This document shows positions 1-64,000 of a stretch of DNA of 64,000 bases, one piece after another. How positions within the stretch are numbered: position 1 is the stretch's first letter; every line of letters starts with the position of its first letter. The position numbers and the translations under genes were made by a program. The notes under the pieces are model-generated. The model was not told the DNA's origin and ran no database searches. It saw only the letters and a program-made list of their open reading frames with translations. The stretch lies in assembly GCA_964651965.1 (NCBI GenBank), contig CAZYZS010000004.1:18244-82243 (forward strand), read 5' to 3'. Origin of the DNA: Candidatus Woesearchaeota archaeon. Lineage in GTDB: Archaea > Nanobdellota > Nanobdellia > Pacearchaeales > GW2011-AR1.

Positions 1-1043
1 TGGAGGAAAAAGATGGCTTAATTTATTATGAGAACTTCCCTTTTTTGTGGCAGACAGAAATTTCTTTGATGTATTCTCAAGGAGGAAAAGGGAGAAGAGT
101 GCATTACGTTATCTTGGCTCCTAACAAGGAAGTTGTATTGCAGATAACAAAATTTTTAGGAAGCAAGGGAAGGTTAGATTACGATGGCAGGCCAATTTTT
201 GGATTTTCTTCAATAATACTAGCAGAGGAAATGGAGAAAATTGATAAAGCTATTGAAATAATTCCCGCGCATAGTTGGACGCCTTGGTTCGGAATTTTTG
301 GGAGCATGTCTGGATTTGATTCTTTAAAAGAGGCTTTTGAGGACAAGGCAGATAGGATACATGCAATTGAGACGGGCATGTCAAGCGACCCTGAGATGAA
401 TTGGAGAATAAAAGAATTAAATGAAAAATCCATTGTTTCTTTTTCGGACATACACAGTTTTTGGCCATGGAGGATGGGGAGAGAGGCGACTATTTTTACA
501 GGTGAATTAACCTATAAGAATATTCTTAGGCAGATTAGGGAAAATAGCTTTGTTGGGACTGTTGAAACTGACCCTGCCTATGGTAAGTATCATTGGGATG
601 GGCACAGGCTTTGCAAATTTTCGTGCTCTCCAGAAGAAAGCAGGAAACTAAATAATACCTGCCCTAAATGCGGCAAGGAACTGGTAATAGGAGTTGAAAA
701 TAGGGTAGAAGAACTAGCAACAAATCCAGAAGGCTATAAGCCAGGAAATGCAAAGCCATTTTATAAGATTCTCCCGCTGCATGAATTAATTGCTCTTGCC
801 AAGGCAAGTACTTTAGCAAGCAAGAAGACTTGGCAAGTTTATAATCAGCTGATGGAGAGATTTGGAAATGAATTTAATGTGTTATTACATGCAGATAAAA
901 TTGAGCTTGCAAAGTTATTGGGGGATGAGACGCTTGTTGAACTGATTATGGAGAATAGAATAGGGAACATAAAAGTAAAGCCGGGTTACGATGGAGAGTA
1001 TGGTGTCCCGATGATGAAAGAGGCGCAAAAAACTTTATTTTAG
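1..1043 (+). CDS. Endonuclease Q-like nuclease, C-terminal ~345 aa; the 5' end lies outside the window
   Basis: The frame is open from the window edge; track ORF 45..1043 begins at an internal TTG. Motifs IIPAHSWTPWFGIFGS and the zinc ribbon CPKCGKELVIGVENRVEEL resemble the EndoQ/TIGR00375 family as I recall it. Confidence 0.55.
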   Translation, partial: EEKDGLIYYENFPFLWQTEISLMYSQGGKGRRVHYVILAPNKEVVLQITKFLGSKGRLDYDGRPIFGFSSIILAEEMEKIDKAIEIIPAHSWTPWFGIFGSMSGFDSLKEAFEDKADRIHAIETGMSSDPEMNWRIKELNEKSIVSFSDIHSFWPWRMGREATIFTGELTYKNILRQIRENSFVGTVETDPAYGKYHWDGHRLCKFSCSPEESRKLNNTCPKCGKELVIGVENRVEELATNPEGYKPGNAKPFYKILPLHELIALAKASTLASKKTWQVYNQLMERFGNEFNVLLHADKIELAKLLGDETLVELIMENRIGNIKVKPGYDGEYGVPMMKEAQKTLF

Positions 1044-1148
1044 AAAAATTTTGAACTTGTAGCCTGCTTGCTTGGTTTTTTCCTTGCAAATTTTACACTG
1101 TTCTTCTAGCGTGTAATTTTTGCATTTCTTACATTTCTTAAGCTTCAT
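1035..1148 (-). CDS. nop10: Minimal Nop10-like zinc-ribbon protein (37 aa, below the ORF-track cutoff)
   Basis: Hand translation gives MKLKKCKKCKNYTLEEQCKICKEKTKQAGYKFKIFLK. The CxxC..YTL..CxxC pattern matches Nop10. Its ATG overlaps the aIF2-alpha stop (ATGA), and aIF2alpha-Nop10 is a conserved archaeal gene order. Confidence 0.55.
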   Translation of the reverse strand: MKLKKCKKCKNYTLEEQCKICKEKTKQAGYKFKIFLK

Positions 1149-1843
1149 TTTTCTTTTAGCAAGGAGTATACACAGCCGTTCTCTTTTGCTTTTTTTTCTA
1201 TTTCTGCCAAAAGAGCGTCAATCCTTCGGTTGGCTTCTTTGTAATTCTTATCTTTTATCTCTATTGAGAACTTGCCTGCTGCAATGTACCTTGCTTCTGC
1301 AGGTAGCATATTTTTTATTCTTTTAATCCCGTCTTCTGCCTTGTTTGAAAGAGCGAACTTCTTTTTTACAAAAACTTCTTTTTCTTTTTTTTCGTTTAAT
1401 ATCTTAATCAGCCTATCTTTCTCTTGTTTTGGCATAAGCTCGTCAAGTAGCTCTGGCTTTTCCCTTGCCTGTTCGAAGAATTCAACTAACGATGAGCTTT
1501 CTTTTATTTTCTCTATTATCTTTTCGGGGTTTCCTGTTATTGTTTTTAAAGTTGCTATAAGGCTCTTTTCTTTTTGGTTTAGTTCAAGGGCGTCTCTTTT
1601 TTCTTTTGCAGATACTCTTCTCAGGCTTAAGTCAATATGCCCTTTGTCGTCCATTCTGAGAACCTTACAGACTATCTTTTTGTTTGGAACAACATAATCC
1701 CTCAGGTTTCTTATCCTTCCCGGAGCTATTTCAGAGGTCATTATCGTGCCCTCTTTCCCATAGTCATCAAGCTTAACAAAGACAGTAGTGCCAACTATTT
1801 TTGTCACAGTGCAGATTAGTATTTGGCCTTCTTCTAGCTTCAT
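1145..1843 (-). CDS. eif2a: Translation initiation factor 2 subunit alpha (aIF2-alpha)
   Basis: S1-domain N-terminus EGQILICTVTKIVGTTVFVKLDDYGKEGTIMTSEIAPGRIRN. It sits between S27e and Nop10 as in other archaea. Confidence 0.9.
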   Translation of the reverse strand: MKLEEGQILICTVTKIVGTTVFVKLDDYGKEGTIMTSEIAPGRIRNLRDYVVPNKKIVCKVLRMDDKGHIDLSLRRVSAKEKRDALELNQKEKSLIATLKTITGNPEKIIEKIKESSSLVEFFEQAREKPELLDELMPKQEKDRLIKILNEKKEKEVFVKKKFALSNKAEDGIKRIKNMLPAEARYIAAGKFSIEIKDKNYKEANRRIDALLAEIEKKAKENGCVYSLLKEK

Positions 1844-1844
1844 T

Positions 1845-2012
1845 TTAATTTAATATTTCTACTATTCTGGCTTTTATTTTTGCCTTCCCGCCAGCTGGCT
1901 CGGCGATTACACTTCCGCAGATTAAGCATTTTATATGGGAAGATGCTTTGCCAAATATTACCTGCTCGTTCTTGCATTTCTGGCATCTGACTTTTACAAA
2001 TCTACTCTTCAT
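1845..2012 (-). CDS. rps27e: 30S ribosomal protein S27e (55 aa, below the ORF-track cutoff)
   Basis: Hand translation gives MKSRFVKVRCQKCKNEQVIFGKASSHIKCLICGSVIAEPAGGKAKIKARIVEILN, a C4 zinc ribbon typical of eS27. The stop lies 1 nt before the aIF2-alpha start. Confidence 0.85.
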   Translation of the reverse strand: MKSRFVKVRCQKCKNEQVIFGKASSHIKCLICGSVIAEPAGGKAKIKARIVEILN

Positions 2013-2036
2013 GAAACTTCCTAAGAACGCTTATTT

Positions 2037-3356
2037 TTAAATCTTTACTAATTCTATTTCTAGTTTTTTCTTCAGCAATTCAATGAATTCCTCTTCTTTT
2101 GCCTTTGAAATAAGGCATCCGGCAGCTAATGGGTGGCCTCCTGATTCTCCCCCTGTTTTTTCAACAACCGAGTCGAGGATCTCTCTTATGTTGCGGCCAT
2201 TTCTTCCTGCTATCCTTCCTGAGACTTTTATTTTGTCATTGTTCCAAGCCATTGTTATTATTGCAGTGCCTTCTCTATAAACTGCGGACATTGAGAGGAT
2301 AGAAGCTATTGTGCCTATAACAGTGTCTTTTATGTTGTCTTTTGCATTTATTATTATGTAGTCTCTTCCTTGTATCTTTTCTATGCTGGAAACAAGGTTA
2401 AGTCCAGAGATTATATGCTGCTTGTAATCTGCATAAATCCTTTCTGCTTTTTTTCTTGCTTCATTGCTGCCCATGCATAACGCTAGAGCCACTTCGCTGT
2501 GATCCAGTCGTGAGCAAGCGTTTATCATGGCGCTTATTTCTCGCGCATCTTCTAGCTTGCTGAATATTTTTATCAGATAGATGTTACCTATAAATTTTTC
2601 AGTGTCCCTTTTTGTTCTTTTTAGAACTATGGCAGTTACAAGTTTAGACATTTCATCTTCATTTAACTCTATGAGACTTTTGTAGACGCCATCTTTTTTT
2701 TCTATCCCCGCGTCTTTTAGCAGGCTTATAGCCCCTGTTGAGCTTCCCGTAACCCCCGGTATGAAGATGCTGGAGCTGAACTCGAGCGTTTTGTTCAAAG
2801 GGCGAGTAGCAGGATAGAGAAGAAGGCCTTTTTTAATTTTCATCTCTGCATCGTTTATTATGCTGTTTCCTACTTTTCCGATATTTTGGTCATGCATATC
2901 TCCTACCATCCCGATTACTGCAAGATTTGCTAGTTTTTTATTTTCTGGATTTATTTCTTTTACGAATAAGTAAGTTAGAGCTGCTCCGCATAGGTTATCT
3001 TCATCATGCAAATAGGGATTTATGATATGAACATTTTCGTTTATTTTTTGATTTTTGTCTATTTCGTGATGGTCTATAATATATACTGGATTTTTTAGCT
3101 GGTTTATCTGTTCCAGACTTCCAGAAGCCAAATCAAGAAATACTAGGATGCTGTTTTTGGGCAGCGCTTCTATGGTCTCTTTTTCCAGTTGTTTTATAAT
3201 TTTTACAGAGAAATTTTTGTCTAAGTTTTGCATGGCTTTTGCCATAATTGCAGCAGAGCAGATTCCATCGGTGTCATAATGGCTTACAATCTGCACCCTT
3301 TTTTCTTTACTCTGACTTAGGAAGTCCTTTGCTGTCTGTTGGATTTTCTTCAGCAT
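2037..3356 (-). CDS. RecJ-like DHH/DHHA1 phosphoesterase (archaeal RecJ/Cdc45-type)
   Basis: DHH motifs VSHYDTDGICSAA and IIDHHE, plus the DHHA1 motif GGHPLAAG. It lies directly downstream of uS15. Confidence 0.8.
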   Translation of the reverse strand: MLKKIQQTAKDFLSQSKEKRVQIVSHYDTDGICSAAIMAKAMQNLDKNFSVKIIKQLEKETIEALPKNSILVFLDLASGSLEQINQLKNPVYIIDHHEIDKNQKINENVHIINPYLHDEDNLCGAALTYLFVKEINPENKKLANLAVIGMVGDMHDQNIGKVGNSIINDAEMKIKKGLLLYPATRPLNKTLEFSSSIFIPGVTGSSTGAISLLKDAGIEKKDGVYKSLIELNEDEMSKLVTAIVLKRTKRDTEKFIGNIYLIKIFSKLEDAREISAMINACSRLDHSEVALALCMGSNEARKKAERIYADYKQHIISGLNLVSSIEKIQGRDYIIINAKDNIKDTVIGTIASILSMSAVYREGTAIITMAWNNDKIKVSGRIAGRNGRNIREILDSVVEKTGGESGGHPLAAGCLISKAKEEEFIELLKKKLEIELVKI

Positions 3357-3714
3357 TTTTCCTCTTTTTGTATTTTTGATACTCAGAGATTCTGGCGTTT
3401 ATTATTGTTAGCGCCATTTTAGCCCTTTTGTCTTGTTTGTTTTTCTTTAAGTGCTGCGTTATTGCTTGCTGTTTTTTATCAAGGTTGACGGCGGTTGTAT
3501 CTTGGTAAAGGCTATTCTCTTTTAGAATCTGACTTATTTTTTTCCCAGTGATTCTTGTCGTAGGTATCCCGTAGCTATCCCTCAGTTCAAGGCCTATCTT
3601 CTCGGAGGTAAGTCCTTGCTTAGCTAGCTTTACTACGATAGCTTCCATGTCTTTTTCGCTAAATTTTAACCATAAAGGCGTTTCTTTAGTTTTCTCGGCT
3701 TTGGAGTGTGTCAT
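3307..3714 (-). CDS. rps15: 30S ribosomal protein uS15 (S15P/S13e)
   Basis: LWLKFSEKDMEAIVVKLAKQGLTSEKIGLELRDSYGIPTTR matches the archaeal uS15 N-domain. The 3' end overlaps the recJ-like start by 50 nt. Confidence 0.85.
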   Translation of the reverse strand: MTHSKAEKTKETPLWLKFSEKDMEAIVVKLAKQGLTSEKIGLELRDSYGIPTTRITGKKISQILKENSLYQDTTAVNLDKKQQAITQHLKKNKQDKRAKMALTIINARISEYQKYKKRKNAEENPTDSKGLPKSE

Positions 3715-3805
3715 TATTATCTCTATTTTTAGGGCTTTAAAAATGTTTGGAATTATGGAAAAAGGGTGAAAAAATCTTCCTTTGAATCCTGGCTGTTTTT
3801 ATAAG

Positions 3806-3891
3806 TAGCCCCGCCAGGATTCGAACCTGGGTCGCAGCCTTTCTCTCAATGGACCAAAGGGCTACATGCTTGACCGCTACACTACGGGGCT
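3806..3891 (-). tRNA. tRNA-Gln (UUG) with a 13-nt canonical 37/38 intron (3841..3853)
   Basis: Hand fold: acceptor AGCCCCG/CGGGGCT, anticodon stem TAGCC/GGCTG, loop CTTTGG..A, T arm CCAGG-TTCGAAT-CCTGG. BHB central helix CTTT/AGAG. Confidence 0.75.
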
Positions 3892-3915
3892 ATTCAAAAA
3901 CAAGAGAAAAGCAAT

Positions 3916-4518
3916 TTAAAAGCCTTTCTTATAACGTCCTCTTGCCTCTACTTTTTTTAATTGCTCTAGAACTAGAGTTTTATCCTTGCTATTGTAGCCT
4001 CTTAAGACCGAATTGAACAAAGATTCCCAGTTTTGAAAATGTTTGGCTTCCAAAGCTTGCCTTAAGAGATGCAAATCCACTGCTTTGTCCTCTATTCTTT
4101 TACTTGTAAATCCAAGGCCAAAATCAATGAAAAAAACTTGATTATCTTTTAGAATCATGTTGCTTGTCGTAAGGTCGCCATGAATAATGTCTGCATCATG
4201 CAGTTTGGCTATATTTTTTCCAATTTGTTCGCAGATTTTCTCTGCATCTTTTAGGTTATCGAGGTGCTCGGACAGCTTTTTTCCATCTATAAACTCCATC
4301 TCTATTTTTTCTTTTTCGTCTGTTTTTATTACTTTTGGGACCGGAATTAATTCTGATGCTTTTTCTAGGAGTCTAGTTTCTTTTTTTGTCCTTTGCTTCC
4401 GCAGTTTCTCATCCAGAGAGGGGAGACGATAGCCTTTTTTTATCCTGTCTTTTACCAGTTGATTGTTTTCTTTAATTAAAATTGCTTCTGCTCCCCGGCC
4501 TATTATGTTTTGTTTCAT
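3916..4518 (-). CDS. bud32: Bud32/PRPK-type small kinase (KEOPS subunit)
   Basis: IGRGAEAILIK glycine loop, HDADIIHGDLTTSNMIL catalytic loop and FFIDFGLG; the ~200 aa size is typical of Bud32. Confidence 0.85.
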   Translation of the reverse strand: MKQNIIGRGAEAILIKENNQLVKDRIKKGYRLPSLDEKLRKQRTKKETRLLEKASELIPVPKVIKTDEKEKIEMEFIDGKKLSEHLDNLKDAEKICEQIGKNIAKLHDADIIHGDLTTSNMILKDNQVFFIDFGLGFTSKRIEDKAVDLHLLRQALEAKHFQNWESLFNSVLRGYNSKDKTLVLEQLKKVEARGRYKKGF

Positions 4519-5021
4519 TTCCCAAGCTCTCTTTTCATCTGAAAGACTGCTTCATTTCCAAGCATTGTGAGCTTTTTTAATTTATCTCTTATTATTTCTA
4601 AAGACTCTTCTTGCTTTTTCTTGCTTTCTTCTGGCAGCTTTTCAAATTCTTTGAATATTTCTTTTTCCACTTCTACAAAAGCCACTATTTTTTGAGATAA
4701 TCCATTTACGTTGAAGTATAAAGGGCTTGCTAAAATCAGGAAATTTTTTCTTTCTTCTTTAAGTTTTTCGTGTATACTCTTCAGCTGCGATTTTTTACTT
4801 GCAGATTCAGCTTCTCTTAAAGCATTGCGATAGTTTCTTAGGTTTTTCTCTATGTTTTCTGCCATTTTTTCGAAATATTCTAGTTTTCTCTTGAAAATAA
4901 TGTCTTTTCTACCGCTTCTTAACCCTAGCCTGTGGTTTATATATGGGCCAATAAGTGTGCCTACAAGTACTCCTATAAATCCTGCGATTGTTGTAAGAAT
5001 ACCTGAACTTATGCTTACCAT
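4515..5021 (-). CDS. Membrane-anchored coiled-coil protein, unknown function
   Basis: N-terminal TM ILTTIAGFIGVLVGTLIGPYI followed by K/E-rich helical sequence. ATGA overlap with bud32. Confidence 0.5.
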   Translation of the reverse strand: MVSISSGILTTIAGFIGVLVGTLIGPYINHRLGLRSGRKDIIFKRKLEYFEKMAENIEKNLRNYRNALREAESASKKSQLKSIHEKLKEERKNFLILASPLYFNVNGLSQKIVAFVEVEKEIFKEFEKLPEESKKKQEESLEIIRDKLKKLTMLGNEAVFQMKRELGK

Positions 5022-5145
5022 TTTACACCTTTTTTTGGAACTTATGTTAGAAACACAGGCATTTTTAAAACTTTGGATGTCCTTGTTTTCATTGTATAGT
5101 TTCTATTTTAATAATGCTTAAATAGATAGATGTTTGAAGAGTAAT

Positions 5146-5535
5146 ATGGGCGAAGAAACAATAACGAATGCAAGAACTTATGAAAAATCCTTGCTGGTAG
5201 CAATATGCGAGATGCTTGAGAAACAAGGAACTCCAAATTTTGGAGAGGGCGAGGGGAGTTCAGATTTTGGGGTTGTTCATGGGGCTTTAAGAAGCGCTTA
5301 TAATGGGATTGGAGAACTTATGGGGCTACCTTTGGCTCCAGATAGAATCATAAAACTTGAAGAACAGGGAAGTAAAATCTTTAAGGCAAGAAATGCGCTT
5401 GTTCATGGGGTAGAGGTTGATAGAAGGGAATTTAGAGGTCTTGCAGAAGAACTTGATAGTGCTTCAGAAATACAAAAAATTGCTGAAACTTTAAGAGGAT
5501 ATGCTGCTGTTTGGTATGGAGAAGCAGAATCTTAA
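5146..5535 (+). CDS. Small HEPN-like protein (Rx4H motif), unknown function
   Basis: The ATG at 5146 is preferred to the track's TTG at 5134. The motif KARNALVHG fits the HEPN R-x4-H signature. The gene looks GC-richer than its neighbours. Confidence 0.4.
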   Translation: MGEETITNARTYEKSLLVAICEMLEKQGTPNFGEGEGSSDFGVVHGALRSAYNGIGELMGLPLAPDRIIKLEEQGSKIFKARNALVHGVEVDRREFRGLAEELDSASEIQKIAETLRGYAAVWYGEAES

Positions 5536-5539
5536 TTCT

Positions 5540-6919
5540 TTATTTTAATCGCATCTTTTTTCCGAATTTCTTGGCTAGTTTCATCATTTGTTTCTGTGAT
5601 AGGCCTTGGGAAGGATCAATATCTGATATATTTCCTGAGGCAAATTCTTTCAGGAGCTTGTATTGTTTGATTAATTGCCTTATGTCTGTTGTGGTTGTGC
5701 CCGAGCCTGCTGCTATCCTTTTAAGGCGCGAGGTTTGTTTTTCTAAAATATCTGGATTTTCTATTTCTTCTTGAGTCATTGAGTCAATTGCATTCTGCCA
5801 TTTTTTCAGCTTGTCTTCCTGCGCCCCTAGCATGCCTTCTGGAATTTTGGCTTTTCCCAAGCCCGGAATCATTTCAGCTATTTTGCTTAAAGAGCCCATG
5901 CCCTGCATTGATTTGAGCTGCTGTTGCAAATCTCTTAAATCCAACTTGCCTTCCTGCAGCTTTTTTTGTAGTTTCTTCTGTTTTTTTTCATCAAACTCTA
6001 AAGAAGTCTTGACTTTTTCTACTAGACTTTCTAAATCTCCGAGTCCTAAAATTCTAGAGATGAAAGAAGCAGGATTAAAAGTCTCTATATCTCCCATTTT
6101 TTCGCCTGTTCCTATGAAAAAAACAGGCGCAGATGTTTCTTTGCAGGCAGTAAGAGCTCCGCCTCCTTTAGCAGAGGAATCCATTCTCGTTATTACAACT
6201 CCGTTAATGTAACACGCTTGCTGGAATTCAGAAGCTTGTTTTTTAGCTGCCTGCCCAATATCTGCCGGTATCACTAGGAGAACATAGTCTGGATTGATCT
6301 CTTCTTTTAATTTTTTTATTTCTTCAACTAGCTCTTGGTCTAAAGAATGCCTTCCAGCAGTATCTATTATGACTAAATCATGATTTTCAATTTCTTTTTC
6401 AAAACTTTTGTAGATTTCTATTGGATTTTTTTCTTTTTTGTCTATAAATACAGGAATCTTTATCTTGCTTCCAATTTGCTCTAATTGGTCGGCAGCCGCA
6501 GGTCTATGTACATCTAATCCTAATAAGCATGGATTTTTGCCTCTTTTGCTGTAATACAAAGCCAATTTTCCCGATGTCGTTGTTTTTCCACTGCCGTACA
6601 AGCCAAGCATCATTATCTTGGTTTTCTTTTTAAGTTCAAGCTCTTTTTTCTCTCCGCCAAGCATTTGAAGTATCTCATCGTGCAGCAATTTAACCAGATG
6701 TTCTTTTCGGTCTATTCCCTTGCCCTTAATTTTCTCTTCTGAAGCTTCTTCCCTTATTTTTTTGCTTATCTCTGCAACCAAGGCAACATTAACATCTGCT
6801 TCTATCAAGCCCCTCTGTAGCTCTTTTACTATAGCATCTATTGTTTTTTTGTCAAGAAAGATACTCCCAGATATCTTGTCAAAGGTCTTTTTCAATGCAT
6901 TTCCAAGTCCAGATAACAT
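5540..6919 (-). CDS. srp54: Signal recognition particle protein SRP54
   Basis: GLYGSGKTTT P-loop, DTAGR, TRMD, and a C-terminal Met-rich M domain (LKSMQGMGSLSKIAEMIPG). Confidence 0.95.
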   Translation of the reverse strand: MLSGLGNALKKTFDKISGSIFLDKKTIDAIVKELQRGLIEADVNVALVAEISKKIREEASEEKIKGKGIDRKEHLVKLLHDEILQMLGGEKKELELKKKTKIMMLGLYGSGKTTTSGKLALYYSKRGKNPCLLGLDVHRPAAADQLEQIGSKIKIPVFIDKKEKNPIEIYKSFEKEIENHDLVIIDTAGRHSLDQELVEEIKKLKEEINPDYVLLVIPADIGQAAKKQASEFQQACYINGVVITRMDSSAKGGGALTACKETSAPVFFIGTGEKMGDIETFNPASFISRILGLGDLESLVEKVKTSLEFDEKKQKKLQKKLQEGKLDLRDLQQQLKSMQGMGSLSKIAEMIPGLGKAKIPEGMLGAQEDKLKKWQNAIDSMTQEEIENPDILEKQTSRLKRIAAGSGTTTTDIRQLIKQYKLLKEFASGNISDIDPSQGLSQKQMMKLAKKFGKKMRLK

Positions 6920-7018
6920 CTGAATATCAAGAAAAAAGGGTTTTTATGATTATTGGTTTTAAAAGCCCAGCTAGCAGATAGAATCCAAATAAAAAAATTA
7001 ATCTATTTTTTATTAGAA

Positions 7019-7213
7019 TTACTTGCTTAACGCGACATTAGTAGCTTTAGGGCCCCGGTCTCCTTGTTCAACGTCAAAGGTGACGTCATCCCCTTCAGAT
7101 ATGGTCGTTCCTTCTTTAAGCCCTGATTGGTGTACAAAGTACTCTTTTCCGTCGTCTGCTGTAATGAAGCCGAAACCTTTCATCTCATTAAAAAATTTTA
7201 CTTTTCCTTTCAT
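7019..7213 (-). CDS. csp: Cold-shock protein (CspA family, OB fold)
   Basis: KGKVKFFNEMKGFGFITADDGKEYFVHQSGL contains the RNP1/RNP2 motifs. The gene is visibly GC-richer than its flanks. Confidence 0.9.
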   Translation of the reverse strand: MKGKVKFFNEMKGFGFITADDGKEYFVHQSGLKEGTTISEGDDVTFDVEQGDRGPKATNVALSK

Positions 7214-7283
7214 TTTAACCTCGTTAGAGTTTCTTGTATAGTTGAGAAATTAAGTCCCTTTATAAACCCTCTCTTTTTCAGAT

Positions 7284-8720
7284 TTACGAGAAAAGTTCTT
7301 CTATGAATTTTTCTTTATCAAAAACTTCTAAGTTATCGTATCCTTGACCTGTGCCTAGGAATAAAATTGGTTTCTTAGTAATGTAAGAAACGGAGATTGC
7401 TGTGCCACCTTTTTCGTCCACATCTGCTTTTGTGAGAATACTGCCATCAATACCTATGGCTTCGTTAAAATTTCTTGCCTGCTGGATCGCATCATTTCCT
7501 GCTATGCTTTCTGCAACGAAAATTTTCAGGTCGGGATTGGTAACCCTGCATATCTTTTCCATTTCTGATAGAAGATTATCCTTGGTGTGCATTCTTCCTG
7601 CAGTATCTATCAAAACTGCTTGGATATCATGGGCTTTCGCGTGTTTTATTGCATCAAATGCAACTGCTGCAGGGTCTGCTCCATAGTCATGTTTTACTAC
7701 TTTAATATTTAACTTTGAAGCATGATATTCCAGTTGTTCTATTGAAGCTGCCCTGAAAGTATCTGAGGCAGCTAGGACACAACTAATCTTATTTTTTAAG
7801 AGAAGATTTGCAACTTTTGCAATCGTTGTTGTTTTTCCTGTTCCGTTAATTCCAAAAAATACCATAACAAAGGGCTTTTTTCCCTTGATTAACGGAAGAA
7901 GGTCATCGGGTTCTATAAGAATATTATCTATTGATTTTTTCAAAGCCTCCTTAATTTTTTCTTCCAAGGCATCTTTTTTAATTTCTTTTCCTACTAATTC
8001 TGTTTTCAGCTGCTTTTTAATTGCGTCTACTGCTTCCAAAGCTACATTGCTCTCTAGCAGAGTCAGCTCCAAATCCTCAAAAATCCCTTCAAAGTCTTCT
8101 TCTGAAAGCTTGTAAGAAAAACGCTCTTTTATTTTTTTGAATATCGAGGGCCTTTCTTTTTCAAGTTCTTCTATTGTTGGGGCGGCCCTGCTTATTGGTT
8201 CTTCCTTTTTAACTTCTTCCTCTTTTTCTTTAATTTCCTTTATCTTTTCTTCTTCTGTTTCTTTCTTTTCTTCTTTAACTTCTTCTGCTTTTGGCTTTTC
8301 TTCTTCTTTCTTCTCTTTTTTGAAAAGCCTTTTGAAAAAAGATTCTTCTTTAGGTTCTTCTAACTCTACCCTTTTTTCTTTTTCTAACTTTTTCTCTTCC
8401 TCTATAACCTTTTCTTCTTCTTGTTCTATCTCTTTTATCTCTTCCTTTGTTTTTTCTTCCTCTATTTCTTCTTCTTTCTCTGCTTCTTTAATTTCTTCTT
8501 TTTCTATCTTTTTCTCTTCTTTTTTTTCTTCTACTGTTTTTCTCTTCTTTACCTTTTTTGGCTTTCCTTCTTTCTTTATTTCTTCCTTTTTCTTTTCTTT
8601 AATCACTTCCTCTTTCTTTATTTCCTCTTTAGCCTCTTCTACCTTTTTTGCGCTTTCTTCTATTTTTTCCTTGCTTTTTCCAAGCCAGGATTTTATTTTT
8701 TCTTTAAAGAAATTAAACAT
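7284..8720 (-). CDS. ftsY: Signal recognition particle receptor FtsY with a ~180-aa K/E-rich N-terminal extension
   Basis: GINGTGKTTT, DTAGR and TKADVDEKGG in the C-terminal NG domain; the N-terminus is low-complexity KE repeats. Confidence 0.95.
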   Translation of the reverse strand: MFNFFKEKIKSWLGKSKEKIEESAKKVEEAKEEIKKEEVIKEKKKEEIKKEGKPKKVKKRKTVEEKKEEKKIEKEEIKEAEKEEEIEEEKTKEEIKEIEQEEEKVIEEEKKLEKEKRVELEEPKEESFFKRLFKKEKKEEEKPKAEEVKEEKKETEEEKIKEIKEKEEEVKKEEPISRAAPTIEELEKERPSIFKKIKERFSYKLSEEDFEGIFEDLELTLLESNVALEAVDAIKKQLKTELVGKEIKKDALEEKIKEALKKSIDNILIEPDDLLPLIKGKKPFVMVFFGINGTGKTTTIAKVANLLLKNKISCVLAASDTFRAASIEQLEYHASKLNIKVVKHDYGADPAAVAFDAIKHAKAHDIQAVLIDTAGRMHTKDNLLSEMEKICRVTNPDLKIFVAESIAGNDAIQQARNFNEAIGIDGSILTKADVDEKGGTAISVSYITKKPILFLGTGQGYDNLEVFDKEKFIEELFS

Positions 8721-8787
8721 AAACTAACTACAATTAAAGGGTTTATAATATTTGCTATTTTTATTATCGACGAGAAAAGAAATAACC

Positions 8788-9837
8788 TTAAGGGGCAGTC
8801 TTTATTTTAGACAGGTTCAGTTCTTTAAGCCTTTTTTTAAACTCTGCATAGTTTTCAAAAGCCACGCTCGCACCTGCAGAAGCAATATGGCCGCCTGAAT
8901 CTTTCAGCTTAAATCCTCGCGTTGTATCTTCTAGGAGGAGTATCATGTTGTACTCTCCTCTGTTGTTCCTAGCAGATATTTTGTAGCAACCCTCTTTTTT
9001 GTGAGCAAGGACTATGGTTTCTCCTGGATTTTCGAGACTTATTTTTGTGGCTAAAAATGATTCGAGATTAAAAGAAGATTGCACTTCAAAAAACCATCCA
9101 CTCGGAATTCTTACTCTTTCTTTCATATATCTTTCTAAGTTTTCATCTAATTCTTTTTGAACAGCAGACGAATAGGGCTCTAGCGTTTTAATCTTCTTAA
9201 TATCTTCAGGCAGTCTCCTATAGAATTCTAAGAGATTCTTCTGGAAGTAGATAATTGAAAGGCTTAGAGTAATAAGGATATCCCACATTTTTCCTTTTCT
9301 ATAATCTTTTTCATCGAAATTTTCAGAGTATTGAGAATATACTTTTTGTATAAACTCTTTAGTTTTGATAAAGCAAACATCAGAGACAGAAGCAACAGCT
9401 ACCATCCATCCGAGTTCTTTAATATCTTTTAGTTTTGAGACGAGCTTAAAACACAGAAAAGCTGCGCAGTAATCTTTGGCATCGATGAATATAGTTTTAT
9501 TGGAATTATGATCTTTTTTGAATTCGTGGTGGTCAATAATCAGCACTTCGGCAAACTTTTCTAGTTCTTCTGTAAAATCTGGAAGGTCTATTGCTAAGTC
9601 AGTTAGAATAACTTTGTTCACTTCCAATTCTTTAAGCTCTTGCAGGAGAGATTTGTTTATCTCGTTATAATGAAGAAATTTTATGATTACGGGATTGATT
9701 ATTTTATTAAGAACTTTTGCAGCAGCGAATCCGTCTAGGTCTATATGAGAAAGGAGAGCAATTTTGTCTTCTGGCTTTAGATTTTCTATAAACTTGATAA
9801 ACAAATCTTCATTTCCGCATCTGTAATTGATTGCCAT
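8788..9837 (-). CDS. DHH/DHHA1 family phosphoesterase (second RecJ/NrnA-like paralog)
   Basis: LLSHIDLDGFAAAKVL, IIDHHEF and GGHIASAG motifs. Confidence 0.75.
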   Translation of the reverse strand: MAINYRCGNEDLFIKFIENLKPEDKIALLSHIDLDGFAAAKVLNKIINPVIIKFLHYNEINKSLLQELKELEVNKVILTDLAIDLPDFTEELEKFAEVLIIDHHEFKKDHNSNKTIFIDAKDYCAAFLCFKLVSKLKDIKELGWMVAVASVSDVCFIKTKEFIQKVYSQYSENFDEKDYRKGKMWDILITLSLSIIYFQKNLLEFYRRLPEDIKKIKTLEPYSSAVQKELDENLERYMKERVRIPSGWFFEVQSSFNLESFLATKISLENPGETIVLAHKKEGCYKISARNNRGEYNMILLLEDTTRGFKLKDSGGHIASAGASVAFENYAEFKKRLKELNLSKIKTAP

Positions 9838-9900
9838 AATTTAATATAGATGGCTTCTTTTTAAATTAATCTCCACTATAATAAAGATTATAAATCGAGT

Positions 9901-10485
9901 TTGGATTGTTTAGTGGTGATAACATATAACGATATTTACGAGTCGCTTAGAAAAGAGAGATATTCAGAGCAGTTGCAGCCATTGGGCAAGAATTTTGTTA
10001 GCGAAGTAGCGGGATATTTGAAAGAGAAAAAGGCAATATCTGAAAAATCAGGGGATTTATTTTCTGATGCAATTTCAAAGACAAAAAAGCAGTTTGAAAA
10101 TGCTATTTCTATGTTCAAGGAACTTATGTTGAGAAGAAAAAAGAAGCTACTTAATCTGGCCTTTGTTGCTGCGGAGACGGGGATAAGTAAGCGAGACTAT
10201 GAGAACATGCTTCCTTTTGAGAAAGATGTCTTTGAGATAATAATGAAATCCATGGAAGATGGAGACAAGAGGGTTGCTAACTTGTTGAGCGGGCAAAACG
10301 AACAAGGAGAAGAAAAGAAAAACAAGCTAATTAGCTTTTTACAGGACACAGAAGAGTTCTTGGGATTGGACGGGGATAAGTTAGGGCCTTTTAAAAAAGG
10401 AGACATTGTTAATCTGCCTTCTGAAATAGCCAACATACTAATTGTGGATAACAAAGCAGAGTATATTAACGAGGATGAAGAATAA
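9901..10485 (+). CDS. GINS complex subunit (Gins51/Gins15-like)
   Basis: N-terminal ITYNDIYESLRKERYSEQLQPLGKNF and C-terminal B-domain LGLDGDKLGPFKKGDIVNLPSEIANILIVDNKAEYI match the archaeal GINS51 pattern. The start codon is uncertain (TTG 9901 or GTG 9913). Confidence 0.7.
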   Translation: MDCLVVITYNDIYESLRKERYSEQLQPLGKNFVSEVAGYLKEKKAISEKSGDLFSDAISKTKKQFENAISMFKELMLRRKKKLLNLAFVAAETGISKRDYENMLPFEKDVFEIIMKSMEDGDKRVANLLSGQNEQGEEKKNKLISFLQDTEEFLGLDGDKLGPFKKGDIVNLPSEIANILIVDNKAEYINEDEE

Positions 10486-10515
10486 ATTTATAAATGAGGG
10501 TTAATTATTCATTAG

Positions 10516-10911
10516 ATGAAACAGAAGCGGATAATTTTTTCAATCCTGGTGATTATATTAGTTCTTTTTGCAATTATATTATTTTTGAGCTTTAGGGAAA
10601 CTGCTCAAATGAAGAATTTAAAAGAATATTCTGTAAATATCGCTAAATGTTATTCTTCTTGTCCAATAGAAGGAGATGAAAGTGTAGCCCATGAAGGCGA
10701 GATTTTTTATTATATAAATCTCTCCTGCAGGAGTAAGTGCCATGAAACCTATGGAGATCTGACTTTGGGAGATATTGCAAATATGAACCTTTCAAGAGAA
10801 GATTCTGAGAAATTTTCGGTTATGATTAAAGAAATTCAGAGGTGTATCCAAGGTTATGCTAAAGAAGAAATAAGTTTCTGTCTTGATGGATTTATTCAAA
10901 AATATTCTTAA
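10516..10911 (+). CDS. Small membrane-anchored Cys-containing protein, unknown function
   Basis: N-terminal TM IIFSILVIILVLFAIILFLSF, with six Cys in the ectodomain. Confidence 0.45.
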   Translation: MKQKRIIFSILVIILVLFAIILFLSFRETAQMKNLKEYSVNIAKCYSSCPIEGDESVAHEGEIFYYINLSCRSKCHETYGDLTLGDIANMNLSREDSEKFSVMIKEIQRCIQGYAKEEISFCLDGFIQKYS

Positions 10912-10933
10912 TTTTGAGTTTTCTAAATAAAAA

Positions 10934-11069
10934 AGCCTCCAGAGGGATTTGAACCCCCGACCTATACAGCAATTCTTTAGGAATTTCTGCTGACATGGCC
11001 TAACTTACAAGGCAGCTGAGCAAATTTGCTCTGGCAAATTTTTCGCTCTGCCAACTGAGCTATAGAGGC
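10934..11069 (-). tRNA. tRNA-Thr (UGU), 136-nt gene with three predicted BHB introns (11016..11042, 10992..11005, 10965..10986)
   Basis: Hand fold: acceptor GCCTCTA/TGGAGGC, D arm GCTC-AGTTGGCA-GAGC, T arm GGGGG-TTCAAAT-CCCTC. Removing the three introns gives anticodon stem ACTGC/GCAGT, loop CTTGTAA and a 73-nt mature tRNA. Confidence 0.65.
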
Positions 11070-11185
11070 TTAAGTGGAAGATGGTTAAATTGGTATATAA
11101 AACTTATTGTTTTAAATTATAACTATAAAAGGATGTATCTACAGTTCAATTCACAAAAATTTAAATATTTTGAAAATTATGTTAT

Positions 11186-12172
11186 TTGATGAAAAGAAGA
11201 ATATTCTTTGAATCTAAGAATGTCAGAAACTTATTTTTTAATAAGGTATTAAGTAGTTATAACTTTATTAAATGGAACGACATTGTGGTGCGTCTTGATG
11301 TCCCCAGAGTTATGCTAAGTAAGTACAGAAATGGATTTTTAACGATTCCCGAGCCAGTTTTTAAAAGATTTACAAAAAATTTTAATGAAAAAGATTTAAA
11401 TTATTTTTATAGTAAAATTATTTATCTTAATGAAGATTGGGGGAGGATTAAGGGGGGGAAATCTACTTATTTAAGGCATAAACAAATTTTTGATAATGGA
11501 AGGAAAATAGCGAATGATCGGATAAGAGAGAGAGCAATGAGATTTGATATTAATCTGCCGTTAACAAAAGAATTATCTTATTTTGTCGGATTATTTATAG
11601 GCGATGGGTTTACTAATAAATATAGAAATTATTATCTTTTGCAGTTTACGGGAGACAAAAGAAAAGAGCGAGAGTTTTACTCTAAGATTATCTCGAATAT
11701 GACTTTAAATCTGTTTAATATTTCACCAGTTATTAAGGAAGAAGTAAGGACTAATGCTATAAGAGTTAATTTTTATTCTCTTAATCTTTATAAGTTAATC
11801 ATTGATCGATTTAAGATAAAAGCAGGCAGGAAAAGCAAAGATGTTTTAATTCCTGAGGAGATTTTAAGAGCTGATTCGGATATTCTACTGTCCTGTATAG
11901 CCGGTATTTATGATGCTGAAGGTTGTTTTTATTTTGATGAAAGAACCAATTATAAATCTCCTTATCCTGTAATTGCTCTCCACATGAACAATCCCAAATT
12001 AATAACCCAAATCTCCGAGGTATTTATTAAAGATAAAATAAAACATTCTTTCACTTCAAATTATTCTACTCTTTATATTTATGGTAAAGAAAGTGTGCAA
12101 GATTTTTTATATAAGGTTAAATTGTTAAATCCTAAGTATGCAGAAAAAATCGATTTATTGAAGAAGATTTAG
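11186..12172 (+). CDS. Free-standing double-motif LAGLIDADG homing-endonuclease-like protein
   Basis: Two LAGLIDADG motifs (LSYFVGLFIGDGF and LSCIAGIYDAEGCFYF) about 100 aa apart, with an N-terminal extension of ~125 aa. Confidence 0.75.
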   Translation: MMKRRIFFESKNVRNLFFNKVLSSYNFIKWNDIVVRLDVPRVMLSKYRNGFLTIPEPVFKRFTKNFNEKDLNYFYSKIIYLNEDWGRIKGGKSTYLRHKQIFDNGRKIANDRIRERAMRFDINLPLTKELSYFVGLFIGDGFTNKYRNYYLLQFTGDKRKEREFYSKIISNMTLNLFNISPVIKEEVRTNAIRVNFYSLNLYKLIIDRFKIKAGRKSKDVLIPEEILRADSDILLSCIAGIYDAEGCFYFDERTNYKSPYPVIALHMNNPKLITQISEVFIKDKIKHSFTSNYSTLYIYGKESVQDFLYKVKLLNPKYAEKIDLLKKI

Positions 12173-12228
12173 TCTTGGTATAAAACGATCATTTTGGCAA
12201 AAATTAGTTGTAATCTAAAACTGTTTTG

Positions 12229-12717
12229 TTATATCAAATGTTCTTCTGCTGATAATTTGTAATTATGTATTTCGTTTATGGAGAACCATAAGGCAAGCTC
12301 TTTTTTGGCTTGCTCGGCATCTTCAGAGGCATGAACAAGATTCTTTCCTTGCTGGTAAGTTTTAACATAATTCCTGCTCGCATGACAGAAGTCCCCTCTT
12401 ATTGTTCCAATTGGAGACTCTCCAGGGTAAGTTGTGCCTACAATTTTCCTTACAGCTTCTATTGCGCTGCTTCCTTGAACTATCATTGCTATGATGGGGC
12501 CGGCTGTTAAGTAATTTACAAGATATTCTCTTACTTTTTTGCCATGCCTTTGCTCCATTTGCTCAGTGTAATGTTTTTCTGCAAAGGTTTTATCAGCATG
12601 AACCATTTTCATGCCAACTATTTTCAGTCCTCTTTGTTCAAGCCTTTTTATAATTTCGCCTATGAGCCCTCTTTGAACTCCGTCTGGCTTTATTAGAACT
12701 AGGGTTTGTTGTATCAT
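12229..12717 (-). CDS. ndk: Nucleoside diphosphate kinase
   Basis: TLVLIKPDGVQRGLIGEIIKRLEQRGLKIVGMKM, and the active-site region NLVHASED (His retained). Confidence 0.9.
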   Translation of the reverse strand: MIQQTLVLIKPDGVQRGLIGEIIKRLEQRGLKIVGMKMVHADKTFAEKHYTEQMEQRHGKKVREYLVNYLTAGPIIAMIVQGSSAIEAVRKIVGTTYPGESPIGTIRGDFCHASRNYVKTYQQGKNLVHASEDAEQAKKELALWFSINEIHNYKLSAEEHLI

Positions 12718-12718
12718 T

Positions 12719-13465
12719 TTACTCTTTTTCCTTTTTCTCTTCTTTCTTTTTTCTGCTTTTGTGCTCTTTCTCTGGCTTTTCTTCCTTTTCTTCTTTAATC
12801 ACTTCTATAAGCTTTTCTTTTGTGTCTTCAATTTTTACTTCATACTTTTCAGTGCCCGGATTAAACTCCACTACTGGCTCAATTATTTTTTTGTCTTCTT
12901 TTATTTTCTCTTCTTTTACATCTATTTTTTCTTGCTCCTTTAATTTTTCCAGTTTTAATATTCTTATCTCACAAAGGGCCAATGGATAGATTTTCTTTAA
13001 CTTTAGAGAAAGAGGCTTTTGAAGCCTGTTGGAAATTATGTCTGAGAATACTTCTTGGTAAGTTTTGCTTTTGGCATAAACCTGGAGCCAGTCTATCACT
13101 TCTTTTCTTAGAGCGTTTCTTACCCTCCTTGAAACTCTTTTTCTAGTTATTAAGAAAGGTTTGATTCTTATCTGCGCATCTTTGCATTCTGCGAGGAAAG
13201 ATTCTTCGACGTAGCTTATTTTTCTTCTTAGCATCCTTCTTATATAAAAGGACAAGAGAGTTAATTTGGTGGGATAAGCAACTGCTTTTCCTTTTTCCAC
13301 TTTAATTTTAAGCAAAACTTCAATGCTTTTCCCCCTTAACTGCCTTGTTAAGTCCAGCTTTATTGCTTTGCCGTTAAGCGATTCGATATTATATGTTAGT
13401 GCATCAACAGAAGAATTAGTTAAAGGGACTTCTATTTCAAAAAATCTTTTTTTTAGTGTAGCCAT
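12719..13465 (-). CDS. rps3ae: 30S ribosomal protein eS1 (S3Ae) with a K/E-rich C-terminal tail
   Basis: FFEIEVPLT..., FYIRRMLRRKISYVE and KKIYPLALCEIRILKL match the eS1 pattern. The stop is 1 nt before the ndk start. Confidence 0.8.
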   Translation of the reverse strand: MATLKKRFFEIEVPLTNSSVDALTYNIESLNGKAIKLDLTRQLRGKSIEVLLKIKVEKGKAVAYPTKLTLLSFYIRRMLRRKISYVEESFLAECKDAQIRIKPFLITRKRVSRRVRNALRKEVIDWLQVYAKSKTYQEVFSDIISNRLQKPLSLKLKKIYPLALCEIRILKLEKLKEQEKIDVKEEKIKEDKKIIEPVVEFNPGTEKYEVKIEDTKEKLIEVIKEEKEEKPEKEHKSRKKKEEKKEKE

Positions 13466-13466
13466 T

Positions 13467-13820
13467 TTATCCTTTGCCTCCCTCTTTAGATTTATCCCCC
13501 TCTTCTTTTGCCCCTATCTGTACCTTGCTTGTCCTCTTGCCTTTTTTCTGCATTGTGGATTTTTTACATACTGAACAAGTATACATTGTATTTGTTTTTT
13601 TAGTTGATTTTGTTTTTCTTTTGAACTTGGTTGCTGCTGGTTTGCTTCCCCACTTTCCAAGATTTCCATAGCCTCTTCCCTTGCCTCTCTTTTTGGCACG
13701 AAGCATAGATCCTCTTTTCATCGCCCCTCTTTTATGCCCTGAAGAGACCTGGCTAACTTTATGTTCGGTATGCTTTTTGCAAAAAGGACAATACCTTTTA
13801 GTTTTTTTAGGTAATCTCAT
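13467..13820 (-). CDS. rpl44e: 50S ribosomal protein eL42 (L44e)
   Basis: MRLPKKTKRYCPFCKKHTEHKV ... YTCSVCKK: a split zinc ribbon in a very basic protein. Confidence 0.85.
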   Translation of the reverse strand: MRLPKKTKRYCPFCKKHTEHKVSQVSSGHKRGAMKRGSMLRAKKRGKGRGYGNLGKWGSKPAATKFKRKTKSTKKTNTMYTCSVCKKSTMQKKGKRTSKVQIGAKEEGDKSKEGGKG

Positions 13821-13871
13821 CGTAGTAATTATAGTTTAATAAAGTGTAGAGAAAGAAGGGGTTTTTAAAGC

Positions 13872-14123
13872 TTATCCTGCTGTTCTGTTTGTAATAAGGT
13901 TAAGGATAGGCTGGGGAATTATTGTATTGCCTGATATGACCCTTAAAACCGCCCAGGCTAGTATAATTATTATGATTGCAATTATCAACCTTTTTATATT
14001 TAATCCTCTTTTTCTTTTTTCAAAAGAGTAGCCGCATTTCAAGCAGAATTTGTCCTCTTGTTTCAGTTCTGAGCCGCATTGCGGGCAGTATTTTACCCCT
14101 TTTTTTACTTTATTCTTCGCCAT
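13872..14123 (-). CDS. Zinc-ribbon membrane protein, unknown function
   Basis: YCPQCGSELKQEDKFCLKCG followed by TM LIIAIIIIILAWAVL. Confidence 0.55.
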   Translation of the reverse strand: MAKNKVKKGVKYCPQCGSELKQEDKFCLKCGYSFEKRKRGLNIKRLIIAIIIIILAWAVLRVISGNTIIPQPILNLITNRTAG

Positions 14124-14164
14124 ATAAGTATATATTTTCTGGATTTATAAATATTGAGTTTTAA

Positions 14165-14236
14165 TGGTCCTGCAAGGGATCGAACCTTGGATCTCATCCA
14201 CGTCAAAGATGCGTTCTGCCACTGAACTACAAGACC
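14165..14236 (-). tRNA. tRNA-Val (GAC), intronless
   Basis: Hand fold: acceptor GGTCTTG/CAGGACC, anticodon stem CATCT/GGATG, loop TTGACGT, T arm CAAGG-TTCGATC-CCTTG. No encoded CCA. Confidence 0.85.
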
Positions 14237-14396
14237 GTAAAAAAACAAGGTTTAGGAGGATTTTAAAGGTTTTTGTTGAATTGTTGCTTTTAGTTTTACT
14301 TACTAACTTACTAAGTAACTAATTAACTAAGAAAGGTTTATATATTCTTGATTATTGAAAATACAATAAAAAAGAGGAAATGGGAAGAACAAGGAT

Positions 14397-14540
14397 ATGA
14401 AAAAATATCTGCTTTTAATAGAAGACGAAAAATTGTGGGAGAAGTTCAAGGCTTCTATAGAGAAAGACATTAATACAGAAATAATGGCGCTCATAAAGAA
14501 AATGGTGAAAAAAGATGATAAAGAAACTAAGAAGGATTAA
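14397..14540 (+). CDS. 47-aa mini-protein, possibly ribbon-helix-helix (below the ORF-track cutoff)
   Basis: MKKYLLLIEDEKLWEKFKASIEKDINTEIMALIKKMVKKDDKETKKD has a strand-helix-helix pattern. It overlaps the start of the 628-aa gene by 26 nt. Confidence 0.35.
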   Translation: MKKYLLLIEDEKLWEKFKASIEKDINTEIMALIKKMVKKDDKETKKD

Positions 14541-16401
14541 CATAAGTAAGAAGGCTGCAAGCCTGGCGATTTTCATAATAATAGCCATACTTTTAGTTGC
14601 AGCCATTATCTTAGTTTATGTGCTTAGAGAAAACTTTACAATTTCTACGCTTCCTAAGGAAGTAAGGCCCGTTTACGATTATTTTTCGAGCTGTATTGAA
14701 GAGGAGACTAGAATGGCGGCTCTTACAATGGGTTCTCAAGCAGGATACCTTGAACTGCCCGAATTTGAGCCAGGAAGCGATTACATGCCTTTTTCCTCGC
14801 AACTAGACTTCATGGGGGCTGTTCCTTACTGGTATTATGTTTCAAGAAATGGCGTAGCTAAAGAGCAGGTACCTAGCAAGAACAAAATGGAAGAGCAATT
14901 AAGGCTATATCTTAAAGAGAGAATAGACGAGTGTAGCTTTAAGGCCTTTGAGGAAAATGGATTTACAGTAGAAAAAGGAGATATCGATGTTAATGTAGCA
15001 ATAGAAGATACGAAAATAAACGTGGATGTAACAATGCCTTTAACAGTTTCCTTTGAAGACAGCAAGGGGACAAAGACTGAGCATCAAGTAGAAGTGGATT
15101 CGAAATTAGGAAAATTTTATGATCTTGCTAGTAAGATTTATAGTAAAGAGCAGGAAACAGAATTTTTAGAGAATTATGGAGTAGATATTTTAAGACTGTA
15201 CGCGCCTGTTGATGGAAGCGATCTTGGATGTGCCCCTAAAATCTGGTCTAAAGCAGCTGTGAAGGAGAATCTTACCCAGGCTCTTGAGGCAAATACTAGA
15301 GCTATAAAAATTAAGGGAGATTACTACGATTTAGGGAAAGAAGAAAACAAATATTTTGTTCAGGATTTAGGAGATAGAGTTGAAGAAGAAGTTAATTTTC
15401 TTTATTTGAGAAATTGGCCTATGAAATTTGAGGTATGGCCGAGCGAAAGCAACATTTTAATGGCGGAGCCAGTTGGATTACAGGAAGGTTTGGGCATCTT
15501 GGGTTTTTGTTATGTGCCTTATCATTTTGTCTATGATTTTTCCTATCCTGTTTTGATACAGATTTATGATGGGGAGGAACTTTTCCAGTTTCCAGTTGCG
15601 GTTGTAATTGATAAAAATACCCCAAGGCAGGCTCCAGATGTAGAAGGATTGCCTGAAGTTGTGCCAGAACTGTGTGAGCACAAACTTACTGAAATGAAGG
15701 TTTATACTTATAATACTCAATTAGACCCTGTTCCTGCTACTATAAAGCACAAATGCTTTGACACGAGCTGCTATATTGGAGATACATTAATAGAAGGACA
15801 GGATGCTGTGCTTACGGCAAATTTCCCGCAGTGCGTTAATGGCTATATTATTGCAGAGGCCGAAGGATATAAGACAGCAAAACTTGTACAGAGCACCGTA
15901 ACTGCTGGAGAGGCAGTTATTGTTTTAAATAAAAAGTATAATTTGGATTTGGAAGTAACCAAAGATGGGAGTAGCTTGAATGAAGAATATGCTATTGTTA
16001 CTTTTACAGGTGATGAAACAGCCACTGTTGTTTATCCTGAGCAAAAAAATATAGAGTTGACAGAAGGAGATTATGAGGTAAAGGTCTATGTTTATGCTAA
16101 TTCGACTATTACTCTTGCTGGAAGCAGCACTGAAAAATGCATAGAAGTTGCAAAGTCTGGAATTGGAGGGGTTTTCGGAGCGACAGATGAGAAGTGCTTT
16201 ACCTTGGAGATTCCAGAGCAAGTGGTGAGCTTTGCTGTTTCAGGAGGAGGAACACAAAAGTATTATGTTACAGAATCAGAGCTTGAATCAGACAAATTAA
16301 AGATAGATGCAACAAATTTTGGAAAGCCGACTAAAGTAGAAGAACTGCAGGAAAATTACAATAAAATCCAGACTGAAAATTTAGATATGCAATTCGGATA
16401 A
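14515..16401 (+). CDS. Membrane-anchored secreted protein (628 aa), unknown function
   Basis: N-terminal TM AASLAIFIIIAILLVAAIILVYVL. The stop is 1 nt before the next gene's ATG. I recognised no motif. Confidence 0.6.
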   Translation: MIKKLRRINISKKAASLAIFIIIAILLVAAIILVYVLRENFTISTLPKEVRPVYDYFSSCIEEETRMAALTMGSQAGYLELPEFEPGSDYMPFSSQLDFMGAVPYWYYVSRNGVAKEQVPSKNKMEEQLRLYLKERIDECSFKAFEENGFTVEKGDIDVNVAIEDTKINVDVTMPLTVSFEDSKGTKTEHQVEVDSKLGKFYDLASKIYSKEQETEFLENYGVDILRLYAPVDGSDLGCAPKIWSKAAVKENLTQALEANTRAIKIKGDYYDLGKEENKYFVQDLGDRVEEEVNFLYLRNWPMKFEVWPSESNILMAEPVGLQEGLGILGFCYVPYHFVYDFSYPVLIQIYDGEELFQFPVAVVIDKNTPRQAPDVEGLPEVVPELCEHKLTEMKVYTYNTQLDPVPATIKHKCFDTSCYIGDTLIEGQDAVLTANFPQCVNGYIIAEAEGYKTAKLVQSTVTAGEAVIVLNKKYNLDLEVTKDGSSLNEEYAIVTFTGDETATVVYPEQKNIELTEGDYEVKVYVYANSTITLAGSSTEKCIEVAKSGIGGVFGATDEKCFTLEIPEQVVSFAVSGGGTQKYYVTESELESDKLKIDATNFGKPTKVEELQENYNKIQTENLDMQFG

Positions 16402-16402
16402 A

Positions 16403-19400
16403 ATGGAAAACAACAAGATAAGTGGAATAGGAATGCTGATTTTAGCTGTGCTTGCTTTAAGTTTATTTGTTGTTAGTGCCCAAGCGGATTATAGCTCTTC
16501 TACATTTGGAAATTACCAGACAATTGGCTCTTCTGTAAACACTCAATTTTATCAGCCAGGAACTTACAGCACTACTGGATGGACTTCCCCTAGTATTTAC
16601 TGGCCTGACTTTAATAGAGAAATATGCAGGCAAAGGCAGGACTTTATTGTGCAGGTATTGCCTGGAGGATGCCAGCCTGCTGTTGTTAGAAGTGATTTAT
16701 TAGAAGAACAGAACGTTCCTGTTTTCTGTAAAATAATGCTTATTCAGACAAATCCACTGATAGATGTTTCGAGGGTTAAAACAATAAGATTTCCAGGGAG
16801 CCCTCCAAAAGGAGTTGCAGGCATAACTTATTTCCCTCCAAGATATAATTTAATGCAGAGAAACAATATTGCAGATACCCCTATTGATGATAACATAGGA
16901 TATTTTGTAGTAAGCTTGAAAAAAACACCCAATGAATCAGCAATGCCTGATTGGATCGAGGGTAATTTAACAGCAATAATCGATTATGATGTTGAGAGCG
17001 CTTTGGGGACGGGGAGGACTAATTTTTATGTTTCTGAGGTTCCAGAAGGAGACTGGTTGAGAGATTATAAGTTTTATAGCTTTTGGAAAGGTAAGGGTTA
17101 TTTGAGAATGGAATCAATTGAGTCTGATCAGGTGAGAGTTTCTGTTTACAGAGACTTTGATACAAAAGAAGCTACGCAGACTATAAAGAAAGGAGCTACT
17201 GGAGACCCAATTTATCTAGGCGGATTTTACTGCGCAGCAGGATTAAAAATAACAGTAAACAGCATAACTGCCCCAGTTGAAACTGCTTTGCTTCAGATTG
17301 GGGACGATACAATTTGGGTTGCAAAAGATGACAAGATAATGGATGGTAAATGTACTGTTAACGAGGTCAAGGTAACCGACTCGGGTGGAAAAGTCACAAT
17401 AAACTGCCCTGTAACTAATGGCAAATTTGATTTATCTTTGAATTACGGGAAGGTAAACTTAACTATAGGAACTGGGCCTGAGGGAGAGTATGGAATTGGG
17501 AAAGAAATAGTTTCTGGGCAAAATATCTATCTTGCTTATTCTGGAACCTGGAAAAATGGAGAGGTTGCAAGACCTGTTGCAGTAATTGTTTCAGACCCTT
17601 GGGTTAAGACAGCAATGGCTTTCCAAGAAAGAGAGCTATTCTCTGTTGTGGATAAGATTGTTATGGACAAAAATAATAGAGCTTTAGACTATGAGGAATT
17701 AAAGAAAAAAATCCGAGATTCGATTATTTCATGGTATAACCAAAAAGTTCCAGAAAGCAAGAATAATAAAATTATAGAAGCTAATATTTTAGTTTTAATC
17801 GATAAGGCAGGAATAAAGCCAGAGGGGACAATTACACCGATTGCTTTGCAAGGACAGCAACAGAGTTCTACTATTACAATAAAATTAGGGGCCTTAGAGA
17901 GCCTTAAGAATAAAGAATACAGCGATGATGACCCAGCTTATGTTTATTACAAGAAAGCAATTCAGAGTTATAGAGACTTAGTTGACTTTTATCCGCAGGA
18001 AAAAAGATTGGATGATGATTATTTTGAGCCTTATGCTGCAGAAGCTCTTTCAAAAGCAGCTATTCTTGCACAGCTTTTTGGCAGGGTTGAAGAGCGGGAA
18101 GAATTTTATTCGAGATTAAGGGCAGATTATCCTGATTCTTCCTGGACAAGTTTGACTCAGCAGAGAATAGACTCTCTTAAAAGATATGATACAAAAGAGT
18201 CAAGAGCACTTGTCAATTTAAGGGAAGGGAGTTATTTTGTGAGTGTTTTAGGATTTAAGAGACCAACAAAAGACACTCTTGGAGTGGATTTAATGATAAA
18301 TGGGGTTCAGGAAAGATTGGGGAAAGATGAGATATTTCATCTTGACCAAACTGAAGAGCGTGGGACAACAACTTCTGGTTTTATAGAAGGTAAACCAAAA
18401 GCTACAACAACATTGACAAAACTTTCTGAGTTCAGGCTGCCTGCTGAAAAAACAAGCTATACTATTGGTGGAACAACTTATATCTTTAAAGTAGAGCTTA
18501 AAGAAGGTAAATATAATTTTGTAGATAGCGCGGGCATAGTGATTGTTAGCGGCGGGTTAACTGACACTTTGGAGAAAGTAGGCATAACTTATATAAAAAT
18601 TCCAGTTGCGGATATAAATGTTAATGCATATGACAGCTTGTTTGAGGGGAATCCTGCTAGAAACCAATTAACTACTACAACTACTACATCAATAGGAGAG
18701 ACACTACAGGTAACAAAGATAGAGGATAACAAAGTTACCCTTGTTTATAATAAACCTGCTGTTGGCAACACTCCCGCTATTGTAAATAAGCAAGAAGAAC
18801 TCGAGACAGACAAAAAAGAGAGCGTTGTGTTGGGAACAAACACTATAAGGCTTTTGAAAATTGATATGGAGAAACAGGCAAAGCTTACTTTGGATTCTGA
18901 GGTAAGAGGGCCACGAGCTTATGCTAATTTTTCATTTAAGATTGGAATTGAGAAAAGAGGCATTCAATTAAGCCCGGAAAAGACAAAAGAGATGATGGAT
19001 AATATCGAAGAGACAATTAAAAAATGGGAAGATATTAACGAGAAACTTGGGAAAGTTGTTAAAGGATTAAAGGGAGCATGTTTTGCAACTTCTATGGTAC
19101 TCACTGCAAAGAACCTTGTAACCGGATTTTCAGGAGGCGCGATGGCAAGAAACGAGTTAATGACTATGCCAGGAGGGTGGAATGATTATTGCGAGAAAAT
19201 GGTTAACGAAGGGAAGTATTACAATATTCAGGCCTGCCTTCTTGATAAAAACCCTGAGATAGAGAGCGATGTTTCTGCCTATTCTAAATGTATCCAAAAT
19301 ACAAATGATAAATTAGAGCAGGCAAGAAGCGGGATTACTGAAAGAACTGATATTTTGGATATTGAAGGGCAGGTAACTGACAGACAGCAAATGGAGAGCA

Positions 19401-22400
19401 AATTTAGGAGTTCTATTAATTGCGCCACTACTTCTGGTGTGGACTGTAGCAATTTAGGTTTTGATGCTACAAGAGAGATTTATACATTAAATTGTGTGCG
19501 TAGTGGGACTGTCAGCACTGAGATGAGCAATGCAGTTTTCGATAAATTAAACAGGACAGAGACAGAAGCCCTTGCCAGATACAATGAGGATCAAGCAAGG
19601 AAGGATGCAGCAACTAAAGTGCAGGCTCTTGGAATGAAAATGACTTATTTGGATGGAGATAGCACAACAAGAGCCAACCTTTATCAGGCAAAACCCACTG
19701 ATAGGTTTGTGACTGCTTCTGGAACTGGAATTCAATCAAACGAGTGGCTTGTTGCAACAGTTGTTCCTAAAGATTACAAGAAAGATGGTACAGGAGGATA
19801 TAATATAGGAGCTTTAGGAGGATTGCCTGTTTTAATACAGGTGCAAGATAAAGATAACGATGGAGTTTTTACGCGCGATGGAACAACCCAGATTTATGAT
19901 CAAAATGGAAACCCGATTAAGTCTGATTCCCCAGAAGGTGCGGCAGTTATAGCTTATTTATCTCAGAACAGAGCCAGCAGATTTGTCAAGACAGATGCCA
20001 AAGCTTACGAGAACAAAATAACAAATCCTGAAAAATTAACTGTGAAATATTTTGAGAGAGCCCCTTACAAAGGATTGCCTGCTGAAGTTCCATTTGATGT
20101 GCAAAATGGATGGTATGCTGAAATGGAATATGTACTTTCTGGATTTGGAAAGCCATACGATGAATCAGGAAGAATTGCTAACTTTTATATATGCAATGTT
20201 GGAGCTAACGGGAACATTGAATTCAAGAGAAATGCAGATGATATATGCAGATATTATAATGGAATAAGCGATGAGCTTGGATTTCCAGGATTAGATGCAA
20301 CTCAATCTAGAAACTTAGTTGCAAGGGCAAAACAGGCAGTTGTAGAAGCTTCTAAGTATTATGGAAAGAAAGAGGCTTATATTAATGGGCAGAAGTTTGG
20401 AACAGGAACTTCTTTTTCAGGAAGTGGAGGAAGATGTACAGACTTTATGTCTCCTAAAGACTGCAATATAATGTTCAATGTCTGTGACCCTGTAATATGC
20501 CCTGCATCGAGATGCGATTTAGGTGGAACTTTCCCAGTTGATAATGTAATCCAGACAGGAATTATAGGGAGTTTAGTTTTATGCCTACCTAATATAAAAG
20601 AAGGGATTTACATTCCTGTCTGCTTGTCTGGAGTGCATGCAGGAATTGAAGGGTATTTGAGCATTTTAAAAGCCCACAGAGACTGCTTAAATGAAAGTTT
20701 AACAACTGGAAAAACAATAGGGATATGCGATGAGATAAGAAGCATTTATTTATGTGAATTTTTCTGGAGGCAGATGGTTCCATTCTTTGATGTAATTGTT
20801 CCGCGCCTGATAGAAAGTTTCATGGGACAAGGAGCAAGAGGCGGGGGAGAGTATTTAACAGTGCAGAATGCTTGGGATAATACTCAGAAGTCTATTGATT
20901 ATTTTAATAACGAGTATGCTGTTAATTCAATGAAAGCTTTCCAAATGCGCTCGACAGAAGAAGCTGGAAGCGAAGTATGCAAATCTTTTGTATCAACAAG
21001 ATATCCTACAGACTTTGATTTGCTGACAGAGCCAGACTCTCCTGTTCAATACCATGCTTGGTTTGATGAGAATGTCATGACGACTGCAACTCCATATCCA
21101 ACCTCTCACTATAAAGTTTATTATCATATTTATGCTGGAAAAGACCAAGGAGCTTATTACGAAGTTTATTTGACAGATATTGCAGAAGAGTTCACAACTA
21201 GGTATACTTATCAGTCAACTTACTTTGTTGTACCAGAGGCACAGGGTTATATTCCTTCTGGCGGTAGTGTTGATGAAGCAAAAGACTTCACAGCCCCTTC
21301 TGGATATAAGAAACTGTGTGTAAGAATCAATGGGCAGGATGAGTGTGATTTTGGGAAAGTTTCAACTTCTTTTGCTGTGGATTATATTTCAGATAAGTAT
21401 GCTGCAGAACAAGCACAACAGGACATAACCACAAGCAAAGAGTGTGTTGCAGGCACTCCTTCTTTGTATAGCATGGCGCAGCCCAATCTTCAGGCAGGAG
21501 CAGAAGAAGCTGTTGAGCCTGAATTATACAACCAAGGAATTGTAAGAGTGTGTTCTACTTATAATCCAGGAAGACAAGTAGATGCCAAAGGCGAGTATGA
21601 TACAACCAATTCTACTTTTGATAGGTGGAAAGATGTTGGATACTGCGACGATACAACTTTGAGATGCTGGCTGGATACAGAGTCTGTAAAAGATGTAATA
21701 AAGAACAAAGATCTGGAAAAACAGGTGTTAGATAGCGTGGATACGAGTGTTATAGGAAGCATGGATGCTTTAACTCCTGAGAGCTCAAAAACAACGAGCA
21801 GTACAGGAGATTTGTTAATTACAGAAACATTAAACAAAGTACCTAAGGAATTGCCTACAACTGCTACAGACAAAGATAAAGCAGATCAAATAGCAGCTAC
21901 CGATACTGCAATAAAAGAAACAGAGGATAAATTCAAAGAGCTTTCTGAATTAGCTCCAAGCAACTCTTACAAAGCAAGAGGTTATCTGTTATTGGGAAAA
22001 TTATACGAAGATGTTGCAAGAAAATTAAAAGGAGAGGAACCAAAGCCACCAGCAGCAAACCCCACTCAAGAAAGCCAGAAGGTTGAAGTTAAACAGGCAG
22101 ATGATAATTATCCGATTGGAGCAAAGGTTACTTCTCAAAATAAAGGTTATGAGGGAGTATGGGCGAAAGGGTACAATAATTACTGGATAAGTCAAAAAGA
22201 TGAAACAAAAACTGCGACATTTGAACAACTAATGCCTGTAACTTCTTTTGTAGATTCTGCAGCAAGCTCGAGTGGAACTACGACAAATACTGGGACAAGC
22301 GCAGATACTTTAACAATAAAAGAGGAAGATTGGATTGAAGGACCTGTTGATGGAGTCGTTTTTGAGCATGAGAAAATGTATAATTTTTACTTCAAATATG

Positions 22401-22717
22401 AAGGTTCTTCTTGGAAAGTAGCTGATGGGGCAAATTGGATAGGGGGGGATAAAAAATTTGCTGATTTGGTATTTGTAGAGTTTCAAGATTTGCATTTAGG
22501 TGCGGCTAAACAATTAGCTATTGGAGGTTATGACGCATTTCTTAGAGATTTTGCAAAAGTAAAAACGGACTATCAAGAAGGGCTTAAAAAAATAATAACC
22601 TACTCATTCCAGAATAATGTTAAGATTAATGTTTATTATAAGGATGGAAGGTCCTTGGGCAGCTATTCGACTAAGGGGCAGTTAAAAGAACTTTTTGATA
22701 AAATCAATTCAGATTAA
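16403..22717 (+). CDS. Giant secreted/surface protein (2104 aa), unknown function
   Basis: Uninterrupted 6.3-kb ORF. It has an N-terminal signal/TM (GIGMLILAVLALSLFVVSAQA), a Cys-rich hydrophobic core around 20.4-21.0 kb, and a Thr/Ser-rich linker near the C-terminus. Confidence 0.7.
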   Translation: MENNKISGIGMLILAVLALSLFVVSAQADYSSSTFGNYQTIGSSVNTQFYQPGTYSTTGWTSPSIYWPDFNREICRQRQDFIVQVLPGGCQPAVVRSDLLEEQNVPVFCKIMLIQTNPLIDVSRVKTIRFPGSPPKGVAGITYFPPRYNLMQRNNIADTPIDDNIGYFVVSLKKTPNESAMPDWIEGNLTAIIDYDVESALGTGRTNFYVSEVPEGDWLRDYKFYSFWKGKGYLRMESIESDQVRVSVYRDFDTKEATQTIKKGATGDPIYLGGFYCAAGLKITVNSITAPVETALLQIGDDTIWVAKDDKIMDGKCTVNEVKVTDSGGKVTINCPVTNGKFDLSLNYGKVNLTIGTGPEGEYGIGKEIVSGQNIYLAYSGTWKNGEVARPVAVIVSDPWVKTAMAFQERELFSVVDKIVMDKNNRALDYEELKKKIRDSIISWYNQKVPESKNNKIIEANILVLIDKAGIKPEGTITPIALQGQQQSSTITIKLGALESLKNKEYSDDDPAYVYYKKAIQSYRDLVDFYPQEKRLDDDYFEPYAAEALSKAAILAQLFGRVEEREEFYSRLRADYPDSSWTSLTQQRIDSLKRYDTKESRALVNLREGSYFVSVLGFKRPTKDTLGVDLMINGVQERLGKDEIFHLDQTEERGTTTSGFIEGKPKATTTLTKLSEFRLPAEKTSYTIGGTTYIFKVELKEGKYNFVDSAGIVIVSGGLTDTLEKVGITYIKIPVADINVNAYDSLFEGNPARNQLTTTTTTSIGETLQVTKIEDNKVTLVYNKPAVGNTPAIVNKQEELETDKKESVVLGTNTIRLLKIDMEKQAKLTLDSEVRGPRAYANFSFKIGIEKRGIQLSPEKTKEMMDNIEETIKKWEDINEKLGKVVKGLKGACFATSMVLTAKNLVTGFSGGAMARNELMTMPGGWNDYCEKMVNEGKYYNIQACLLDKNPEIESDVSAYSKCIQNTNDKLEQARSGITERTDILDIEGQVTDRQQMESKFRSSINCATTSGVDCSNLGFDATREIYTLNCVRSGTVSTEMSNAVFDKLNRTETEALARYNEDQARKDAATKVQALGMKMTYLDGDSTTRANLYQAKPTDRFVTASGTGIQSNEWLVATVVPKDYKKDGTGGYNIGALGGLPVLIQVQDKDNDGVFTRDGTTQIYDQNGNPIKSDSPEGAAVIAYLSQNRASRFVKTDAKAYENKITNPEKLTVKYFERAPYKGLPAEVPFDVQNGWYAEMEYVLSGFGKPYDESGRIANFYICNVGANGNIEFKRNADDICRYYNGISDELGFPGLDATQSRNLVARAKQAVVEASKYYGKKEAYINGQKFGTGTSFSGSGGRCTDFMSPKDCNIMFNVCDPVICPASRCDLGGTFPVDNVIQTGIIGSLVLCLPNIKEGIYIPVCLSGVHAGIEGYLSILKAHRDCLNESLTTGKTIGICDEIRSIYLCEFFWRQMVPFFDVIVPRLIESFMGQGARGGGEYLTVQNAWDNTQKSIDYFNNEYAVNSMKAFQMRSTEEAGSEVCKSFVSTRYPTDFDLLTEPDSPVQYHAWFDENVMTTATPYPTSHYKVYYHIYAGKDQGAYYEVYLTDIAEEFTTRYTYQSTYFVVPEAQGYIPSGGSVDEAKDFTAPSGYKKLCVRINGQDECDFGKVSTSFAVDYISDKYAAEQAQQDITTSKECVAGTPSLYSMAQPNLQAGAEEAVEPELYNQGIVRVCSTYNPGRQVDAKGEYDTTNSTFDRWKDVGYCDDTTLRCWLDTESVKDVIKNKDLEKQVLDSVDTSVIGSMDALTPESSKTTSSTGDLLITETLNKVPKELPTTATDKDKADQIAATDTAIKETEDKFKELSELAPSNSYKARGYLLLGKLYEDVARKLKGEEPKPPAANPTQESQKVEVKQADDNYPIGAKVTSQNKGYEGVWAKGYNNYWISQKDETKTATFEQLMPVTSFVDSAASSSGTTTNTGTSADTLTIKEEDWIEGPVDGVVFEHEKMYNFYFKYEGSSWKVADGANWIGGDKKFADLVFVEFQDLHLGAAKQLAIGGYDAFLRDFAKVKTDYQEGLKKIITYSFQNNVKINVYYKDGRSLGSYSTKGQLKELFDKINSD

Positions 22718-22762
22718 TAAGCTTAGACAAAACTATTTAAAACATTATTTCTTTAATATTTC

Positions 22763-24424
22763 ATGGCAATGTCAATAAAGATGGTGGTAGTAATAACACT
22801 AAGTATTATCATGCTTATTTCTGGGAGTGTTTTTGTCTGGAAAGTTGTTGAAATGAGAAATATTGTAAGCGCTGTGCCTATGCCTGGGAAAGTTGGGAAT
22901 ATAAAAGTGGAAGTTATGCCAGAGTCTTCTCAGTTAGGAACTTTATTTTTCGTTAGGGCAAAATATCTTGAAGAAAGAGAGCAGCAGGAATTGAGGCTAA
23001 ATGTGGAAAACGGAAACTATGTAGGCGAGGTAGATGTTTATGATGATGGGAAACATTTTGATGGAAATCCAAACGATGGTATTTATGGAGGTTATTTTGA
23101 TTCAAAGAATAAGCAGGTAGGAAGGTACCAGATAAAAGTAGATGGTATTGAGAATTTTCTTGCCAGTTTTCTTGTTAATGAGCCTGGATGCGAGCTTATA
23201 GAAGGAGAGTACAGCGGAAAACAGATTAATTTTGTTTTTCTTCCATATGGCTACAGCGATTATAATAATTTTAAGGAGGATGTCAAGGAATTAATCAAAG
23301 GACAGGATTCTCTTTTAGGTATAGAGCCTTTTAAGTCCAATAAAGACAAGCTAGCTTTTTTTATTGTTAATACAACTGAGAATCTGGAATGTGAGGTGGG
23401 ATGCAAAAATGTTTCGACTCTTGTTTGCTGCAACAACAAAAAAGTTATGCAAGAGGCTGCAAGATGCGATTATGATAGCGTGGTAGTTTTAATTAAAAGC
23501 AATAAAGAGTGCGGCTCTGCTTCTTATTATGCTAAAGTATGTGCAGATAATTCTTATGCTAACCTTGTTTTAATCCATGAATTGGGCCATAGCTTTGGAG
23601 ACTTAGCAGATGAATACGTTTATGCTGATTATTTTGGAGATTATTCTGTTGGGGAGGTTGATGAATTTAACTGTGATAAAGAGGGATGCAACAAATGGCA
23701 AAATATCAGTGAAGGCTGCTTTAAGGGTTGTACCTATTCTAACCTTTACAGGCCTAAAGAAAAAGATTCTATCATGTATGACCTTTATCCGGAGTTTAAT
23801 ACCGTCTGTAATAGTCATATTCAAGATCTAATTGACAAATATAATGAAGATAAAAATTCTGTTGAACTTAGCGAAAAAAGTTATTTTGTCAATCTAAAGT
23901 ATAGCAAGGGTGAAATTTCTTTTGATAATGTTTTCCTCAAACCTATAATGTCGTGGCAGGACTTTAGAAAGTCAGATTATAGCATAGAAGTTGTTGGAAC
24001 AAATGGGAAGATATTTAATTCCAGCCTTTACATTCCTGATAAGATGTTCCCTATACCGCCTAATGGAACGCTGGTTTATGAGGATAATTTTGATTTTTCT
24101 TTGGCTATTCCCTATTCAGAAGAAGCAGAAGAAATAAACATTTACAGGGAAGACAGACCGATAGCCTCTACAAAAATCAAGCTTCTTTCTGAGGGTTGCG
24201 GCGATGGAGAATGCGAGGAGCCTGAAAATCGCGTTTCGTGTGTAGTCGATTGCGGCATTCTGGATAATTTCTGCGAAACTGGTTCCTGCGACCCAGACTG
24301 TCCGAGCCAGAAAGACTGCAAAAAAGATGAAAGAATAATCTGGATTTCAGTCGCAGTCTTGCTTGGCGGGGGATTTTTATTAATGACGTTTATGACTATG
24401 TGGATGGTTGGTAGCAGGTCGTAA
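22763..24424 (+). CDS. M64 (IgA-peptidase)-like zinc metallopeptidase, membrane-anchored at both ends
   Basis: HELGHSFGDLADEY matches the HExxH...DEY signature I associate with peptidase family M64. It also has an N-terminal TM, a Cys-rich stalk (CGDGECEEPENRVSCVVDCG...CDPDCPSQKDC) and a C-terminal TM. Confidence 0.6.
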   Translation: MAMSIKMVVVITLSIIMLISGSVFVWKVVEMRNIVSAVPMPGKVGNIKVEVMPESSQLGTLFFVRAKYLEEREQQELRLNVENGNYVGEVDVYDDGKHFDGNPNDGIYGGYFDSKNKQVGRYQIKVDGIENFLASFLVNEPGCELIEGEYSGKQINFVFLPYGYSDYNNFKEDVKELIKGQDSLLGIEPFKSNKDKLAFFIVNTTENLECEVGCKNVSTLVCCNNKKVMQEAARCDYDSVVVLIKSNKECGSASYYAKVCADNSYANLVLIHELGHSFGDLADEYVYADYFGDYSVGEVDEFNCDKEGCNKWQNISEGCFKGCTYSNLYRPKEKDSIMYDLYPEFNTVCNSHIQDLIDKYNEDKNSVELSEKSYFVNLKYSKGEISFDNVFLKPIMSWQDFRKSDYSIEVVGTNGKIFNSSLYIPDKMFPIPPNGTLVYEDNFDFSLAIPYSEEAEEINIYREDRPIASTKIKLLSEGCGDGECEEPENRVSCVVDCGILDNFCETGSCDPDCPSQKDCKKDERIIWISVAVLLGGGFLLMTFMTMWMVGSRS

Positions 24425-24435
24425 AAAGAATAGAA

Positions 24436-24447
24436 ATGCGGGGAGTA
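24436..24447. repeat. 12-nt copy of the tRNA-Leu 3' end (atgcggggagta)
   Basis: Exact match to 26045..26056. It is followed 26 nt later by tgcgaattttt, which also follows the second copy. Confidence 0.5.
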
Positions 24448-24557
24448 TGCAGGATACTATCTCGGCATAATGCTGCGAATTTTTTTTCGCCTGTTTTATC
24501 CCGCCGGTTACCTTAATGCCTTCTAGTATCTATATTTTTGGTATATTGTTGTCATAT

Positions 24558-25475
24558 CTAATTAACTTCTAAAAGTGCATCTAGTGAATTAGGACAAAAT
24601 GTTACCTTTTTCCTATTTAGATCATAATAACCTTGTACATAACAAAAATTTCTATCATGAAATGTTTGAGGCCCTTTATTTGAAAGACTAAGTTTTAGAC
24701 TATTAATTTTTAGATTAAAGAGTTCTTCTTGAAATTCTGAAATCTCTTGGTCACTTGCAGCAGAATTACAACAGCTTACAAGTCCTAGTTCGTACCTGTG
24801 GTCGTATTCTGCAGTTCCAATTATCAACAAGACGGGGCTTGCAACTAATTCTGCTTTATTCTGCAGTCCAATTTTTGGGATATCCATTCCAACACCATAT
24901 TCTTCAATAAATAATTTTGTGTCTCTTAAAAAAGCCACATCTCCCGGTGATGGAATTGAAACGTGAATTTTCTTAGAAGGATGGGTATGCCCATCTAGGA
25001 ATAAGTAAGAATCATCCAAAAGTTCTGCATACTCCTTAGACTTATTATATGGGACTGGCACTTCTATTTCTAAATCTTCATCCCTTCTCTTTAGGTATTT
25101 ATTGAGTAAAGCATGATATTTGCCGTACCTCTTTATGTATCTATTGCAAGCTTGAATATATGCATTTTCATCCTCATGTAAAAGAGATAGTGGAGGTTTA
25201 GTTGGAGGAGGACCAAACTTTTTTTCAAATTCCTGGAGTAATTTTAAGTGTCTTTGAGTTGGCCTGCCTACTTCATTGGGATCTCCAACTTCTATTTTAT
25301 TAGAATAATAGAAACCATTTTCTTGTTTGCTTCTCATAATTTTAAAGCGAGTTTCATATCCTGTTAATTGTGAATGCCCAATACATATATCTAAATATGC
25401 TCTGAAGAGGAGACTGTTCATTTCCTTGAGTAATCTTTCTGAATTAATCTTATCAATTATTATTCTTTCTTTCAT
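24558..25475 (-). CDS. JAB/MPN (JAMM)-motif protein, unknown function
   Basis: GHTHPSKKIHVSIPSPGDV fits H-x-H-x10-S-x2-D. I recognised nothing in the remainder. Confidence 0.45.
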   Translation of the reverse strand: MKERIIIDKINSERLLKEMNSLLFRAYLDICIGHSQLTGYETRFKIMRSKQENGFYYSNKIEVGDPNEVGRPTQRHLKLLQEFEKKFGPPPTKPPLSLLHEDENAYIQACNRYIKRYGKYHALLNKYLKRRDEDLEIEVPVPYNKSKEYAELLDDSYLFLDGHTHPSKKIHVSIPSPGDVAFLRDTKLFIEEYGVGMDIPKIGLQNKAELVASPVLLIIGTAEYDHRYELGLVSCCNSAASDQEISEFQEELFNLKINSLKLSLSNKGPQTFHDRNFCYVQGYYDLNRKKVTFCPNSLDALLEVN

Positions 25476-25877
25476 TTTCCACTGGAAGAGACATAGAAAA
25501 CACTATTTAAATGTTAGTATCTTTATAGTGGTAACAAACATAAAAGTTTATAGGGCTGGTTTTTATTTGATTAGAAAGAGCAAGATTAGAACAAGGAAAG
25601 AGATAAAAATGGTGATAAGAATAAAGCGAGAAGTTGTTGAAGATGAAAGACCCGTTGAGGGATATATAGGAAGATTTGGATACCTTTACCGAGAATAACT
25701 TGATTTGTTGCTTGAGCAACCTCAGATGGAGAGATCTACTTTTTATTATATCCAAGCATCTTTCTTTGCTTTTATACGAGTCTATTTTTATCTCCTTTTC
25801 ACGCTTTCCAAGTTTATATTTCTCTGGAATAAATTTGAGCATATAGAAAGTTCGCATGAAAATTCCAGAAAGATTGT

Positions 25878-25897
25878 ATGCGGGGAGTAGGTCCTAA
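25878..25897. pseudogene. Degenerate tRNA-Leu 3' fragment (atgcggggagtagg+tcctaa)
   Basis: 14 nt are identical to the tRNA-Leu 3' end. The next 6 nt match the anticodon-loop region, as if 32 nt between two tagg repeats had been deleted. Confidence 0.55.
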
Positions 25898-26045
25898 AAA
25901 ATTCTTGCGAATTTTTGGGAACCATTCGCACAAGAGGTGTGCTCAGGCAATCGAAAGGTTCGATTCTGGAGGGCGCGCTGTCAACGGACAGAGGGTTGAC
26001 TTAAGCTTTAGCTGTTTTCTACAAACTCTTTCCTAAAGAGCTTTA

Positions 26046-26159
26046 TGCGGGGAGTAGGAATCGAACCTACGCAGGCACTAAGCCACTAGGTCCTAAGCTT
26101 GGCTTTTTTTAAGAATTTCTTAAAAAATCTAGCCCGTTTGACCGCTCCGGCATCCCCGC
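26046..26159 (-). tRNA. tRNA-Leu (UAG) with a 30-nt non-canonical intron between positions 30/31 (26099..26128)
   Basis: Hand fold: acceptor GCGGGGA/TCCCCGC, long variable arm GGC-TTAGT-GCC, T arm GTAGG-TTCGATT-CCTAC. The BHB has bulge AGA, a 4-bp helix GGCT/AGCC, bulge AAG and an inner ~10-bp hairpin. The spliced anticodon arm is CTAGG-CTTAGGA-CCTAG. Confidence 0.75.
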
Positions 26160-26207
26160 ATAAAATGGAAAAGAAAAAAGGCTATAAAAAGATATTGTAA
26201 TTGCTTT

Positions 26208-27170
26208 TTAGTCTCTTAGAAATCCTTCTTTGTTAGTTATAAGCCTTTTTCCATGGGTTATTATTGCCATTCTTTTTAATATTTTTGGAAAATTGTTCTT
26301 AAGCCCTATTATTTGGCAGTGTATTTCATTTAGGTTTTTTGCATATAAGTCTATTTCATAGTCCCATAATCCTATTGTTTTAGACAGATGTTTTATGTTT
26401 TCTATCGAATGAAGGTACTTTTCAAATTTTTCCAGTTCTTTAGTATTTTGTATCTGGATAAGCAGCTTGTATACTTCATAGTCGAACTTGCCTAAATTTA
26501 GTGAAAGATAAAAGCCGGTAATTACGCCTTTCTTTTTAAGATTTTTAATATTATCTGAAACTGTTTTTGGAGTAAGACGTGTTTTTCTTGATATTTTAAG
26601 TATTGTTGCTCTTGGAGAGGGCCTGAGTATTAGGAGTATTTTCTTTTCTGTTTTGCTAAGCCCGGAAATTGAACAGGTTTTTGTTAACTCTTGGGTACTT
26701 TGTTTATTTTCATGCAAAAAAGAATATTTATGGAAGAATTCTTTTTCTGTAATAAGCATGTCTTTATGGTCTATAATTTCCAAAAACTTTCCTTCAAATT
26801 TGCTTATCTGAGAGATAAGCTCATCTAGGCTATGGACAATCATGCATATCTCTAAATCATAGTTTCCAAAGAGCCTTGCTGCCCATAAAATATTTTTGTT
26901 CTTTTTGGTTTCATTAATAATTCTTGTTTCAATTTCTTCGTTGTAATTTAACAGGCTATAAAAAATTTTTACCATCCTGTAATTTAGGTTAAGATAATTA
27001 ATTCCTGCAATATTATGGCTCATCAGCTCTTTTAACTTCTCAAATCTTAAAGCAACAGAATTTTTAGATAATCCTACTTTTTTTGCTATTTTAGAAAATG
27101 GTTGCCTGAAATCTAAATCCAGTTCTGCAAGAATCTTATAGTCTTTCTTGTCAAGCTTTAATTCTTCCAT
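26208..27170 (-). CDS. Tandem Lrp/AsnC-type transcriptional regulator (two wHTH + ligand-domain units)
   Basis: DKKDYKILAELDLDFRQPFSKIAKKVGLSKNSVALRFEKLKE, and a second unit LSKTEKKILLILRPSPRATILKISRKTRLTPKTVSDNIKNLKKKGVITGF. Confidence 0.7.
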   Translation of the reverse strand: MEELKLDKKDYKILAELDLDFRQPFSKIAKKVGLSKNSVALRFEKLKELMSHNIAGINYLNLNYRMVKIFYSLLNYNEEIETRIINETKKNKNILWAARLFGNYDLEICMIVHSLDELISQISKFEGKFLEIIDHKDMLITEKEFFHKYSFLHENKQSTQELTKTCSISGLSKTEKKILLILRPSPRATILKISRKTRLTPKTVSDNIKNLKKKGVITGFYLSLNLGKFDYEVYKLLIQIQNTKELEKFEKYLHSIENIKHLSKTIGLWDYEIDLYAKNLNEIHCQIIGLKNNFPKILKRMAIITHGKRLITNKEGFLRD

Positions 27171-27322
27171 AAAATATATATGTATAATTAATATATAAAT
27201 TTATCTTTTATCTTTAATTTTTATATTTTCTATTACAATAATATATTTTTTTAAAATTTTTTATATTATTGTTCTAAAATAGGGTGTTAACATTTTATAT
27301 AGTTTTTATTCTTGGATAAGGA

Positions 27323-28327
27323 ATGGCAGAAGAAAACCAAGAAGATGAGCTTGATAGGGATTTTAAAAATTTCGATCCAGAATATATGAATGCCTTTAGT
27401 GATGTTATAGGATATGTTTATGGCTGCAGGATGTGTAGGAATTATACTTTTGACAGGGATGCTGAAGAAATTTCTTGTTCTAAGGGGTATTTTAATGAAT
27501 CTGGTCCTGGTGCCAGCTGTAACGAAAAGGATTGTAATGGGAAGGAGTTTAGATTAAATCCAAATACAAGATGGCTAAGGGCAGTTTATCATTTAGACAA
27601 GGACAAGATTCAAAAAGAAGTGGAAGGCAGGATTTTAGATAGGAGAGTGTTTAAAGATATTGATAAATTTTCAAGAGAGCGATTTTATAGGGATAATAGA
27701 AGTGATTTTAGAAGCATAATTAGAGCCCTTCAGATTTGGGAAGTATCTACTTCTACGAAAGAAGAACTTTTAATGGCAGATGCTATTATTGCTTATGCTT
27801 TTGGATTTGGCTCAATAGAAAAAAACGAAAGGCCAACAAACGCAATATACGACCCTACAATAGATGTTCCTGGAAAAAGCAACGAGGCATTAGCAGATTT
27901 GATAGATGAGCATTTAAAACAGAATAAAAATATAGGATTAGAGGATGTTTTTGCTCAGGGGGAGGTTGCTGATGCATTTTCAAGTAAGAATGGATTTAAA
28001 AGAAAATTTGGAAATGTTGCAAGAGCAAAAGATGGATATCTTAGCACTAAAGGAGTTACTGATTATTTTGTGAATAATGGATTGAGGAGTTACAAGAATA
28101 TCGCTGTTTTTGCCCATCCCCTGCATATGTACCGATGCGTAAAAACTTTAGAAAAAAGCTTAAGTGATGCAAGAAGCGATGCTAAAATTTTAGTGCCAAG
28201 CACTTGGAGAGTTCCTTTTGATGAAAAGTCTGTTCAGCCTTGGACTAGAAATCTTAGGGCATGGATCTTTAGTGAAATTATCTCGAGAATAAATGCTATA
28301 ATAAAGGGGGATATTATAGTGGATTAA
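27323..28327 (+). CDS. Hypothetical protein with an N-terminal Cys cluster and a possible DUF218/YdcF-like C-terminal half
   Basis: CRMCRNYTF...CSKGYF...CNEKDCNG, then AIIAYAFGFG...PGKSNEALADLI...YLSTKGV...IAVFAHPLHMYRC, which is loosely reminiscent of DUF218. Confidence 0.3.
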   Translation: MAEENQEDELDRDFKNFDPEYMNAFSDVIGYVYGCRMCRNYTFDRDAEEISCSKGYFNESGPGASCNEKDCNGKEFRLNPNTRWLRAVYHLDKDKIQKEVEGRILDRRVFKDIDKFSRERFYRDNRSDFRSIIRALQIWEVSTSTKEELLMADAIIAYAFGFGSIEKNERPTNAIYDPTIDVPGKSNEALADLIDEHLKQNKNIGLEDVFAQGEVADAFSSKNGFKRKFGNVARAKDGYLSTKGVTDYFVNNGLRSYKNIAVFAHPLHMYRCVKTLEKSLSDARSDAKILVPSTWRVPFDEKSVQPWTRNLRAWIFSEIISRINAIIKGDIIVD

Positions 28328-28329
28328 AA

Positions 28330-29004
28330 ATGTCAGAAAATATTATAATAAAACTTGAATTGCCAGATAATGTAATTGGAGATCCACAAGTTATAAAGAA
28401 ATTAAGAGAAGGATTTAATATACAGTGGTTGGAAGATAGCGAAGAAATTAAAGAAAATAAAGTTACCTTGCCTTCTTTGCCAATAATATTATATTCTCAT
28501 GCGCATAGAGTCATACCTACTGATAGATCTGGCGATGCAAGTAATGCATCTTCATCAATACATCAAGATATCAAAGAACAGAATATAAGGTATTGGATTC
28601 ACCAAGTTTTTGTATATAATGGAAAATATTTTAAGAAAGACAATAAGGGGGTAATACAAGCTGATGAACATTATCTTGGAATTATCGTCCCAGTTCCATT
28701 AAAAGAATCTTGTCAAGAAGATTCTATAAGTTTAAGCGACTGGTTTAGAAAATATCCTTTAGATTCACATGCAGCTACTTTACTTGGTCCGGGAACGCGT
28801 CAAAAATTATTAGATGCTGTCCAGGTGGGTGAGGCAGATTCAAGTGAAAAAGCAGAATTTAGTGTTAAGGGTTTATCTCTACCAGAAATTGTTCCAGCGT
28901 CATTTCATTATTATAATGCTTTCAGTTGTCATTATAGTGATAGTGCAGACATATATTTTAGTTATAAATGTTTAGAACATTCACGGAAAGTGGTAATAAA
29001 ATAA
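28330..29004 (+). CDS. Hypothetical protein (224 aa)
   Basis: Starts 2 nt after the upstream stop. No motif recognised. Confidence 0.4.
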   Translation: MSENIIIKLELPDNVIGDPQVIKKLREGFNIQWLEDSEEIKENKVTLPSLPIILYSHAHRVIPTDRSGDASNASSSIHQDIKEQNIRYWIHQVFVYNGKYFKKDNKGVIQADEHYLGIIVPVPLKESCQEDSISLSDWFRKYPLDSHAATLLGPGTRQKLLDAVQVGEADSSEKAEFSVKGLSLPEIVPASFHYYNAFSCHYSDSADIYFSYKCLEHSRKVVIK

Positions 29005-29013
29005 AAATACAAA

Positions 29014-29604
29014 ATGGAAACTAAAAATCATTCAACTAACCAACTATTTTGCGAGTTTATGAATCATCTTGCCAGAAAGAGCATAGAATATGCTGGAAGC
29101 GATGTCAATTGCAGTACAGCTTTTCAGAATATAACTGGGGGAGGATGGGAATCTTCTTTAGAGTATGTGATTGCTTGTTGTGATGAGATACTCGGCAGGC
29201 ATACTGCATTTTCCTGGCATTATGAGCCTGATGAAGGTGTAGAAGAGGATAGAGTTTGGCCTGAGCGTTGGAGAGCTGACTTTGCTTTGAAATTAGGAAG
29301 AAAAATTCAAGAGTCGAATATAAGCTTATATTCCCAAGAAATGTTAAAGATGCTTAGTGATGGTCTGGGAGTTGGAACCCATGGGTTTTTTGGCTCAGAT
29401 TATTATGTAGGGGATGTGGTAAAATGGGGGCTGGATTTTCTTTTAGAAAATGCACTTGACGAGGCAACTAAAAATAAGATTCAGGAGATTATAGGTTCAA
29501 AAGTTAAGAAAGAGACTGATATGTTTGGAAATGAACGCGAAATTCATCTTACTTCTGGCATGACTGCAGAAAAGTATGAACAAATTTATTTCTCTAAGGA
29601 GTAA
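29014..29604 (+). CDS. Hypothetical protein (196 aa)
   Basis: Third gene of the same tightly spaced unit. No motif recognised. Confidence 0.4.
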   Translation: METKNHSTNQLFCEFMNHLARKSIEYAGSDVNCSTAFQNITGGGWESSLEYVIACCDEILGRHTAFSWHYEPDEGVEEDRVWPERWRADFALKLGRKIQESNISLYSQEMLKMLSDGLGVGTHGFFGSDYYVGDVVKWGLDFLLENALDEATKNKIQEIIGSKVKKETDMFGNEREIHLTSGMTAEKYEQIYFSKE

Positions 29605-29697
29605 TAAGTTAAACATTAAATAAAAAACAAAAGAAGAAAAAATATAAAACAAATAAAATAAGAAAAAATAAAAAATAGAAAAAAGAAAAATAAAGAA

Positions 29698-30639
29698 CTA
29701 TTTCTTTTTTTTGCCCTTGGAGACTCTTGATTCAGCTTCTTTTATCTTGATTTTTTCCTCTAATTCTAGCTTTTCTAAAAGTTCTTTGTACCTGTTTCTG
29801 ATTGTAACTTCTGTTATCCCTGCAACATCTGCAACTTCTCTCTGGGTTTTTTTCTCGTTGTTTAATAAAGCGGCTACGTATAATGCAGCTGCAGCTATAC
29901 CTGCCGGGCCTCTTCCTGAGGTCAGTTCAGAAATCTCTGCTTTTTTCAGTATTTTAAGAGCGTCGTTAAGAGTTTTCGGGCTTAGGTGCAAGATAGAGCC
30001 AAATCTGCTTATGTAGTCTTTAGGCGAACTAGGAGTAACTTTGATTCCAAGTTTCCTTATTATAAATCTGTAAGTTCTTCCTATCTCTTTTCTCTCTACA
30101 TCCGAGGCATTGGAAATTTCATCTAGAGTCCTTGGAATATCGTAGCTTCTGCATGCAGAATAGATGCAGGCTGCTATCACAGATTCCATACTTCTTCCTC
30201 TTACTAAGCCTCTTTGCAGGACAAAATTATAAATTCTGGCTGCTTCGTCTCTTACAACTGTAGGCAAGTTTAGGAATGATGCTACCCTTCTTAGCTCTGC
30301 CATTGCAAGTCTTAGATTTCTTTCTATCGATGTTGAGACTCTTTCCTGCCATTTTTTCAGCCTGAGAAACTTTCGGGTTGCTCCGCCTTCTAGCTTGTAG
30401 ATATCGGAAATCTCTCCTACGTTGGTAGTAAGGCCTTTATCAAATTTCTGTATGCTTAATGGAGCGCCGCCTCTTCCTTTCTTTTCGCCTGACTCAGATT
30501 TTCCATACATCTCCTGCCCGGTATCGACCATCTTTTCTTCTACTACTAAGCCGCAGTCACTGCAAATAACTTCTCCTCTTTGTTCATCATAAGTAAGGTT
30601 TATAGAATCGCATTCTGGGCATCTTTTTATAAAAGTCAT
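29698..30639 (-). CDS. tfb: Transcription initiation factor IIB (TFB)
   Basis: N-terminal zinc ribbon CPECDSINLTYDEQRGEVICSDCGLV and two cyclin-fold repeats. Confidence 0.95.
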   Translation of the reverse strand: MTFIKRCPECDSINLTYDEQRGEVICSDCGLVVEEKMVDTGQEMYGKSESGEKKGRGGAPLSIQKFDKGLTTNVGEISDIYKLEGGATRKFLRLKKWQERVSTSIERNLRLAMAELRRVASFLNLPTVVRDEAARIYNFVLQRGLVRGRSMESVIAACIYSACRSYDIPRTLDEISNASDVERKEIGRTYRFIIRKLGIKVTPSSPKDYISRFGSILHLSPKTLNDALKILKKAEISELTSGRGPAGIAAAALYVAALLNNEKKTQREVADVAGITEVTIRNRYKELLEKLELEEKIKIKEAESRVSKGKKKK

Positions 30640-30748
30640 TTTGATTTTAGAGTTAAATTTATAAATCTTATGGTTGCGTAAGGTTTATAAACCTTTCGGT
30701 TGAGAGTATTTAAACCTTTGCCTAGAATTCCGTTTTCTCGTCTATAAT

Positions 30749-31126
30749 TTAGTCTATCAGTACCCCTTCAACTTTGCCTTCTTGGCTTGGCCTGTTGGTT
30801 ATTTTTGCCTTTCCTAGTTCGGTGTTTATAATTGCGCCTTTGACTAGGATGTTTTGCCTTGCTAAGAAGCGGTTGGATGGAGTTTCAATTACTGTAATTA
30901 TTTTTGCTTTTCTTGCTTTTCTTGTTTTTTTGTCAATTAAATTAGCAATATCTGCTGAAAGAAGAACAGTTTTCTTTTTTCCGCCTCTACCTTTTATCTC
31001 CTTTTTTTTGGTTTCTTTTAATTTTACAGTTCTTACCTTGCCCACTTTCTCGTAGTGTTTCTTCTTTCTTTGCTGTTTGTACCTTCCGCCGGATATCTTT
31101 CTTCCTTTGTCCATTTTAAATTTCAT
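30749..31126 (-). CDS. rps8e: 30S ribosomal protein eS8 (S8e)
   Basis: GRKISGGRYKQQRKKKHYEKVG...GRGGKKKTVLL...VKGAIINTELGKAKITNRPSQEGKVEGVL. Confidence 0.9.
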   Translation of the reverse strand: MKFKMDKGRKISGGRYKQQRKKKHYEKVGKVRTVKLKETKKKEIKGRGGKKKTVLLSADIANLIDKKTRKARKAKIITVIETPSNRFLARQNILVKGAIINTELGKAKITNRPSQEGKVEGVLID

Positions 31127-31445
31127 GAAAAATCATATTTAAACCTTTGCTTTTTGTAAAGTCGATTTGCAAACTTTACATACAACTACTCTTTTCTATT
31201 CTTCAAGTAAGCCTTCTCCAAAAGCTATCTCAAACTTTCAATTCTAATTGCTATGCTGGATACTTAATTGAAAATTCTCGACGCCTGCTAGCTTTTTCCG
31301 AAGAGAAATTACTTTTTCATATTAAAACAGTTATCCCTATTCTAATATTGTCTGTAAGATTGCTGAGCATGAGGAGGCAATCGGGCAAAGTAGTGTTAAG
31401 ATAGAGGTTTACTTTAAACTTTTCTGCGTTAGAAGCATATTTTCC

Positions 31446-31466
31446 AAAAGAGAAAACTTTAAAAAG
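31446..31466 (+). promoter_or_regulatory. BRE/TATA-like promoter upstream of the Sm gene
   Basis: aaaagagaaaactttaaaaag ends 21 nt before the ATG at 31487. It matches 31852..31872 in 20 of 21 positions. Confidence 0.45.
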
Positions 31467-31486
31467 TATTTTATCACAAAAGTATT

Positions 31487-31759
31487 ATGGTTAACGGTAT
31501 TGAGAGACCTCTTGACCTTTTGAATGGTTCAAAGGGAAAAGAAGTCTTGGTACAATTGAAGAATGACCGGCAATTAGTGGGGACGCTATTGGCTTTTGAT
31601 ATCCATATAAACATTGTTATGGAGAATACAAAAGAAATGCAGGCAGGAGAAGTAAAAAGAAATATTGGGCTTACCTTCTTGAGAGGAGACACAATAATCT
31701 TTATCTCCCCGGCATCAACAGTAGCAACTGAGAAAAAAGGAAAATCAGAAAAACAGTAA
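31487..31759 (+). CDS. Sm-like archaeal protein (SmAP/LSm)
   Basis: Sm1/Sm2 motifs: LLNGSKGKEVLVQLKNDRQLVGTLLAFDIHINIVMEN ... FLRGDTIIFISP. Confidence 0.9.
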   Translation: MVNGIERPLDLLNGSKGKEVLVQLKNDRQLVGTLLAFDIHINIVMENTKEMQAGEVKRNIGLTFLRGDTIIFISPASTVATEKKGKSEKQ

Positions 31760-31851
31760 GTTCTTCTTTAATCCTTAAGCTAGTATTTTGCTGATTTCTC
31801 TATTTTGAATAGGTATTTGGAGTTTCGTATATTTCTTAAAATAACGTTTGC

Positions 31852-31872
31852 AAAAGAGAAAAGTTTAAAAAG
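31852..31872 (+). promoter_or_regulatory. BRE/TATA-like promoter, near-duplicate of the Sm promoter
   Basis: aaaagagaaaagtttaaaaag ends 24 nt before the ATG at 31896. Confidence 0.45.
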
Positions 31873-31895
31873 CGTAGTATTTTCAGAGTGGTAAC

Positions 31896-32312
31896 ATGAC
31901 TGAGCGAAATATTACAAGAAGAGGGTTTTTCGGATTGGTTGCAAGAACTGCAGCAGCAGGGTTAGCAGCAGTTGCAACATTAGATAGCCCTGTTGAATCT
32001 GCCGAAACCAATAAGGTTACAGAGAGGAAATCTTCAGCTGTTCCTGCAGATAGAAGTGATGTTGTTGCTTATGGAAACCCTTGCGCAAATTACCAACAAG
32101 GGGCGGTCTACGCATCCTGTAATAGCGATGGGGTCTGTAAAACAGGTTGCCCATTTTATGAATTAGAGCATCTTGGGGATTATCAAGGTGCAGGCGATGC
32201 TGGAAGATCTAATAGTTTGAAGGATACAAAAGTTGCGTATTTTCCTGGAGCAGATAGGCAAAATTCGGCTAATCCAGATCCGCATGCAAGATCTGCGCGA
32301 GTTGCAGCTTAA
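31896..32312 (+). CDS. Small secreted protein with a twin-arginine (Tat)-type signal, unknown function
   Basis: ITRRGFFGLVARTAAAGLAAVATL. The GC content is visibly higher than in neighbouring genes. Confidence 0.55.
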   Translation: MTERNITRRGFFGLVARTAAAGLAAVATLDSPVESAETNKVTERKSSAVPADRSDVVAYGNPCANYQQGAVYASCNSDGVCKTGCPFYELEHLGDYQGAGDAGRSNSLKDTKVAYFPGADRQNSANPDPHARSARVAA

Positions 32313-32317
32313 AAAAT

Positions 32318-33214
32318 TTAAACTTCTATTTTCATCAAGTCTTCTGCAAGTTCTGTATTTTTGAAGATTTTTCTTGCTTCGTCTAGAAGAATTTTTTCAT
32401 TGCTTTGGTATCTCTGGCTTATATGAGTTAAAATTAATTTTTTTACTTTTGCTTTTTTGGCAATCTCTGCTGCCTGACTAGCTGTTAAATGCATGTTTTC
32501 TTTTGCAAGCTCGCTATCTTCCTGATTGTAAGTGGCTTCTGCTATAAGCAAATCTGCGTTTTCTGCGGCTCTATAACAGTTGTCTGTAAGTTCTGTGTCT
32601 AGGATTATTGTTATTTTTTTACCTTTTTCTTTGTAAGTTAGATCTTTTGATTTTATTGTTTTTCCGTTGAATTTTATATCTTTTCCTTTTTGCAACTCTC
32701 CTATTAAAGGAGAACTTGGAAGCCCTAATTTTTCTAGTTTTTTCTTGTCTAATCTTACTTTATCTTTTTCAATAAAAGAGTAGGCATTGCAGGGAATTCC
32801 ATGTTTCAGAGGAAAAGCTTCTATGTAAAAGTCTTTGGTATCCAGAAATTTTCCGTTTATTTCTTCTGTGTTTATTTTTATTTTGTCTTGAAATACAAAC
32901 ATGTTCTGGATTAAAGGCAAGAATCTCTTTGTATTTCTTGGACCGTAGACCTGCAGTGTTTTACTGTAGCTGTTTAATGCAAGGGTTTGAAGCAAGCCCG
33001 GAAGTCCGAGAACATGGTCACCATGCCAGTGAGTTATAAGTACCCTGCTGATTTTGCAGGGATTCAGTTTGGCTTTCCTAAACTGGCGCTGGGTGCCTTC
33101 TCCGCAGTCTATTAAGAGAGTTTCATCTTTATAGCTTAGAAGCATGGCTACATGATTTCTTCTGGCAGTTGGAATTGCCTGGCTTGTTCCGAGAAAAACT
33201 ATTGGTATTTTCAT
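32318..33214 (-). CDS. rnz: Ribonuclease Z (tRNA 3' endonuclease, metallo-beta-lactamase fold)
   Basis: LIDCGEGTQRQ and ITHWHGDHVLGLPGLL (HxHxDH); the ~300 aa size fits. Confidence 0.9.
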   Translation of the reverse strand: MKIPIVFLGTSQAIPTARRNHVAMLLSYKDETLLIDCGEGTQRQFRKAKLNPCKISRVLITHWHGDHVLGLPGLLQTLALNSYSKTLQVYGPRNTKRFLPLIQNMFVFQDKIKINTEEINGKFLDTKDFYIEAFPLKHGIPCNAYSFIEKDKVRLDKKKLEKLGLPSSPLIGELQKGKDIKFNGKTIKSKDLTYKEKGKKITIILDTELTDNCYRAAENADLLIAEATYNQEDSELAKENMHLTASQAAEIAKKAKVKKLILTHISQRYQSNEKILLDEARKIFKNTELAEDLMKIEV

Positions 33215-33456
33215 AGAAAAAGATAGTAAATTAGGTTTAAATTCTTTTGCAGATGCTTTGCTTTCTGACTTTTACTTTTAAATGTCCATAATATTCTCGA
33301 AAACTTCGGGGCTCATTTTTCTCGATAATAACTTTCCTTAGAATTCCAACTAATTTAAAATGCGAGGCTAATGAGTCGGCGCAATTAATCGAATTATAAA
33401 TCTGAGCGAAGTGAGGTCTTATTTGTGAAAGAAGTTCAGAGACTGTATAGGATAAA

Positions 33457-34302
33457 CTATTTTCCTGCTAGCTTTTTAATATGTGGGATCCCAAGTATAA
33501 GAACTAAGATAAGAAGCACTACTATTACTCCGATTAATAACCCGGTGATCAAGCCACTTTCATATTTTCCTTTTTCTTGGGTATCTTCTGACGGTTCTGT
33601 AACATTCGCTGTTAGATTTACAGGCACAGGTTCTCCGAAGGTTTCTACTGTAGAATTTACTAATGGTAGCTGAAGAAGATTAAGGTTTTCTAATGGAGTC
33701 GCCATTGCGCATTTGTAGCATCCGATTACGGGGCATATGCCATCAGATTCTTGAACATTACAATTCCTTGCAGCTAGCAACCACCCCTTGTCGTACTCGT
33801 CAGTTTTAGAGCCCATCTGAACGAAGCTATTGCCGCATCCAGCTGGCTTGAAATAGAGAAGATTACCTATGCGCGAAGCGTTTGAAATTATTTTAATATC
33901 CTCTGCTGAAATCCCATAAACTATATTGTTAGTTACAAGCAACTTTAATGCCAATGAGGTTAGCCCTTCAGATTCTGGATATTTATCCATAAATTTAAGG
34001 CTTAAAGAATAAATTTTCGACTTATTACCCTCCTGGGATTGTCTAGCTACCATGAGTATTTCGTGCTTTGCATATATCGTATTAAAGTTTATCTCTTTAT
34101 ATTCTGTTAACCCTTCGCTGGTAGAAATGTTTACGCAACTTTTTTCAGTGCAATAGCTCTCAAGAGCCGCCATATCTATCCCAGAACCATTGGGGAAAAC
34201 TATCGCTAGCTGATCCGCATTATTTATTATGCAAGCAGAAACAGCTTCAAAAGTTAGCACTAAAATTAATAAGCTTAAAAAACTCAAAGCCCCTCTTTTC
34301 AT
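33457..34302 (-). CDS. Secreted protein with a signal peptide and a C-terminal TM anchor, unknown function
   Basis: N-terminal FLSLLILVLTFEAVSA, C-terminal LITGLLIGVIVVLLILVLILGI followed by basic residues. Confidence 0.5.
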   Translation of the reverse strand: MKRGALSFLSLLILVLTFEAVSACIINNADQLAIVFPNGSGIDMAALESYCTEKSCVNISTSEGLTEYKEINFNTIYAKHEILMVARQSQEGNKSKIYSLSLKFMDKYPESEGLTSLALKLLVTNNIVYGISAEDIKIISNASRIGNLLYFKPAGCGNSFVQMGSKTDEYDKGWLLAARNCNVQESDGICPVIGCYKCAMATPLENLNLLQLPLVNSTVETFGEPVPVNLTANVTEPSEDTQEKGKYESGLITGLLIGVIVVLLILVLILGIPHIKKLAGK

Positions 34303-34398
34303 TCTTATTATAGCCGATTTACATTTATAAACTTTTCTTCTGTTTTTATTCGTGACTAAAACGAATATTTAAAAATGATGCTTTATTCTTTCTAGTAT

Positions 34399-34490
34399 GG
34401 GCCCGTAGCTCAGCCTGGATAGAGCATTAGCCTTCTACAAGGCAGCTTAAAGAAAGCTAAGGGTCGCAGGTTCAAATCCTGTCGGGCCCG
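34399..34490 (+). tRNA. tRNA-Arg (UCU) with a 17-nt canonical 37/38 intron (34438..34454)
   Basis: Hand fold: acceptor GGGCCCG/CGGGCCC, anticodon stem TTAGC/GCTAA, loop CTTCTA..A, T arm GCAGG-TTCAAAT-CCTGT. Confidence 0.8.
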
Positions 34491-34556
34491 TTTTATTTTT
34501 GATTATAATTGTTTTATTGCATAAATCTTTAAATATTAAAGTTTTGTTTTTTAAGC

Positions 34557-34994
34557 ATGGCTGGAAAATATTCTACGAGGATTGGCAGAAGAAACGTAGA
34601 TGTGACTGCAGGTCTTCCTTCTTCAAGGGGGGCAGATTATGTTGCAGAAGAGATTCATTTTTCAGGGCATGAAACTAGAATGAAGAGAAGGGCTTTAGAA
34701 CAGGTTCTCTTTATACAGGGATTAGTTCCTGCTGAAATGGATAGGAATTGGGATAATTCTGGTTTGGAATATGGTTTTAATGATCAACCTTATAGAGAGC
34801 AGGCAGGTAAGTCTGATACATCAGCACCAGATGTTTGGGTTGGCTTTGACAGTAAGGGTGGCAAATTAGGATTGAAGTTATCCCCTCACTTTGCCGGTGG
34901 AAGAGACGAAACAGAACTTTTCGGGTATGCTGCAGTTATTCTTAGTGCTATCGGCTGGTTTGTAGAGGACGGGAGGAATTTTACTCCCCCGTAA
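34557..34994 (+). CDS. Hypothetical protein (145 aa), GC-richer
   Basis: ORF only; no motif. The 3' end overlaps the convergent 911-aa gene by 14 nt. Confidence 0.35.
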   Translation: MAGKYSTRIGRRNVDVTAGLPSSRGADYVAEEIHFSGHETRMKRRALEQVLFIQGLVPAEMDRNWDNSGLEYGFNDQPYREQAGKSDTSAPDVWVGFDSKGGKLGLKLSPHFAGGRDETELFGYAAVILSAIGWFVEDGRNFTPP

Positions 34995-37716
34995 CAATTT
35001 CTATGTCCAGTCTTTCCAGACCTTCGATAAATCTCTTGGTGATTCTGGCTACAATATTATTATCAACGTCATAGAGTTCTAGGTATTCTCCTTCTTCGAT
35101 TGAGGTTTTCTCTAGGCTTACTGGGCTTCTTATCCCGCAGCTTTCTGAGTAGACAAAATCAGACATGCATCCTGAATAGTCTCTGCATAATCTGGTTTTT
35201 GTTCCGGAGGTTACTTTTCCCAAGGACATACTGCTTACATTATACCCTACTCTGCATTCTGACCATTCTTCGCAGATAAAGGAGGGTATACAATCTTCTT
35301 CTTTTATTTGTACAGTGTAATCTTTTAAATCTTGTAACTTCTTTATTGGTGTTTCTTCATTTAGTGCAGTGCCTCCTGAAGACCAGGAATAAAGAGAAAA
35401 TCCTCCCTGATTGTTCAATTCCAACATATCTTGAATGCTTTCCAACTCGAGGTCATCTACTTTTCCTATGCTGAAGATGGATTCGCGGCTATACCTTCCA
35501 TCTTGCCATTTTACCATAGGATTGAGTGTTAAAGAAGTGTTTTTAATCTCTCCCAATATCTGTGCATTTTTCTTGTAGACAAAGTCTCCGACATTGAAAG
35601 AAGAATACAAATAAAGGAATACTAATGAGAAAATCAAGAGAGCAACGAGAAGAACTGGAACAAGAATTACTCCCTTAATCTTTAATCTTTTTTCAGCAAT
35701 CCTATAAGTTTTGTTCAGTATATAGAGCAGGAGAATTACTATCAGTATTAATAAGCTATACCTCGTCTTTTGATGAGGCGGGGTTGGTTTTCCAGGCTCA
35801 CACGCCCATGGACAAGGGCCCCCGCAATCTATTCCTTCTTCTCCCTGGTTTTGTATTTCATCAGAGCAGGTAGGGCAAGGATCGCAAGGCCCTCCGCAGT
35901 CTATCAGAAGCTCGCACTCTCCATGATGGCAATTTTTTACACCATCCTTGCAATTCGGATTTTTAACGTAATGGCAGACCTGGGTTTCTATTTTTTCTGT
36001 TTGTTTTCTTGGACACTTGTTTACATCTTTGCACAGCCTATTCTGGAATCCACAGGAATAGTCGTCTAGCCCTAATTTTGAGCAGTTCTCTTTCATCTCT
36101 CTGTATTCCTCTCCCGATAAGTTTCCTTTTTCTAGATTTTCCCTTAAGCTATAACAATAACCCCAATCCTCACAGCCCCATTTTTGAACACAATACTCTT
36201 TGGTACTGCCACCACCACCTACCTCGACACATTTTTGTTCAGTTACAGTTATATTCCACTGGCGGCTATCTTGGAGAAGCCCATCGGTTACTATGACTTT
36301 TACAGTATGTCTCCCTGAAACTTCGCAGGGAAAAGTGTACCTGAATTCATCTAAATAGGAGCCTGAGTCGCGCTCTTGGAGTACATCATCAACATACCAG
36401 TAGGCGTCTGGTATTGTTCCGTCAGGGTCGTAGGTTGTCACATTAAACATAAGGGGAATCGTGCCTTTTGTTGTAAAAGTGAGTTCGATTGGAAAATGAG
36501 AGGTAATGTTAGGGGGCCTATTATCATTAGTTATTGTTAAGCTGAAGTTTTTGCAAGTTGAAAGATTTAACCCTGTTTCGTTGCATAGGCTCGCGTTTTC
36601 GTGAGGTCTTTGAAGCCCGAGGTCAGTAACGCAGAGGGTTATGTTATTCACGCTCGGAGTAGTAGTGTTGGATGTGTAGTTAATTATTCCATCTTGGCTT
36701 ATGTTGAACAGGTGTTCTCCTGAGAAATTTATACTCCAGCTGAGATTTCCTGATGTGAAACTTCCGTCTTCTACATCATCTGCTTTTAGCTCGTAGTAAA
36801 ATGTGGAATTTTCCCCTCTACTATAAATTGTCTGAACTCCTGGATAGGTTGTAAAATTAGGAGGGGTGTTTACTTCAATTACTGTAATGTAGACTGTTTT
36901 TGTGCTTAGACAAATAGGGTTTGAAGGATTACACCCTCCTCCTGTGTGGTATGCTAGAAGATTATACCTGTGCATGCCAGAACCGTTATTTATTCCTCCA
37001 AGATAACTCTGGTTTAAAAAATAAGAGATTATTTCATAAGCCCAAGTTGTATAATTAACTGGGTAGCTGAAGTTGGAAGAATTTCCTATATAGAAAGGGT
37101 TTCCGAATATCCTCCTGCTGTCAGATGTTGGTGTAAAGATTACTGTTAAATATTGTTCGTCTAAACTTGTTATATTAAAGAAATAGGAAAAGGAAGAATT
37201 TTGGCAGGCATAGATATAATTGGGTATGGAAATTATTGGCACGCTGTTATTGACATTAACAAAAAACTCCACACTTGCATTGACTGTGTAGCCAGTGGAG
37301 TTGTTGGCATAGACTACCATTTTGTTCTCCCATCTAACAGCTGTAAAGTTGGTATTGGGCCAGAAAGTTTGATTTTCTCTGACTGTTATGTTGTGTCTTA
37401 AATCATATAAATTATACCACCATCTGTTAACATCAAAGTTAGAAGTGGTGTTAAGATCGATTATTAAAGGAGCGTAGGAACTGAAATTATAGGTGATATT
37501 CTCAGGAGAAATTATCGTGATATTTGGAACTAGGGGTATTAAAGTTATGTTCATATGGAAAGAAGTTGTTGTTGCTTTTCCACTAACGCTCTCACCAGTC
37601 ACACTTTTTCCTGTAGCAGATACCTTTCCAACAGAGTTATTTCCAATAGCCTGTATGCCTGAAATAAATATTATCAATAAAGCAACAGCTACTACTAGCA
37701 TACCTACTTTTTTCAT
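34981..37716 (-). CDS. Large surface protein (911 aa) with dense N-glycosylation sequons and Cys-rich modules
   Basis: N-terminal signal/TM and many N-x-S/T sequons. It has a Cys-rich region with repeated CGGPC (CGGPCDPCPTC...CGGPCPWAC), two TM segments, and a further Cys-containing C-terminal domain. Confidence 0.6.
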   Translation of the reverse strand: MKKVGMLVVAVALLIIFISGIQAIGNNSVGKVSATGKSVTGESVSGKATTTSFHMNITLIPLVPNITIISPENITYNFSSYAPLIIDLNTTSNFDVNRWWYNLYDLRHNITVRENQTFWPNTNFTAVRWENKMVVYANNSTGYTVNASVEFFVNVNNSVPIISIPNYIYACQNSSFSYFFNITSLDEQYLTVIFTPTSDSRRIFGNPFYIGNSSNFSYPVNYTTWAYEIISYFLNQSYLGGINNGSGMHRYNLLAYHTGGGCNPSNPICLSTKTVYITVIEVNTPPNFTTYPGVQTIYSRGENSTFYYELKADDVEDGSFTSGNLSWSINFSGEHLFNISQDGIINYTSNTTTPSVNNITLCVTDLGLQRPHENASLCNETGLNLSTCKNFSLTITNDNRPPNITSHFPIELTFTTKGTIPLMFNVTTYDPDGTIPDAYWYVDDVLQERDSGSYLDEFRYTFPCEVSGRHTVKVIVTDGLLQDSRQWNITVTEQKCVEVGGGGSTKEYCVQKWGCEDWGYCYSLRENLEKGNLSGEEYREMKENCSKLGLDDYSCGFQNRLCKDVNKCPRKQTEKIETQVCHYVKNPNCKDGVKNCHHGECELLIDCGGPCDPCPTCSDEIQNQGEEGIDCGGPCPWACEPGKPTPPHQKTRYSLLILIVILLLYILNKTYRIAEKRLKIKGVILVPVLLVALLIFSLVFLYLYSSFNVGDFVYKKNAQILGEIKNTSLTLNPMVKWQDGRYSRESIFSIGKVDDLELESIQDMLELNNQGGFSLYSWSSGGTALNEETPIKKLQDLKDYTVQIKEEDCIPSFICEEWSECRVGYNVSSMSLGKVTSGTKTRLCRDYSGCMSDFVYSESCGIRSPVSLEKTSIEEGEYLELYDVDNNIVARITKRFIEGLERLDIEIVTGE

Positions 37717-37779
37717 TACTAAAAGAGAAGAAACAGCTATTTAAAACTTGTCAAATACTGAAGGTTGTTCGAAACAAGT

Positions 37780-38322
37780 TTACTTTTTTATCCTTTTCTT
37801 TACCAGGACAATCAAGATAACTGATATTATAATTATTGCCAAGCCAAGGAAGATTAGTGCTCCTGTAACATCAGCTTCTTCTGCAATCTCTTCTGTTGGT
37901 ACCCCTTTTTCAACTATCAAGACGTCAATGTTAGAGCCTGTTAAAAAGACTATTCCCATTCCTCCTGTTTCTGTTGCTTGTGGGATAAATCTTAACTCTA
38001 CTCTATACATGTCTCCTACTTCAGCGTCTGGAGGGGCTGTAAATGAAAGATTCACCTGAACTGGTTGGTGGTAGGGAACAACAAAATTGTCTAAACCATC
38101 AGTCATCTTTGCAACTTTTACCTCTTGGGTCATTTCTGCTACTGCTATTATTGGATTAGGGTCGTTATTGTTCTGGAGAGTTACATAGATGTTTCTTGTC
38201 TGTCCGGGATAGAGCTTAAGCGGACGGTCAAATATATAGGAAGTTCCAAATGCAGAAACAAAGTTTCCTAATAAAGTCAGCGCTAGCAAAATTCCTGTTA
38301 TAAAGAGTGTTTTATTTTTCAT
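37780..38322 (-). CDS. Secreted protein with a C-terminal TM anchor (180 aa)
   Basis: The start at ATG 38322 (MKNKTLFITGILLALTLL) is preferred, as it lies 5 nt after the upstream stop. The C-terminus is GALIFLGLAIIIISVILIVLVKKRIKK. Confidence 0.5.
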   Translation of the reverse strand: MKNKTLFITGILLALTLLGNFVSAFGTSYIFDRPLKLYPGQTRNIYVTLQNNNDPNPIIAVAEMTQEVKVAKMTDGLDNFVVPYHQPVQVNLSFTAPPDAEVGDMYRVELRFIPQATETGGMGIVFLTGSNIDVLIVEKGVPTEEIAEEADVTGALIFLGLAIIIISVILIVLVKKRIKK

Positions 38323-38327
38323 TTTTA

Positions 38328-39263
38328 TTATAACATATCGGCTTCCCATTGACCTTCATCGACTGTTGAGTAGGCTTGTGTTGATAAATTGGAATGAAGA
38401 TAGAGCAAGCAAAAATAAAGCTTTTCTTGTCCTTCATTTCCATTATTTTTGGTATAATTTCCTTTAGTTAGATTAGCCACCATAACTTGTATAAATTCGC
38501 CCGCCATCATTCTAGCTGTATTGTTGCATTCTGTTGGTGGAGAACCTCCTGTATTCCAGTGTACTGAGAAATTGCCAGCATATATTAGTTCGGTGTTATC
38601 TGTTTCTCCTCTAAGATGAGTGGCATTAAGTGTTATGTTTGCAGAGGGAAAATTTCCACTATTATTTAATAGGAGAGGATCGTTGGTGGAAGTGCTGTTC
38701 CATGCTCCAGGAGAGACTCCTGACCACGTTAAAAGAGAAGGGCCACCTAGAACTGATTGCTGTTCTCCAACGTCTTGTATCTGCGTTGTATTGATTGCTG
38801 CGTTAGAAGCGTTATCTTTTATATAGGCATTTATAGTCCAGGTATCATTTGCATCCCACCACCACATGGTTACATTGCAGGTAAAATTAGCATAGTCTCC
38901 TTCATAGTCTGTGACTTTGCAGCTGGCATTTGTTCTTGTATCTTCGTTTGTGAAACTAAGGTTGACTTTGGCTGTGCTTAGATTAAGATTTTCTACCCCA
39001 ACTGGGATATACACAGTAAAGTTTATAATAGCCTCGCTGTAGTCAGGGCCTTCGTTTATTGTAACTGCATCGGTTTGGTTATAAACTGTTATTATTTCTG
39101 GGCCGCCTACTGTTATGTTCAAATCAAATGGGACTGTTGTTGCTTTGCCTGTTATTGTTTTTTTAACCCAGTCAAACCAGCTTGCTGAAACTAGCGATAA
39201 AAGTAAAATTCCCATTACTCCTAGAATTAATATAAGGCTCTTTATTTTACCCTCTCTTTTCAT
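38328..39263 (-). CDS. Secreted protein (311 aa), paralogous to the membrane-proximal ectodomain of the 1808-aa giant
   Basis: ITVYNQTDAVTINEGPDYS, GDYANFTCNVTMWWWDANDTWT and VGEQQS align with ITVYNQSLAVTINEGPDPS, GDYANYTCNITMWWWDVNDTWT and VGEQLS in ORF 47036..52462. Confidence 0.6.
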   Translation of the reverse strand: MKREGKIKSLILILGVMGILLLSLVSASWFDWVKKTITGKATTVPFDLNITVGGPEIITVYNQTDAVTINEGPDYSEAIINFTVYIPVGVENLNLSTAKVNLSFTNEDTRTNASCKVTDYEGDYANFTCNVTMWWWDANDTWTINAYIKDNASNAAINTTQIQDVGEQQSVLGGPSLLTWSGVSPGAWNSTSTNDPLLLNNSGNFPSANITLNATHLRGETDNTELIYAGNFSVHWNTGGSPPTECNNTARMMAGEFIQVMVANLTKGNYTKNNGNEGQEKLYFCLLYLHSNLSTQAYSTVDEGQWEADML

Positions 39264-39300
39264 TTTAGACTAAAGATGGTGGGGCTTTTAAAACTTTCTT

Positions 39301-40161
39301 TCAGCTAAATTTTATCTTAAAATAAGCATAAGGCTTTTCAGAAACGTAAGTTCCACTCAAGTCGGGGAGTTTTATTGTACCTACCCCGCTCCCTTCTTCA
39401 ATAAGCTTTTTAATATCATATTCAGGGTAGCTTTCAGACGGGTTGTCAGGATTGTATTGCTGGATAATTAGTGTTTGTGAGCCGAAGTCATAACCTTCAA
39501 GAGGCAGGGATATCCTTAATTCGTTAGGGGAATTTATCTTTATATCTTTTCCAGATTGGGAAACTAGGCACAATTCTAAATAAACTTCTGTTTTGCTTTC
39601 AGCCGGTCTAACATCAGCATCTAACTCGTAACCTTCTACTTTTGAAATTATTTTTGATGCAATTCCTGAAGGGTCAAACATTGCATAATATTTACTGTCG
39701 TAATAATCAGTTCCTTCTGATGCTCCAGCATAGTGGGCTAGGCCTAAATTGCTGCTAGTGTAGCTTCTGCTTATTAAGTTATCAATTTCCAAGGAGCCCT
39801 TTACATCGCTGTTTTCTCCAGAAAGGTTAAGACTGCTTTCTCCGCTACCTCCACTTCCTCCTCCACTCCCTCCACTCCCTCCGCCTTCCCAACCACCTTC
39901 ATTCCCGCTACTTTCTTCTACATTGTCTTTAGAGGGCTCTGCTATGTCGCCCATTGCTTCTTGGGCTTTAGCTAGGGGACTTATGCTCCCTAATTCGCCT
40001 TGTTCAGAGGAAGTTGACTCGGGTGAAACTATTTTCTTGAAATCTGGGCCCATTGAAGTTAAGACAACTATTATAATAGCTGCAAAAACAACAAAGATGG
40101 AAATTGCCAGAAATAAGATTAATTTTTTATGGCTTTTTTCCTCTTTTTTAATTTCTTCCAT
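39301..40161 (-). CDS. Membrane-anchored protein with a Gly/Ser linker (286 aa), unknown function
   Basis: N-terminal TM LILFLAISIFVVFAAIIIVVL, and the linker GGWEGGGSGGSGGGSGGSGESS. Confidence 0.5.
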   Translation of the reverse strand: MEEIKKEEKSHKKLILFLAISIFVVFAAIIIVVLTSMGPDFKKIVSPESTSSEQGELGSISPLAKAQEAMGDIAEPSKDNVEESSGNEGGWEGGGSGGSGGGSGGSGESSLNLSGENSDVKGSLEIDNLISRSYTSSNLGLAHYAGASEGTDYYDSKYYAMFDPSGIASKIISKVEGYELDADVRPAESKTEVYLELCLVSQSGKDIKINSPNELRISLPLEGYDFGSQTLIIQQYNPDNPSESYPEYDIKKLIEEGSGVGTIKLPDLSGTYVSEKPYAYFKIKFS

Positions 40162-40625
40162 CTATATTAATAAGAAATCTTATTTATAAACTTTGTTAGC
40201 CTCCAAAAAACTTTACTTTTGATTATAAATCACCTCTATTACTTGCTTCAAAACCTCAGTGTTCGGTTTCCAAGAAATTCTCTTTTGAGAATTTCAGGGC
40301 CCTAAAATTTCTTAAAGAAATTTTTTGGTTCCGCTAATAAAAATCAGAATATACCTTCAAATTATACATGTACGCAAATAAAAAGCGTCTAAGTAATATT
40401 CATATTATAGCAAACGCTTTTTATTTGGATTTGTGAGCATCGAACAAATCGAGTTAATTATCAGAAGCCGAAAGGCTAGCTTTATTTAAAAAGGAAGTTA
40501 AGAACTCTACAGGACTCCAAAAATACTTATATTTTGGACTTTTTTGACACAGGTAAACTTTAAAAAGTGCAAAGCCTAGATAATTTATATAGTAAGAGCA
40601 TTATATAGTAATATAAGCTGAGAGT

Positions 40626-43600
40626 ATGGGTCATAAAAGAGCGTTTAAAAAAGGGGCGAAGAAAAAGTCGGTTAAAAGAGTAAGAGCTGTGCTTTTTTTC
40701 TGTATTCTTGCTGCAGTTTTGATACTCCTTTTGCTCTATTTAAATTCTTCTAAAAATCCTAGCAGCGAGCAAGTTGAGAGCTACGGCCAGTTGGCGAACC
40801 TGCCTGCTTCCGGGAATCTTGCCCAGGTAAATGAAACAGAAGAAGCAGTTATAACAACTTTCCAGTCTACAGCTGTTATCGGGCAACCTGTAAAGTGGAC
40901 AAAACAAATAGTTCCAAAAGAAGAAGGCTCTTTGATAGTGGAAATCCCAAAACAAGCAGAAAACATAGACATCAACAAAGTAAAGGAAGATGCAGAGGCA
41001 AGCATAATAAGCGGAGAAGTAATAAAAGGCAGCAGCGAAGTTAAGGTCTCTTATTTAAAAAGCACTCTCAAAAAAATACTCGGACTTACAGGGAGGACAG
41101 TAGACGAGCAGTTTATAGAGATTAATATGAATATTGACGAGTCTGGTGCAGAGTATTATATAAAATACGAAACTCCGGCTCCAGAAGCAACTGAACTACT
41201 GCTTTCTGAAAACGAGAAAAAAATAATAATTTCAGCACCCGATCATTTAGGTTATAAAAATATTTTGGCTTTCACATCGCTCCCAAGAGAGGTTCCTTAC
41301 AATAACCTAAAGCTTTATCACGAAATAGATGGAATAAAAGAGAGGGTAGAGGCTAAAGGGTATGATAAAAATGAAAACGGGCTTATAGATTATATTGAAT
41401 GGAATGTTCCTCACTTGTCAAACCAGTCTTACTTGCTTGTAATCGAGATAAGCAAAGCAGAGCATCTGGATGAAAATAAAGAGTTTGTTTCTGACATTTA
41501 CAACGAGGTGGTTAAGCAGGATGGACTCTGGAGTGAGACGATAAGCAATAACGAGTATGTAAGAGCCACTTTTGAGCAAGCATTGGATAATTCAAGGGAT
41601 ATTACTTTATATGCAAGAGCTTCAGGAGAAGCAAGAATAGAGGTTTATATTTCAGGCACAGACGCAAAAATTGCTGAATTTGAAAGTATTGCAGGGGAGA
41701 ACACTTACAAAGTTTATTTAACTGAAATTCCTGATGGAAAGAGTTATGAAACTTTTGATTTGAAGGTAATTGGAGCAGTTGAACTAGATTATATTGTAGA
41801 CCCTAGTTCTTACTGCTACAATAATCCTGGAGCTTCTACTTGTGATAGTTTTGATAGCAATCAGGCAGGATGCGGAGCAACAGCAAGTGACCCTCAGTAT
41901 GGATGTGCTTGGGAGGCATGCAACGGAACAGCAACTGCTTGTTCTGGGTTATCGCAAAGCAGCTGTGGAGCAACTGTAAATGACCCTCAATATGGATGTA
42001 GCTGGGTGGGATGCAATGGAAGTGTTTTGTTATGTGAAGATTCTTTGTTTGATAATAATAAAGTTGAGTGTTTAGATCAGTATGGGTGTTATTGGGATGG
42101 ATGTTCTGGAAGCGCAGATTATTGCAGTTCCTTTACAGATGTAAGCTGCAATAATCAGGGAGGTTGCAATTGGGATGCTTGCAGTGGGTCTACGCCCGAT
42201 TGCGATAGTCATACTGGGATTTCGAACCAAGCAGCTTGCTCAGCTGCAGGCTGTGATAACCTTGGTTCTCCTGACTATGTATGTTATGGGGCGCATAACA
42301 GTTGTGATTCTTATGACAGCTATGATGAAAGTGAAAAATCTAATTGTGAACTTGTTGGATGCTCTTGGAGCGGATGCACTGGAACTGCCTATACTTGCAA
42401 TGGGGCTGAGCTAAATGATAATAAAAATGGATGTTTGGACCAGGGTGGATGCCATTGGGAAGGATGCTATAATAATCCAGGAGCTACTGCCTGTAGCTCA
42501 GTAACTCAACTACACTGTAATAGCCAAGGAGGTTGCAGCTGGACAGGGTGCTCTGGAACAGCCACTACTTGCAACGGTCTAGACAGCAGTCAGTCACAGT
42601 GTAATGGCCAGCTAGGTTGTTCATGGTCTGCATGCAACGGAACAGCAACTGCATGTTATAATCTTAACACTAGCTATAGCAGCTGCACTAATCAAGCAGG
42701 ATGCTCTTATCAATATAACGATGTATGTTCGGGAGTGGATATAAGCGCTTCTGGAACAGGATGCGGGGGAAATCATGAGATAGGCACTGCAATTACTTTA
42801 ACTTACAATGCAAGCTGCCAATCAGACCCTCTATCCACTATGTCGTACACGAATTTAGGAGTTTACGAAGGACTTTCAACACTATTAGAATGCAATAATT
42901 TCTTGTCTACTGGAGATTGTAGTTCTACTGCAAATTATAATCAGGAAGTTAATTGGACTCCTGGAGATTCGGTTGGGGCCACCAGTTATTATGCTTCCTG
43001 CTATGCAGGGCCTGTAGCTTCTGAATCTTGTGCTGAGCAAGGCGAAGAAGAATGTGTAATAACATGGAGAGATACAGTTAATCCTACAATCAATATATTA
43101 TCTTCGCCATCTGCTAATTATGTGTGTAGTGGAAGTTACGAATTTAGTGCTTATGTTTGGGATTTAGATTTGTATGAATGGTTTTTTACAGGAGGTCCTT
43201 CTACGTGTAGTGGTGGTGGAGGGGCTTGCCCAAGTAACATTTGCACAGTTTCATGTAGTGGTCTTGGTGCTGGAACTTACAGCCAGCACTGGTCTGCATC
43301 AGATAACAGCTTTAATGATAATGATACTTATCCTTCATTTACAATCAATAAAGCAACACCAACTGGAAGCTTGAGTGTTTCTACTGCTACACTTTGGGAT
43401 CATAGTGATTCTTGGGGCATAAATAATGGTACAGAATTCACGATAGGTGTTACAGAAAGTAATTGTGGAGATGGTGATGTAGTATATAAAATATGGAGGA
43501 AAAAAGTAGGAGAATCCAGTTGGGTAGATGTTGGAAGCGGAGAGACTTGGACACCTACTAGAGGAAGTTATACCTATGTTTTAAATACAACTGGAGGGCA

Positions 43601-45524
43601 AAATTATTCAGCTATTTCTTTATTACATACTAAGACGTTAGTTGTTAATGGTCCTCCTTCATTAAGTGTTGCTGTAAGCCAGCCAACTTACAAAGCAGGG
43701 TCTCAAATTACAGGAACTTTAACAATGTCGGATTTAGAAAATGATCAGTTAAGTATTTGGTGTGGTATTGGTACTGCTAATAACTTCTGTGGAACACTTG
43801 ATTATTGGGTTTATGAAGATCCTCTAAATACGCAAAGCCTTTCTTGTAGCGGCAGTTTAATTGATGACGGTACTAATGGTGTAAAATGGTTAGTTTGTAG
43901 AGTATCTGATAGTCCTGGAAATTTGATAATTGATTCTTCAGATGATTATATTGCAGATGGCACTACCCCTACAATCACGATTACTTCTATAGGTGGAGAC
44001 ACAACTGCGCCTTATGTCACACCAGATACAACCCCTTCTGCTGTTTTGTCGACTCAAGAGAGTGCAACTTGCAGGGCAAGTTTTGATGATGAAGGTTATG
44101 ATGATATGGCAGATGATTATGATTGTGGTCCTGCAGGGACGAGTCATACTTGTGATTTGGGGTTGTGGACTGAGGGTCCTTATACGGTTTATTTTGCATG
44201 TGTTGATTCGATTGGAAATAATCATACATCTGCAACAAACACAGAGGCTGATTTTACAATTAAGATTACTCCCCCCACTATAACAGTTGTTGCTGTTGGA
44301 GCTGATGATTCTTCTCCATATTCTGTTTCAGACACTTCATCTTCATTAACTAGAAATGTTACAACTAGCGAAAGTGCAACCTGTAAATGGGACGATGCAG
44401 ATGTAGGATATGATTCAATGGGTTATAGTTGCAGTGCAGATGCAGGAGGAACAGGGCATGCATGCGGGGGGGCTGGAAAGGGTGATGGGAGCTATACAGA
44501 TTATATTGCATGTGTTGATGAGGTTGGAAATAATCATACATCTGGAACAAACACAGAAGTAAGTTACGAGATTGATTCTACTGCTCCAATACAATCAGGG
44601 CATTCTCCTTCAGATGGATCGACAATTTATACTTATTCTCCTGCAATAACTTTCTCAACTGATGAGGATGCAAGGTGCTTATGGAGTTTGACAGACCAAG
44701 ATTATGGAAGCATGTCTGGGAGCAATACATGTGATTCTTCTTATACAACCTCACACTCTTGTTCTGTTTCTGGATTAACAGGAGATATAGATTATGTTTA
44801 TACAGCTTGTGCGGATGATACGGAGTATTATGCAAATGAGGATACAGCAGGAACAAACACACATTTGGGTTATTATATACTGCAGCTTAATGTTTCTTTA
44901 TCAAAAGGATGGAATCTGTTTGCAGTTATATCCAATTATTCCAATGACGGGAAGGATAGGAATATTTCAGTTGAAGCAGGGTGGAATTTAATTGGATATT
45001 CTAGTAATGTTTCTGTTAATTTAAGCCAGGTAATTTTTACAAATTCTTCTGGTTCAAGATATACATGGCAGCAGGCAATAAGTGCAAGAAAAGTCCAGGC
45101 ATATTTAATTTACAGGGAAAATAACAGGTACAAATATGTAGGCTTGGAAGGAAGTGGGATGCATGATTATGCCTTAAAACCTGGAAGAGCATCTTGGGAT
45201 CATGTATCGGAGCCAGGTAACATTACCTTGCCAGGCGTTGGGGGAAGCCCGCCTCAAAGCCAAGGTCAAACCTTTAGTTTTAGCAGTTTGCAGTTCCATA
45301 ATGGAACAAATTTGGCAAACATGGCACAGATGACTGCTGGAACTTATGATTGGGTGTTCTTACAAAACGATTTTATTTATTTTAGAGATGTGGATATAAA
45401 TGATTTTGAGGATATCTGTGGGAATATAATGGAGTGCTACACTGGTAAAACAACTGTTTCTCCGTGGGAAGGGTATTTTATCTGGAGTGATTATAATAAT
45501 ATAACTATGATTGTCTATCCTTAA
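40626..45524 (+). CDS. Giant surface protein (1632 aa) with Cys-rich repeats and Ig-like repeats
   Basis: N-terminal TM. It has a ~320-aa module shared with ORF 47036..52462, about ten GC-x-W-x2-C-x-G repeats, and three ~100-aa repeats ending in ..ACVD.(I/V)GNNHTS. Confidence 0.7.
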   Translation: MGHKRAFKKGAKKKSVKRVRAVLFFCILAAVLILLLLYLNSSKNPSSEQVESYGQLANLPASGNLAQVNETEEAVITTFQSTAVIGQPVKWTKQIVPKEEGSLIVEIPKQAENIDINKVKEDAEASIISGEVIKGSSEVKVSYLKSTLKKILGLTGRTVDEQFIEINMNIDESGAEYYIKYETPAPEATELLLSENEKKIIISAPDHLGYKNILAFTSLPREVPYNNLKLYHEIDGIKERVEAKGYDKNENGLIDYIEWNVPHLSNQSYLLVIEISKAEHLDENKEFVSDIYNEVVKQDGLWSETISNNEYVRATFEQALDNSRDITLYARASGEARIEVYISGTDAKIAEFESIAGENTYKVYLTEIPDGKSYETFDLKVIGAVELDYIVDPSSYCYNNPGASTCDSFDSNQAGCGATASDPQYGCAWEACNGTATACSGLSQSSCGATVNDPQYGCSWVGCNGSVLLCEDSLFDNNKVECLDQYGCYWDGCSGSADYCSSFTDVSCNNQGGCNWDACSGSTPDCDSHTGISNQAACSAAGCDNLGSPDYVCYGAHNSCDSYDSYDESEKSNCELVGCSWSGCTGTAYTCNGAELNDNKNGCLDQGGCHWEGCYNNPGATACSSVTQLHCNSQGGCSWTGCSGTATTCNGLDSSQSQCNGQLGCSWSACNGTATACYNLNTSYSSCTNQAGCSYQYNDVCSGVDISASGTGCGGNHEIGTAITLTYNASCQSDPLSTMSYTNLGVYEGLSTLLECNNFLSTGDCSSTANYNQEVNWTPGDSVGATSYYASCYAGPVASESCAEQGEEECVITWRDTVNPTINILSSPSANYVCSGSYEFSAYVWDLDLYEWFFTGGPSTCSGGGGACPSNICTVSCSGLGAGTYSQHWSASDNSFNDNDTYPSFTINKATPTGSLSVSTATLWDHSDSWGINNGTEFTIGVTESNCGDGDVVYKIWRKKVGESSWVDVGSGETWTPTRGSYTYVLNTTGGQNYSAISLLHTKTLVVNGPPSLSVAVSQPTYKAGSQITGTLTMSDLENDQLSIWCGIGTANNFCGTLDYWVYEDPLNTQSLSCSGSLIDDGTNGVKWLVCRVSDSPGNLIIDSSDDYIADGTTPTITITSIGGDTTAPYVTPDTTPSAVLSTQESATCRASFDDEGYDDMADDYDCGPAGTSHTCDLGLWTEGPYTVYFACVDSIGNNHTSATNTEADFTIKITPPTITVVAVGADDSSPYSVSDTSSSLTRNVTTSESATCKWDDADVGYDSMGYSCSADAGGTGHACGGAGKGDGSYTDYIACVDEVGNNHTSGTNTEVSYEIDSTAPIQSGHSPSDGSTIYTYSPAITFSTDEDARCLWSLTDQDYGSMSGSNTCDSSYTTSHSCSVSGLTGDIDYVYTACADDTEYYANEDTAGTNTHLGYYILQLNVSLSKGWNLFAVISNYSNDGKDRNISVEAGWNLIGYSSNVSVNLSQVIFTNSSGSRYTWQQAISARKVQAYLIYRENNRYKYVGLEGSGMHDYALKPGRASWDHVSEPGNITLPGVGGSPPQSQGQTFSFSSLQFHNGTNLANMAQMTAGTYDWVFLQNDFIYFRDVDINDFEDICGNIMECYTGKTTVSPWEGYFIWSDYNNITMIVYP
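41805..42735 (+). repeat. Array of ~27-aa Cys-rich coding repeats (consensus C..Q.GC.W..C.G.A..C)
   Basis: Read from the translation: YGCAWEACNGTATAC, YGCSWVGCNGSVLLC, YGCYWDGCSGSADYC, GGCNWDACSGSTPDC, VGCSWSGCTGTAYTC, GGCHWEGC, GGCSWTGCSGTATTC, LGCSWSACNGTATAC. Confidence 0.7.
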
Positions 45525-45567
45525 AATAAGCGAAAAGTTTATAAACTTGTAACTACTATATGATAGT

Positions 45568-47010
45568 ATGAAAAACCCATTAGAAGAATTGCTGGTAGGT
45601 GCAGTAAAAAATGCTGGAAAAGCTGTGAGGGGTATTGGCAGATTTGTTAGAAAGCATAGGCGAGGATTAACTACTTTAGCCTTACCACTTGCTATGGCTG
45701 GTAAGGCGGATGCAGAAGGGCTGGCTATGACCTATCATGTGGATGGAATTGGGGGCTCTAATTGTTATGTTGTTTTTGTTGCAGGGGCTAGTCGCGGGTT
45801 GGATGATTTTGATAATATCCGTGAAGATATCCCTCGTCCTGATCAAGCTTATATTGAAGCTAATGGGAGTGTTGAAGGAGTAGAAGTTAAAGGGGTTGCT
45901 AATCCTCCCTTGAAATTAGGAGAGTCTTCTTCTGAAAGTTTTAATGGCAGCATAAAGGTTCAAACAGGCACTGTCAATTTAGATAAAGCATCACATTATT
46001 TAACATGGTCGGCGGATTTACCTGGTTGTAAGGTTTATATTAATGGAGTAGATGCAGGAACAACTAACAGATTAGATTTTGGGACTTTAACAGAAACATT
46101 GGGAGAAGGAGAACATCCAACTGCAAGTTGGAATACTCTTGTTGAATATGTTGGTAATGGTAATGGCGGAGAGCCAAACAATCCTCCTGTTGTTGTAAGA
46201 AAACCTCATGAAATTTTAATCGAAGATGTGCATACATTTATGGGGTCTTCTAGCCTTATTTTAAGGGCTAAAGAAGGAACTCTGCAGGATGTTGAACATC
46301 CTGGGACTGCAATTGGACTTCCTCCTCCCGCAATTGTTGTAGCTAAAGATGGAAAATATTTCACAGTACACGAAAAAGATGTAAACGATGTAGGCTCTGT
46401 TTTTTTACAGGAAAGATGGTTTTCAGGCTATGATGGGCAGAATATTAACATTAACCGTAAAGAAACACATAATTTGCGGGTTCATCTTACTCAAGGATCT
46501 TTGAATGGAACTACAATATTTCGAGAATATATTCCACTTGCAGGAGATGCTACGAATCCATATCCTGATGCAGAGAGTTTTCCTCCATATCAACTTGAAA
46601 CAGGGCTAAAAGCCCCTGGAGACATTATGGAAATTCCTCTTAAAGCTTATCCTAAAAAAGTACTTTCTGGAGATGCAACTAATTATGGTTTGCTAACACA
46701 ATCTTCAATGGCAGATACTGCCCCTGGATTGGGAGATGGCAGAGTAGATTTGAGGGATTTTGCTAGATTTGCAAGAGACTGGAGAAGAGTAGGAAATTCG
46801 CAACATGATTATGTAAAGGTTGATCCAAATGGGGAAATGCAGGCCGGAATAGGCGGAGATGGGGCAGTCAGTGGTCCTGATTTGGTTTTTTTTTGTGATG
46901 AATACCTTCGAGGTACTGCTCCAAAAGGAGCAACTCCTAAGGAGTTAGGGAATTTAGCATATTGGGCCCATCAGGAAATGATGGAAAAGGCAACTTCTGG
47001 AAAGAAATAA
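45568..47010 (+). CDS. Secreted protein (480 aa) with a C-terminal dockerin-like repeat pair
   Basis: Hydrophobic segment LTTLALPLAMAGKADA. The C-terminal LGDGRVDLRDFARFARDW and GGDGAVSGPDLVFFCDEYL resemble the two Ca-binding dockerin segments. A TATA-like aaagtttataaac lies ~25 nt upstream. Confidence 0.45.
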   Translation: MKNPLEELLVGAVKNAGKAVRGIGRFVRKHRRGLTTLALPLAMAGKADAEGLAMTYHVDGIGGSNCYVVFVAGASRGLDDFDNIREDIPRPDQAYIEANGSVEGVEVKGVANPPLKLGESSSESFNGSIKVQTGTVNLDKASHYLTWSADLPGCKVYINGVDAGTTNRLDFGTLTETLGEGEHPTASWNTLVEYVGNGNGGEPNNPPVVVRKPHEILIEDVHTFMGSSSLILRAKEGTLQDVEHPGTAIGLPPPAIVVAKDGKYFTVHEKDVNDVGSVFLQERWFSGYDGQNININRKETHNLRVHLTQGSLNGTTIFREYIPLAGDATNPYPDAESFPPYQLETGLKAPGDIMEIPLKAYPKKVLSGDATNYGLLTQSSMADTAPGLGDGRVDLRDFARFARDWRRVGNSQHDYVKVDPNGEMQAGIGGDGAVSGPDLVFFCDEYLRGTAPKGATPKELGNLAYWAHQEMMEKATSGKK

Positions 47011-47035
47011 AATTAAAATCAGTTTTTCTATATCT

Positions 47036-50000
47036 TTAATCCTTTATTGTTCTGTTGTAAATTGTCCATATATTCCTCTCATCTCTGTTTAATAGATTGG
47101 CTATTTCTATGTATCTTAATTGTTTTTCTTTAAGATAGCTTATTATTGCTTCTAATGCTGTTAATTCTCCTGAGAATATTGACAATGGAATTTCGATGCC
47201 TTTTCTTATCTCTAGCTTTTCTGGCATTTTCTCTCTTGCTTTGTTATAAGATGCCCAGACTGTTCTCTCGTTTCTATTTATTATTTGTGATATCTCATGA
47301 TAAGTTAATTGCATATTTTCTTTAAGATACTTGACAACAGCCTCTAATCCTCCCAATTGTTTTGTGAAGATGCTTAGAGGGACGGAGACTTTATCTTTTA
47401 TTTCTTTTAGAGTTATTTCTGGCTTTATTTCTTCTTTTGTTATCTTCTTTGCTTTTTTGCTTATCTTGTTATAAATTGTCCAGATGTTTCTCTCGTCCCT
47501 GTTTAATAATTCTGCTATCTCTTTGTTTCTAAACTCCTTTTCTTTAAGGTAGTTGATTATTGCTTCTAAGGCTGTTAACTCTGTACTAAAGATTGATAAT
47601 GGAACAGAAATTCCTTTTTCTTCTTTCTCTTTTACTTTTAATTTCTCTGGCATCTTTTCTCTTGCCTTGTTATAAGATGCCCAGACTGTCCTTTCATCTC
47701 TGTTGATTAATTGAGATATTTCATGATAAGTTAATTGTAAATTTTCTTTAAGATACTTAACAACTGCCTCTAAGCCCCCTAATTGTTTCGTGAATACACT
47801 TATAGGTATTTTTTCTTCTCTTAGCTTTCTTAGTTTAGTAAACAAAACGGCTGCTCTTTTCTTTTTCTTTCTACTTCTGACTACTGCCAATACTGTTAAG
47901 CTCGCGAGTAGATCTACTTCCCAAGATCCTTCTTTTGCTGTAGAAAAAGCCTGTGTTTGAGTTAAGTCGCTTCCAACTATCTTTAAGCAAAAGTAGAATT
48001 CTTCTTGTGCAGTTCCATCGCCTCTGGTATAGTTTCCTTTTGGAAGTGTTGAAGATGCTATCTGTGTAAAAAGGCCATGCTGCATAGAAGTTGCTGCGCA
48101 TTCAGGTTTTAAAGGGCCTGTTTCTGTTCCAATAGAGAAATTTTCTGCCCATAAATATTTAGTATCGTCTGCTTCTCCTCTTAGATTAGTTGCATTTACT
48201 GGGAAATTGATTAAAGGAACATTTCCTATGTTGTTTATTTTTAGAGAGTTGCTTGCTGTTTGATTTTCTGAACCGGGCATAAGTGCTTGCCAGGTTATGA
48301 ATGGGACACTTGCATTTATTATGGATAACTGCTCTCCTACTTCTTGTATTGTTTCATTCACTGCAGAAGCTCCTCCTATATCTTTTATTTGAACATTGGC
48401 TGTCCAGGTATCATTTACATCCCACCACCACATTGTAATATTACAGGTATAATTTGCATAATCTCCCGAAGATTGTTTTTCTTGGCATGAACTAACGTTT
48501 CTTAATTCCTCACTCGGGAACGACATATTTGCATAGGAAGTTGCATCGTCGAGATCTGCTGCAGAGTCGGGATCATAAGCTGTGAAATTAATTTCTGCAA
48601 AACTAGGGTCTGGACCTTCGTTTATTGTAACTGCTAGGCTTTGATTGTAAACGGTTATTATTTCTGGGGCGGTGTTTAGGATTGTTAATTTGGAAGAATT
48701 TACCCAAGAACTATAGTCTGAGCCGTCGTGAAGTCTTATTCCGCAGCTCCAGTTATCTCCTTTGGTTGTGTTGGTATTATGAAGAGAAGCATTGAAAAGA
48801 GTTCCAGAATCATAGCTGTTGTTGTAATCAAATCTGAACTGATAAGAATTTTCTTTGTACCATTCTACTGAGACATTCAATGAATTAGAATCAGGGTCAG
48901 AAATTGTGGCTCTGCACCATAAATCTTGGAGAGTTTTGTTGCTTCCATCTGTGGAGTTTATATTTACTATCGGATTATTTGGAGCATTTCCAGTATTAAC
49001 TGTAAACTCTATTTGTTCAGTGTTATTTATGTTGTTCACAGTATCGTTGCACCAGAACTTGGCAGTAAACGAGTCTTCTTTCATTGTTGTGTTTGTAAAA
49101 TTAAAATAAGTATCATTATATCTGGTCATCGTATAATTATATTCCCAGTTATTTATTGTAAACTTGCAATTGCTTATGTTTTCATTAGAAGAAACATTGA
49201 ATTCGATAGTAGTTGTGGTGTAAGTTGTGCTTTCAGGACTTTTTATTACAATATTCGGGGCAACTGTGTCAACTGCAAAACTTACAATATTGGAAGAAGC
49301 ATTCATATTTCCTGCTGTATCGTTGCATGCAAAGACAATTGAATGCCCTCCTTGTGTCATTGTTGTGTTTGTAAAATTAAAATAAGTATCATTAAACCTC
49401 GTCATTGTTATATTTGGCGAGCCATCTAAGCTGAATCCGCACCAGCTCGAGTTTTCATTTAAACTTACATTAAAGCTCATTGTTGTTGATGCATAAGTCG
49501 TATTGGTAGGAGAAACAATAGTCATAAGAGGTTTAGTTGTATCAACTGCAAATGCCTTTGTTTCTGTATTATTAGTATTGTTTAGTGTATCATTGCACCA
49601 GAACTTGGCAATGTAACTTCCCTCAGGAACCGAACTATTGGTAAAATTAAAATAAGTATCATTATATCTAGTCATTGTATAATTAGATTCCCAATTATTT
49701 ATTGTAAACTTGCAGAAGGATAAGTTCTCGTTGGAAGAAACATTGAAGTTTATAGTTGAGGTGCTGTAAGTTGTATTAGTTGGGCTTTTTATTATAATAT
49801 TTGGGGCAACTGTATCTTGGCTGTATCCTATCTTAACGTATAGATAAGAAGCTGCGTTAATAGAGGCATTGTATCCGGTATTTGTTCTCATATCACGAGA
49901 GGCAATTGGTGTGGAGTAAGTGGCATCTGTTCCGTAATAAGTAAAGTTCATGTAATACTCGCTTCCGTCGAGAGACGCCCAGCTGAAATTCAAGCTACCA

Positions 50001-52462
50001 GTTTGGGCAGTATCTATGTGGTACTCTAGATATAACGTTCTTGGGTTTTCAGAGGCATTCCAGGAATCAACTGCTAAATGGTAATGTGTTCCATCAGTTA
50101 TGTTGGAATAAAATTCTGAGTACTCTGAAGGCGGAGGTTCGCTTTCAATATCGTAGGCATCAAATCCTGATGTAGAATCTGGATTAGTTTTAAGAAAAAC
50201 GCTTGCTGTATAGCTATTTATGGTCCCAATTATCTCAAGATTTAAGTTAGGGTCAATTACATAGTCTAATTCAACTGAGCCGAGGATTTTTAAATCAAAA
50301 GAGTTGTAACTTTCGCTTCCTAAATTATTCAAGTAAACTCTGTACCATCCTTCTTCACTAATATTTTCAAAAGAAGTTATTAGTTCGCTGCTGTCTTTTG
50401 CATACACTTCAATTCTGGAATTTTCAGAACCTCTTGCATATATTTTTATATCGCTGGATTTGGTTAGATTCTCTTCAAAAGTTAATCTAACATACTCGTT
50501 GTTTTTTATTGTCCCACTCCAGATTCCGTCAATAGCTTTAACTTCGGGATAGATATCAGAAATAAAATTTCTGTTTTCATCCAAGTGTTCTGCTTGAATT
50601 ATGTTTATTATCAGAAGATAAGACTGGTTGGATAAATGAGGAACATTCCATTCAATGTAATCGACTAGACCATTTTGATTAGTGTCATAGGCCTTAATCT
50701 GAACTCTTTTGTTTTCTGTTTGATGATATAGAGCTATCTGGTTTATTGGAACTTCTTTAGGAAGAGTTGTATATGCTAGGATATTTTCATATCCCAAGTT
50801 ATCAGGGGCTGAAACTATGATCTGCTTTTCGTTTTTAGAAATGTTTATCTCTGTTGCTTCTGGGGCAGGGGTCTCATAAGTTATTTCATATTTAGAGGCA
50901 TTGTCTTCAATGACTACATCAACTGATTGCGGAGTTTCTTCTGTTGTAACCGCCCTTCCTGTTAAAGCTGAAAAAAGCCGGGTGAAAAATCCCGGTTTTT
51001 GATTTCCTTCAATTGCTTGGCCTGTAATGCCAGAAGTTATAGAAAAAGCAGCAGGCTCGCTTTCTTCTTGTATTTTATAGGACTCGATTTTGTTAACTTC
51101 TATATTTTCAGCTTCTTTTGGAAGCTCTACCTTTATTTTTCCTGGCTTATCTAATTCTATTCTCTTTGTCCAATTTACAGGCTGGCCTATGACTATTCTT
51201 GAGAAGGTGGTGTTAATTAGGGTTATGTTTGTATCTGTAAGGTTTATAACAGATTCGTTTAATTCTATTGTTTCATTTATTTTTGCTTCACTTAGGATTT
51301 CGTAGATTATTTCTTCCAAGAAAACAGAAGCATTGTTAATTTCAATTCTTAGGCTATATGAAGATTGGTTGAGATTTAGAGAGGAAAGGTCGCAGGTTTC
51401 TTCGCATATTTTGTTGAATCTTCTTATTTCTTTTTGTTTCGGGATTTCTTCTTTTTCTTCTGGTGGAACAGTTGGTTGGGTTATATTTGTTTCAGTTATA
51501 TTTTCTGGCTGCACTTCAGTTACATTTTCTTCTTGTATTACTTTTGAAGCTGTTTGGTTTTCTTCTGGTAAAATTTCAGAGACAGCTGGCTCTTCACTTC
51601 GTTCAGAGGAGCTAGCAGGCTCTTCGCCTTGCTCAGAGGAGACAGAGGGCTCTTCTTGGGGTTGACTCGGAGCAATTTCTTGCTCTTTTGGAGCCCCCTG
51701 TTCTTCTGAATAGGATAGTGATTCTTGTGGGGTTTCTGAAGGAGTAGAAGCTGAAGCCTCCTGTGAGGCTTTGGATGGTAAGTCAGTTGAACTTGTTTGT
51801 GAGGATTCTGGCGGAGATGATTCGGTTGAAGAAGATTCAGAAGAGGCAGCAGAAGAGGATTCAGAAGCTGCTGCTTCATCAACAGCCAAGCCAGTCAGGC
51901 TTGCTTGTTTTGCTTTTAGGTTAGAGCTATCGAGAATTAAGTAATTATCCAGATATATTTTAACTTCTCCTTCGCCTTCAATTAATCCTGAAAGTCTTGC
52001 AGAGAGCAACTGGCCTGGATTTTGAATCTGCCATTCGTAAGTTTCAGAAGAAGAGAAAGTTAGATTAAGTTTTTCTGTGTACTCTTGTTTTTGTTCCTGT
52101 ACAACTAAACCTAGCATAGTTCCCCGGAAATAAAATAAAGTTACAGACACTAAGGAAATAAAAAGGAGAAATAAAAAAACAGCCAGTATCTTTTTACCTG
52201 TGGATTTTATTTTTTCTTTTTCTATTTTTGATTTGCAGTCTTCTATGTAAGAGTCATAGATTTTCAGCCACTGGCCGAGTGTTTTTCCGTCTCTTTTTTT
52301 GTTCAGCAGTTTTTCGTATTCAGAATAAGTTATTTCTCGGTTTTCACACTTATTTTTTAACCCATTAATATAATTAAGAACTTTACTTTTGTTTTCTTTT
52401 GCTTGTTTGACTCTGCTTCTAAGTTCAACTAAGATACTTCCCTCTTTTTGAGTCAATCCCAT
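47036..52462 (-). CDS. Giant surface protein (1808 aa) with a C-terminal tail of four HTH repeats
   Basis: N-terminal ~90 aa, then TM ILAVFLFLLFISLVSVTLFYF. A Ser/Pro/Glu-rich linker follows, then the module shared with ORF 40626, three ~95-aa repeats and the module shared with ORF 38328. Next come the short hydrophobic LLASLTVLAVV plus RSRKKKKR, and finally 4 HTH-like repeats. Confidence 0.7.
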   Translation of the reverse strand: MGLTQKEGSILVELRSRVKQAKENKSKVLNYINGLKNKCENREITYSEYEKLLNKKRDGKTLGQWLKIYDSYIEDCKSKIEKEKIKSTGKKILAVFLFLLFISLVSVTLFYFRGTMLGLVVQEQKQEYTEKLNLTFSSSETYEWQIQNPGQLLSARLSGLIEGEGEVKIYLDNYLILDSSNLKAKQASLTGLAVDEAAASESSSAASSESSSTESSPPESSQTSSTDLPSKASQEASASTPSETPQESLSYSEEQGAPKEQEIAPSQPQEEPSVSSEQGEEPASSSERSEEPAVSEILPEENQTASKVIQEENVTEVQPENITETNITQPTVPPEEKEEIPKQKEIRRFNKICEETCDLSSLNLNQSSYSLRIEINNASVFLEEIIYEILSEAKINETIELNESVINLTDTNITLINTTFSRIVIGQPVNWTKRIELDKPGKIKVELPKEAENIEVNKIESYKIQEESEPAAFSITSGITGQAIEGNQKPGFFTRLFSALTGRAVTTEETPQSVDVVIEDNASKYEITYETPAPEATEINISKNEKQIIVSAPDNLGYENILAYTTLPKEVPINQIALYHQTENKRVQIKAYDTNQNGLVDYIEWNVPHLSNQSYLLIINIIQAEHLDENRNFISDIYPEVKAIDGIWSGTIKNNEYVRLTFEENLTKSSDIKIYARGSENSRIEVYAKDSSELITSFENISEEGWYRVYLNNLGSESYNSFDLKILGSVELDYVIDPNLNLEIIGTINSYTASVFLKTNPDSTSGFDAYDIESEPPPSEYSEFYSNITDGTHYHLAVDSWNASENPRTLYLEYHIDTAQTGSLNFSWASLDGSEYYMNFTYYGTDATYSTPIASRDMRTNTGYNASINAASYLYVKIGYSQDTVAPNIIIKSPTNTTYSTSTINFNVSSNENLSFCKFTINNWESNYTMTRYNDTYFNFTNSSVPEGSYIAKFWCNDTLNNTNNTETKAFAVDTTKPLMTIVSPTNTTYASTTMSFNVSLNENSSWCGFSLDGSPNITMTRFNDTYFNFTNTTMTQGGHSIVFACNDTAGNMNASSNIVSFAVDTVAPNIVIKSPESTTYTTTTIEFNVSSNENISNCKFTINNWEYNYTMTRYNDTYFNFTNTTMKEDSFTAKFWCNDTVNNINNTEQIEFTVNTGNAPNNPIVNINSTDGSNKTLQDLWCRATISDPDSNSLNVSVEWYKENSYQFRFDYNNSYDSGTLFNASLHNTNTTKGDNWSCGIRLHDGSDYSSWVNSSKLTILNTAPEIITVYNQSLAVTINEGPDPSFAEINFTAYDPDSAADLDDATSYANMSFPSEELRNVSSCQEKQSSGDYANYTCNITMWWWDVNDTWTANVQIKDIGGASAVNETIQEVGEQLSIINASVPFITWQALMPGSENQTASNSLKINNIGNVPLINFPVNATNLRGEADDTKYLWAENFSIGTETGPLKPECAATSMQHGLFTQIASSTLPKGNYTRGDGTAQEEFYFCLKIVGSDLTQTQAFSTAKEGSWEVDLLASLTVLAVVRSRKKKKRAAVLFTKLRKLREEKIPISVFTKQLGGLEAVVKYLKENLQLTYHEISQLINRDERTVWASYNKAREKMPEKLKVKEKEEKGISVPLSIFSTELTALEAIINYLKEKEFRNKEIAELLNRDERNIWTIYNKISKKAKKITKEEIKPEITLKEIKDKVSVPLSIFTKQLGGLEAVVKYLKENMQLTYHEISQIINRNERTVWASYNKAREKMPEKLEIRKGIEIPLSIFSGELTALEAIISYLKEKQLRYIEIANLLNRDERNIWTIYNRTIKD
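47039..47845 (-). repeat. Tandem ABAB coding repeats (~200 bp each) encoding four HTH-like units
   Basis: A units: ..FTKQLGGLEAVVKYLKEN(L/M)QLTYHEISQ(L/I)INR(D/N)ERTVWASYNKAREKMPEKL. B units: ..LTALEAII(N/S)YLKEK..(K/I)EIA(E/N)LLNRDERNIWTIYN. The A1/A2 DNA appears ~85% identical by eye. Confidence 0.75.
48990..49815 (-). repeat. Three tandem ~285-bp coding repeats (~95-aa beta-rich modules); boundaries approximate
   Basis: Each repeat contains (S)PT/ESTTY..T(T/I)..FNVS.NEN.S.C.F...N.TMTR(Y/F)NDTYFNFTN...F.CNDT. Confidence 0.65.
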
Positions 52463-52713
52463 ACTTATTATTTGTTAAAAATACCTTATAAATATTGTGT
52501 TTTGTACTTACTATGTATGTATTACTCCAGAATTACAAAATAAGGAATTTTTTACTTATTATTTATTAATAAGTATATTTAAATCTTTCTATTTATACTT
52601 ACTATTTATGTATAAAATACAATACGCGCGCATGAACTTATACTAAAGGAAAAAAATTTGTATGATTCTGTAACAATAAAATATTAAAAGGTGATTTTTC
52701 TATTTAGGGGTAT

Positions 52714-52786
52714 GCACGGATGGCGAAGTGGCTAACGCGACCGCCTGCAGAGCGGTTATTCATGGGTTCGAGTCCCATTCCGTGCT
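52714..52786 (+). tRNA. tRNA-Cys (GCA), intronless
   Basis: Hand fold: acceptor GCACGGA/TCCGTGC, anticodon stem ACCGC/GCGGT, loop CTGCAGA, T arm ATGGG-TTCGAGT-CCCAT. Confidence 0.85.
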
Positions 52787-52821
52787 TTTAGTTTTCCTAG
52801 TATTATGTTATCACTATATTA

Positions 52822-52850
52822 TAGTTACAAATAGAAAGATTTATAAAGGC
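52822..52850 (+). promoter_or_regulatory. 29-bp element with a BRE/TATA-like core (tagttacaaatagaaagatttataaaggc), copy 1
   Basis: Exact duplicate at 62605..62633. It is embedded in a ~95-bp similar leader that ends at an ATG (52887). Confidence 0.55.
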
Positions 52851-52886
52851 TTCTTACTCGGTACCACTAAGTAGTACTATTATAAA

Positions 52887-53039
52887 ATGGTAAAAAAATC
52901 AAAGATAAGCGTTTCAGTTGATGAAGAAACATTGGCTAAAATAGATGAGAATATTTTTAAGAGAAAATTCAGGAACCGAAGCCATGCCTTTGAATTCTGC
53001 ATAAATGAAGTATTGGGAGGGGAAAATGAAAACCAGTGA
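52887..53039 (+). CDS. Ribbon-helix-helix (CopG/Arc-like) mini-protein, 50 aa (below the ORF-track cutoff)
   Basis: MVKKSKISVSVDEETLAKIDENIFKRKFRNRSHAFEFCINEVLGGENENQ. Its 3' end overlaps the kinase start at 53026. Confidence 0.6.
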   Translation: MVKKSKISVSVDEETLAKIDENIFKRKFRNRSHAFEFCINEVLGGENENQ

Positions 53040-54696
53040 AAATGTATTAAATGAAAGAAGAACAGGGAGTGAAAGAGCCCCTGTGGACAAGCAAGCTTCT
53101 ATAGATGAAGTAATAGTAAGTGATACGTTCATTCCGACAGGCAAACACTTAGGCGATGGGGCTTGGGGGAGCGTTAGTTTATATAGAGGTCCTGGCGACC
53201 AAATGTGGGCACTTAAAATATTTGCTCCAAATGAGGATGGAAGAAGGCAGATGGAAGAAAGAGGGTGGACAGAAGAAGATGTAATGATGAGGGAAGCGAT
53301 TCCAATCGGAGCAGCTTCTTACAATGTAACCCCAAGAATAATCCAAACAGATAAAAACGGAAAAATGTTTGTTGCTATGCCCGCTTATGACTGTGATCTT
53401 TCGAAAGTACTTCACACCCTGACTCTTCGGGAATCCTTAGGCGTAGCAAAGAATATTGCAACTGCATTGACTTATTTTCATAATAGAAGAGTGAATGGAA
53501 ATAGATTCTACGATGCAAAAGATAAAAAAAATCAAGGCAACGGAAATGCTCATGGAGATGTGAAGCCATCAAATGTACTTCTCAATATAACGTATGATGA
53601 AGATGGGAGAAGACAACAGATCCGGGCTGATTTAAGCGATCTAGGATCAACAACCTGCATTTCAATTGGCGGAAGCGGAAAGAAAAGAGGCCCTCATGGA
53701 GACGTTAATTACAGACCTCCTGAATGCTCTGATGGGGATGCAAGCCCAAGTACAAGAGCAGACGTCTGGGGCTTAGGAGCAATTTTATACGAAGCACTTA
53801 CTGGAGAAAGCATCTATAATGGAATAGACAGAGACAACACAGATCAATTTAAATTGAATTCGAGAATAAAAAAGAAAATAAGAAAAGTTCCGTGGAGATT
53901 AAGGTCTTTTTTAAGAAAATGCCTTGCGGTTAATGAATTTGAAAGATTTCGCAGCGGGGATGAAGCTTTGAAAAGCTTAGATCAAGTTATAGACAATTTG
54001 GATACAAAGAAAGTTGTAAACACCCACTTTAAGAAATGGTGGCCCTTGGGTATACCTTTGGCTTTAACTGGATTGCTTATTTATGGTGCAGTAACTCATG
54101 AGCCAAAAAGATTGGAAATGCCTAGAACAAATATCCAGGGAATGGTTTATCCTCCTGAGAAACCCGGTGAAGAGCAAAGAATAGAATTTGAAAAAGAAAC
54201 TATTGATGACTTGCCAAGTGCAGCGAATGATGAATTGGTATTTCGTGGTATAATTCAAAATGCTAAATTATCTACTAATAATAGAATTGTTGCCTATCTT
54301 TTGAAAGCATATGCGCAAGCACATTCTTCTAGAAATACTATGAGGCCGCCAGGGGCCTATACAGATACACAATTCAGTACATATATTGCTTATACAACTC
54401 ACGATGAGAGGCAGTTTGCGGGATTGAGCGGAACTCCTTGGCCTGTCTGGGCGAAGTCAATTGAGGTTGCATTAAACCAAGCTAAAACAGCAGATGGAAA
54501 AGTTGATTTGGAAGATGTAATGACTATCTCAAGAGTAGGAGTAGACTTAGTAAACCAAGCAAAGAGAGCCTCAGGAAGTTTTGATTATGAAGTTTATAGG
54601 ACCGCCAAAGACAGCAAAGGAAAGTATATAATCCCAGAAAAAGAGCAGAGTTTTATTAATACCTGGCTTGCCTATTACAACGCAGATATAGATTAA
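53026..54696 (+). CDS. Hanks-type Ser/Thr protein kinase with a TM segment and a C-terminal extracytoplasmic domain
   Basis: GDGAWGSVSLY, WALKIF, HGDVKPSNVLL, DLSDLGS, YRPPE and DVWGLGAILYEALTGE, then TM WWPLGIPLALTGLLIYGAV. The ATG at 53026, preceded by ggagggg, is preferred to 53005. Confidence 0.8.
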   Translation: MKTSENVLNERRTGSERAPVDKQASIDEVIVSDTFIPTGKHLGDGAWGSVSLYRGPGDQMWALKIFAPNEDGRRQMEERGWTEEDVMMREAIPIGAASYNVTPRIIQTDKNGKMFVAMPAYDCDLSKVLHTLTLRESLGVAKNIATALTYFHNRRVNGNRFYDAKDKKNQGNGNAHGDVKPSNVLLNITYDEDGRRQQIRADLSDLGSTTCISIGGSGKKRGPHGDVNYRPPECSDGDASPSTRADVWGLGAILYEALTGESIYNGIDRDNTDQFKLNSRIKKKIRKVPWRLRSFLRKCLAVNEFERFRSGDEALKSLDQVIDNLDTKKVVNTHFKKWWPLGIPLALTGLLIYGAVTHEPKRLEMPRTNIQGMVYPPEKPGEEQRIEFEKETIDDLPSAANDELVFRGIIQNAKLSTNNRIVAYLLKAYAQAHSSRNTMRPPGAYTDTQFSTYIAYTTHDERQFAGLSGTPWPVWAKSIEVALNQAKTADGKVDLEDVMTISRVGVDLVNQAKRASGSFDYEVYRTAKDSKGKYIIPEKEQSFINTWLAYYNADID

Positions 54697-55610
54697 ATTT
54701 CTTTTTTTATAATCTCGCTTAAAATCGGACTTGTTCCGATTTGAATCGTTCTGAATAGTTCTTTGATGTAACAGTGTACAACCGCAGATTTTCCTTTGCT
54801 TTTTTCAATTAGCTCAAGGCATTTTCCAAATTGATATTCTTTTTTCAGACTATTTATTTTGTGAACTGCTTTTATGTCCTCATTAAAATAAGCGTCTTGG
54901 TAGAGCTGAAACTGTTCTTTAAGCTCTTGGAGAAGCATGAGAACTGATTTGTCTGTTTTGACCTTGTTCTCTTTTGCATATTTATAGAGATAAAAATATG
55001 CGTGCTCTATATGCATTAAAAAAGTTAAAAGCTCCCATTCCAGAACAGGGTCTTTTTCATATTTCTCTTTAATTAAAGTCCTTCTGCAGAATAAAATAAA
55101 ACTATCTTGGTTATTTCTTATTTCTTCTATTTCTTTCCAGTTTTCGTATTTGCTATTAGTAAAATCTTCTAGAAGGATGTCTTGTGTCTCTTCTATTATC
55201 ATGAAGACCTTTCTCATCATTACCTCATATTTTTGCCCTGTCGGCTCTGAAATATTCTCTATTTTGCATTGTTTCTCTGATTTCTCGGTTATTTCAAATC
55301 CAAGAAGAAGATTTTTTGTTGTCTGTTTTATTTTCTTAATCAGTTCTTGGTCAGTATTTTTTAAGATTATAGAGTCAAAGCCCCTTCTATAGGCATGAGT
55401 CAGTATAACTTTTATATCTTCTCTATTTTGTTCTGTTATTTCTATTGTAATTTCTTTCTTTTCCTTAACCTCGCTTCCAATTATCAGGGAATTTTCTACT
55501 TCTTTTACATCAACTATATCCCCTTCGTGTAACTTTTTCCGGTCTACCCATTTCTTAGGCAGGTATATTGTATAGCCTCCCCCTCCCTGTTTTATGAGTC
55601 TTCTTTCCAT
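54693..55610 (-). CDS. AbrB/SpoVT-domain plus PhoU-like regulator
   Basis: The N-terminal MERRLIKQGGGGYTIYLPKKWVDRKKLHEGDIVDV is a swapped-hairpin AbrB domain. The helical remainder resembles archaeal PhoU-domain regulators. Confidence 0.55.
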   Translation of the reverse strand: MERRLIKQGGGGYTIYLPKKWVDRKKLHEGDIVDVKEVENSLIIGSEVKEKKEITIEITEQNREDIKVILTHAYRRGFDSIILKNTDQELIKKIKQTTKNLLLGFEITEKSEKQCKIENISEPTGQKYEVMMRKVFMIIEETQDILLEDFTNSKYENWKEIEEIRNNQDSFILFCRRTLIKEKYEKDPVLEWELLTFLMHIEHAYFYLYKYAKENKVKTDKSVLMLLQELKEQFQLYQDAYFNEDIKAVHKINSLKKEYQFGKCLELIEKSKGKSAVVHCYIKELFRTIQIGTSPILSEIIKKEI

Positions 55611-55744
55611 AAACTATACAGGAAATGTGTGTTTTTAAAGTTTTCTATTTTTGATATCAGTAATATTAATAATATCAGAAAGATATTAAATCGTACCGGT
55701 TTGTATTACCATTGTATAGTAAATACATAATAAATGTATACAAA

Positions 55745-56470
55745 ATGGAAACAAAAAAAACAAACTGGAAATCGAGAATAAAAATGGCCGCTGTTACAGG
55801 ACTGGCTGCCCTACTTGGAACAGTCAATACCTGCTTTGCAGAAAGCCCAAAAGTCTATGTTGAGTCTGGAGTTGTATCTGCATATGTAGGCAGACATGGA
55901 TGGTTCAAAGAAGGGCTGGTAAATCAGAATATGATATCTGCTGACTTCAATAATGGCCTATCTGCTTTTGCATGGCAAAACTATGATTTTAACAGTGGGA
56001 AAGTAAACGAAATAGACAGCGGGATTATGTATTCAAGAAAGATAGAAGGGAACTTATCTGCGAATGTCGGGTTTCAGCACTGGAATTATCTGAATGGGGA
56101 ATTTGGAGATTGCGATAATGTTGTAAAAGCAGGGGCAAAACTAACTGGGCCGGTAGTAGATGTTCAATACGACTTTACACATATAATCGGCCATAATACA
56201 ACTCCTACAGGAGACAGGCATTACTTTAAGGTTTCAAAGACTTTTCCATTAGGAAACCTTGGGAAAAATGAGATTGCTGTAACCCCATCGCTAGGCGCTT
56301 CGCTTCTTGATGACTACTATGGAAAAACTGGACTGTCGCAAGTAACCCCTGGTGTGAATCTTTCAGTAAAAAATGGAAGATGGAGCTTCAATGCTTTTGT
56401 AAATGCTCAGGATGGAAAGCTTTTTAATGATTTGTTATGGGGCGGAGTGAGTTTGGGGTATAGTTTTTAG
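55745..56470 (+). CDS. Signal-peptide protein resembling a bacterial outer-membrane beta-barrel (TorF-like pattern)
   Basis: Signal AAVTGLAALLGTVNTCFA|ESP, about 12 amphipathic alternating strands, and a C-terminus GGVSLGYSF ending in Phe. The ATG at 55745 is preferred to the TTG at 55712. Confidence 0.5.
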   Translation: METKKTNWKSRIKMAAVTGLAALLGTVNTCFAESPKVYVESGVVSAYVGRHGWFKEGLVNQNMISADFNNGLSAFAWQNYDFNSGKVNEIDSGIMYSRKIEGNLSANVGFQHWNYLNGEFGDCDNVVKAGAKLTGPVVDVQYDFTHIIGHNTTPTGDRHYFKVSKTFPLGNLGKNEIAVTPSLGASLLDDYYGKTGLSQVTPGVNLSVKNGRWSFNAFVNAQDGKLFNDLLWGGVSLGYSF

Positions 56471-56479
56471 GAGGAAAAA

Positions 56480-56848
56480 ATGAAATTCAATGCAAATTAC
56501 TTAGTTTCATCAAAAGAAGGTTTAGAGTACTTAGAAGGTCGTTTGGATTTATTGAGCAGACATTGTTCATTCCCCCGAGATGAAAAAACCTCTTTAGATG
56601 TATTTGTTAGGCAAGATGATTTAGGGGTAGTTCAAATATTCCCAATAAGTTCTCCTATGCTGGCCCTTTCTTATCGCTCAAGAGCCATTGATTCTCATCC
56701 TACTGAACAGCCATCAGACCTGTTGGTAACACCTTCTCAAGGAGGAGACAGGGTTACAATTAGGGAACAGAATGATAACGTAACTTATTATCAATTCCAC
56801 AATGCTCAAGCTAGCATTAACGATGTTTTTGGAAGGAGTTCAGCATGA
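56480..56848 (+). CDS. Hypothetical protein (122 aa)
   Basis: aggagga lies 8 nt upstream. No motif recognised. Confidence 0.45.
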   Translation: MKFNANYLVSSKEGLEYLEGRLDLLSRHCSFPRDEKTSLDVFVRQDDLGVVQIFPISSPMLALSYRSRAIDSHPTEQPSDLLVTPSQGGDRVTIREQNDNVTYYQFHNAQASINDVFGRSSA

Positions 56849-57294
56849 GCGTTCTTAGAACCATCGGCAATAAATTGGCTGGAAGGAGAAAAACAACAGA
56901 AATAAATCTTTCTTTAGATGCTGCCCTCGGAGTTGCAAGATCGGCTCGAGGTCCTTGGGATATTTCTTTTAGTAAGGGCTGGAGAAATTATTTTGGAGCA
57001 AATATCCCGAGTGAAGAAGCTGCAAGATTCTTATCTAAGCAATTTGAAGATTCAGAAAAATATCCAGTTGATGCCACTTACCAGGTATTCACAGGCCAGA
57101 CAGATACAAGGGTCTATCTTGATGTAAGAGAAAGGGTTGTGAGAGAAAGACTCGGAGAACTTACTGTTTATGATACTGCATTTCCTGAGACTGAGGCTAC
57201 TTTAACTTATGCCTTAAAAAACCAGAACCCGGGAAATACTGGGAGATGTCGAGATAAATTAGCTGATACATTACAGCACCTGAGGTTGCATTAA
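56845..57294 (+). CDS. Hypothetical protein (149 aa)
   Basis: ATGA overlap with the upstream gene. No motif recognised. Confidence 0.45.
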   Translation: MSVLRTIGNKLAGRRKTTEINLSLDAALGVARSARGPWDISFSKGWRNYFGANIPSEEAARFLSKQFEDSEKYPVDATYQVFTGQTDTRVYLDVRERVVRERLGELTVYDTAFPETEATLTYALKNQNPGNTGRCRDKLADTLQHLRLH

Positions 57295-57295
57295 A

Positions 57296-57610
57296 ATGGA
57301 GCCAAGATATACTCCTGAAGGACTTCCGGTACTGACTGAAGCTACTGTGGAAATGCATTTCATTGAAGAAGCAAGACTTGACGCGGGAGGCGAGGAGAGT
57401 CTAATGAGAGCTATGGAAACAAGAGCCAAAGAAATTTTCGGACAAAATCCAGTTCTTGAAAAAGCATTGAATCGGTTTTGCAGGAAGTATGGAATTGAAG
57501 GTGAAGAAGAATTGCTTGTGCAAGCCGCAGGAGTTTATGTCGCTCAACTGTATAAAAGTCAAGCGGAAGTAAACAATTTAGAAGATGTAAGGCGGAGGTG
57601 GCTAAGATGA
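57296..57610 (+). CDS. Hypothetical protein (104 aa)
   Basis: Starts 1 nt after the upstream stop. No motif recognised. Confidence 0.45.
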   Translation: MEPRYTPEGLPVLTEATVEMHFIEEARLDAGGEESLMRAMETRAKEIFGQNPVLEKALNRFCRKYGIEGEEELLVQAAGVYVAQLYKSQAEVNNLEDVRRRWLR

Positions 57611-58233
57611 GAGAAAAACAAACAATAAGGACAAGGATAAGAAACACTTTAGCTGGGATTTTAATTGGAGCTTCTAGCTTGGTTAGCCCAATGCAAGCAG
57701 AAGAAAAGCCTCTGACAACTATGATGAATACAGAAATAACTTATACAGAGGGAAATAGTATTCTAAGAATAAGGCCTTATGTTTACACTGCTCCTTCTGA
57801 AAATCAGAGAATGGAATTAATGTTAGGAAGAAAATTTGGAGATTTCTCAGCGTATGCTTATTTTAAGGCAGATAATCAAGATAACAGCTTGGCAGGAACT
57901 AGATTCGATTATGGAAAAAATTTCTTAGATGGCAAATTAAATGCAAATTTTCAGATTAGATTATTTTCGGGATTAACAGAAGGGACAAAAGATGAACTTT
58001 ATGTTATTCCAACTGCAGATTATAAAATTAATGATAAGTTGAAAGTGGGGGTTTTAGGATATGCTGTGATGAGAGAAACAAAAGACCCTGTCTTTTATCT
58101 GGGGCCTTCAGCAACCATTCAGTTAGCAGATAACCTTAGTTTCATGGCTTCTTATGATTGGGATTTGCTTGGAAATTATGGAGATCTTCTTTACTTAAGT
58201 TTGAACTATAAGTTCGGAGGACAGAAAAAATGA
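57598..58233 (+). CDS. Second signal-peptide protein with a beta-barrel-like strand pattern
   Basis: Signal LAGILIGASSLVSPMQA|EEKP, about 10-11 alternating strands, and the near-terminal LYLSLNYKF followed by GGQKK. Confidence 0.45.
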   Translation: MAKMREKQTIRTRIRNTLAGILIGASSLVSPMQAEEKPLTTMMNTEITYTEGNSILRIRPYVYTAPSENQRMELMLGRKFGDFSAYAYFKADNQDNSLAGTRFDYGKNFLDGKLNANFQIRLFSGLTEGTKDELYVIPTADYKINDKLKVGVLGYAVMRETKDPVFYLGPSATIQLADNLSFMASYDWDLLGNYGDLLYLSLNYKFGGQKK

Positions 58234-58382
58234 GTTTGAATTCTTTTACAATCACAAAGAGAATTGCCAAACATGGCAGTCAGTCAATTATTGTTATCCC
58301 TAATGTTCTTAAAGAGCAGCTTAAGCCAAAAATGCTGGTGAAAATTAGAATTGATGTTTTGAAGGAGGAAGAAATAAAATGA
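58230..58382 (+). CDS. AbrB/SpoVT-like mini-protein, 50 aa (below the ORF-track cutoff)
   Basis: MSLNSFTITKRIAKHGSQSIIVIPNVLKEQLKPKMLVKIRIDVLKEEEIK. It is a paralog of 63467..63625 and has ATGA-type overlaps at both ends. Confidence 0.6.
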   Translation: MSLNSFTITKRIAKHGSQSIIVIPNVLKEQLKPKMLVKIRIDVLKEEEIK

Positions 58383-59143
58383 ACATTAATGATTTTTTTG
58401 GTAATCTTTTTATTAGGCTTGGCTTAAATATGAAGGCAGATTCTCCTGAGTTTCGAGCGGATGTAAGAAAATTAGAAGATGCTGTTAAGGATTTTGATAA
58501 TTTCCACAGAGCTCTTCTTCCGCCAGATCAAGCAAAAATTATAGATGATGCTTTTGCCGAAGTAAGAAACATGGTTTTGGAGGGGAGAGTAGATGAGGTT
58601 ACAAATCCCGAAAAGGGGCCCCTAAAAAAAATCTATGAGGTTTCAGTGGCTGCCAAAGGATTATTTGTTCCTTATCTTTTGACTTGGAGCGTCCGCTATC
58701 ATCTAAGGGTAGTAGACAAAGCCCTAACCCAAAATAAAGTTAAGGATTTTTTTGAAATGCCTTATGAGCCCTCATTTGGGCCTGCACAGGTTATGGATCT
58801 TGCAATTATTGGAGAATTAAAAAACCCTCAAGTCGACGTTTTTATAAAAGAGGGAAATGATCTCTATACTGAAAATTATAGTTGGCCCAAATTAAGAATA
58901 ATAAGAGATGACAAGTCTCCAGCAGTAAGAGTTGAAAATGTCAAGCCGAAGGTTGTTACAGGTGAAAGAGAGATTTGGACAGGAGACTATACTGCATTAA
59001 CAGATTCTATTTATGACAAAGTGAAAGGGGAGGGTTTTATGTTAGTAAAATCTCCTTTGAATTTCCAAGAATCTGCTAGACACGAGATGATTACTAGGAG
59101 TTTTTTTTCGGAATTTCTGAAATACGAGGCGGGAAGAAGATGA
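58379..59143 (+). CDS. Hypothetical protein (254 aa)
   Basis: Translationally coupled to the AbrB-like mini-gene. No motif recognised. Confidence 0.45.
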   Translation: MNINDFFGNLFIRLGLNMKADSPEFRADVRKLEDAVKDFDNFHRALLPPDQAKIIDDAFAEVRNMVLEGRVDEVTNPEKGPLKKIYEVSVAAKGLFVPYLLTWSVRYHLRVVDKALTQNKVKDFFEMPYEPSFGPAQVMDLAIIGELKNPQVDVFIKEGNDLYTENYSWPKLRIIRDDKSPAVRVENVKPKVVTGEREIWTGDYTALTDSIYDKVKGEGFMLVKSPLNFQESARHEMITRSFFSEFLKYEAGRR

Positions 59144-59144
59144 A

Positions 59145-61073
59145 ATGGTCCGGCAAGTTATTCATTGGAGTAAAGGACTTATTCTCAAGAATTTAAAAGA
59201 TTTAAATGAACAAAGAGCAGATTTACGAGATAATAATGCTCAAGAAAATTATAGGAAACTTTATCGTGCAGCATGCTGGCATCTTGGAAGCTGGAGAAAA
59301 GCCTTGAAAGAGGCGGGGATACGCTATAGAGATATCGAGGAAAGAGTTTATTCTGAAAGAGGGGAAAAAGAAAAAGAAAGATTACTGGCGGACTTAAGGG
59401 CGGCTTTTGAAGAAGGGGCTCTGTTAGACCGCGGGAGTATAATAAAAAATCCTGATTATAGAACTCTTTATTGGTCAGCTCAGAAATTTTATTCTGGTAG
59501 GACTTTTTGGGAAGATGTTTTAACAGAAGCAGGTCTTGACCCAAGAAAAATTGTTAGGCAGAAAAAATGGACTAAAGAAAGAGTAAAAGAGGCGATTCTA
59601 AAAAGAAAAGCAGAAGGCAAACCCCTCAATGCTGCAGCATTAAAAGAAGACATGAGTTTGGCCCATGCTATTGATAATCATTTTGGCTCTCACCAAGAGG
59701 CCCTGAGATACTCTGGAATAAATCCAGATGGAATTATTTTTTCTAGAAGGTATACTAACGAGCAATTAGTAGAATACCTACAATCATGCCATAGTTCTGG
59801 GATAAGCTTAAATCCTGCTAGGATTTTTAAAGATAGAAAAAGAAGCAAAAGGAGCAGAGAGAGATATAGATTTTATTTAGCAGCTTCAAGAAGATTCGGA
59901 GACTGGAGAGCCGCACTTTTATTTTCTGGGATAAATCCTTTGCAGTATTATACAAGGCAAAAATGGGATGAAAAAAAGGTAGTAGAAGAGATAAAGAGAA
60001 ATTTTGAATCAGGAAAGCCTCTTAATTCTTCTTCTGTAATCAAGGGGAATAATTCACTGTATAAAGCAGGGTCAAGATATTATGGCTCATGGGAAAAAGC
60101 AATAGTGGCGGCGGGCCTTGACTATTCTCAGATAAGCCAAGAGAAAGAATCTTTAAGCGAAGCGGAGATAGTAGCAAAAATAAAGGAGCTTGCTTCTCTT
60201 GGGGGGGATTTAAGTATTACTTCAATTGTAGAAGATGAAGACTTCTCTATTAGGAGATTGGTCAGTCAATCCTACAATCGATTTGATGGTGGATGGGAAG
60301 AAGCTATCAGCAGAGCAGGATTAGACTATGATGCTATAAGAAAGAATCGCAGAAAATACAAATTTAAAGAACTCGAAGAGGCTGTAAAAGAGTGGGAAAG
60401 AAATGGAAGAAGTTTAGATGTTTCTCTAGTAAGGGTCGACCCTGAAACTAAGAACATATACCGGGCTGCTGTGCGAAGATTCAATAGCTGGTACGGATTT
60501 CTAGAAAGAATTGGTGTTGACATATCTAAATACCATGCTAGAAATGACTGGAAAAATGGGGCAGGGGTTTTAGAAGCATTAAGGGAGCGATTTCCTTCAG
60601 GGGTAGTCACAGGAGTCCGCGGAATAGACCAAAATCTTGCAGCTGCAATTTACGCCTACTTTCCAGGAGGGATTAGGGAAGCAGCTCAAAAAGCAGGAAT
60701 GGTTTATTCTAGAGGCGGGGGACTTGATAGAAAACTCCTTGAAGAACAAGATGGCTCTGTTGAAAACTTGTACTTAAGTAATCAGCAGTTTCTTCAAGAG
60801 ATAGTTGATAAAGTTTATTATGGGGCTATTGGAAGAGGAATTCCTTCAGGAGATAAAGATGATTTAATGCAGGAAGCTGCTATTCTTTTTATGAGTTTAT
60901 TGAGAAAGAAACCTTCAAAGGCAGATTTAAGAGAATATGTTTCGGGGCCTATTTATCGGAAGTTAATAGAGCTCAATAAAGAGCGCGCTAAGCAAGCTAG
61001 AAAAGAGCATTTATGGGGAGAAGAAGTTTATTTTGATCTTGCAGTATCTGACTTGGCTGAAAAAGAAGAATAA
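59145..61073 (+). CDS. Protein of eight ~70-aa helical repeats (homing-endonuclease-associated-repeat-like) with a sigma-70 region-2-like C-terminus
   Basis: Repeat ends: LGSWRKALKEAGIRY, GRTFWEDVLTEAGLDP, FGSHQEALRYSGINP, FGDWRAALLFSGINP, YGSWEKAIVAAGLDY, DGGWEEAISRAGLDY, FNSWYGFLERIGVDI, PGGIREAAQKAGMVY. The tail is DDLMQEAAILFMSLLRK...YRKLIELNKERAKQ. Confidence 0.55.
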   Translation: MVRQVIHWSKGLILKNLKDLNEQRADLRDNNAQENYRKLYRAACWHLGSWRKALKEAGIRYRDIEERVYSERGEKEKERLLADLRAAFEEGALLDRGSIIKNPDYRTLYWSAQKFYSGRTFWEDVLTEAGLDPRKIVRQKKWTKERVKEAILKRKAEGKPLNAAALKEDMSLAHAIDNHFGSHQEALRYSGINPDGIIFSRRYTNEQLVEYLQSCHSSGISLNPARIFKDRKRSKRSRERYRFYLAASRRFGDWRAALLFSGINPLQYYTRQKWDEKKVVEEIKRNFESGKPLNSSSVIKGNNSLYKAGSRYYGSWEKAIVAAGLDYSQISQEKESLSEAEIVAKIKELASLGGDLSITSIVEDEDFSIRRLVSQSYNRFDGGWEEAISRAGLDYDAIRKNRRKYKFKELEEAVKEWERNGRSLDVSLVRVDPETKNIYRAAVRRFNSWYGFLERIGVDISKYHARNDWKNGAGVLEALRERFPSGVVTGVRGIDQNLAAAIYAYFPGGIREAAQKAGMVYSRGGGLDRKLLEEQDGSVENLYLSNQQFLQEIVDKVYYGAIGRGIPSGDKDDLMQEAAILFMSLLRKKPSKADLREYVSGPIYRKLIELNKERAKQARKEHLWGEEVYFDLAVSDLAEKEE

Positions 61074-61100
61074 ATGATTTGTATGCATAAAGTAAACTAT

Positions 61101-61520
61101 TTATTCACTACATGGATAAAGCTCTGCTAAGCCTACTTGCGTTCTTCTGGAAGTCCACCAGAAATTATCTTTAGGAGTATCTACACAACACCAGAAATGG
61201 TGTTGAAAGCCTAAAGAAATTATTTTCTTGTCCTCTTCGTCCAATTCCCCAATAGGGTCTTCTGTTCTAAATTCTGATGGAGTCATATAGCGCTCGTATC
61301 TTACCTGAACGGGATTTGCATTTTTGCCTTCTCTTTCAGCTAAAAAATTAAGTGTAGCAGAAGCAAGTGCAGCAAACCAGTAGTAATCTGATCCGTTTAC
61401 ACCCCTCTCGATTTGAGAAGCAAAATAGGCAGATCTCTTAATGTACTCACGAATTTCTCCATCTCCCCCTTCTGCAGCTAATTTTCCTACTTCATCATAT
61501 ACCCTTTTTACCAAGCTCAT
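61101..61520 (-). CDS. Hypothetical protein (139 aa)
   Basis: ORF only. It is Trp/Cys-containing, with no motif recognised. Confidence 0.4.
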   Translation of the reverse strand: MSLVKRVYDEVGKLAAEGGDGEIREYIKRSAYFASQIERGVNGSDYYWFAALASATLNFLAEREGKNANPVQVRYERYMTPSEFRTEDPIGELDEEDKKIISLGFQHHFWCCVDTPKDNFWWTSRRTQVGLAELYPCSE

Positions 61521-61542
61521 AACTACAGATATAGTTTCAAGT

Positions 61543-62316
61543 TTATAAACTCATTCTTTTTATTTCTTCAAATTTATTTTTTAGGTAATTGTTTAGTTTT
61601 TCAATTTCTTCTATTGTTACTTTATTTTTTTGTTCTGAATTGTTCTTTACGTTTTGATATGCTTCATATACATTCAATCCCGCTAGGTTTTTTATAAGAT
61701 TCAGAAATTCTTTTTTTGAATATTTTTCATTTTTTATTAGCTTTTCAATAATATAGAGAGTTCTTATCCTTAAAATGAGAGTGTAAGCAACAGCATCATT
61801 TAGGTTCGCTTTTTTCTTCTCTTTTGCTTTTTTGATTATCTTTTGGATCAGACTTAGTTTTTCTTCGGTCGTATCCAGATACCATTTTACGTTCTTATTC
61901 GTTACTTTTACCTCTATCGATTTAAGATAATTAGAATTTAATAGGGGTTTTGCTTCTTTTATCATCTGTCCTACAGGAAATAAATTTTCATCTAACTTTT
62001 GGTTGATTAACTGATAAGATACTGTCAAGATATTGTAAATTCCTTCTTTAATCAGCTCCTTATCTATATCATCTGTTATCACCAGTAGGTCTATATCACT
62101 ATCTTTATCTTCTTCTCCTCTTGCATAGCTTCCAACTAGGTAAATCCCTATTATTTCCTCTGGACAGAGATATTTTTTTATAATTTCCAGGGTATCGGCT
62201 AGTATTATTTCAGGGGTCTTGTTTATCAGTTCGATTCTTACTTCTCTGTTCAGCCAGGCTCTTGGAAGTATAACTGCAGAGGAATTGCCTGCTTTAACTG
62301 CTTTTTTAACTATCAT
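61543..62316 (-). CDS. AbrB/SpoVT domain fused to a minimal nucleotidyltransferase (MNT, Pol-beta superfamily)
   Basis: N-terminal KAVKAGNSSAVILPRAWLNREVRIEL, then the nucleotidyltransferase motif GIYLVGSYARGEEDKDSDIDLLVITDD. Confidence 0.7.
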   Translation of the reverse strand: MIVKKAVKAGNSSAVILPRAWLNREVRIELINKTPEIILADTLEIIKKYLCPEEIIGIYLVGSYARGEEDKDSDIDLLVITDDIDKELIKEGIYNILTVSYQLINQKLDENLFPVGQMIKEAKPLLNSNYLKSIEVKVTNKNVKWYLDTTEEKLSLIQKIIKKAKEKKKANLNDAVAYTLILRIRTLYIIEKLIKNEKYSKKEFLNLIKNLAGLNVYEAYQNVKNNSEQKNKVTIEEIEKLNNYLKNKFEEIKRMSL

Positions 62317-62509
62317 TTTCTAAATACTCCTCATCTTCTTCAATTTGTTTTAAAAACTTCTCATCAATCTCTTTTTTCCAATAATCTTTTGTAGTGTCTT
62401 TTCTGCCTTTTTCATGTTCAATCTTGTCTTCATGGCTTTCCACTTGCTTTTTTACAGCCTCTATTCTCTTTTCGCGTATTTTCTTCATGTGTTTTCTATC
62501 GCTTCCCAT
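62306..62509 (-). CDS. Small K/E-rich protein (67 aa), unknown function
   Basis: ORF overlapping the MNT start by 11 nt. It is highly charged and helical. Confidence 0.35.
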   Translation of the reverse strand: MGSDRKHMKKIREKRIEAVKKQVESHEDKIEHEKGRKDTTKDYWKKEIDEKFLKQIEEDEEYLENDS

Positions 62510-62604
62510 GTTTTCTCATAAATGTGTTATTACATGTACTTACATATTTATAAATGTTTCTTTATTTTTAGGCTATTTTTTCTAGTTTTAGTGTTATTAT
62601 TAAG

Positions 62605-62633
62605 TAGTTACAAATAGAAAGATTTATAAAGGC
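62605..62633 (+). promoter_or_regulatory. 29-bp element with a BRE/TATA-like core, copy 2
   Basis: Exact duplicate of 52822..52850. The downstream leader shares tagtagtacta..aaaATGg with copy 1. Confidence 0.55.
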
Positions 62634-62676
62634 AGATTATGTATAAAATATGTATAAACTATATAGTAGTACTAAA

Positions 62677-63477
62677 ATGGATGCAAAAAAGAAAACAAAA
62701 GCTAATAAATTGGCTATATTCCTGCTTGCTGCAGGATTGGCAGTTGCTGGTGTTAATACAGGTTTACGGATAATAGCACGTAACGCTATGTCTCATGCAG
62801 GATTCAGGGAACAGGATTTTTCACGATCTTTAACAAATCCTTTAACCTATCTAACTAGGGGGGAGTACAAGGGATTTAGAAATTGGAATCTAGATTCAAG
62901 CGATGACCCCTTTAAAAGAGATTTGATAGTATACGAGCCAGATCCCTTTGATAAGCTTCCAAAAAGACTGCATAATATGGATTTGAATGCTGTATATCTA
63001 GGTTTACAAAAAAATCCATTACCCTTTTCTCGATATCAACCTACCAGACTTACTGGTTCAGATAAAATCACTTTCTATAGTATAAAGGACTTTATTCCCG
63101 ATCCCGGAAGATTGATTGGAAATCGGATAGTTGGCGGGACAGCCCTAGAAAGAATACTAGGAATGAAAGAAGGAGATGCTTTATCGATGAAGGACATATT
63201 CCGTACTTCAATGGCGCCTACTTTTACAAATGTTGATCTTGGAAACTATACCTTATCTTTTGGAAGAGATAAAAGCGGGATTTATACAAGTATTTATGAT
63301 GTCTGGGACTTTGTTCCTGATTCAGGTCATTTTAAAAATTTTAATTCAGGATTAGAAAGATTAGGATCCAAAATCCTGCCAAAAATTGGAACACCAATTC
63401 ATTTCTATGACCGATTTTACTGGAAAGATTATGGTTTTGATGAAAATAAACAAGGAGACATTCAAAATGGAAACTAA
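62677..63477 (+). CDS. Membrane-anchored protein (~266 aa), unknown function
   Basis: Start ATG 62677 (MDAKKKTKANKLAIFLLAAGLAVAG) is chosen by analogy with the duplicated leader; the track start is 62650. Confidence 0.5.
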   Translation: MDAKKKTKANKLAIFLLAAGLAVAGVNTGLRIIARNAMSHAGFREQDFSRSLTNPLTYLTRGEYKGFRNWNLDSSDDPFKRDLIVYEPDPFDKLPKRLHNMDLNAVYLGLQKNPLPFSRYQPTRLTGSDKITFYSIKDFIPDPGRLIGNRIVGGTALERILGMKEGDALSMKDIFRTSMAPTFTNVDLGNYTLSFGRDKSGIYTSIYDVWDFVPDSGHFKNFNSGLERLGSKILPKIGTPIHFYDRFYWKDYGFDENKQGDIQNGN

Positions 63478-63625
63478 AAAAGAATTTTCAATTATTAAGA
63501 AAATAGCCAAGCATGGCTCTCAAGCTATTATAGTCATACCAAGAGTTCTGGAAACCCAGCTTAAACCTGGGACCATTGTCGAGGTTAAATTAAATATTCT
63601 AGAGAAAGGAGGTAATGAAAAATGA
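63467..63625 (+). CDS. AbrB/SpoVT-like mini-protein, 52 aa
   Basis: METKKEFSIIKKIAKHGSQAIIVIPRVLETQLKPGTIVEVKLNILEKGGNEK. It is a paralog of 58230..58382 and has an ATGA overlap with the downstream kinase. Confidence 0.6.
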   Translation: METKKEFSIIKKIAKHGSQAIIVIPRVLETQLKPGTIVEVKLNILEKGGNEK

Positions 63626-64000
63626 CCCTCCTAGAACAGATGGCTGCAATGGAGACAATTGATGCAAATGCCAGAATAAAATTGGCACATACACGTGAGG
63701 AAGTAAGAAGAGAAACAAGAAAACATATGCCTTCTTATGAAAGACCAAAACCTATAAGCCTTTCTAAATACGAGCTAAAGCAATTGAAAAGAAGAGGCTA
63801 TGAAGTCTTGCAGGAATTAGGAGAAGGGCAAACCAGGAATGCTTATCTTGCTAAGTATACACGTGGAGATGTAAAAAGATTAAGAGTTGTTAAAATATCT
63901 AAAAGAGAAGTTGATCCAGAATCAGTAAGGACACAGATGAATCTAGATAGAAAAGATTTGGACCTTGCTGAAGTTAAAGCTTCTAATGAAATTAAACATC
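63622..64000 (+). CDS. Protein kinase-like protein, N-terminal part (3' end outside the window)
   Basis: YEVLQELGEGQTRNAYLAKY...RVVKI resembles the glycine loop and VAIK lysine region of Hanks-type kinases. Confidence 0.5.
   Translation, partial: MTLLEQMAAMETIDANARIKLAHTREEVRRETRKHMPSYERPKPISLSKYELKQLKRRGYEVLQELGEGQTRNAYLAKYTRGDVKRLRVVKISKREVDPESVRTQMNLDRKDLDLAEVKASNEIKH

Follow-up and report, generated by a model that had tools for sequence, protein, structure and literature searches.

Why should a surface protein of 1808 residues end in four helix-turn-helix (HTH) units? No mechanism is known by which DPANN archaea, which are tiny symbionts, perceive their hosts and react to them, and few signalling systems are recognisable in them. 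The ORF that raises the question here (47036..52462 on the (-) strand of the window, the stretch of 64,000 nucleotides of a DPANN archaeal chromosome that was analysed) is a single, uninterrupted open frame. Giant surface proteins of its kind form a large and undescribed family in DPANN of the Woesearchaeota/Pacearchaeota type, to which it genuinely belongs. Literature searches returned no description of a fusion between a surface protein and an HTH module. We propose, with a probability of roughly 0.6, that the giant is a membrane-tethered, probably autoregulated, putative DNA-binding regulator that couples a surface protein to gene expression. As a candidate for host sensing in DPANN the family is concrete and widespread: it spans hundreds of species-level genomes, with proteins of up to 5919 aa that carry their own DNA-binding domains.

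Build and membrane topology of the giant

The initial annotation had described one contiguous ORF joining giant and tail, and relatives bear this out: the exact 1808-aa protein was found on two contigs, a variant of at least 90% identity exists, and an ortholog at 73% identity is likewise 1808 aa long. The chain would begin in the cytoplasm as a helical domain of about 90 aa (residues 1-91; 52190..52462, (-) strand, as are all features of the giant and its promoter given below), which BLASTP against the representatives shows to be conserved in 27 or more of the giants of the family. Its profile has no significant relative in Pfam or PDB. The N-terminal 124 aa matched nothing in a search for homologs by word index, and local BLAST against the representatives took its place. 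That this domain might partner the tail in the manner of an anti-sigma factor is speculation, with no homology support in the Pfam and PDB profile searches; to anti-sigma factors (zf-HC2/RsiW, RseA_N) only the overall layout is alike. The predicted crossing follows at TM1, a signal-anchor (ILAVFLFLLFISLVSVTLFYF; residues 92-112; 52127..52189) that is preceded by KSTGKK and has the highest Kyte-Doolittle 19-residue mean of the protein, 2.9.

Beyond TM1 the protein probably displays a long, heavily N-glycosylated, adhesin-like ectodomain (residues 113-1517; 47912..52126), comprising a Ser/Pro/Glu-rich spacer, Big_13-like Ig repeats and 72 N-x-S/T sequons. A large ectodomain had been anticipated from the start; the size then given, about 1450 aa, comes down to 1405 aa once the N-terminal domain and TM1 are set apart. 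Its last part, which would stand at the membrane, is a conserved module of two Ig-like beta-sandwiches with a YST..G.W end (residues 1262-1517; 47912..48679), found in 780 representatives at E<1e-3 and modelled by AF2 with a pLDDT of 89. A fold search with the module gave generic Ig/adhesin matches only, and no clue to a ligand.

The chain would then re-enter the cell through the very short hydrophobic stretch LLASLTVLAVV (residues 1518-1528; 47879..47911), a presumed second membrane span, locked by 6-10 Lys/Arg, here the polybasic stop-transfer patch RSRKKKKR (residues 1529-1536; 47855..47878). By its Kyte-Doolittle 11-residue mean, 2.72, the stretch ranks second among those of the protein; under the 19-residue criterion it fails. 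Family-wide, the distance from the W to the last hydrophobic residue has a median of 15 aa, and counting the WT(I/V)(K/R)(I/V) strand as part of the Ig domain leaves a hydrophobic run of 7-12 residues. Other surface proteins encoded in the window have far longer anchors, of about 22 aa; as the initial annotation had noted, such proteins (33457..34302 and 37780..38349) end in a TM and a basic patch. The two AF2 models conflict on the stretch, rendering it either as a helix (pLDDT 56-73) or as a last beta-strand plus coil (pLDDT 51-75). The YST..G.W motif is present in unanchored paralogs too.

On which side of the membrane, then, does the tail lie? In 85 fusions the 12 residues after the stretch hold a median of eight Lys/Arg, and sequon density falls from 5.17 per 100 aa before the stretch to 0.48 after it, most cytoplasmic-type proteins of the window having 0-0.9. 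This 10-fold drop would place the tail on the cytoplasmic side, and the soluble paralogs inspected lack signal peptides. The arrangement first suggested, with an N-in TM, an ectodomain, a second anchor and a C-in tail, is partly upheld: the positive-inside rule and the sequon drop both fit an N-in/C-in topology, whereas the span of only 11 aa, its failure in the 19-residue hydropathy window and the conflicting models speak against it. A PGF/PEF motif of the archaeosortase (PGF-CTERM) sorting type is absent, and 272 residues come after the basic patch. The conserved span of 11-15 residues and its poly-Lys run offer a natural test of the minimum length of a stop-transfer sequence.

The fusion is kept in relatives. 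Among representatives of the membrane-proximal module, the best 150 include 72 with a tail of one HTH pair (AB) or two (ABAB), in proteins of 344-5919 aa. Most long proteins without a detected HTH unit stop at or shortly after the hydrophobic stretch (P0260 is an exception), which is consistent with truncation. Species-representative genomes hold 468 family loci, nearly all in Woese-, Pace- and Nanoarchaeota MAGs, and soluble AB paralogs of about 185 aa are plentiful in Woese- and Pacearchaeota. The cytoplasmic part of many fusions, linker and AB pair together, resembles such a paralog as a whole, its N-terminal helical region included. Two further genes accompany the giant. One encodes a 311-aa paralog (38328..39263, (-)) with a signal sequence and two Ig-like domains and with neither anchor nor tail; as had been observed, it stops just before the anchor, its alignment with the last ectodomain module of the giant ending at WEADML, where the hydrophobic stretch starts. 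Such a module-only paralog lies directly downstream of the giant in relatives. The other gene encodes a 189-aa surface protein with a C-terminal anchor (37780..38349, (-)), homologous to L001 10169-10705 and L002 10915-11526 and third in a conserved cluster. The order giant, protein of about 310 aa, protein of about 180 aa recurs in L001, L002, L086, L087, L088, L210 and L211.

The HTH tail and its resemblance to sigma region 4

HMMs built from homologs delimited the HTH units of the tail and recovered the four units in ABAB order that had been read after the hydrophobic and basic stretches: A1 (residues 1550-1607; 47642..47815; 94.8 bits in hmmsearch), B1 (1618-1670; 47453..47611; 81.0 bits), A2 (1692-1749; 47216..47389; 91.9 bits) and B2 (1757-1807; 47042..47194; 82.8 bits), followed by the stop codon at 47036-47038. 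Only 21 residues link the membrane to the first unit, and the ORF offers no internal Met at which separate synthesis of the tail could start. The AF2 model, in which A1 and B1 are modelled, shows two tri-helical units at a pLDDT of 87.

The expectation of an HTH profile match proved sound. Pfam Sigma70_r4_2 scores 48.1 bits on the 291-aa tail (cutoff 25.7), with its best stretch in A2 at 1718-1746, and Foldseek places region 4 of the ECF factors SigE, SigR and SigD at the top for the units, at an rmsd of 0.7-0.9 A over 45 columns. Single units score under the Pfam cutoff, 19 of 31 matching Sigma70_r4_2 at E<=0.01. The LuxR/GerE label, in contrast, does not hold: GerE (PF00196) is absent from the families listed in the scans at E<=1, which for the tail are the best 25 of 31, and from the 12 families of the single-unit scan at E<=0.01. 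Against PDB sequences, the profile of the TM+AB alignment stayed without a match up to E = 1, and that of the single units reached a best E of 0.01, which is not significant.

Resemblance to region 4 does not make the giant a sigma factor. ECF sigma region 4 (Sigma70_r4_2; E. coli SigE region 4 on -35 DNA, PDB 2h27) is the best match of each unit in both profile and structure, and T-(V/I) at the start of the recognition helix is common to both. Unlike an ECF sigma factor, the giant has no region 2, its units come in covalently linked AB pairs, bacterial RNA polymerase is absent, and transcription in its genome relies on TFB (window 29698..30639). Scanned in full length and as the tail alone, the protein gave region-4-type matches only in Pfam and NCBIfam, without Sigma70_r2; full-length sigma models reached 14-41 bits against cutoffs of 43-323, and PF04542 is not among the precomputed domains of the 120 homologs listed. 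In the available text of Castelle et al. 2021 (PMC8204110), 'sigma-70 sigma factors' (fam00359) are prevalent in Woesearchaeota, no anti-sigma factor is known for them and the mechanism of their control is unclear; that text treats them as bacterial-type sigma factors and mentions neither a tandem region-4-only build, nor a giant fusion, nor a promoter element. Both the fam00359 proteins and the soluble AB proteins match sigma-70 models, and, as far as that text goes, they are probably the same. If so, the Woesearchaeotal 'sigma-70 factors without anti-sigma factors' are probably tandem region-4-only HTH proteins, soluble or joined to giant adhesins, and not sigma factors.

The two AB copies share 83% and 76% DNA identity. 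Their dN/dS of 0.087 at a dS near saturation indicates that both are old and under purifying selection. Recognition helices are the best-conserved part of both units, the residues of R..R(T/N)IW..Y....K, with T in unit A and N in unit B, being invariant or at least 90% conserved in 98 sequences, and such near-invariance predicts a conserved DNA target. We consider the AB/ABAB tail most likely to be a sequence-specific DNA-binding module. Cbp1/Cbp2 (PDB 2lvs) and the paired-type bipartite HTH of SETMAR (PDB 7s03) also join two small HTHs by a basic linker, and theirs read a bipartite site; the Foldseek alignment of AB with 2lvs (107 columns, 27% identity) is weak, at a probability of 0.66. Unlike the giants, those proteins are soluble, and no CRISPR array is involved in the giant family.

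A bipartite element at the promoters of the family

Which DNA might the tail recognise? The promoter of the giant yielded a precise element, ACATA-N5-TAAGTA, in a defined layout. From the distal end, it comprises the operator-like element R1 (ACATAAATAGTAAGTA; 52596..52611), an exact match that contains one of the four core sites described below and is conserved in ortholog L085; an upstream TATA-like box read from the sequence, TTTAAATA (52576..52583), which belongs to a duplicated promoter cassette; R2 (TAATAAATAATAAGTA; 52553..52568), with an exact right half-site and a degenerate left half; R3 (ACATACATAGTAAGTA; 52505..52520), again exact, upstream of the proximal TATA box and at the position of the distal operator in eight other giant genes; the proximal TATA box itself, TTTATAAG (52485..52492), centred about 26 nt before the ATG; and the proximal element R4 (AACAAATAATAAGTA; 52462..52477), whose final base doubles as the first base of the ATG, an A, in keeping with a family consensus in which the proximal operator adjoins the ATG. 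The same cassette is found in L085 and L210, and TTTATAAG is kept at the equivalent place in 37 family promoters. Other genes of the window have a TATA-like box about 25-32 nt before the ATG, and we infer a leaderless mRNA for the giant. The aligned upstream region, a tRNA-Cys gene and an intergenic promoter of about 250 nt, shares 89% identity with its counterpart in the ortholog at 73% protein identity.

The element is specific to the family in the DNA examined. All four sites of the 10-bp core ATARTAAGTA in the 64 kb lie within 150 nt upstream of the giant, on the sense strand, where 0.49 were expected in the window, and none of 100 shuffles did as well. A protein-first control found the element upstream of 9 of 9 giants versus 0 of 111 other ORFs. 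In a motif-first scan of 241 million metagenome records, the motif pair fell exactly at the ATG of a family gene in 41-43 of 80 loci. The layout operator, TATA, operator, ATG stands upstream of eight further giants and of soluble AB genes. Allowing one mismatch brings the core to 29 sites in the window, no more than about twice the 15 expected, and a similar ATAATAAGA-ATG stands at a second gene for a surface protein (33457..34302), so that the proximal site may partly be general start-site context. Specificity rests on the full bipartite 16-mer and its pairing. A match between ABAB tails and duplicated four-site promoters was also considered; it holds for the window, L085 and L210, fails for L211 and is ambiguous for L004. 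The family-specific element is a plausible DNA target of the tail, and it could also be bound by a factor other than the AB module.

A proposed tethered regulator and its alternatives

We picture the system as follows. The cytoplasmic end of the giant, one or two pairs of sigma70-region-4-like HTH units (ABAB in this protein), would bind the 16-bp ACATA-N5-TAAGTA, its probable target. Two copies of the element, about five helical turns apart, bracket the TATA box and overlap the presumed joint start of transcription and translation of the family's own genes, both those of giants and those of the soluble AB paralogs of about 185 aa. Such a regulator may link gene expression to how much of a host-contact surface protein is present, or to the state it is in, and its ectodomain may modulate binding. 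Near-invariant recognition helices in many paralogs imply competition for the same few sites, which a simple sensor-regulator model fits poorly.

Does the tail act from the membrane, or is it set free? Notch, SREBP and ATF6-type proteins are membrane-tethered transcription factors freed by regulated proteolysis, and like the giant, in architecture only, they have a large ectodomain, a conserved membrane-proximal module and a cytoplasmic DNA-targeting tail. By analogy, a tethered, inactive tail might be cut in or near the short span upon host contact or force, and the freed AB/ABAB module would bind the operators. The soluble paralogs look like the released product, the marginal span is conserved and differs from the ordinary anchors of the same genome, the Ig pair, like the module-only paralog encoded alongside, could act as a gate on cleavage, and no internal Met provides a separate start for the tail. 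We nevertheless regard release as rather unlikely: Pfam finds no rhomboid, site-2 protease or other candidate among window ORFs of at least 150 aa, no cleavage motif emerged, in cells as small as those of DPANN a factor on a tether can reach the DNA, and regulators that act from the membrane uncleaved are known (PMC10269533). Somewhat harder to credit still is a tail that regulates nothing, serving either as a DNA anchor that holds its own locus or the nucleoid at the membrane, for instance so that the transcription and translation of a leaderless mRNA are linked with the export of its giant product, or as a decoy that titrates soluble AB regulators or their sites. The nearly identical recognition helices of tethered and soluble proteins, which must compete for the same target, the restriction of operators to family genes in the DNA examined and the very short membrane linker would all suit it; but operators that bracket a TATA box and overlap a start form a classic layout of transcriptional control, a geometry that a pure tether does not need.

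If there were no second span, the hydrophobic stretch being the last strand or edge of the Ig module, the basic tail would lie outside the cell and might bind extracellular or host nucleic acid. The run of 7-12 residues left after strand assignment and the failed 19-residue criterion point that way; the sequon drop exactly at the stretch in 85 proteins, the following run of Lys/Arg, the soluble homologs without signal peptides and a candidate target in the cell's own promoters make it very improbable. Least credible, to the point of being negligible, is an artefact or misannotation, be it a chimeric ORF produced by misassembly or a frameshift, or the accidental fusion of a genuine bacterial-type sigma factor or LuxR regulator. 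Gene callers do divide the giants of L001 and L002 into several ORFs, 41 nt of overlap preceding the one that bears the tail, and sigma-70 matches in Woesearchaeota are reported as 'sigma factors' in the available text of PMC8204110. Against this stand the same uninterrupted ORF in independent contigs and an ortholog, dozens of unbroken giants that bear the tail, the longest of 5919 aa, its purifying selection, and scans in which neither Sigma70_r2 nor GerE was detected.

The tethered regulator can be taken one step further, into more doubtful ground. It is conceivable, at rather long odds, that the giant is a contact receptor of episymbiotic DPANN, in which host binding or pull on the ectodomain destabilises or cleaves the marginal span of 11-15 residues and frees or unmasks the AB module for its operators, the soluble sigma-like paralogs forming a diffusible arm. 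If true, a single protein would form the path from host surface to promoter.

How does a membrane-tethered regulator of this build compare with known ones? Transmembrane transcription regulators (TTRs) are defined by a DNA-binding domain and at least one TM region (PMC10269533), and the giant combines its predicted HTH units with TM1 in one polypeptide. Those surveyed include ToxR, TcpP and CadC and the archaeal ArnR/ArnR1 (PMC10269533, PMC6396743); the word 'DPANN' does not occur in the text of the survey PMC10269533. Like the giant, TTRs join an HTH, one or more membrane spans and an extracytoplasmic part in one chain, are taken to work on DNA while bound to the membrane, and have an archaeal precedent. 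The ToxR/CadC type, with an N-terminal OmpR-type winged helix, one TM and a C-terminal periplasmic sensor, differs: in the giant there is no Trans_reg_C match, the order is reversed and two spans are presumed, the DNA-binding domain being C-terminal, behind the second, very short one in a predicted N-in/C-in loop. In place of the winged helix the giant has a tandem pair or double pair of sigma-region-4-like HTHs, and the ectodomain of its family, which is confined to DPANN, is a glycosylated, adhesin-like array of 1400-5500 aa.

The giant has a conserved architecture and an HTH tail under purifying selection

The ORF at 47036..52462 (-) encodes 1808 aa in a single open frame, which begins with a Lys-rich helical segment (residues 1-91) and its strongest hydrophobic segment (residues 92-112; Kyte-Doolittle 19-residue mean 2.9). 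Residues 113-1517 come next and carry 72 N-x-S/T sequons, together with a spacer rich in Ser, Pro and Glu and Ig-like repeats that match Big_13 weakly; then comes the hydrophobic stretch LLASLTVLAVV (residues 1518-1528), followed by RSRKKKKR. The last 272 residues, the tail, hold one sequon only, and HMMs from homologs place in them four HTH units of two types, A (1550-1607), B (1618-1670), A (1692-1749) and B (1757-1807), bearing out the initial annotation's reading of one long frame that runs through the hydrophobic stretch and basic run into an ABAB tail. The contiguity of this frame, on which a check had been advised, recurs elsewhere: the identical 1808-aa protein is recorded on two contigs (up to 163 kb long), a third contig carries a variant at least 90% identical and a fourth (L085) a 73%-identical ortholog, both also of 1808 aa. 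Contiguous giants occur in many other relatives. In two more distant relatives, L001 and L002, gene callers divided the giant into pieces, splits that may be sequencing frameshifts. The giant with its HTH tail is judged to be real and no assembly artefact.

What is the fold of the tail? Of the two affinities first proposed, LuxR and sigma region 4, the second held: Pfam Sigma70_r4_2 scores 48.1 bits (cutoff 25.7), and GerE/LuxR is absent among the families listed in the Pfam scan (for the tail, the best 25 of 31 matches). NCBIfam ECF sigma models match the giant only partially, over region 4. Modelled by AlphaFold2 from a 98-sequence alignment (mean pLDDT 87), residues 1500-1670 fold into two tri-helical HTH units with a short strand, IPxSIF, ahead of each. 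The model's best Foldseek matches in the PDB are region 4 of SigE, SigR, SigD and SigW (rmsd 0.7-0.9 A over 45 columns), while the tandem-HTH proteins Cbp2 (2lvs) and SETMAR match more weakly, over the whole AB pair. Given DNA identities of 83% and 76% between the two AB copies and a dN/dS of 0.087 at near-saturated dS, the duplication is old and both copies are translated and constrained. The recognition helices, R..R(T/N)IW..Y....K, are the most conserved part of both units family-wide. We regard the architecture and its conservation, the purifying selection on the tail and the HTH fold as established, along with the compositional signal on topology and the family-specific bipartite promoter element described below.

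Composition separates ectodomain from tail

The proposed topology, an N-in TM, an ectodomain, a second anchor and cytoplasmic HTH repeats, agrees with composition and is weakest at the second anchor. Across 85 fusions, sequons fall from 5.17 per 100 aa before the hydrophobic stretch to 0.48 after it, and the window's cytoplasmic-type proteins mostly have 0-0.9. The junction in the same 85 proteins follows a consensus, YST..G.W-T-(I/V)-(K/R)-(I/V), then 8-12 hydrophobic residues and a basic run, with a median of 15 residues from the W to the last residue ahead of the basic run and a median of 8 Lys/Arg in the following 12. Together with the soluble, signal-less homologs, the sequon drop and junction layout place the tail, by prediction, in the cytoplasm and make the giant a putative N-in/C-in loop. 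The 11-aa stretch fails a 19-residue hydropathy window, and other anchors in the window are ~22 residues long. One AlphaFold2 model puts the stretch within a long helix (pLDDT 56-73); in another, WEVDLLA forms the last Ig strand (pLDDT 51-75). Translocon studies have found that Lys-flanked, Leu-rich segments of about 10-12 residues are able to integrate, and a short second span is therefore possible; it is clearly a conserved peculiarity.

How widespread is the fusion? The last ectodomain module (residues 1262-1532), searched against 1.84 billion representative proteins, gave 780 matches at E<1e-3. The fusion, which was to be sought in relatives, is common: AB or ABAB tails occur on 72 of the 150 best matches, in proteins of 344-5919 aa. 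Another ~73 of the 150 are module-only proteins of ~300-330 aa, like window ORF 38328..39263, and most of the few long proteins without a detected HTH unit stop at the hydrophobic stretch or a little beyond it, which fits truncation. AlphaFold2 models the module as two Ig-like sandwiches (pLDDT 89) whose structural neighbours are generic Ig/adhesin domains only. At least 27 giants have in common the N-terminal ~90-aa domain and TM1; in the window's giant this domain has no detectable relative in profile searches of Pfam and the PDB.

The tail as query returned 458 matches, the majority soluble proteins of ~185 aa that consist of a ~60-aa helical N-terminus and one AB pair; those inspected carry no signal peptide. 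PMC8204110 notes 'sigma-70 sigma factors' as prevalent in Woesearchaeota, with no known anti-sigma factor, and the soluble AB proteins are probably the proteins meant there. We rejected a role as sigma factors because region 2 is missing from the precomputed domains of the 120 homologs listed.

At seven relatives' loci (L001, L002, L086, L087, L088, L210, L211) the giant is followed by a ~310-aa module-only paralog and a ~180-aa anchored protein. The window counterparts of these second and third genes, 38328..39263 and 37780..38349, lie on the giant's strand, with three genes in between: two on the plus strand (40626..47010) and one on the minus strand (39301..40161). A larger surface protein can follow the ~180-aa C-terminally anchored protein; the cluster spans 34981-39263 (-) in the window, 9189-12630 in L001, 9927-13920 in L002 and the downstream genes of the other five loci. 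The 1632-aa protein at 40626-45524 (+) is anchored at its N-terminus and is a paralog of ectodomain parts of relatives' giants (38% identity over 410 aa to that of L002); it lacks an HTH tail and is sparser in sequons, at 1.5 per 100 aa. An opposite-strand tRNA gene lies upstream of the giant in the window (52714-52786), L085 and L001 (~3490-3590), and a divergent class-II aminoacyl-tRNA synthetase gene at L004, L087 and L089; this recurrence suggests a conserved chromosomal position. A Ser/Thr protein kinase gene (Pkinase, E = 2e-19) diverges from the giant's at 53005-54696 (+) and at 6542-8119 of L085, and could be part of the same signaling context.

A bipartite promoter element specific to the family

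Because the recognition helices are near-constant across the family, one shared DNA target is predicted. Over the aligned region upstream of the giant, which takes in a tRNA-Cys gene and an intergenic promoter of ~250 nt, the window and the locus of the 73%-identical ortholog share 89% identity. In the window this region holds four copies of ATARTAAGTA (52462-71, 52505-14, 52553-62 and 52596-605), the only ones on either strand of the 64 kb (0.49 expected; 0 of 100 shuffles). They sit in a tandemly duplicated cassette, [ACATA-N5-TAAGTA] - TATA - [..TAAGTA], the copies of the bipartite element lying within 52462-52611 (-), and the final element ends in the A that opens the giant's ATG. As a TATA-like box lies 25-32 nt ahead of the ATG at other window genes too, the window's mRNAs are probably leaderless. 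Eight further giant genes, obtained via protein similarity, have upstream ACATA-N5-TAAGTA, ~20 nt, TTTATAAG, ~8 nt and ACATA-N5-TAAGTA-(A)TG, and the same layout precedes soluble AB genes. Besides the window, the element was noted at L001, L004, L052, L075, L081, L083, L085-L089, L210 and L211.

Two controls bear on its specificity. Starting from proteins, 9/9 giant genes carry the 16-mer in the 110 nt upstream, allowing up to one mismatch, and 0/111 other ORFs of at least 100 aa on the same DNA do. Starting from the motif, a metagenome-collection scan that required two 16-mers separated by 30-45 nt returned 80 loci; in 41-43 of these the pair terminates at a family gene's ATG, the gene encoding an N-domain giant or a ~180-aa AB protein, and the remainder are mostly simple tandem repeats. 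In 37 family promoters the gap is 35-40 nt (mode 36), which puts ~52 bp, five turns of the helix, between the 16-mer centres, and the spacer is unconserved except for the TATA box.

We propose the following model. One AB pair would read one 16-mer, whose half-sites are separated by roughly one turn of the helix. Tethered tails and soluble paralogs would bind on either side of the TATA box and over the start site, and would in this way control the genes that encode them. Both the reading of the 16-mer and self-regulation by the family are inferred from sequence. Bacteria and archaea are both known to have one-component regulators bound to the membrane (PMC10269533, PMC6396743), and on predicted features the giant resembles one in its working. 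Unlike those regulators, it has its DNA-binding domain at the C-terminus, after a second and marginal span, uses tandem sigma-region-4-like HTHs as DNA-binding fold, and exposes a giant glycosylated ectodomain, in a family restricted to DPANN. No description of the fusion or the element was found in the searchable literature, and their interest for the fields of DPANN symbiosis and archaeal gene regulation is substantial.

Genomic setting

The window comes from an archaeal chromosome, has a G+C content of ~36% and several tRNA genes that probably contain introns, and encodes eIF2-alpha, SRP54, FtsY, GINS51, TFB, ribosomal protein S3Ae and a RIO kinase. Since nearly all relatives of the giant come from Woesearchaeota, Pacearchaeota and Nanoarchaeota MAGs, the source organism is assigned to the DPANN archaea. 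Four of six tRNA genes, at 10934-11069 (-), 26046-26159 (-), 34398-34491 (+) and 3805-3891 (-), are 86-136 nt long and, given this length, probably contain introns; two were detected by Rfam alone, and ARAGORN assigned one a four-base anticodon. A LAGLIDADG_3-like ORF (11186-12172 (+)) adjoins the longest.

A second giant protein, at 16403-22717 (+), has 2104 aa, a signal peptide and no Pfam match; it is nearly devoid of sequons, with 0.3 per 100 aa where the ectodomain of the HTH giant has 4.7. The next gene, at 22763-24424 (+), encodes a membrane-anchored Peptidase_M64 (IgA-peptidase-like) protein. ORFs 55712-56470 (+) and 57598-58233 (+) have signal peptides and the C-terminal ends ...GYSF and ...YKFGGQKK, and one of them matches Phenol_MetA_deg, a family of bacterial outer-membrane channels that would not be expected in an archaeon with a single membrane; horizontal transfer, or mis-assembly near that window end, could account for them. 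AbrB/MazE-like N-termini occur on ORFs 54693-55610 (-) and 61543-62316 (-), of which only the former matches the MazE_antitoxin profile and the latter matches NTP_transf_2 and Polbeta. Together with the 642-aa protein bearing HNH-associated repeats at 59145-61073 (+), they may form a patch of defence genes or mobile elements.

Follow-up and report, generated by a model that had tools for sequence, protein, structure and literature searches.

Outer-membrane-type beta-barrel proteins predicted in a conserved kinase/AbrB-like gene cassette of Pacearchaeota and Woesearchaeota

Gene content of the cassette

The window analysed here, a stretch of 64,000 nucleotides from a Candidatus Woesearchaeota contig, carries a cassette in which the genes follow the order ribbon-helix-helix (RHH) protein, membrane Ser/Thr kinase, divergent AbrB-like regulator, near-invariant intergenic element (a putative operator), A, p104 and B (Table 1). 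A and B are the two signal-peptide proteins singled out in an earlier note on this DNA, and both ORFs exist as described there (241 aa for A, and 211 aa for B when read from GTG), with their signals and C-terminal motifs. A tRNA-Cys gene lies just upstream of the cassette.

Table 1. Features of the cassette and other genes located in the 64,000-nt window
Feature	Position	Strand	Remarks
rpS3Ae	12719-13465		archaeal marker
TFB	29698-30639		archaeal marker
tRNA-Cys	52714-52786
S50, 50-aa ribbon-helix-helix-like protein	52887..53039	+	PHROG transcriptional repressor, E 3e-5; overlaps kinase start
Membrane Ser/Thr kinase	53005..54696 (gene callers: 53026)	+	Pfam Pkinase, E 2.4e-19
AbrB-like regulator, 305 aa	54693..55610	-	N-terminal AbrB/SpoVT (MazE-type) DNA-binding domain; divergent from A
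Near-invariant intergenic element, AbrB-like gene/A	55633..55689		core GATATCAGTAATATTAATAATATCAG at 55653-55678
Barrel A (predicted)	55745-56470	+	241 aa; cleavable-looking signal NTCFA|ESP; C-terminus GVSLGYSF
Two small ORFs, 122 aa and 149 aa	56480..57294	+	between A and p104; without signal peptides
p104, conserved 104-aa protein	57296..57610	+	overlaps B start by 4 nt
Barrel B (predicted)	57607-58233 (ATG; 208 aa); 57598 from GTG (211 aa)	+	gene callers use ATG
254-aa protein and 642-aa HNH_repeat protein	58379..61073	+	Pfam HNH_repeat, E 3e-16
275-aa membrane-anchored protein	62650..63477	+	opens paralogous second cassette, which runs past the window end

The small RHH-like protein S50 is kept upstream of the kinase at 79-84% identity in loci L001/L013, L014 and L016. 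The kinase consists of an N-terminal kinase domain, one hydrophobic segment (residues 346-364, WPLGIPLALTGLLIYGAVT) and a C-terminal domain of about 190 aa that would be extracytoplasmic. Kinase and AbrB-like genes are adjacent in loci L001, L014, L016, L002, L008 and L017. The AbrB-like regulator matched Pfam MazE_antitoxin with an E value of 4.2e-5 and 23.8 bits, just below the cut-off of 24.7; its orthologues are 57-79% identical in loci L001, L014 and L016, and paralogues with 32-34% identity head a second type of cassette.

The element that separates the AbrB-like gene from A is almost identical across the Pacearchaeota and Woesearchaeota loci, even though protein identity among these loci is only 48-79%, and its conservation suggests that it comprises an operator and a divergent promoter. 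The core GATATCAGTAATATTAATAATATCAG occurs once in the window against an expectation of zero copies. A 38-nt version matched four metagenome contigs; the AbrB-like gene adjoins the match in all four, the kinase and S50 are also present on three, and A and p104 on the fourth. This metagenome scan returned nothing beyond the four lineages already found. A scan of the cassette with bacterial-type promoter and terminator models, which are not applicable to archaea, gave no excess over shuffled sequences.

The genes 3' of A are tightly packed. The 122-aa and 149-aa ORFs follow with a 9-nt gap and then a 4-nt overlap; they occur in some lineages only, with weak homologues in loci L014 and L016, and had no match in Pfam, NCBIfam, PHROG or PADLOC. 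p104 has no signal peptide and is therefore probably cytoplasmic. Its orthologues (41-63% identity) stand directly after A or before B in loci L001, L014, L016 and L020, and searches of the same four collections assigned it to no family, save for a marginal PADLOC match to LmuC (E 0.003). The genes for the 254-aa protein and the HNH_repeat protein are co-directional with B and packed closely behind it, and homologues of both follow B in locus L008; they probably share the transcription unit of B.

Predicted structures of A and B

The AlphaFold2 model of A (pLDDT 78, pTM 0.69), built from an alignment of three sequences with five models spanning pLDDT 78 to 36.5, contains a signal helix and 13 DSSP strand segments, or 12 strands if residues 156-172 form one bulged strand. 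For B, the input comprised 19 diverse sequences and four of the five models reached pLDDT 84-86; the model used (pLDDT 86.4, pTM 0.76) shows a signal helix and 11 DSSP strands, and with such an odd count an ordinary antiparallel barrel would not close.

Among the matches listed by Foldseek against the PDB, transmembrane beta-barrels were the only fold found for either protein. For A these included NanC (2wjq, TMt 0.62), VhGalP (8xua, TMq 0.58/TMt 0.65), Tsx, FapF and OmpG, and for B they included KdgM (4pr7, TMq 0.51/TMt 0.61, rmsd 3.5), OmpT, OmpF and VDAC. The predicted strands have two distinct faces: on the hydrophobic/aromatic face only 6 of 76 residues are charged in A and 6 of 65 in B, and on the polar face 17 of 78 and 18 of 66, respectively. 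We read the near-uncharged aromatic face as a lipid-exposed exterior and the polar face as the wall of a water-filled lumen, the outward face being undecidable from sequence.

By inspection, both proteins start with a signal peptide made of a basic n-region, an h-region rich in Ala, Gly and Leu and a cleavage motif between A and E (SPMQA followed by EEKP in B), and AlphaFold2 modelled this segment in both as a separate, low-confidence helix. At the other end, a motif resembling the beta-signal is recognizable in the sequences of both families. The A protein ends in V-S-L-G-Y-S-F, and a terminal Phe is found in 98 of the 149 listed relatives. The B family shows L-S-L-x-Y-K-F, with Y-x-F exactly terminal in 9 of 19 members; in B of the window LYLSLNYKF is followed by the tail GGQKK, and a basic tail of 2-5 residues after the final Phe is shared with several relatives, which is atypical for BAM substrates.

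These data support the proposal of the earlier note that the two genes encode outer-membrane-type barrels with signal peptides and a beta-signal-like C-terminus on an archaeal contig, since structure prediction, fold search and Pfam agree. The models could in principle be artefacts of shallow alignments, with A and B being instead soluble secreted beta-sandwich or jelly-roll proteins such as S-layer-associated or adhesin modules. The three-sequence alignment of A and the uneven confidence of its five models, the odd strand count of B and the empty PDB sequence-profile searches are all compatible with such an error. It is nevertheless extremely unlikely, because the B model derives from diverse sequences and is reproduced by four of the five models, sequence profiles point independently to outer-membrane protein (OMP) families for both proteins, and no non-barrel fold appears among the listed Foldseek matches.

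Family relationships

The A family is large, with 234 representative clusters at 50% identity. Broad alignments of it lack a conserved stretch, and genome collections were therefore scanned with an alignment of four sequences. A itself had no NCBIfam or Pfam match at E<=0.1, and a few of 34 relatives gave faint Pfam matches, mostly to OMP families (YaiO, Gcw_chp, Autotransporter, OMP_b-brl and Porin_4). All nine A-family members that could be placed are archaeal, their taxonomy being assigned mostly from neighbouring genes.

The B family is small, its close members are confined to Pacearchaeota-type contigs, and it has conserved motifs of its own. B matched Pfam Phenol_MetA_deg (PF13557) with 24.6-24.7 bits against a cut-off of 22, the match being partial (residues 130-188, or 127-188 in the second search, of B against profile positions 154-223 of 242). 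At E<=0.1, the 19 members of the family matched DUF2490 (15/19), Phenol_MetA_deg (9/19) and OMP_b-brl_2 (5/19); the DUF2490 (PF10677) match is below the cut-off, with 15.1 bits against 29.8 for B of the window and a best E value of 4.8e-4 in the family. The most distant listed relative of B (29% identity) is adjoined by a gene for a TonB-dependent receptor, a bacterial-type context.

Searches of the PDB with sequence profiles returned nothing at E<=1 for the A and B families and no match for family D. A paralogous origin of A and B was considered and rejected: BLASTP and hhalign align the two over the signal-peptide region only, and they therefore represent unrelated families. Horizontal acquisition, one of the options raised in the earlier note, finds partial support. 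The profile similarity of the B family to bacterial OMPs and its one relative in a bacterial context are in its favour, and the size of the A family, with only archaeal members among those placed, stands against it.

Archaeal residency of the cassette

Besides TFB and rpS3Ae, the window contains SRP54 and FtsY as archaeal markers, and four tRNA matches of 86-136 nt exceed the standard tRNA length and are read as intron-containing. Among named organisms, the nearest relatives are Candidatus Pacearchaeota and Woesearchaeota. Several independent samples and assemblers (JGI, Logan, NCBI, ENA) yielded an identical gene order, and archaeal core genes flank the cassette in no fewer than four independent lineages or assemblies. 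One copy is located on a 103-kb Pacearchaeota contig beside Gins51, rpS3Ae, rpL44e, SRP54 and Cdc45/RecJ, and others occur in Pacearchaeota RBG_13_36_9 and in a Woesearchaeota MAG.

The earlier note had also suggested that the segment might be chimeric. In that case the 52-64 kb region, or the barrel genes alone, would stem from a bacterial genome and have been joined wrongly to an archaeal contig. This would account for OMP-type barrels, which are otherwise bacterial or organellar, and for the TonB-dependent receptor gene next to the distant B relative. The recurrence of the same gene order in at least four lineages or assemblies beside archaeal core genes refutes it, as orthologous cassettes (46-85% identity) lie near archaeal ribosomal and replication genes in Pacearchaeota and Woesearchaeota contigs, and archaeal-type genes are present on both sides of the segment. 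In tetranucleotide composition the cassette correlates with the remainder of the window at r = 0.971, where random segments of equal length average 0.954; the A-B segment gives 0.927, and both values equal or exceed the corresponding random-segment means. The compositional break sought after the note is not seen. We consider the chimera reading effectively refuted, and A and B are very probably OMP-type barrels native to an archaeal genome.

A recent transfer was likewise rejected on composition, there being no tetranucleotide or GC break. A viral or mobile-element origin was not supported: IMG/VR held no relatives, PHROG and PADLOC gave only generic kinase and repressor matches, and no integrase was found among the scanned cassette ORFs or the gene-caller annotations, despite the tRNA-Cys gene close to the cassette on its upstream side.

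A second cassette and a shared signal peptide

The paralogous second cassette, followed past the window end in loci L017 and L004, which extend the contig, continues after the 275-aa protein with a 52-aa ORF, a 640-aa kinase, a 295-aa AbrB-like gene on the minus strand and four signal-peptide proteins of 233, 245-247, 400 and 147 aa. The ORF of 245-247 aa is a paralogue of A (32% identity, E 7e-30). This cassette carries three further signal-peptide families and a lipoprotein with a lipobox, and it encodes more candidate barrels. One distinctive signal peptide is common to non-homologous barrel families. The second cassette, the shared signal peptide and the near-invariant operator indicate that the barrels belong to a system and are not one stray gene.

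Proposed role

A and B are predicted to be monomeric beta-barrels of some 12 strands, of the kind known from bacterial outer membranes, and the small passive channels KdgM/NanC, Tsx and VhGalP are their nearest structural analogues. In the mechanism that we propose, A and B would be exported, presumably through Sec, and their signal peptides cleaved. They would then insert into a lipid layer beyond the cytoplasmic membrane, most likely the archaeon's own outer membrane or sheath, and act there as small channels through which solutes or hydrophobic compounds needed by a symbiont with a reduced genome would diffuse. Expression may be set by the kinase and the AbrB-like regulator upon an external cue such as host contact: the kinase would span the membrane once with its sensor domain facing outward, and the regulator would act on the near-invariant operator in front of a tightly packed operon that appears to start with barrel A and to include p104 and barrel B.

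Imaging has revealed double membranes in some archaea, among them the ARMAN lineage of DPANN, and all of these archaea live in close interaction with other cells (PMC4243693). Several observations count against passive channels in the archaeon's own outer layer, namely the lack of a known insertase, the single membrane of most imaged DPANN, the odd strand number of B, the shallow alignment of A and the basic tail of B. Cultivated DPANN imaged so far mostly have a single membrane and an S-layer, and we know of no ultrastructure for Pacearchaeota or Woesearchaeota. No Omp85/BamA-type insertase is known to us in archaea, and homologues of Omp85, Skp, SurA and Lol were not found among the scanned ORFs of the window. 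We give the role of passive channels in the archaeon's own outer layer slightly less than an even chance.

The barrels might be directed at a host, an episymbiont delivering them into the outer membrane of a diderm bacterium, possibly via the host BAM, or into the membrane of an archaeal host, where they would open a conduit for nutrients at the contact site. The conservation of a beta-signal-like C-terminus in lineages with no known BAM is consistent with this, as are the bacterial OMP profiles and bacterial-type context found in the B family, and the apparent control by a membrane kinase with an external sensor and a dedicated regulator fits induction by contact. A precedent for a porin that relocates to the membrane of another organism is Neisseria PorB in mitochondria. 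The published discussion of bacteria as possible hosts of DPANN, and of horizontal gene transfer as the driver of genome expansion in Pacearchaeales and Woesearchaeales (PMC13473441), points in the same direction. We regard host delivery as unlikely, however, since it is mechanistically difficult for a monomeric barrel of 12 strands to enter a foreign membrane from its outer side, reaching a host periplasm needs a delivery device and none was seen in the cassette, and these archaea have no known host. A set of at least four families, with several paralogues in each genome and a co-encoded lipoprotein, also resembles an envelope proteome more than it does an effector, and the archaeal affiliation of all placed A-family members argues against simple host mimicry through recent transfer. 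The boldest form, in which episymbionts install at least four barrel families with a shared special signal peptide in a diderm bacterial host, whose BAM assembles them in its outer membrane via the beta-signal, seems distinctly unlikely. Its equally unprecedented sister reading is that these archaea may possess a genuine outer membrane, complete with a beta-barrel proteome that is inserted by a route other than BAM.

The proteins could also serve as secreted or periplasm-like shuttles that capture lipids or other hydrophobic compounds of the host, and not as permanent channels. DPANN generally lack lipid biosynthesis, and the organism may not make its own lipids; moreover, Phenol_MetA_deg, the only family that B matches above threshold, is annotated with uptake of hydrophobic aromatics. 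Lipid-trapping porin-like barrels are known from a bacterial predator, and Altiarchaeales may contain a distant relative (PMC12228718). Such a carrier role is nonetheless very unlikely, because the division into a near-uncharged aromatic face and a polar face fits a lipid-exposed exterior around a water-filled lumen, all structural neighbours are integral membrane barrels, and no sequence link to PopA was seen.

OMP-type transmembrane beta-barrels and their insertion machinery are regarded as hallmarks of diderm bacteria and of the organelles that descend from them, and we know of no beta-barrel proteins in archaeal outer membranes, where these are present. No account of OMP-type barrels or porins from Pacearchaeota or Woesearchaeota turned up when PubMed Central and bioRxiv were searched in full text. 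A diversified set of predicted barrels, with its own signal-peptide class, lipoproteins and a sensor/regulator module, is conserved across lineages of a major uncultivated archaeal clade, and it suggests either an unrecognised envelope architecture with an outer lipid layer or a new channel of the symbiont into its host. Either reading provides concrete, clonable proteins with which the DPANN cell surface and the host interface can be probed, and A and B allow BAM-free barrel insertion to be tested.

Comparison with known systems

PopA belongs to a porin-like, lipid-trapping superfamily described in Bdellovibrio, with a possible distant relative in the DPANN lineage Altiarchaeales (PMC12228718). 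Like A and B, it is an OMP-like barrel of an organism that lives on other cells, but it forms pentameric assemblies of smaller barrels, and we saw no sequence match or top structural match between it and A or B.

The Ihomp1/Imp1227 pore complex of Ignicoccus hospitalis is a pore former of an archaeal outermost membrane, and it shows that archaea can have a second membrane containing pores (PMC4243693). Ihomp1 itself is not a beta-barrel but a small alpha-helical protein that forms oligomers; it comes from a different phylum and is unrelated to A and B in sequence.

TorF/Gcw_chp (TIGR02001, PF09694), a bacterial OMP barrel of about 230-250 residues, belongs to the same broad class as A, and the earlier note had seen a parallel to it in the N-terminal part of A. 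This parallel was not borne out by the profile searches, in which 2 of 34 members of the A family matched Gcw_chp below threshold (best E 3.4e-4), and the A family is separate. The only sequence-level links of B are to the bacterial OMP barrel families Phenol_MetA_deg and DUF2490.

The best size-normalised structural matches were found in the KdgM/NanC family (KdgM 4pr7/4fqe, NanC 2wjq and VhGalP 8xua), with TMt of 0.61-0.65 and rmsd of 3.5-5.8 A. The likeness is structural only, since neither protein family has a sequence link to KdgM/NanC in Pfam or in PDB profile searches at E<=1. Unlike these proteins, the B model has 11 strands and not 12, the organism is an archaeon, and the genetic context consists of a kinase and an AbrB-like regulator instead of a sugar-acid regulon. 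These 12-stranded outer-membrane channels resemble the predicted A and B in being small monomeric barrels of some 200-220 residues whose turns are short, and in having a signal peptide and an aromatic residue at the C-terminus. The KdgM/NanC proteins, passive channels for small solutes, are a plausible functional analogue of A and B.

Two signal-peptide genes and the predicted fold of their products

Barrels A and B, two signal-peptide proteins with a predicted outer-membrane-type (OMP) beta-barrel fold, were located as open reading frames with the signals and ends that the earlier note had described; all gene callers choose the ATG at 57607 for B, which gives 208 aa. AlphaFold2 models were generated from a 19-sequence alignment for B and from a shallow 3-sequence alignment for A. 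In the B model (mean pLDDT 86.4, pTM 0.76), 11 beta-strands, each 10-16 residues long, come after an N-terminal helix that corresponds to the signal peptide. The A model (pLDDT 78, pTM 0.69) has 13 DSSP strand segments, or 12 strands if 156-172 is taken as a single bulged strand, and is the weaker of the two, since the five A models spread from pLDDT 78 down to 36.5. Among the Foldseek matches to the PDB listed for A and B, there are transmembrane beta-barrels only: VDAC, OmpT and OmpF for B, whose best size-normalised match is the 12-stranded KdgM porin (TMq 0.51, TMt 0.61, rmsd 3.5 A), and NanC (TMt 0.62), VhGalP (TMq 0.58, TMt 0.65), Tsx, FapF and OmpG for A. The predicted strands have an aliphatic/aromatic face that is nearly uncharged (charged residues 6/76 in A and 6/65 in B) and an opposite polar face with 17/78 and 18/66 charged residues, respectively. 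Within the limits of prediction, models and structural matches are barrels and not the soluble beta-sandwich or jelly roll that would have spoken against the initial view, and they place A and B in the OMP-type barrel fold class; misprediction of the fold is very improbable.

The 11 DSSP strands of the B model are an odd number, and its long strand at residues 159-174 is kinked at an invariant G-P-S. The lowest-E Foldseek matches of B are the odd-stranded VDAC and Tom40, with low TM-scores.

B matches Pfam Phenol_MetA_deg with 24.6 bits (gathering score 22), aligned over only ~60 residues, and the 19 members of its family match DUF2490 (15/19), Phenol_MetA_deg (9/19) and OMP_b-brl_2 (5/19), which are bacterial outer-membrane barrel families. 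No match to A was found in Pfam and NCBIfam, and 34 members of its family gave faint matches only, mostly to OMP families (YaiO 3, Gcw_chp 2, Autotransporter 2, OMP_b-brl 1, Porin_4 1). The parallel with TorF/Gcw_chp that had been drawn for A was correct as to class, but membership in that family fails because A itself has no match and those of its relatives are faint. Sequence-profile searches of the PDB with the A and B families found nothing. We rejected A and B as relatives of each other, their similarity being confined to the signal peptides.

Coordinates of the features, in window positions unless a contig is named (L002, L008, L014: other contigs with related genes; L017: extension of the window contig past its end)
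Feature	Location	Strand	Description
Ribosomal protein S3Ae	12719-13465		encoded in window
TFB	29698-30639		encoded in window
RHH-like protein (S50)	52887-53039		50 aa; first in conserved order
Ser/Thr kinase	53005-54696		single hydrophobic segment, residues 346-364; ~190-aa C-terminal domain
AbrB/SpoVT-domain protein	54693-55610		305 aa; divergent transcription
Pre-ATG segment, ~40 nt	55700-55747; L017 4550-4593; L002 9283-9326; L014 15530-15572		
Protein A	55745-56470	+	241 aa; N-terminus METKKTNWKSRIKMAAVTGLAALLGTVNTCFA, then ESP after cleavage; C-terminus ...LLWGGVSLGYSF
p104	57296-57610		4-nt overlap with start of barrel B
Protein B	57598-58233 (from GTG)	+	211 aa; signal ...LVSPMQA, then EEKP after cleavage; C-terminus ...LYLSLNYKFGGQKK
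Shared signal peptide sites	55745-55850, 57607-57700; L017 4591-4700, 5295-5400, 6829-6930; L002 9324-9430		
Second, paralogous cassette	62650-64000, continuing in L017 676-9256		extends beyond window end
Family C protein	second cassette		233 aa; C-terminus ...ISFRYLF
A paralogue	second cassette		245-247 aa; 32% identity to A, E 7e-30; C-terminus ...GASYEW
Family D protein	second cassette		400 aa; L008 orthologue with sub-threshold OMP_b-brl match
Lipobox lipoprotein	second cassette		147 aa; lipobox LLAGGC

Distribution and archaeal residency

A profile of the A family, searched against 1.84 billion cluster representatives, retrieved 234 clusters at E<=1e-3 and 139 at E<=1e-10, and 98 of 149 relatives among the matches listed have a C-terminal Phe. 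All members that could be placed are archaeal. Of the four GTDB genomes that have the family, two are Pacearchaeota, one is from Woesearchaeota and one is an unclassified 'archaeon'; one cluster bears a Woesearchaeota name, and three contigs carry archaeal markers nearby, including TrmB, class-III-signal pilins, ELP3, deoxyhypusine synthase and rpS6e. A word-indexed search gave 20 clusters for B, which makes it a small family, and its two source-named clusters are both Pacearchaeota; the closest named relatives of A and B are Candidatus Pacearchaeota and Woesearchaeota MAGs. A search of IMG/VR for relatives revealed none. The most distant of the B relatives listed (29% identity, E 6e-20) adjoins a TonB-dependent receptor gene, a bacterial-type context. 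To judge by its family matches and distribution, B appears to have been acquired from bacteria long ago.

On another archaeal contig, L011, genes for five small proteins whose signal peptides are of class III (type IV pilin-like) come after an A-family barrel gene (10001-13490), and a PilB/T2SSE-type ATPase (14992-16518) lies ~1.5 kb downstream of these, past two opposite-strand genes. This arrangement links an A-family barrel to a surface-filament locus.

An assembly chimera had been offered as one explanation of the barrel genes, and several results speak against it. The A-B region was assembled independently, and identically, from several samples, and orthologous cassettes with 46-85% identity sit between archaeal core genes in other contigs, such as a 103-kb Pacearchaeota contig with the order Gins51, cassette, NDK, rpS3Ae, rpL44e, SRP54, RIO1 and Cdc45. 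In tetranucleotide composition the cassette correlates with the remainder of the window at 0.971, where random 8.2-kb segments average 0.954; for A-B the value is 0.927, where random segments average 0.913. We consider a chimera extremely unlikely.

SRP54, FtsY and RecJ/Cdc45-like DHH proteins are also encoded in the window, and four tRNA matches of 86-136 nt exceed standard tRNA length, the extra length being read as introns. The matches at 10934-11069 (-), 136 nt, and 26046-26159 (-), 114 nt, were made by Rfam and not by ARAGORN, and presumably contain introns; a LAGLIDADG-domain ORF at 11186-12172 (+) adjoins the former. A 138-aa ORF at 31896-32312 (+) has a twin-arginine-type signal (TRRGFFGLVARTAAAGLAA) and is Ala/Arg-rich, differing in composition from its neighbours. 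Giant surface proteins of 1808 and 1632 aa share mutual ~50% identical segments (47036-52462 (-), 40626-45524 (+), 38328-39263 (-)); the larger carries C-terminal helix-turn-helix-like repeat units, four of which were counted, with faint Sigma70_r4_2 matches. In Pacearchaeota RBG_13_36_9, a giant surface protein orthologue (69% identity) adjoins the cassette.

Cassette organization and conserved cis elements

The conserved order starts with S50, the kinase and the divergent AbrB-like gene, and continues with barrel A, optional small ORFs, p104 and barrel B. All genes from A to that of a 642-aa HNH_repeat protein (ending at 61073) run in one direction and either overlap or are spaced by 1-9 nt; they probably form one operon. 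The C-terminal domain of the kinase may face outward. The ~57 bp intergenic segment at 55633-55689 is near-invariant between Pacearchaeota and Woesearchaeota, whereas the flanking proteins are just 48-79% identical, and its core GATATCAGTAATATTAATAATATCAG occurs once in the window. Four metagenome contigs were retrieved with a 38-nt version of this element; the AbrB-like gene adjoins the match in all four, with the kinase and S50 present in three and A and p104 in the fourth. This is probably where the AbrB-like regulator has its operator and divergent promoter.

Repeated ATATCAG/GATAT motifs lie within this element, which separates the AbrB-like gene from barrel A. The ~40 nt directly upstream of the first barrel ATG (ATTGTATAGTAAATACATA..ATGTATA..AAAATG) are common to both cassette types and across lineages, and are consistent with a conserved TATA-type promoter and a very short leader. 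A tRNA-Cys gene lies directly upstream of the cassette at 52714-52786 (+). The position of the cassette varies by genome, since it adjoins NDK, rpS3Ae and rpL44e in contig L001 and lies ~40 kb from them in the window. No integrase turned up among the scanned ORFs of the cassette or in the annotations by the gene callers.

The second cassette contains p275, a 52-aa ORF, a 640-aa kinase, a 295-aa AbrB-like protein (-) and four signal-peptide proteins, whose families also follow AbrB-like genes in L002, L008 and L014. The four are followed by a class II aminoacyl-tRNA synthetase gene (tRNA-synt_2b/HGTP_anticodon domains). The 275-aa membrane-anchored protein (window 62650-63477 against L002 5003-5830) is 98% identical, whereas barrel B is just 85% identical between the same contigs, which suggests recent exchange or strong constraint.

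Signal peptides are alike despite non-homologous mature domains: B and C share 46% identity over 50 residues (E 2e-8), and the A paralogue and D share 50% over 38 residues (E about 1e-6 to 1e-7). This significant similarity across non-homologous barrels suggests that the shared peptide may be a dedicated targeting or sorting signal. Its n-region is long and basic (K-x-S/T-F/L/W-R/K-x-R/K-I-R/K) and precedes a Gly/Ala/Leu h-region, with cleavage between A and E; the remaining secreted proteins of the window have ordinary Leu/Ile-rich signals.

Proposed location and role of the barrels

Our data establish the predicted fold class, signal peptides, archaeal residency, multi-family cassettes and a conserved cis element. 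A and B would be exported through Sec, cleaved between A and E, and inserted in a lipid layer beyond the cytoplasmic membrane, because the ion gradient across the energised cytoplasmic membrane would be lost through an open 12-strand barrel. They could act there as passive channels, by analogy with KdgM, NanC and Tsx, under regulation by the kinase and AbrB-like pair. We tentatively favour, at somewhat less than an even chance, an outer lipid layer of the archaeon's own, because several families with several paralogues, together with a lipoprotein and a common leader peptide, give the genes the look of an envelope proteome. The main rival, delivery of the barrels into a host membrane, would account for the conserved beta-signal in organisms in which, to our knowledge, no BAM is known; it requires a delivery route, none of which was seen, and we regard it as unlikely. 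A role as lipid carriers is improbable and, like a chimera or a mispredicted fold, ranks below these two. Imaging of other host-associated archaea, among them the DPANN ARMAN lineage, has shown double membranes (PMC4243693), which further favours an outer lipid layer of the archaeon's own.

New here are the predicted OMP-type barrel fold in this domain of life and its genomic setting, for which we found no report; full-text literature searches returned none of OMP-type barrels or porins in Pacearchaeota or Woesearchaeota. Through A and B, the DPANN envelope and the interface with the host become directly accessible to experiment. Closest in print is a paper that mentions in passing that Altiarchaeales may have a distant relative of PopA (PMC12228718), and OMP-type barrels in these archaea run counter to the textbook distribution.
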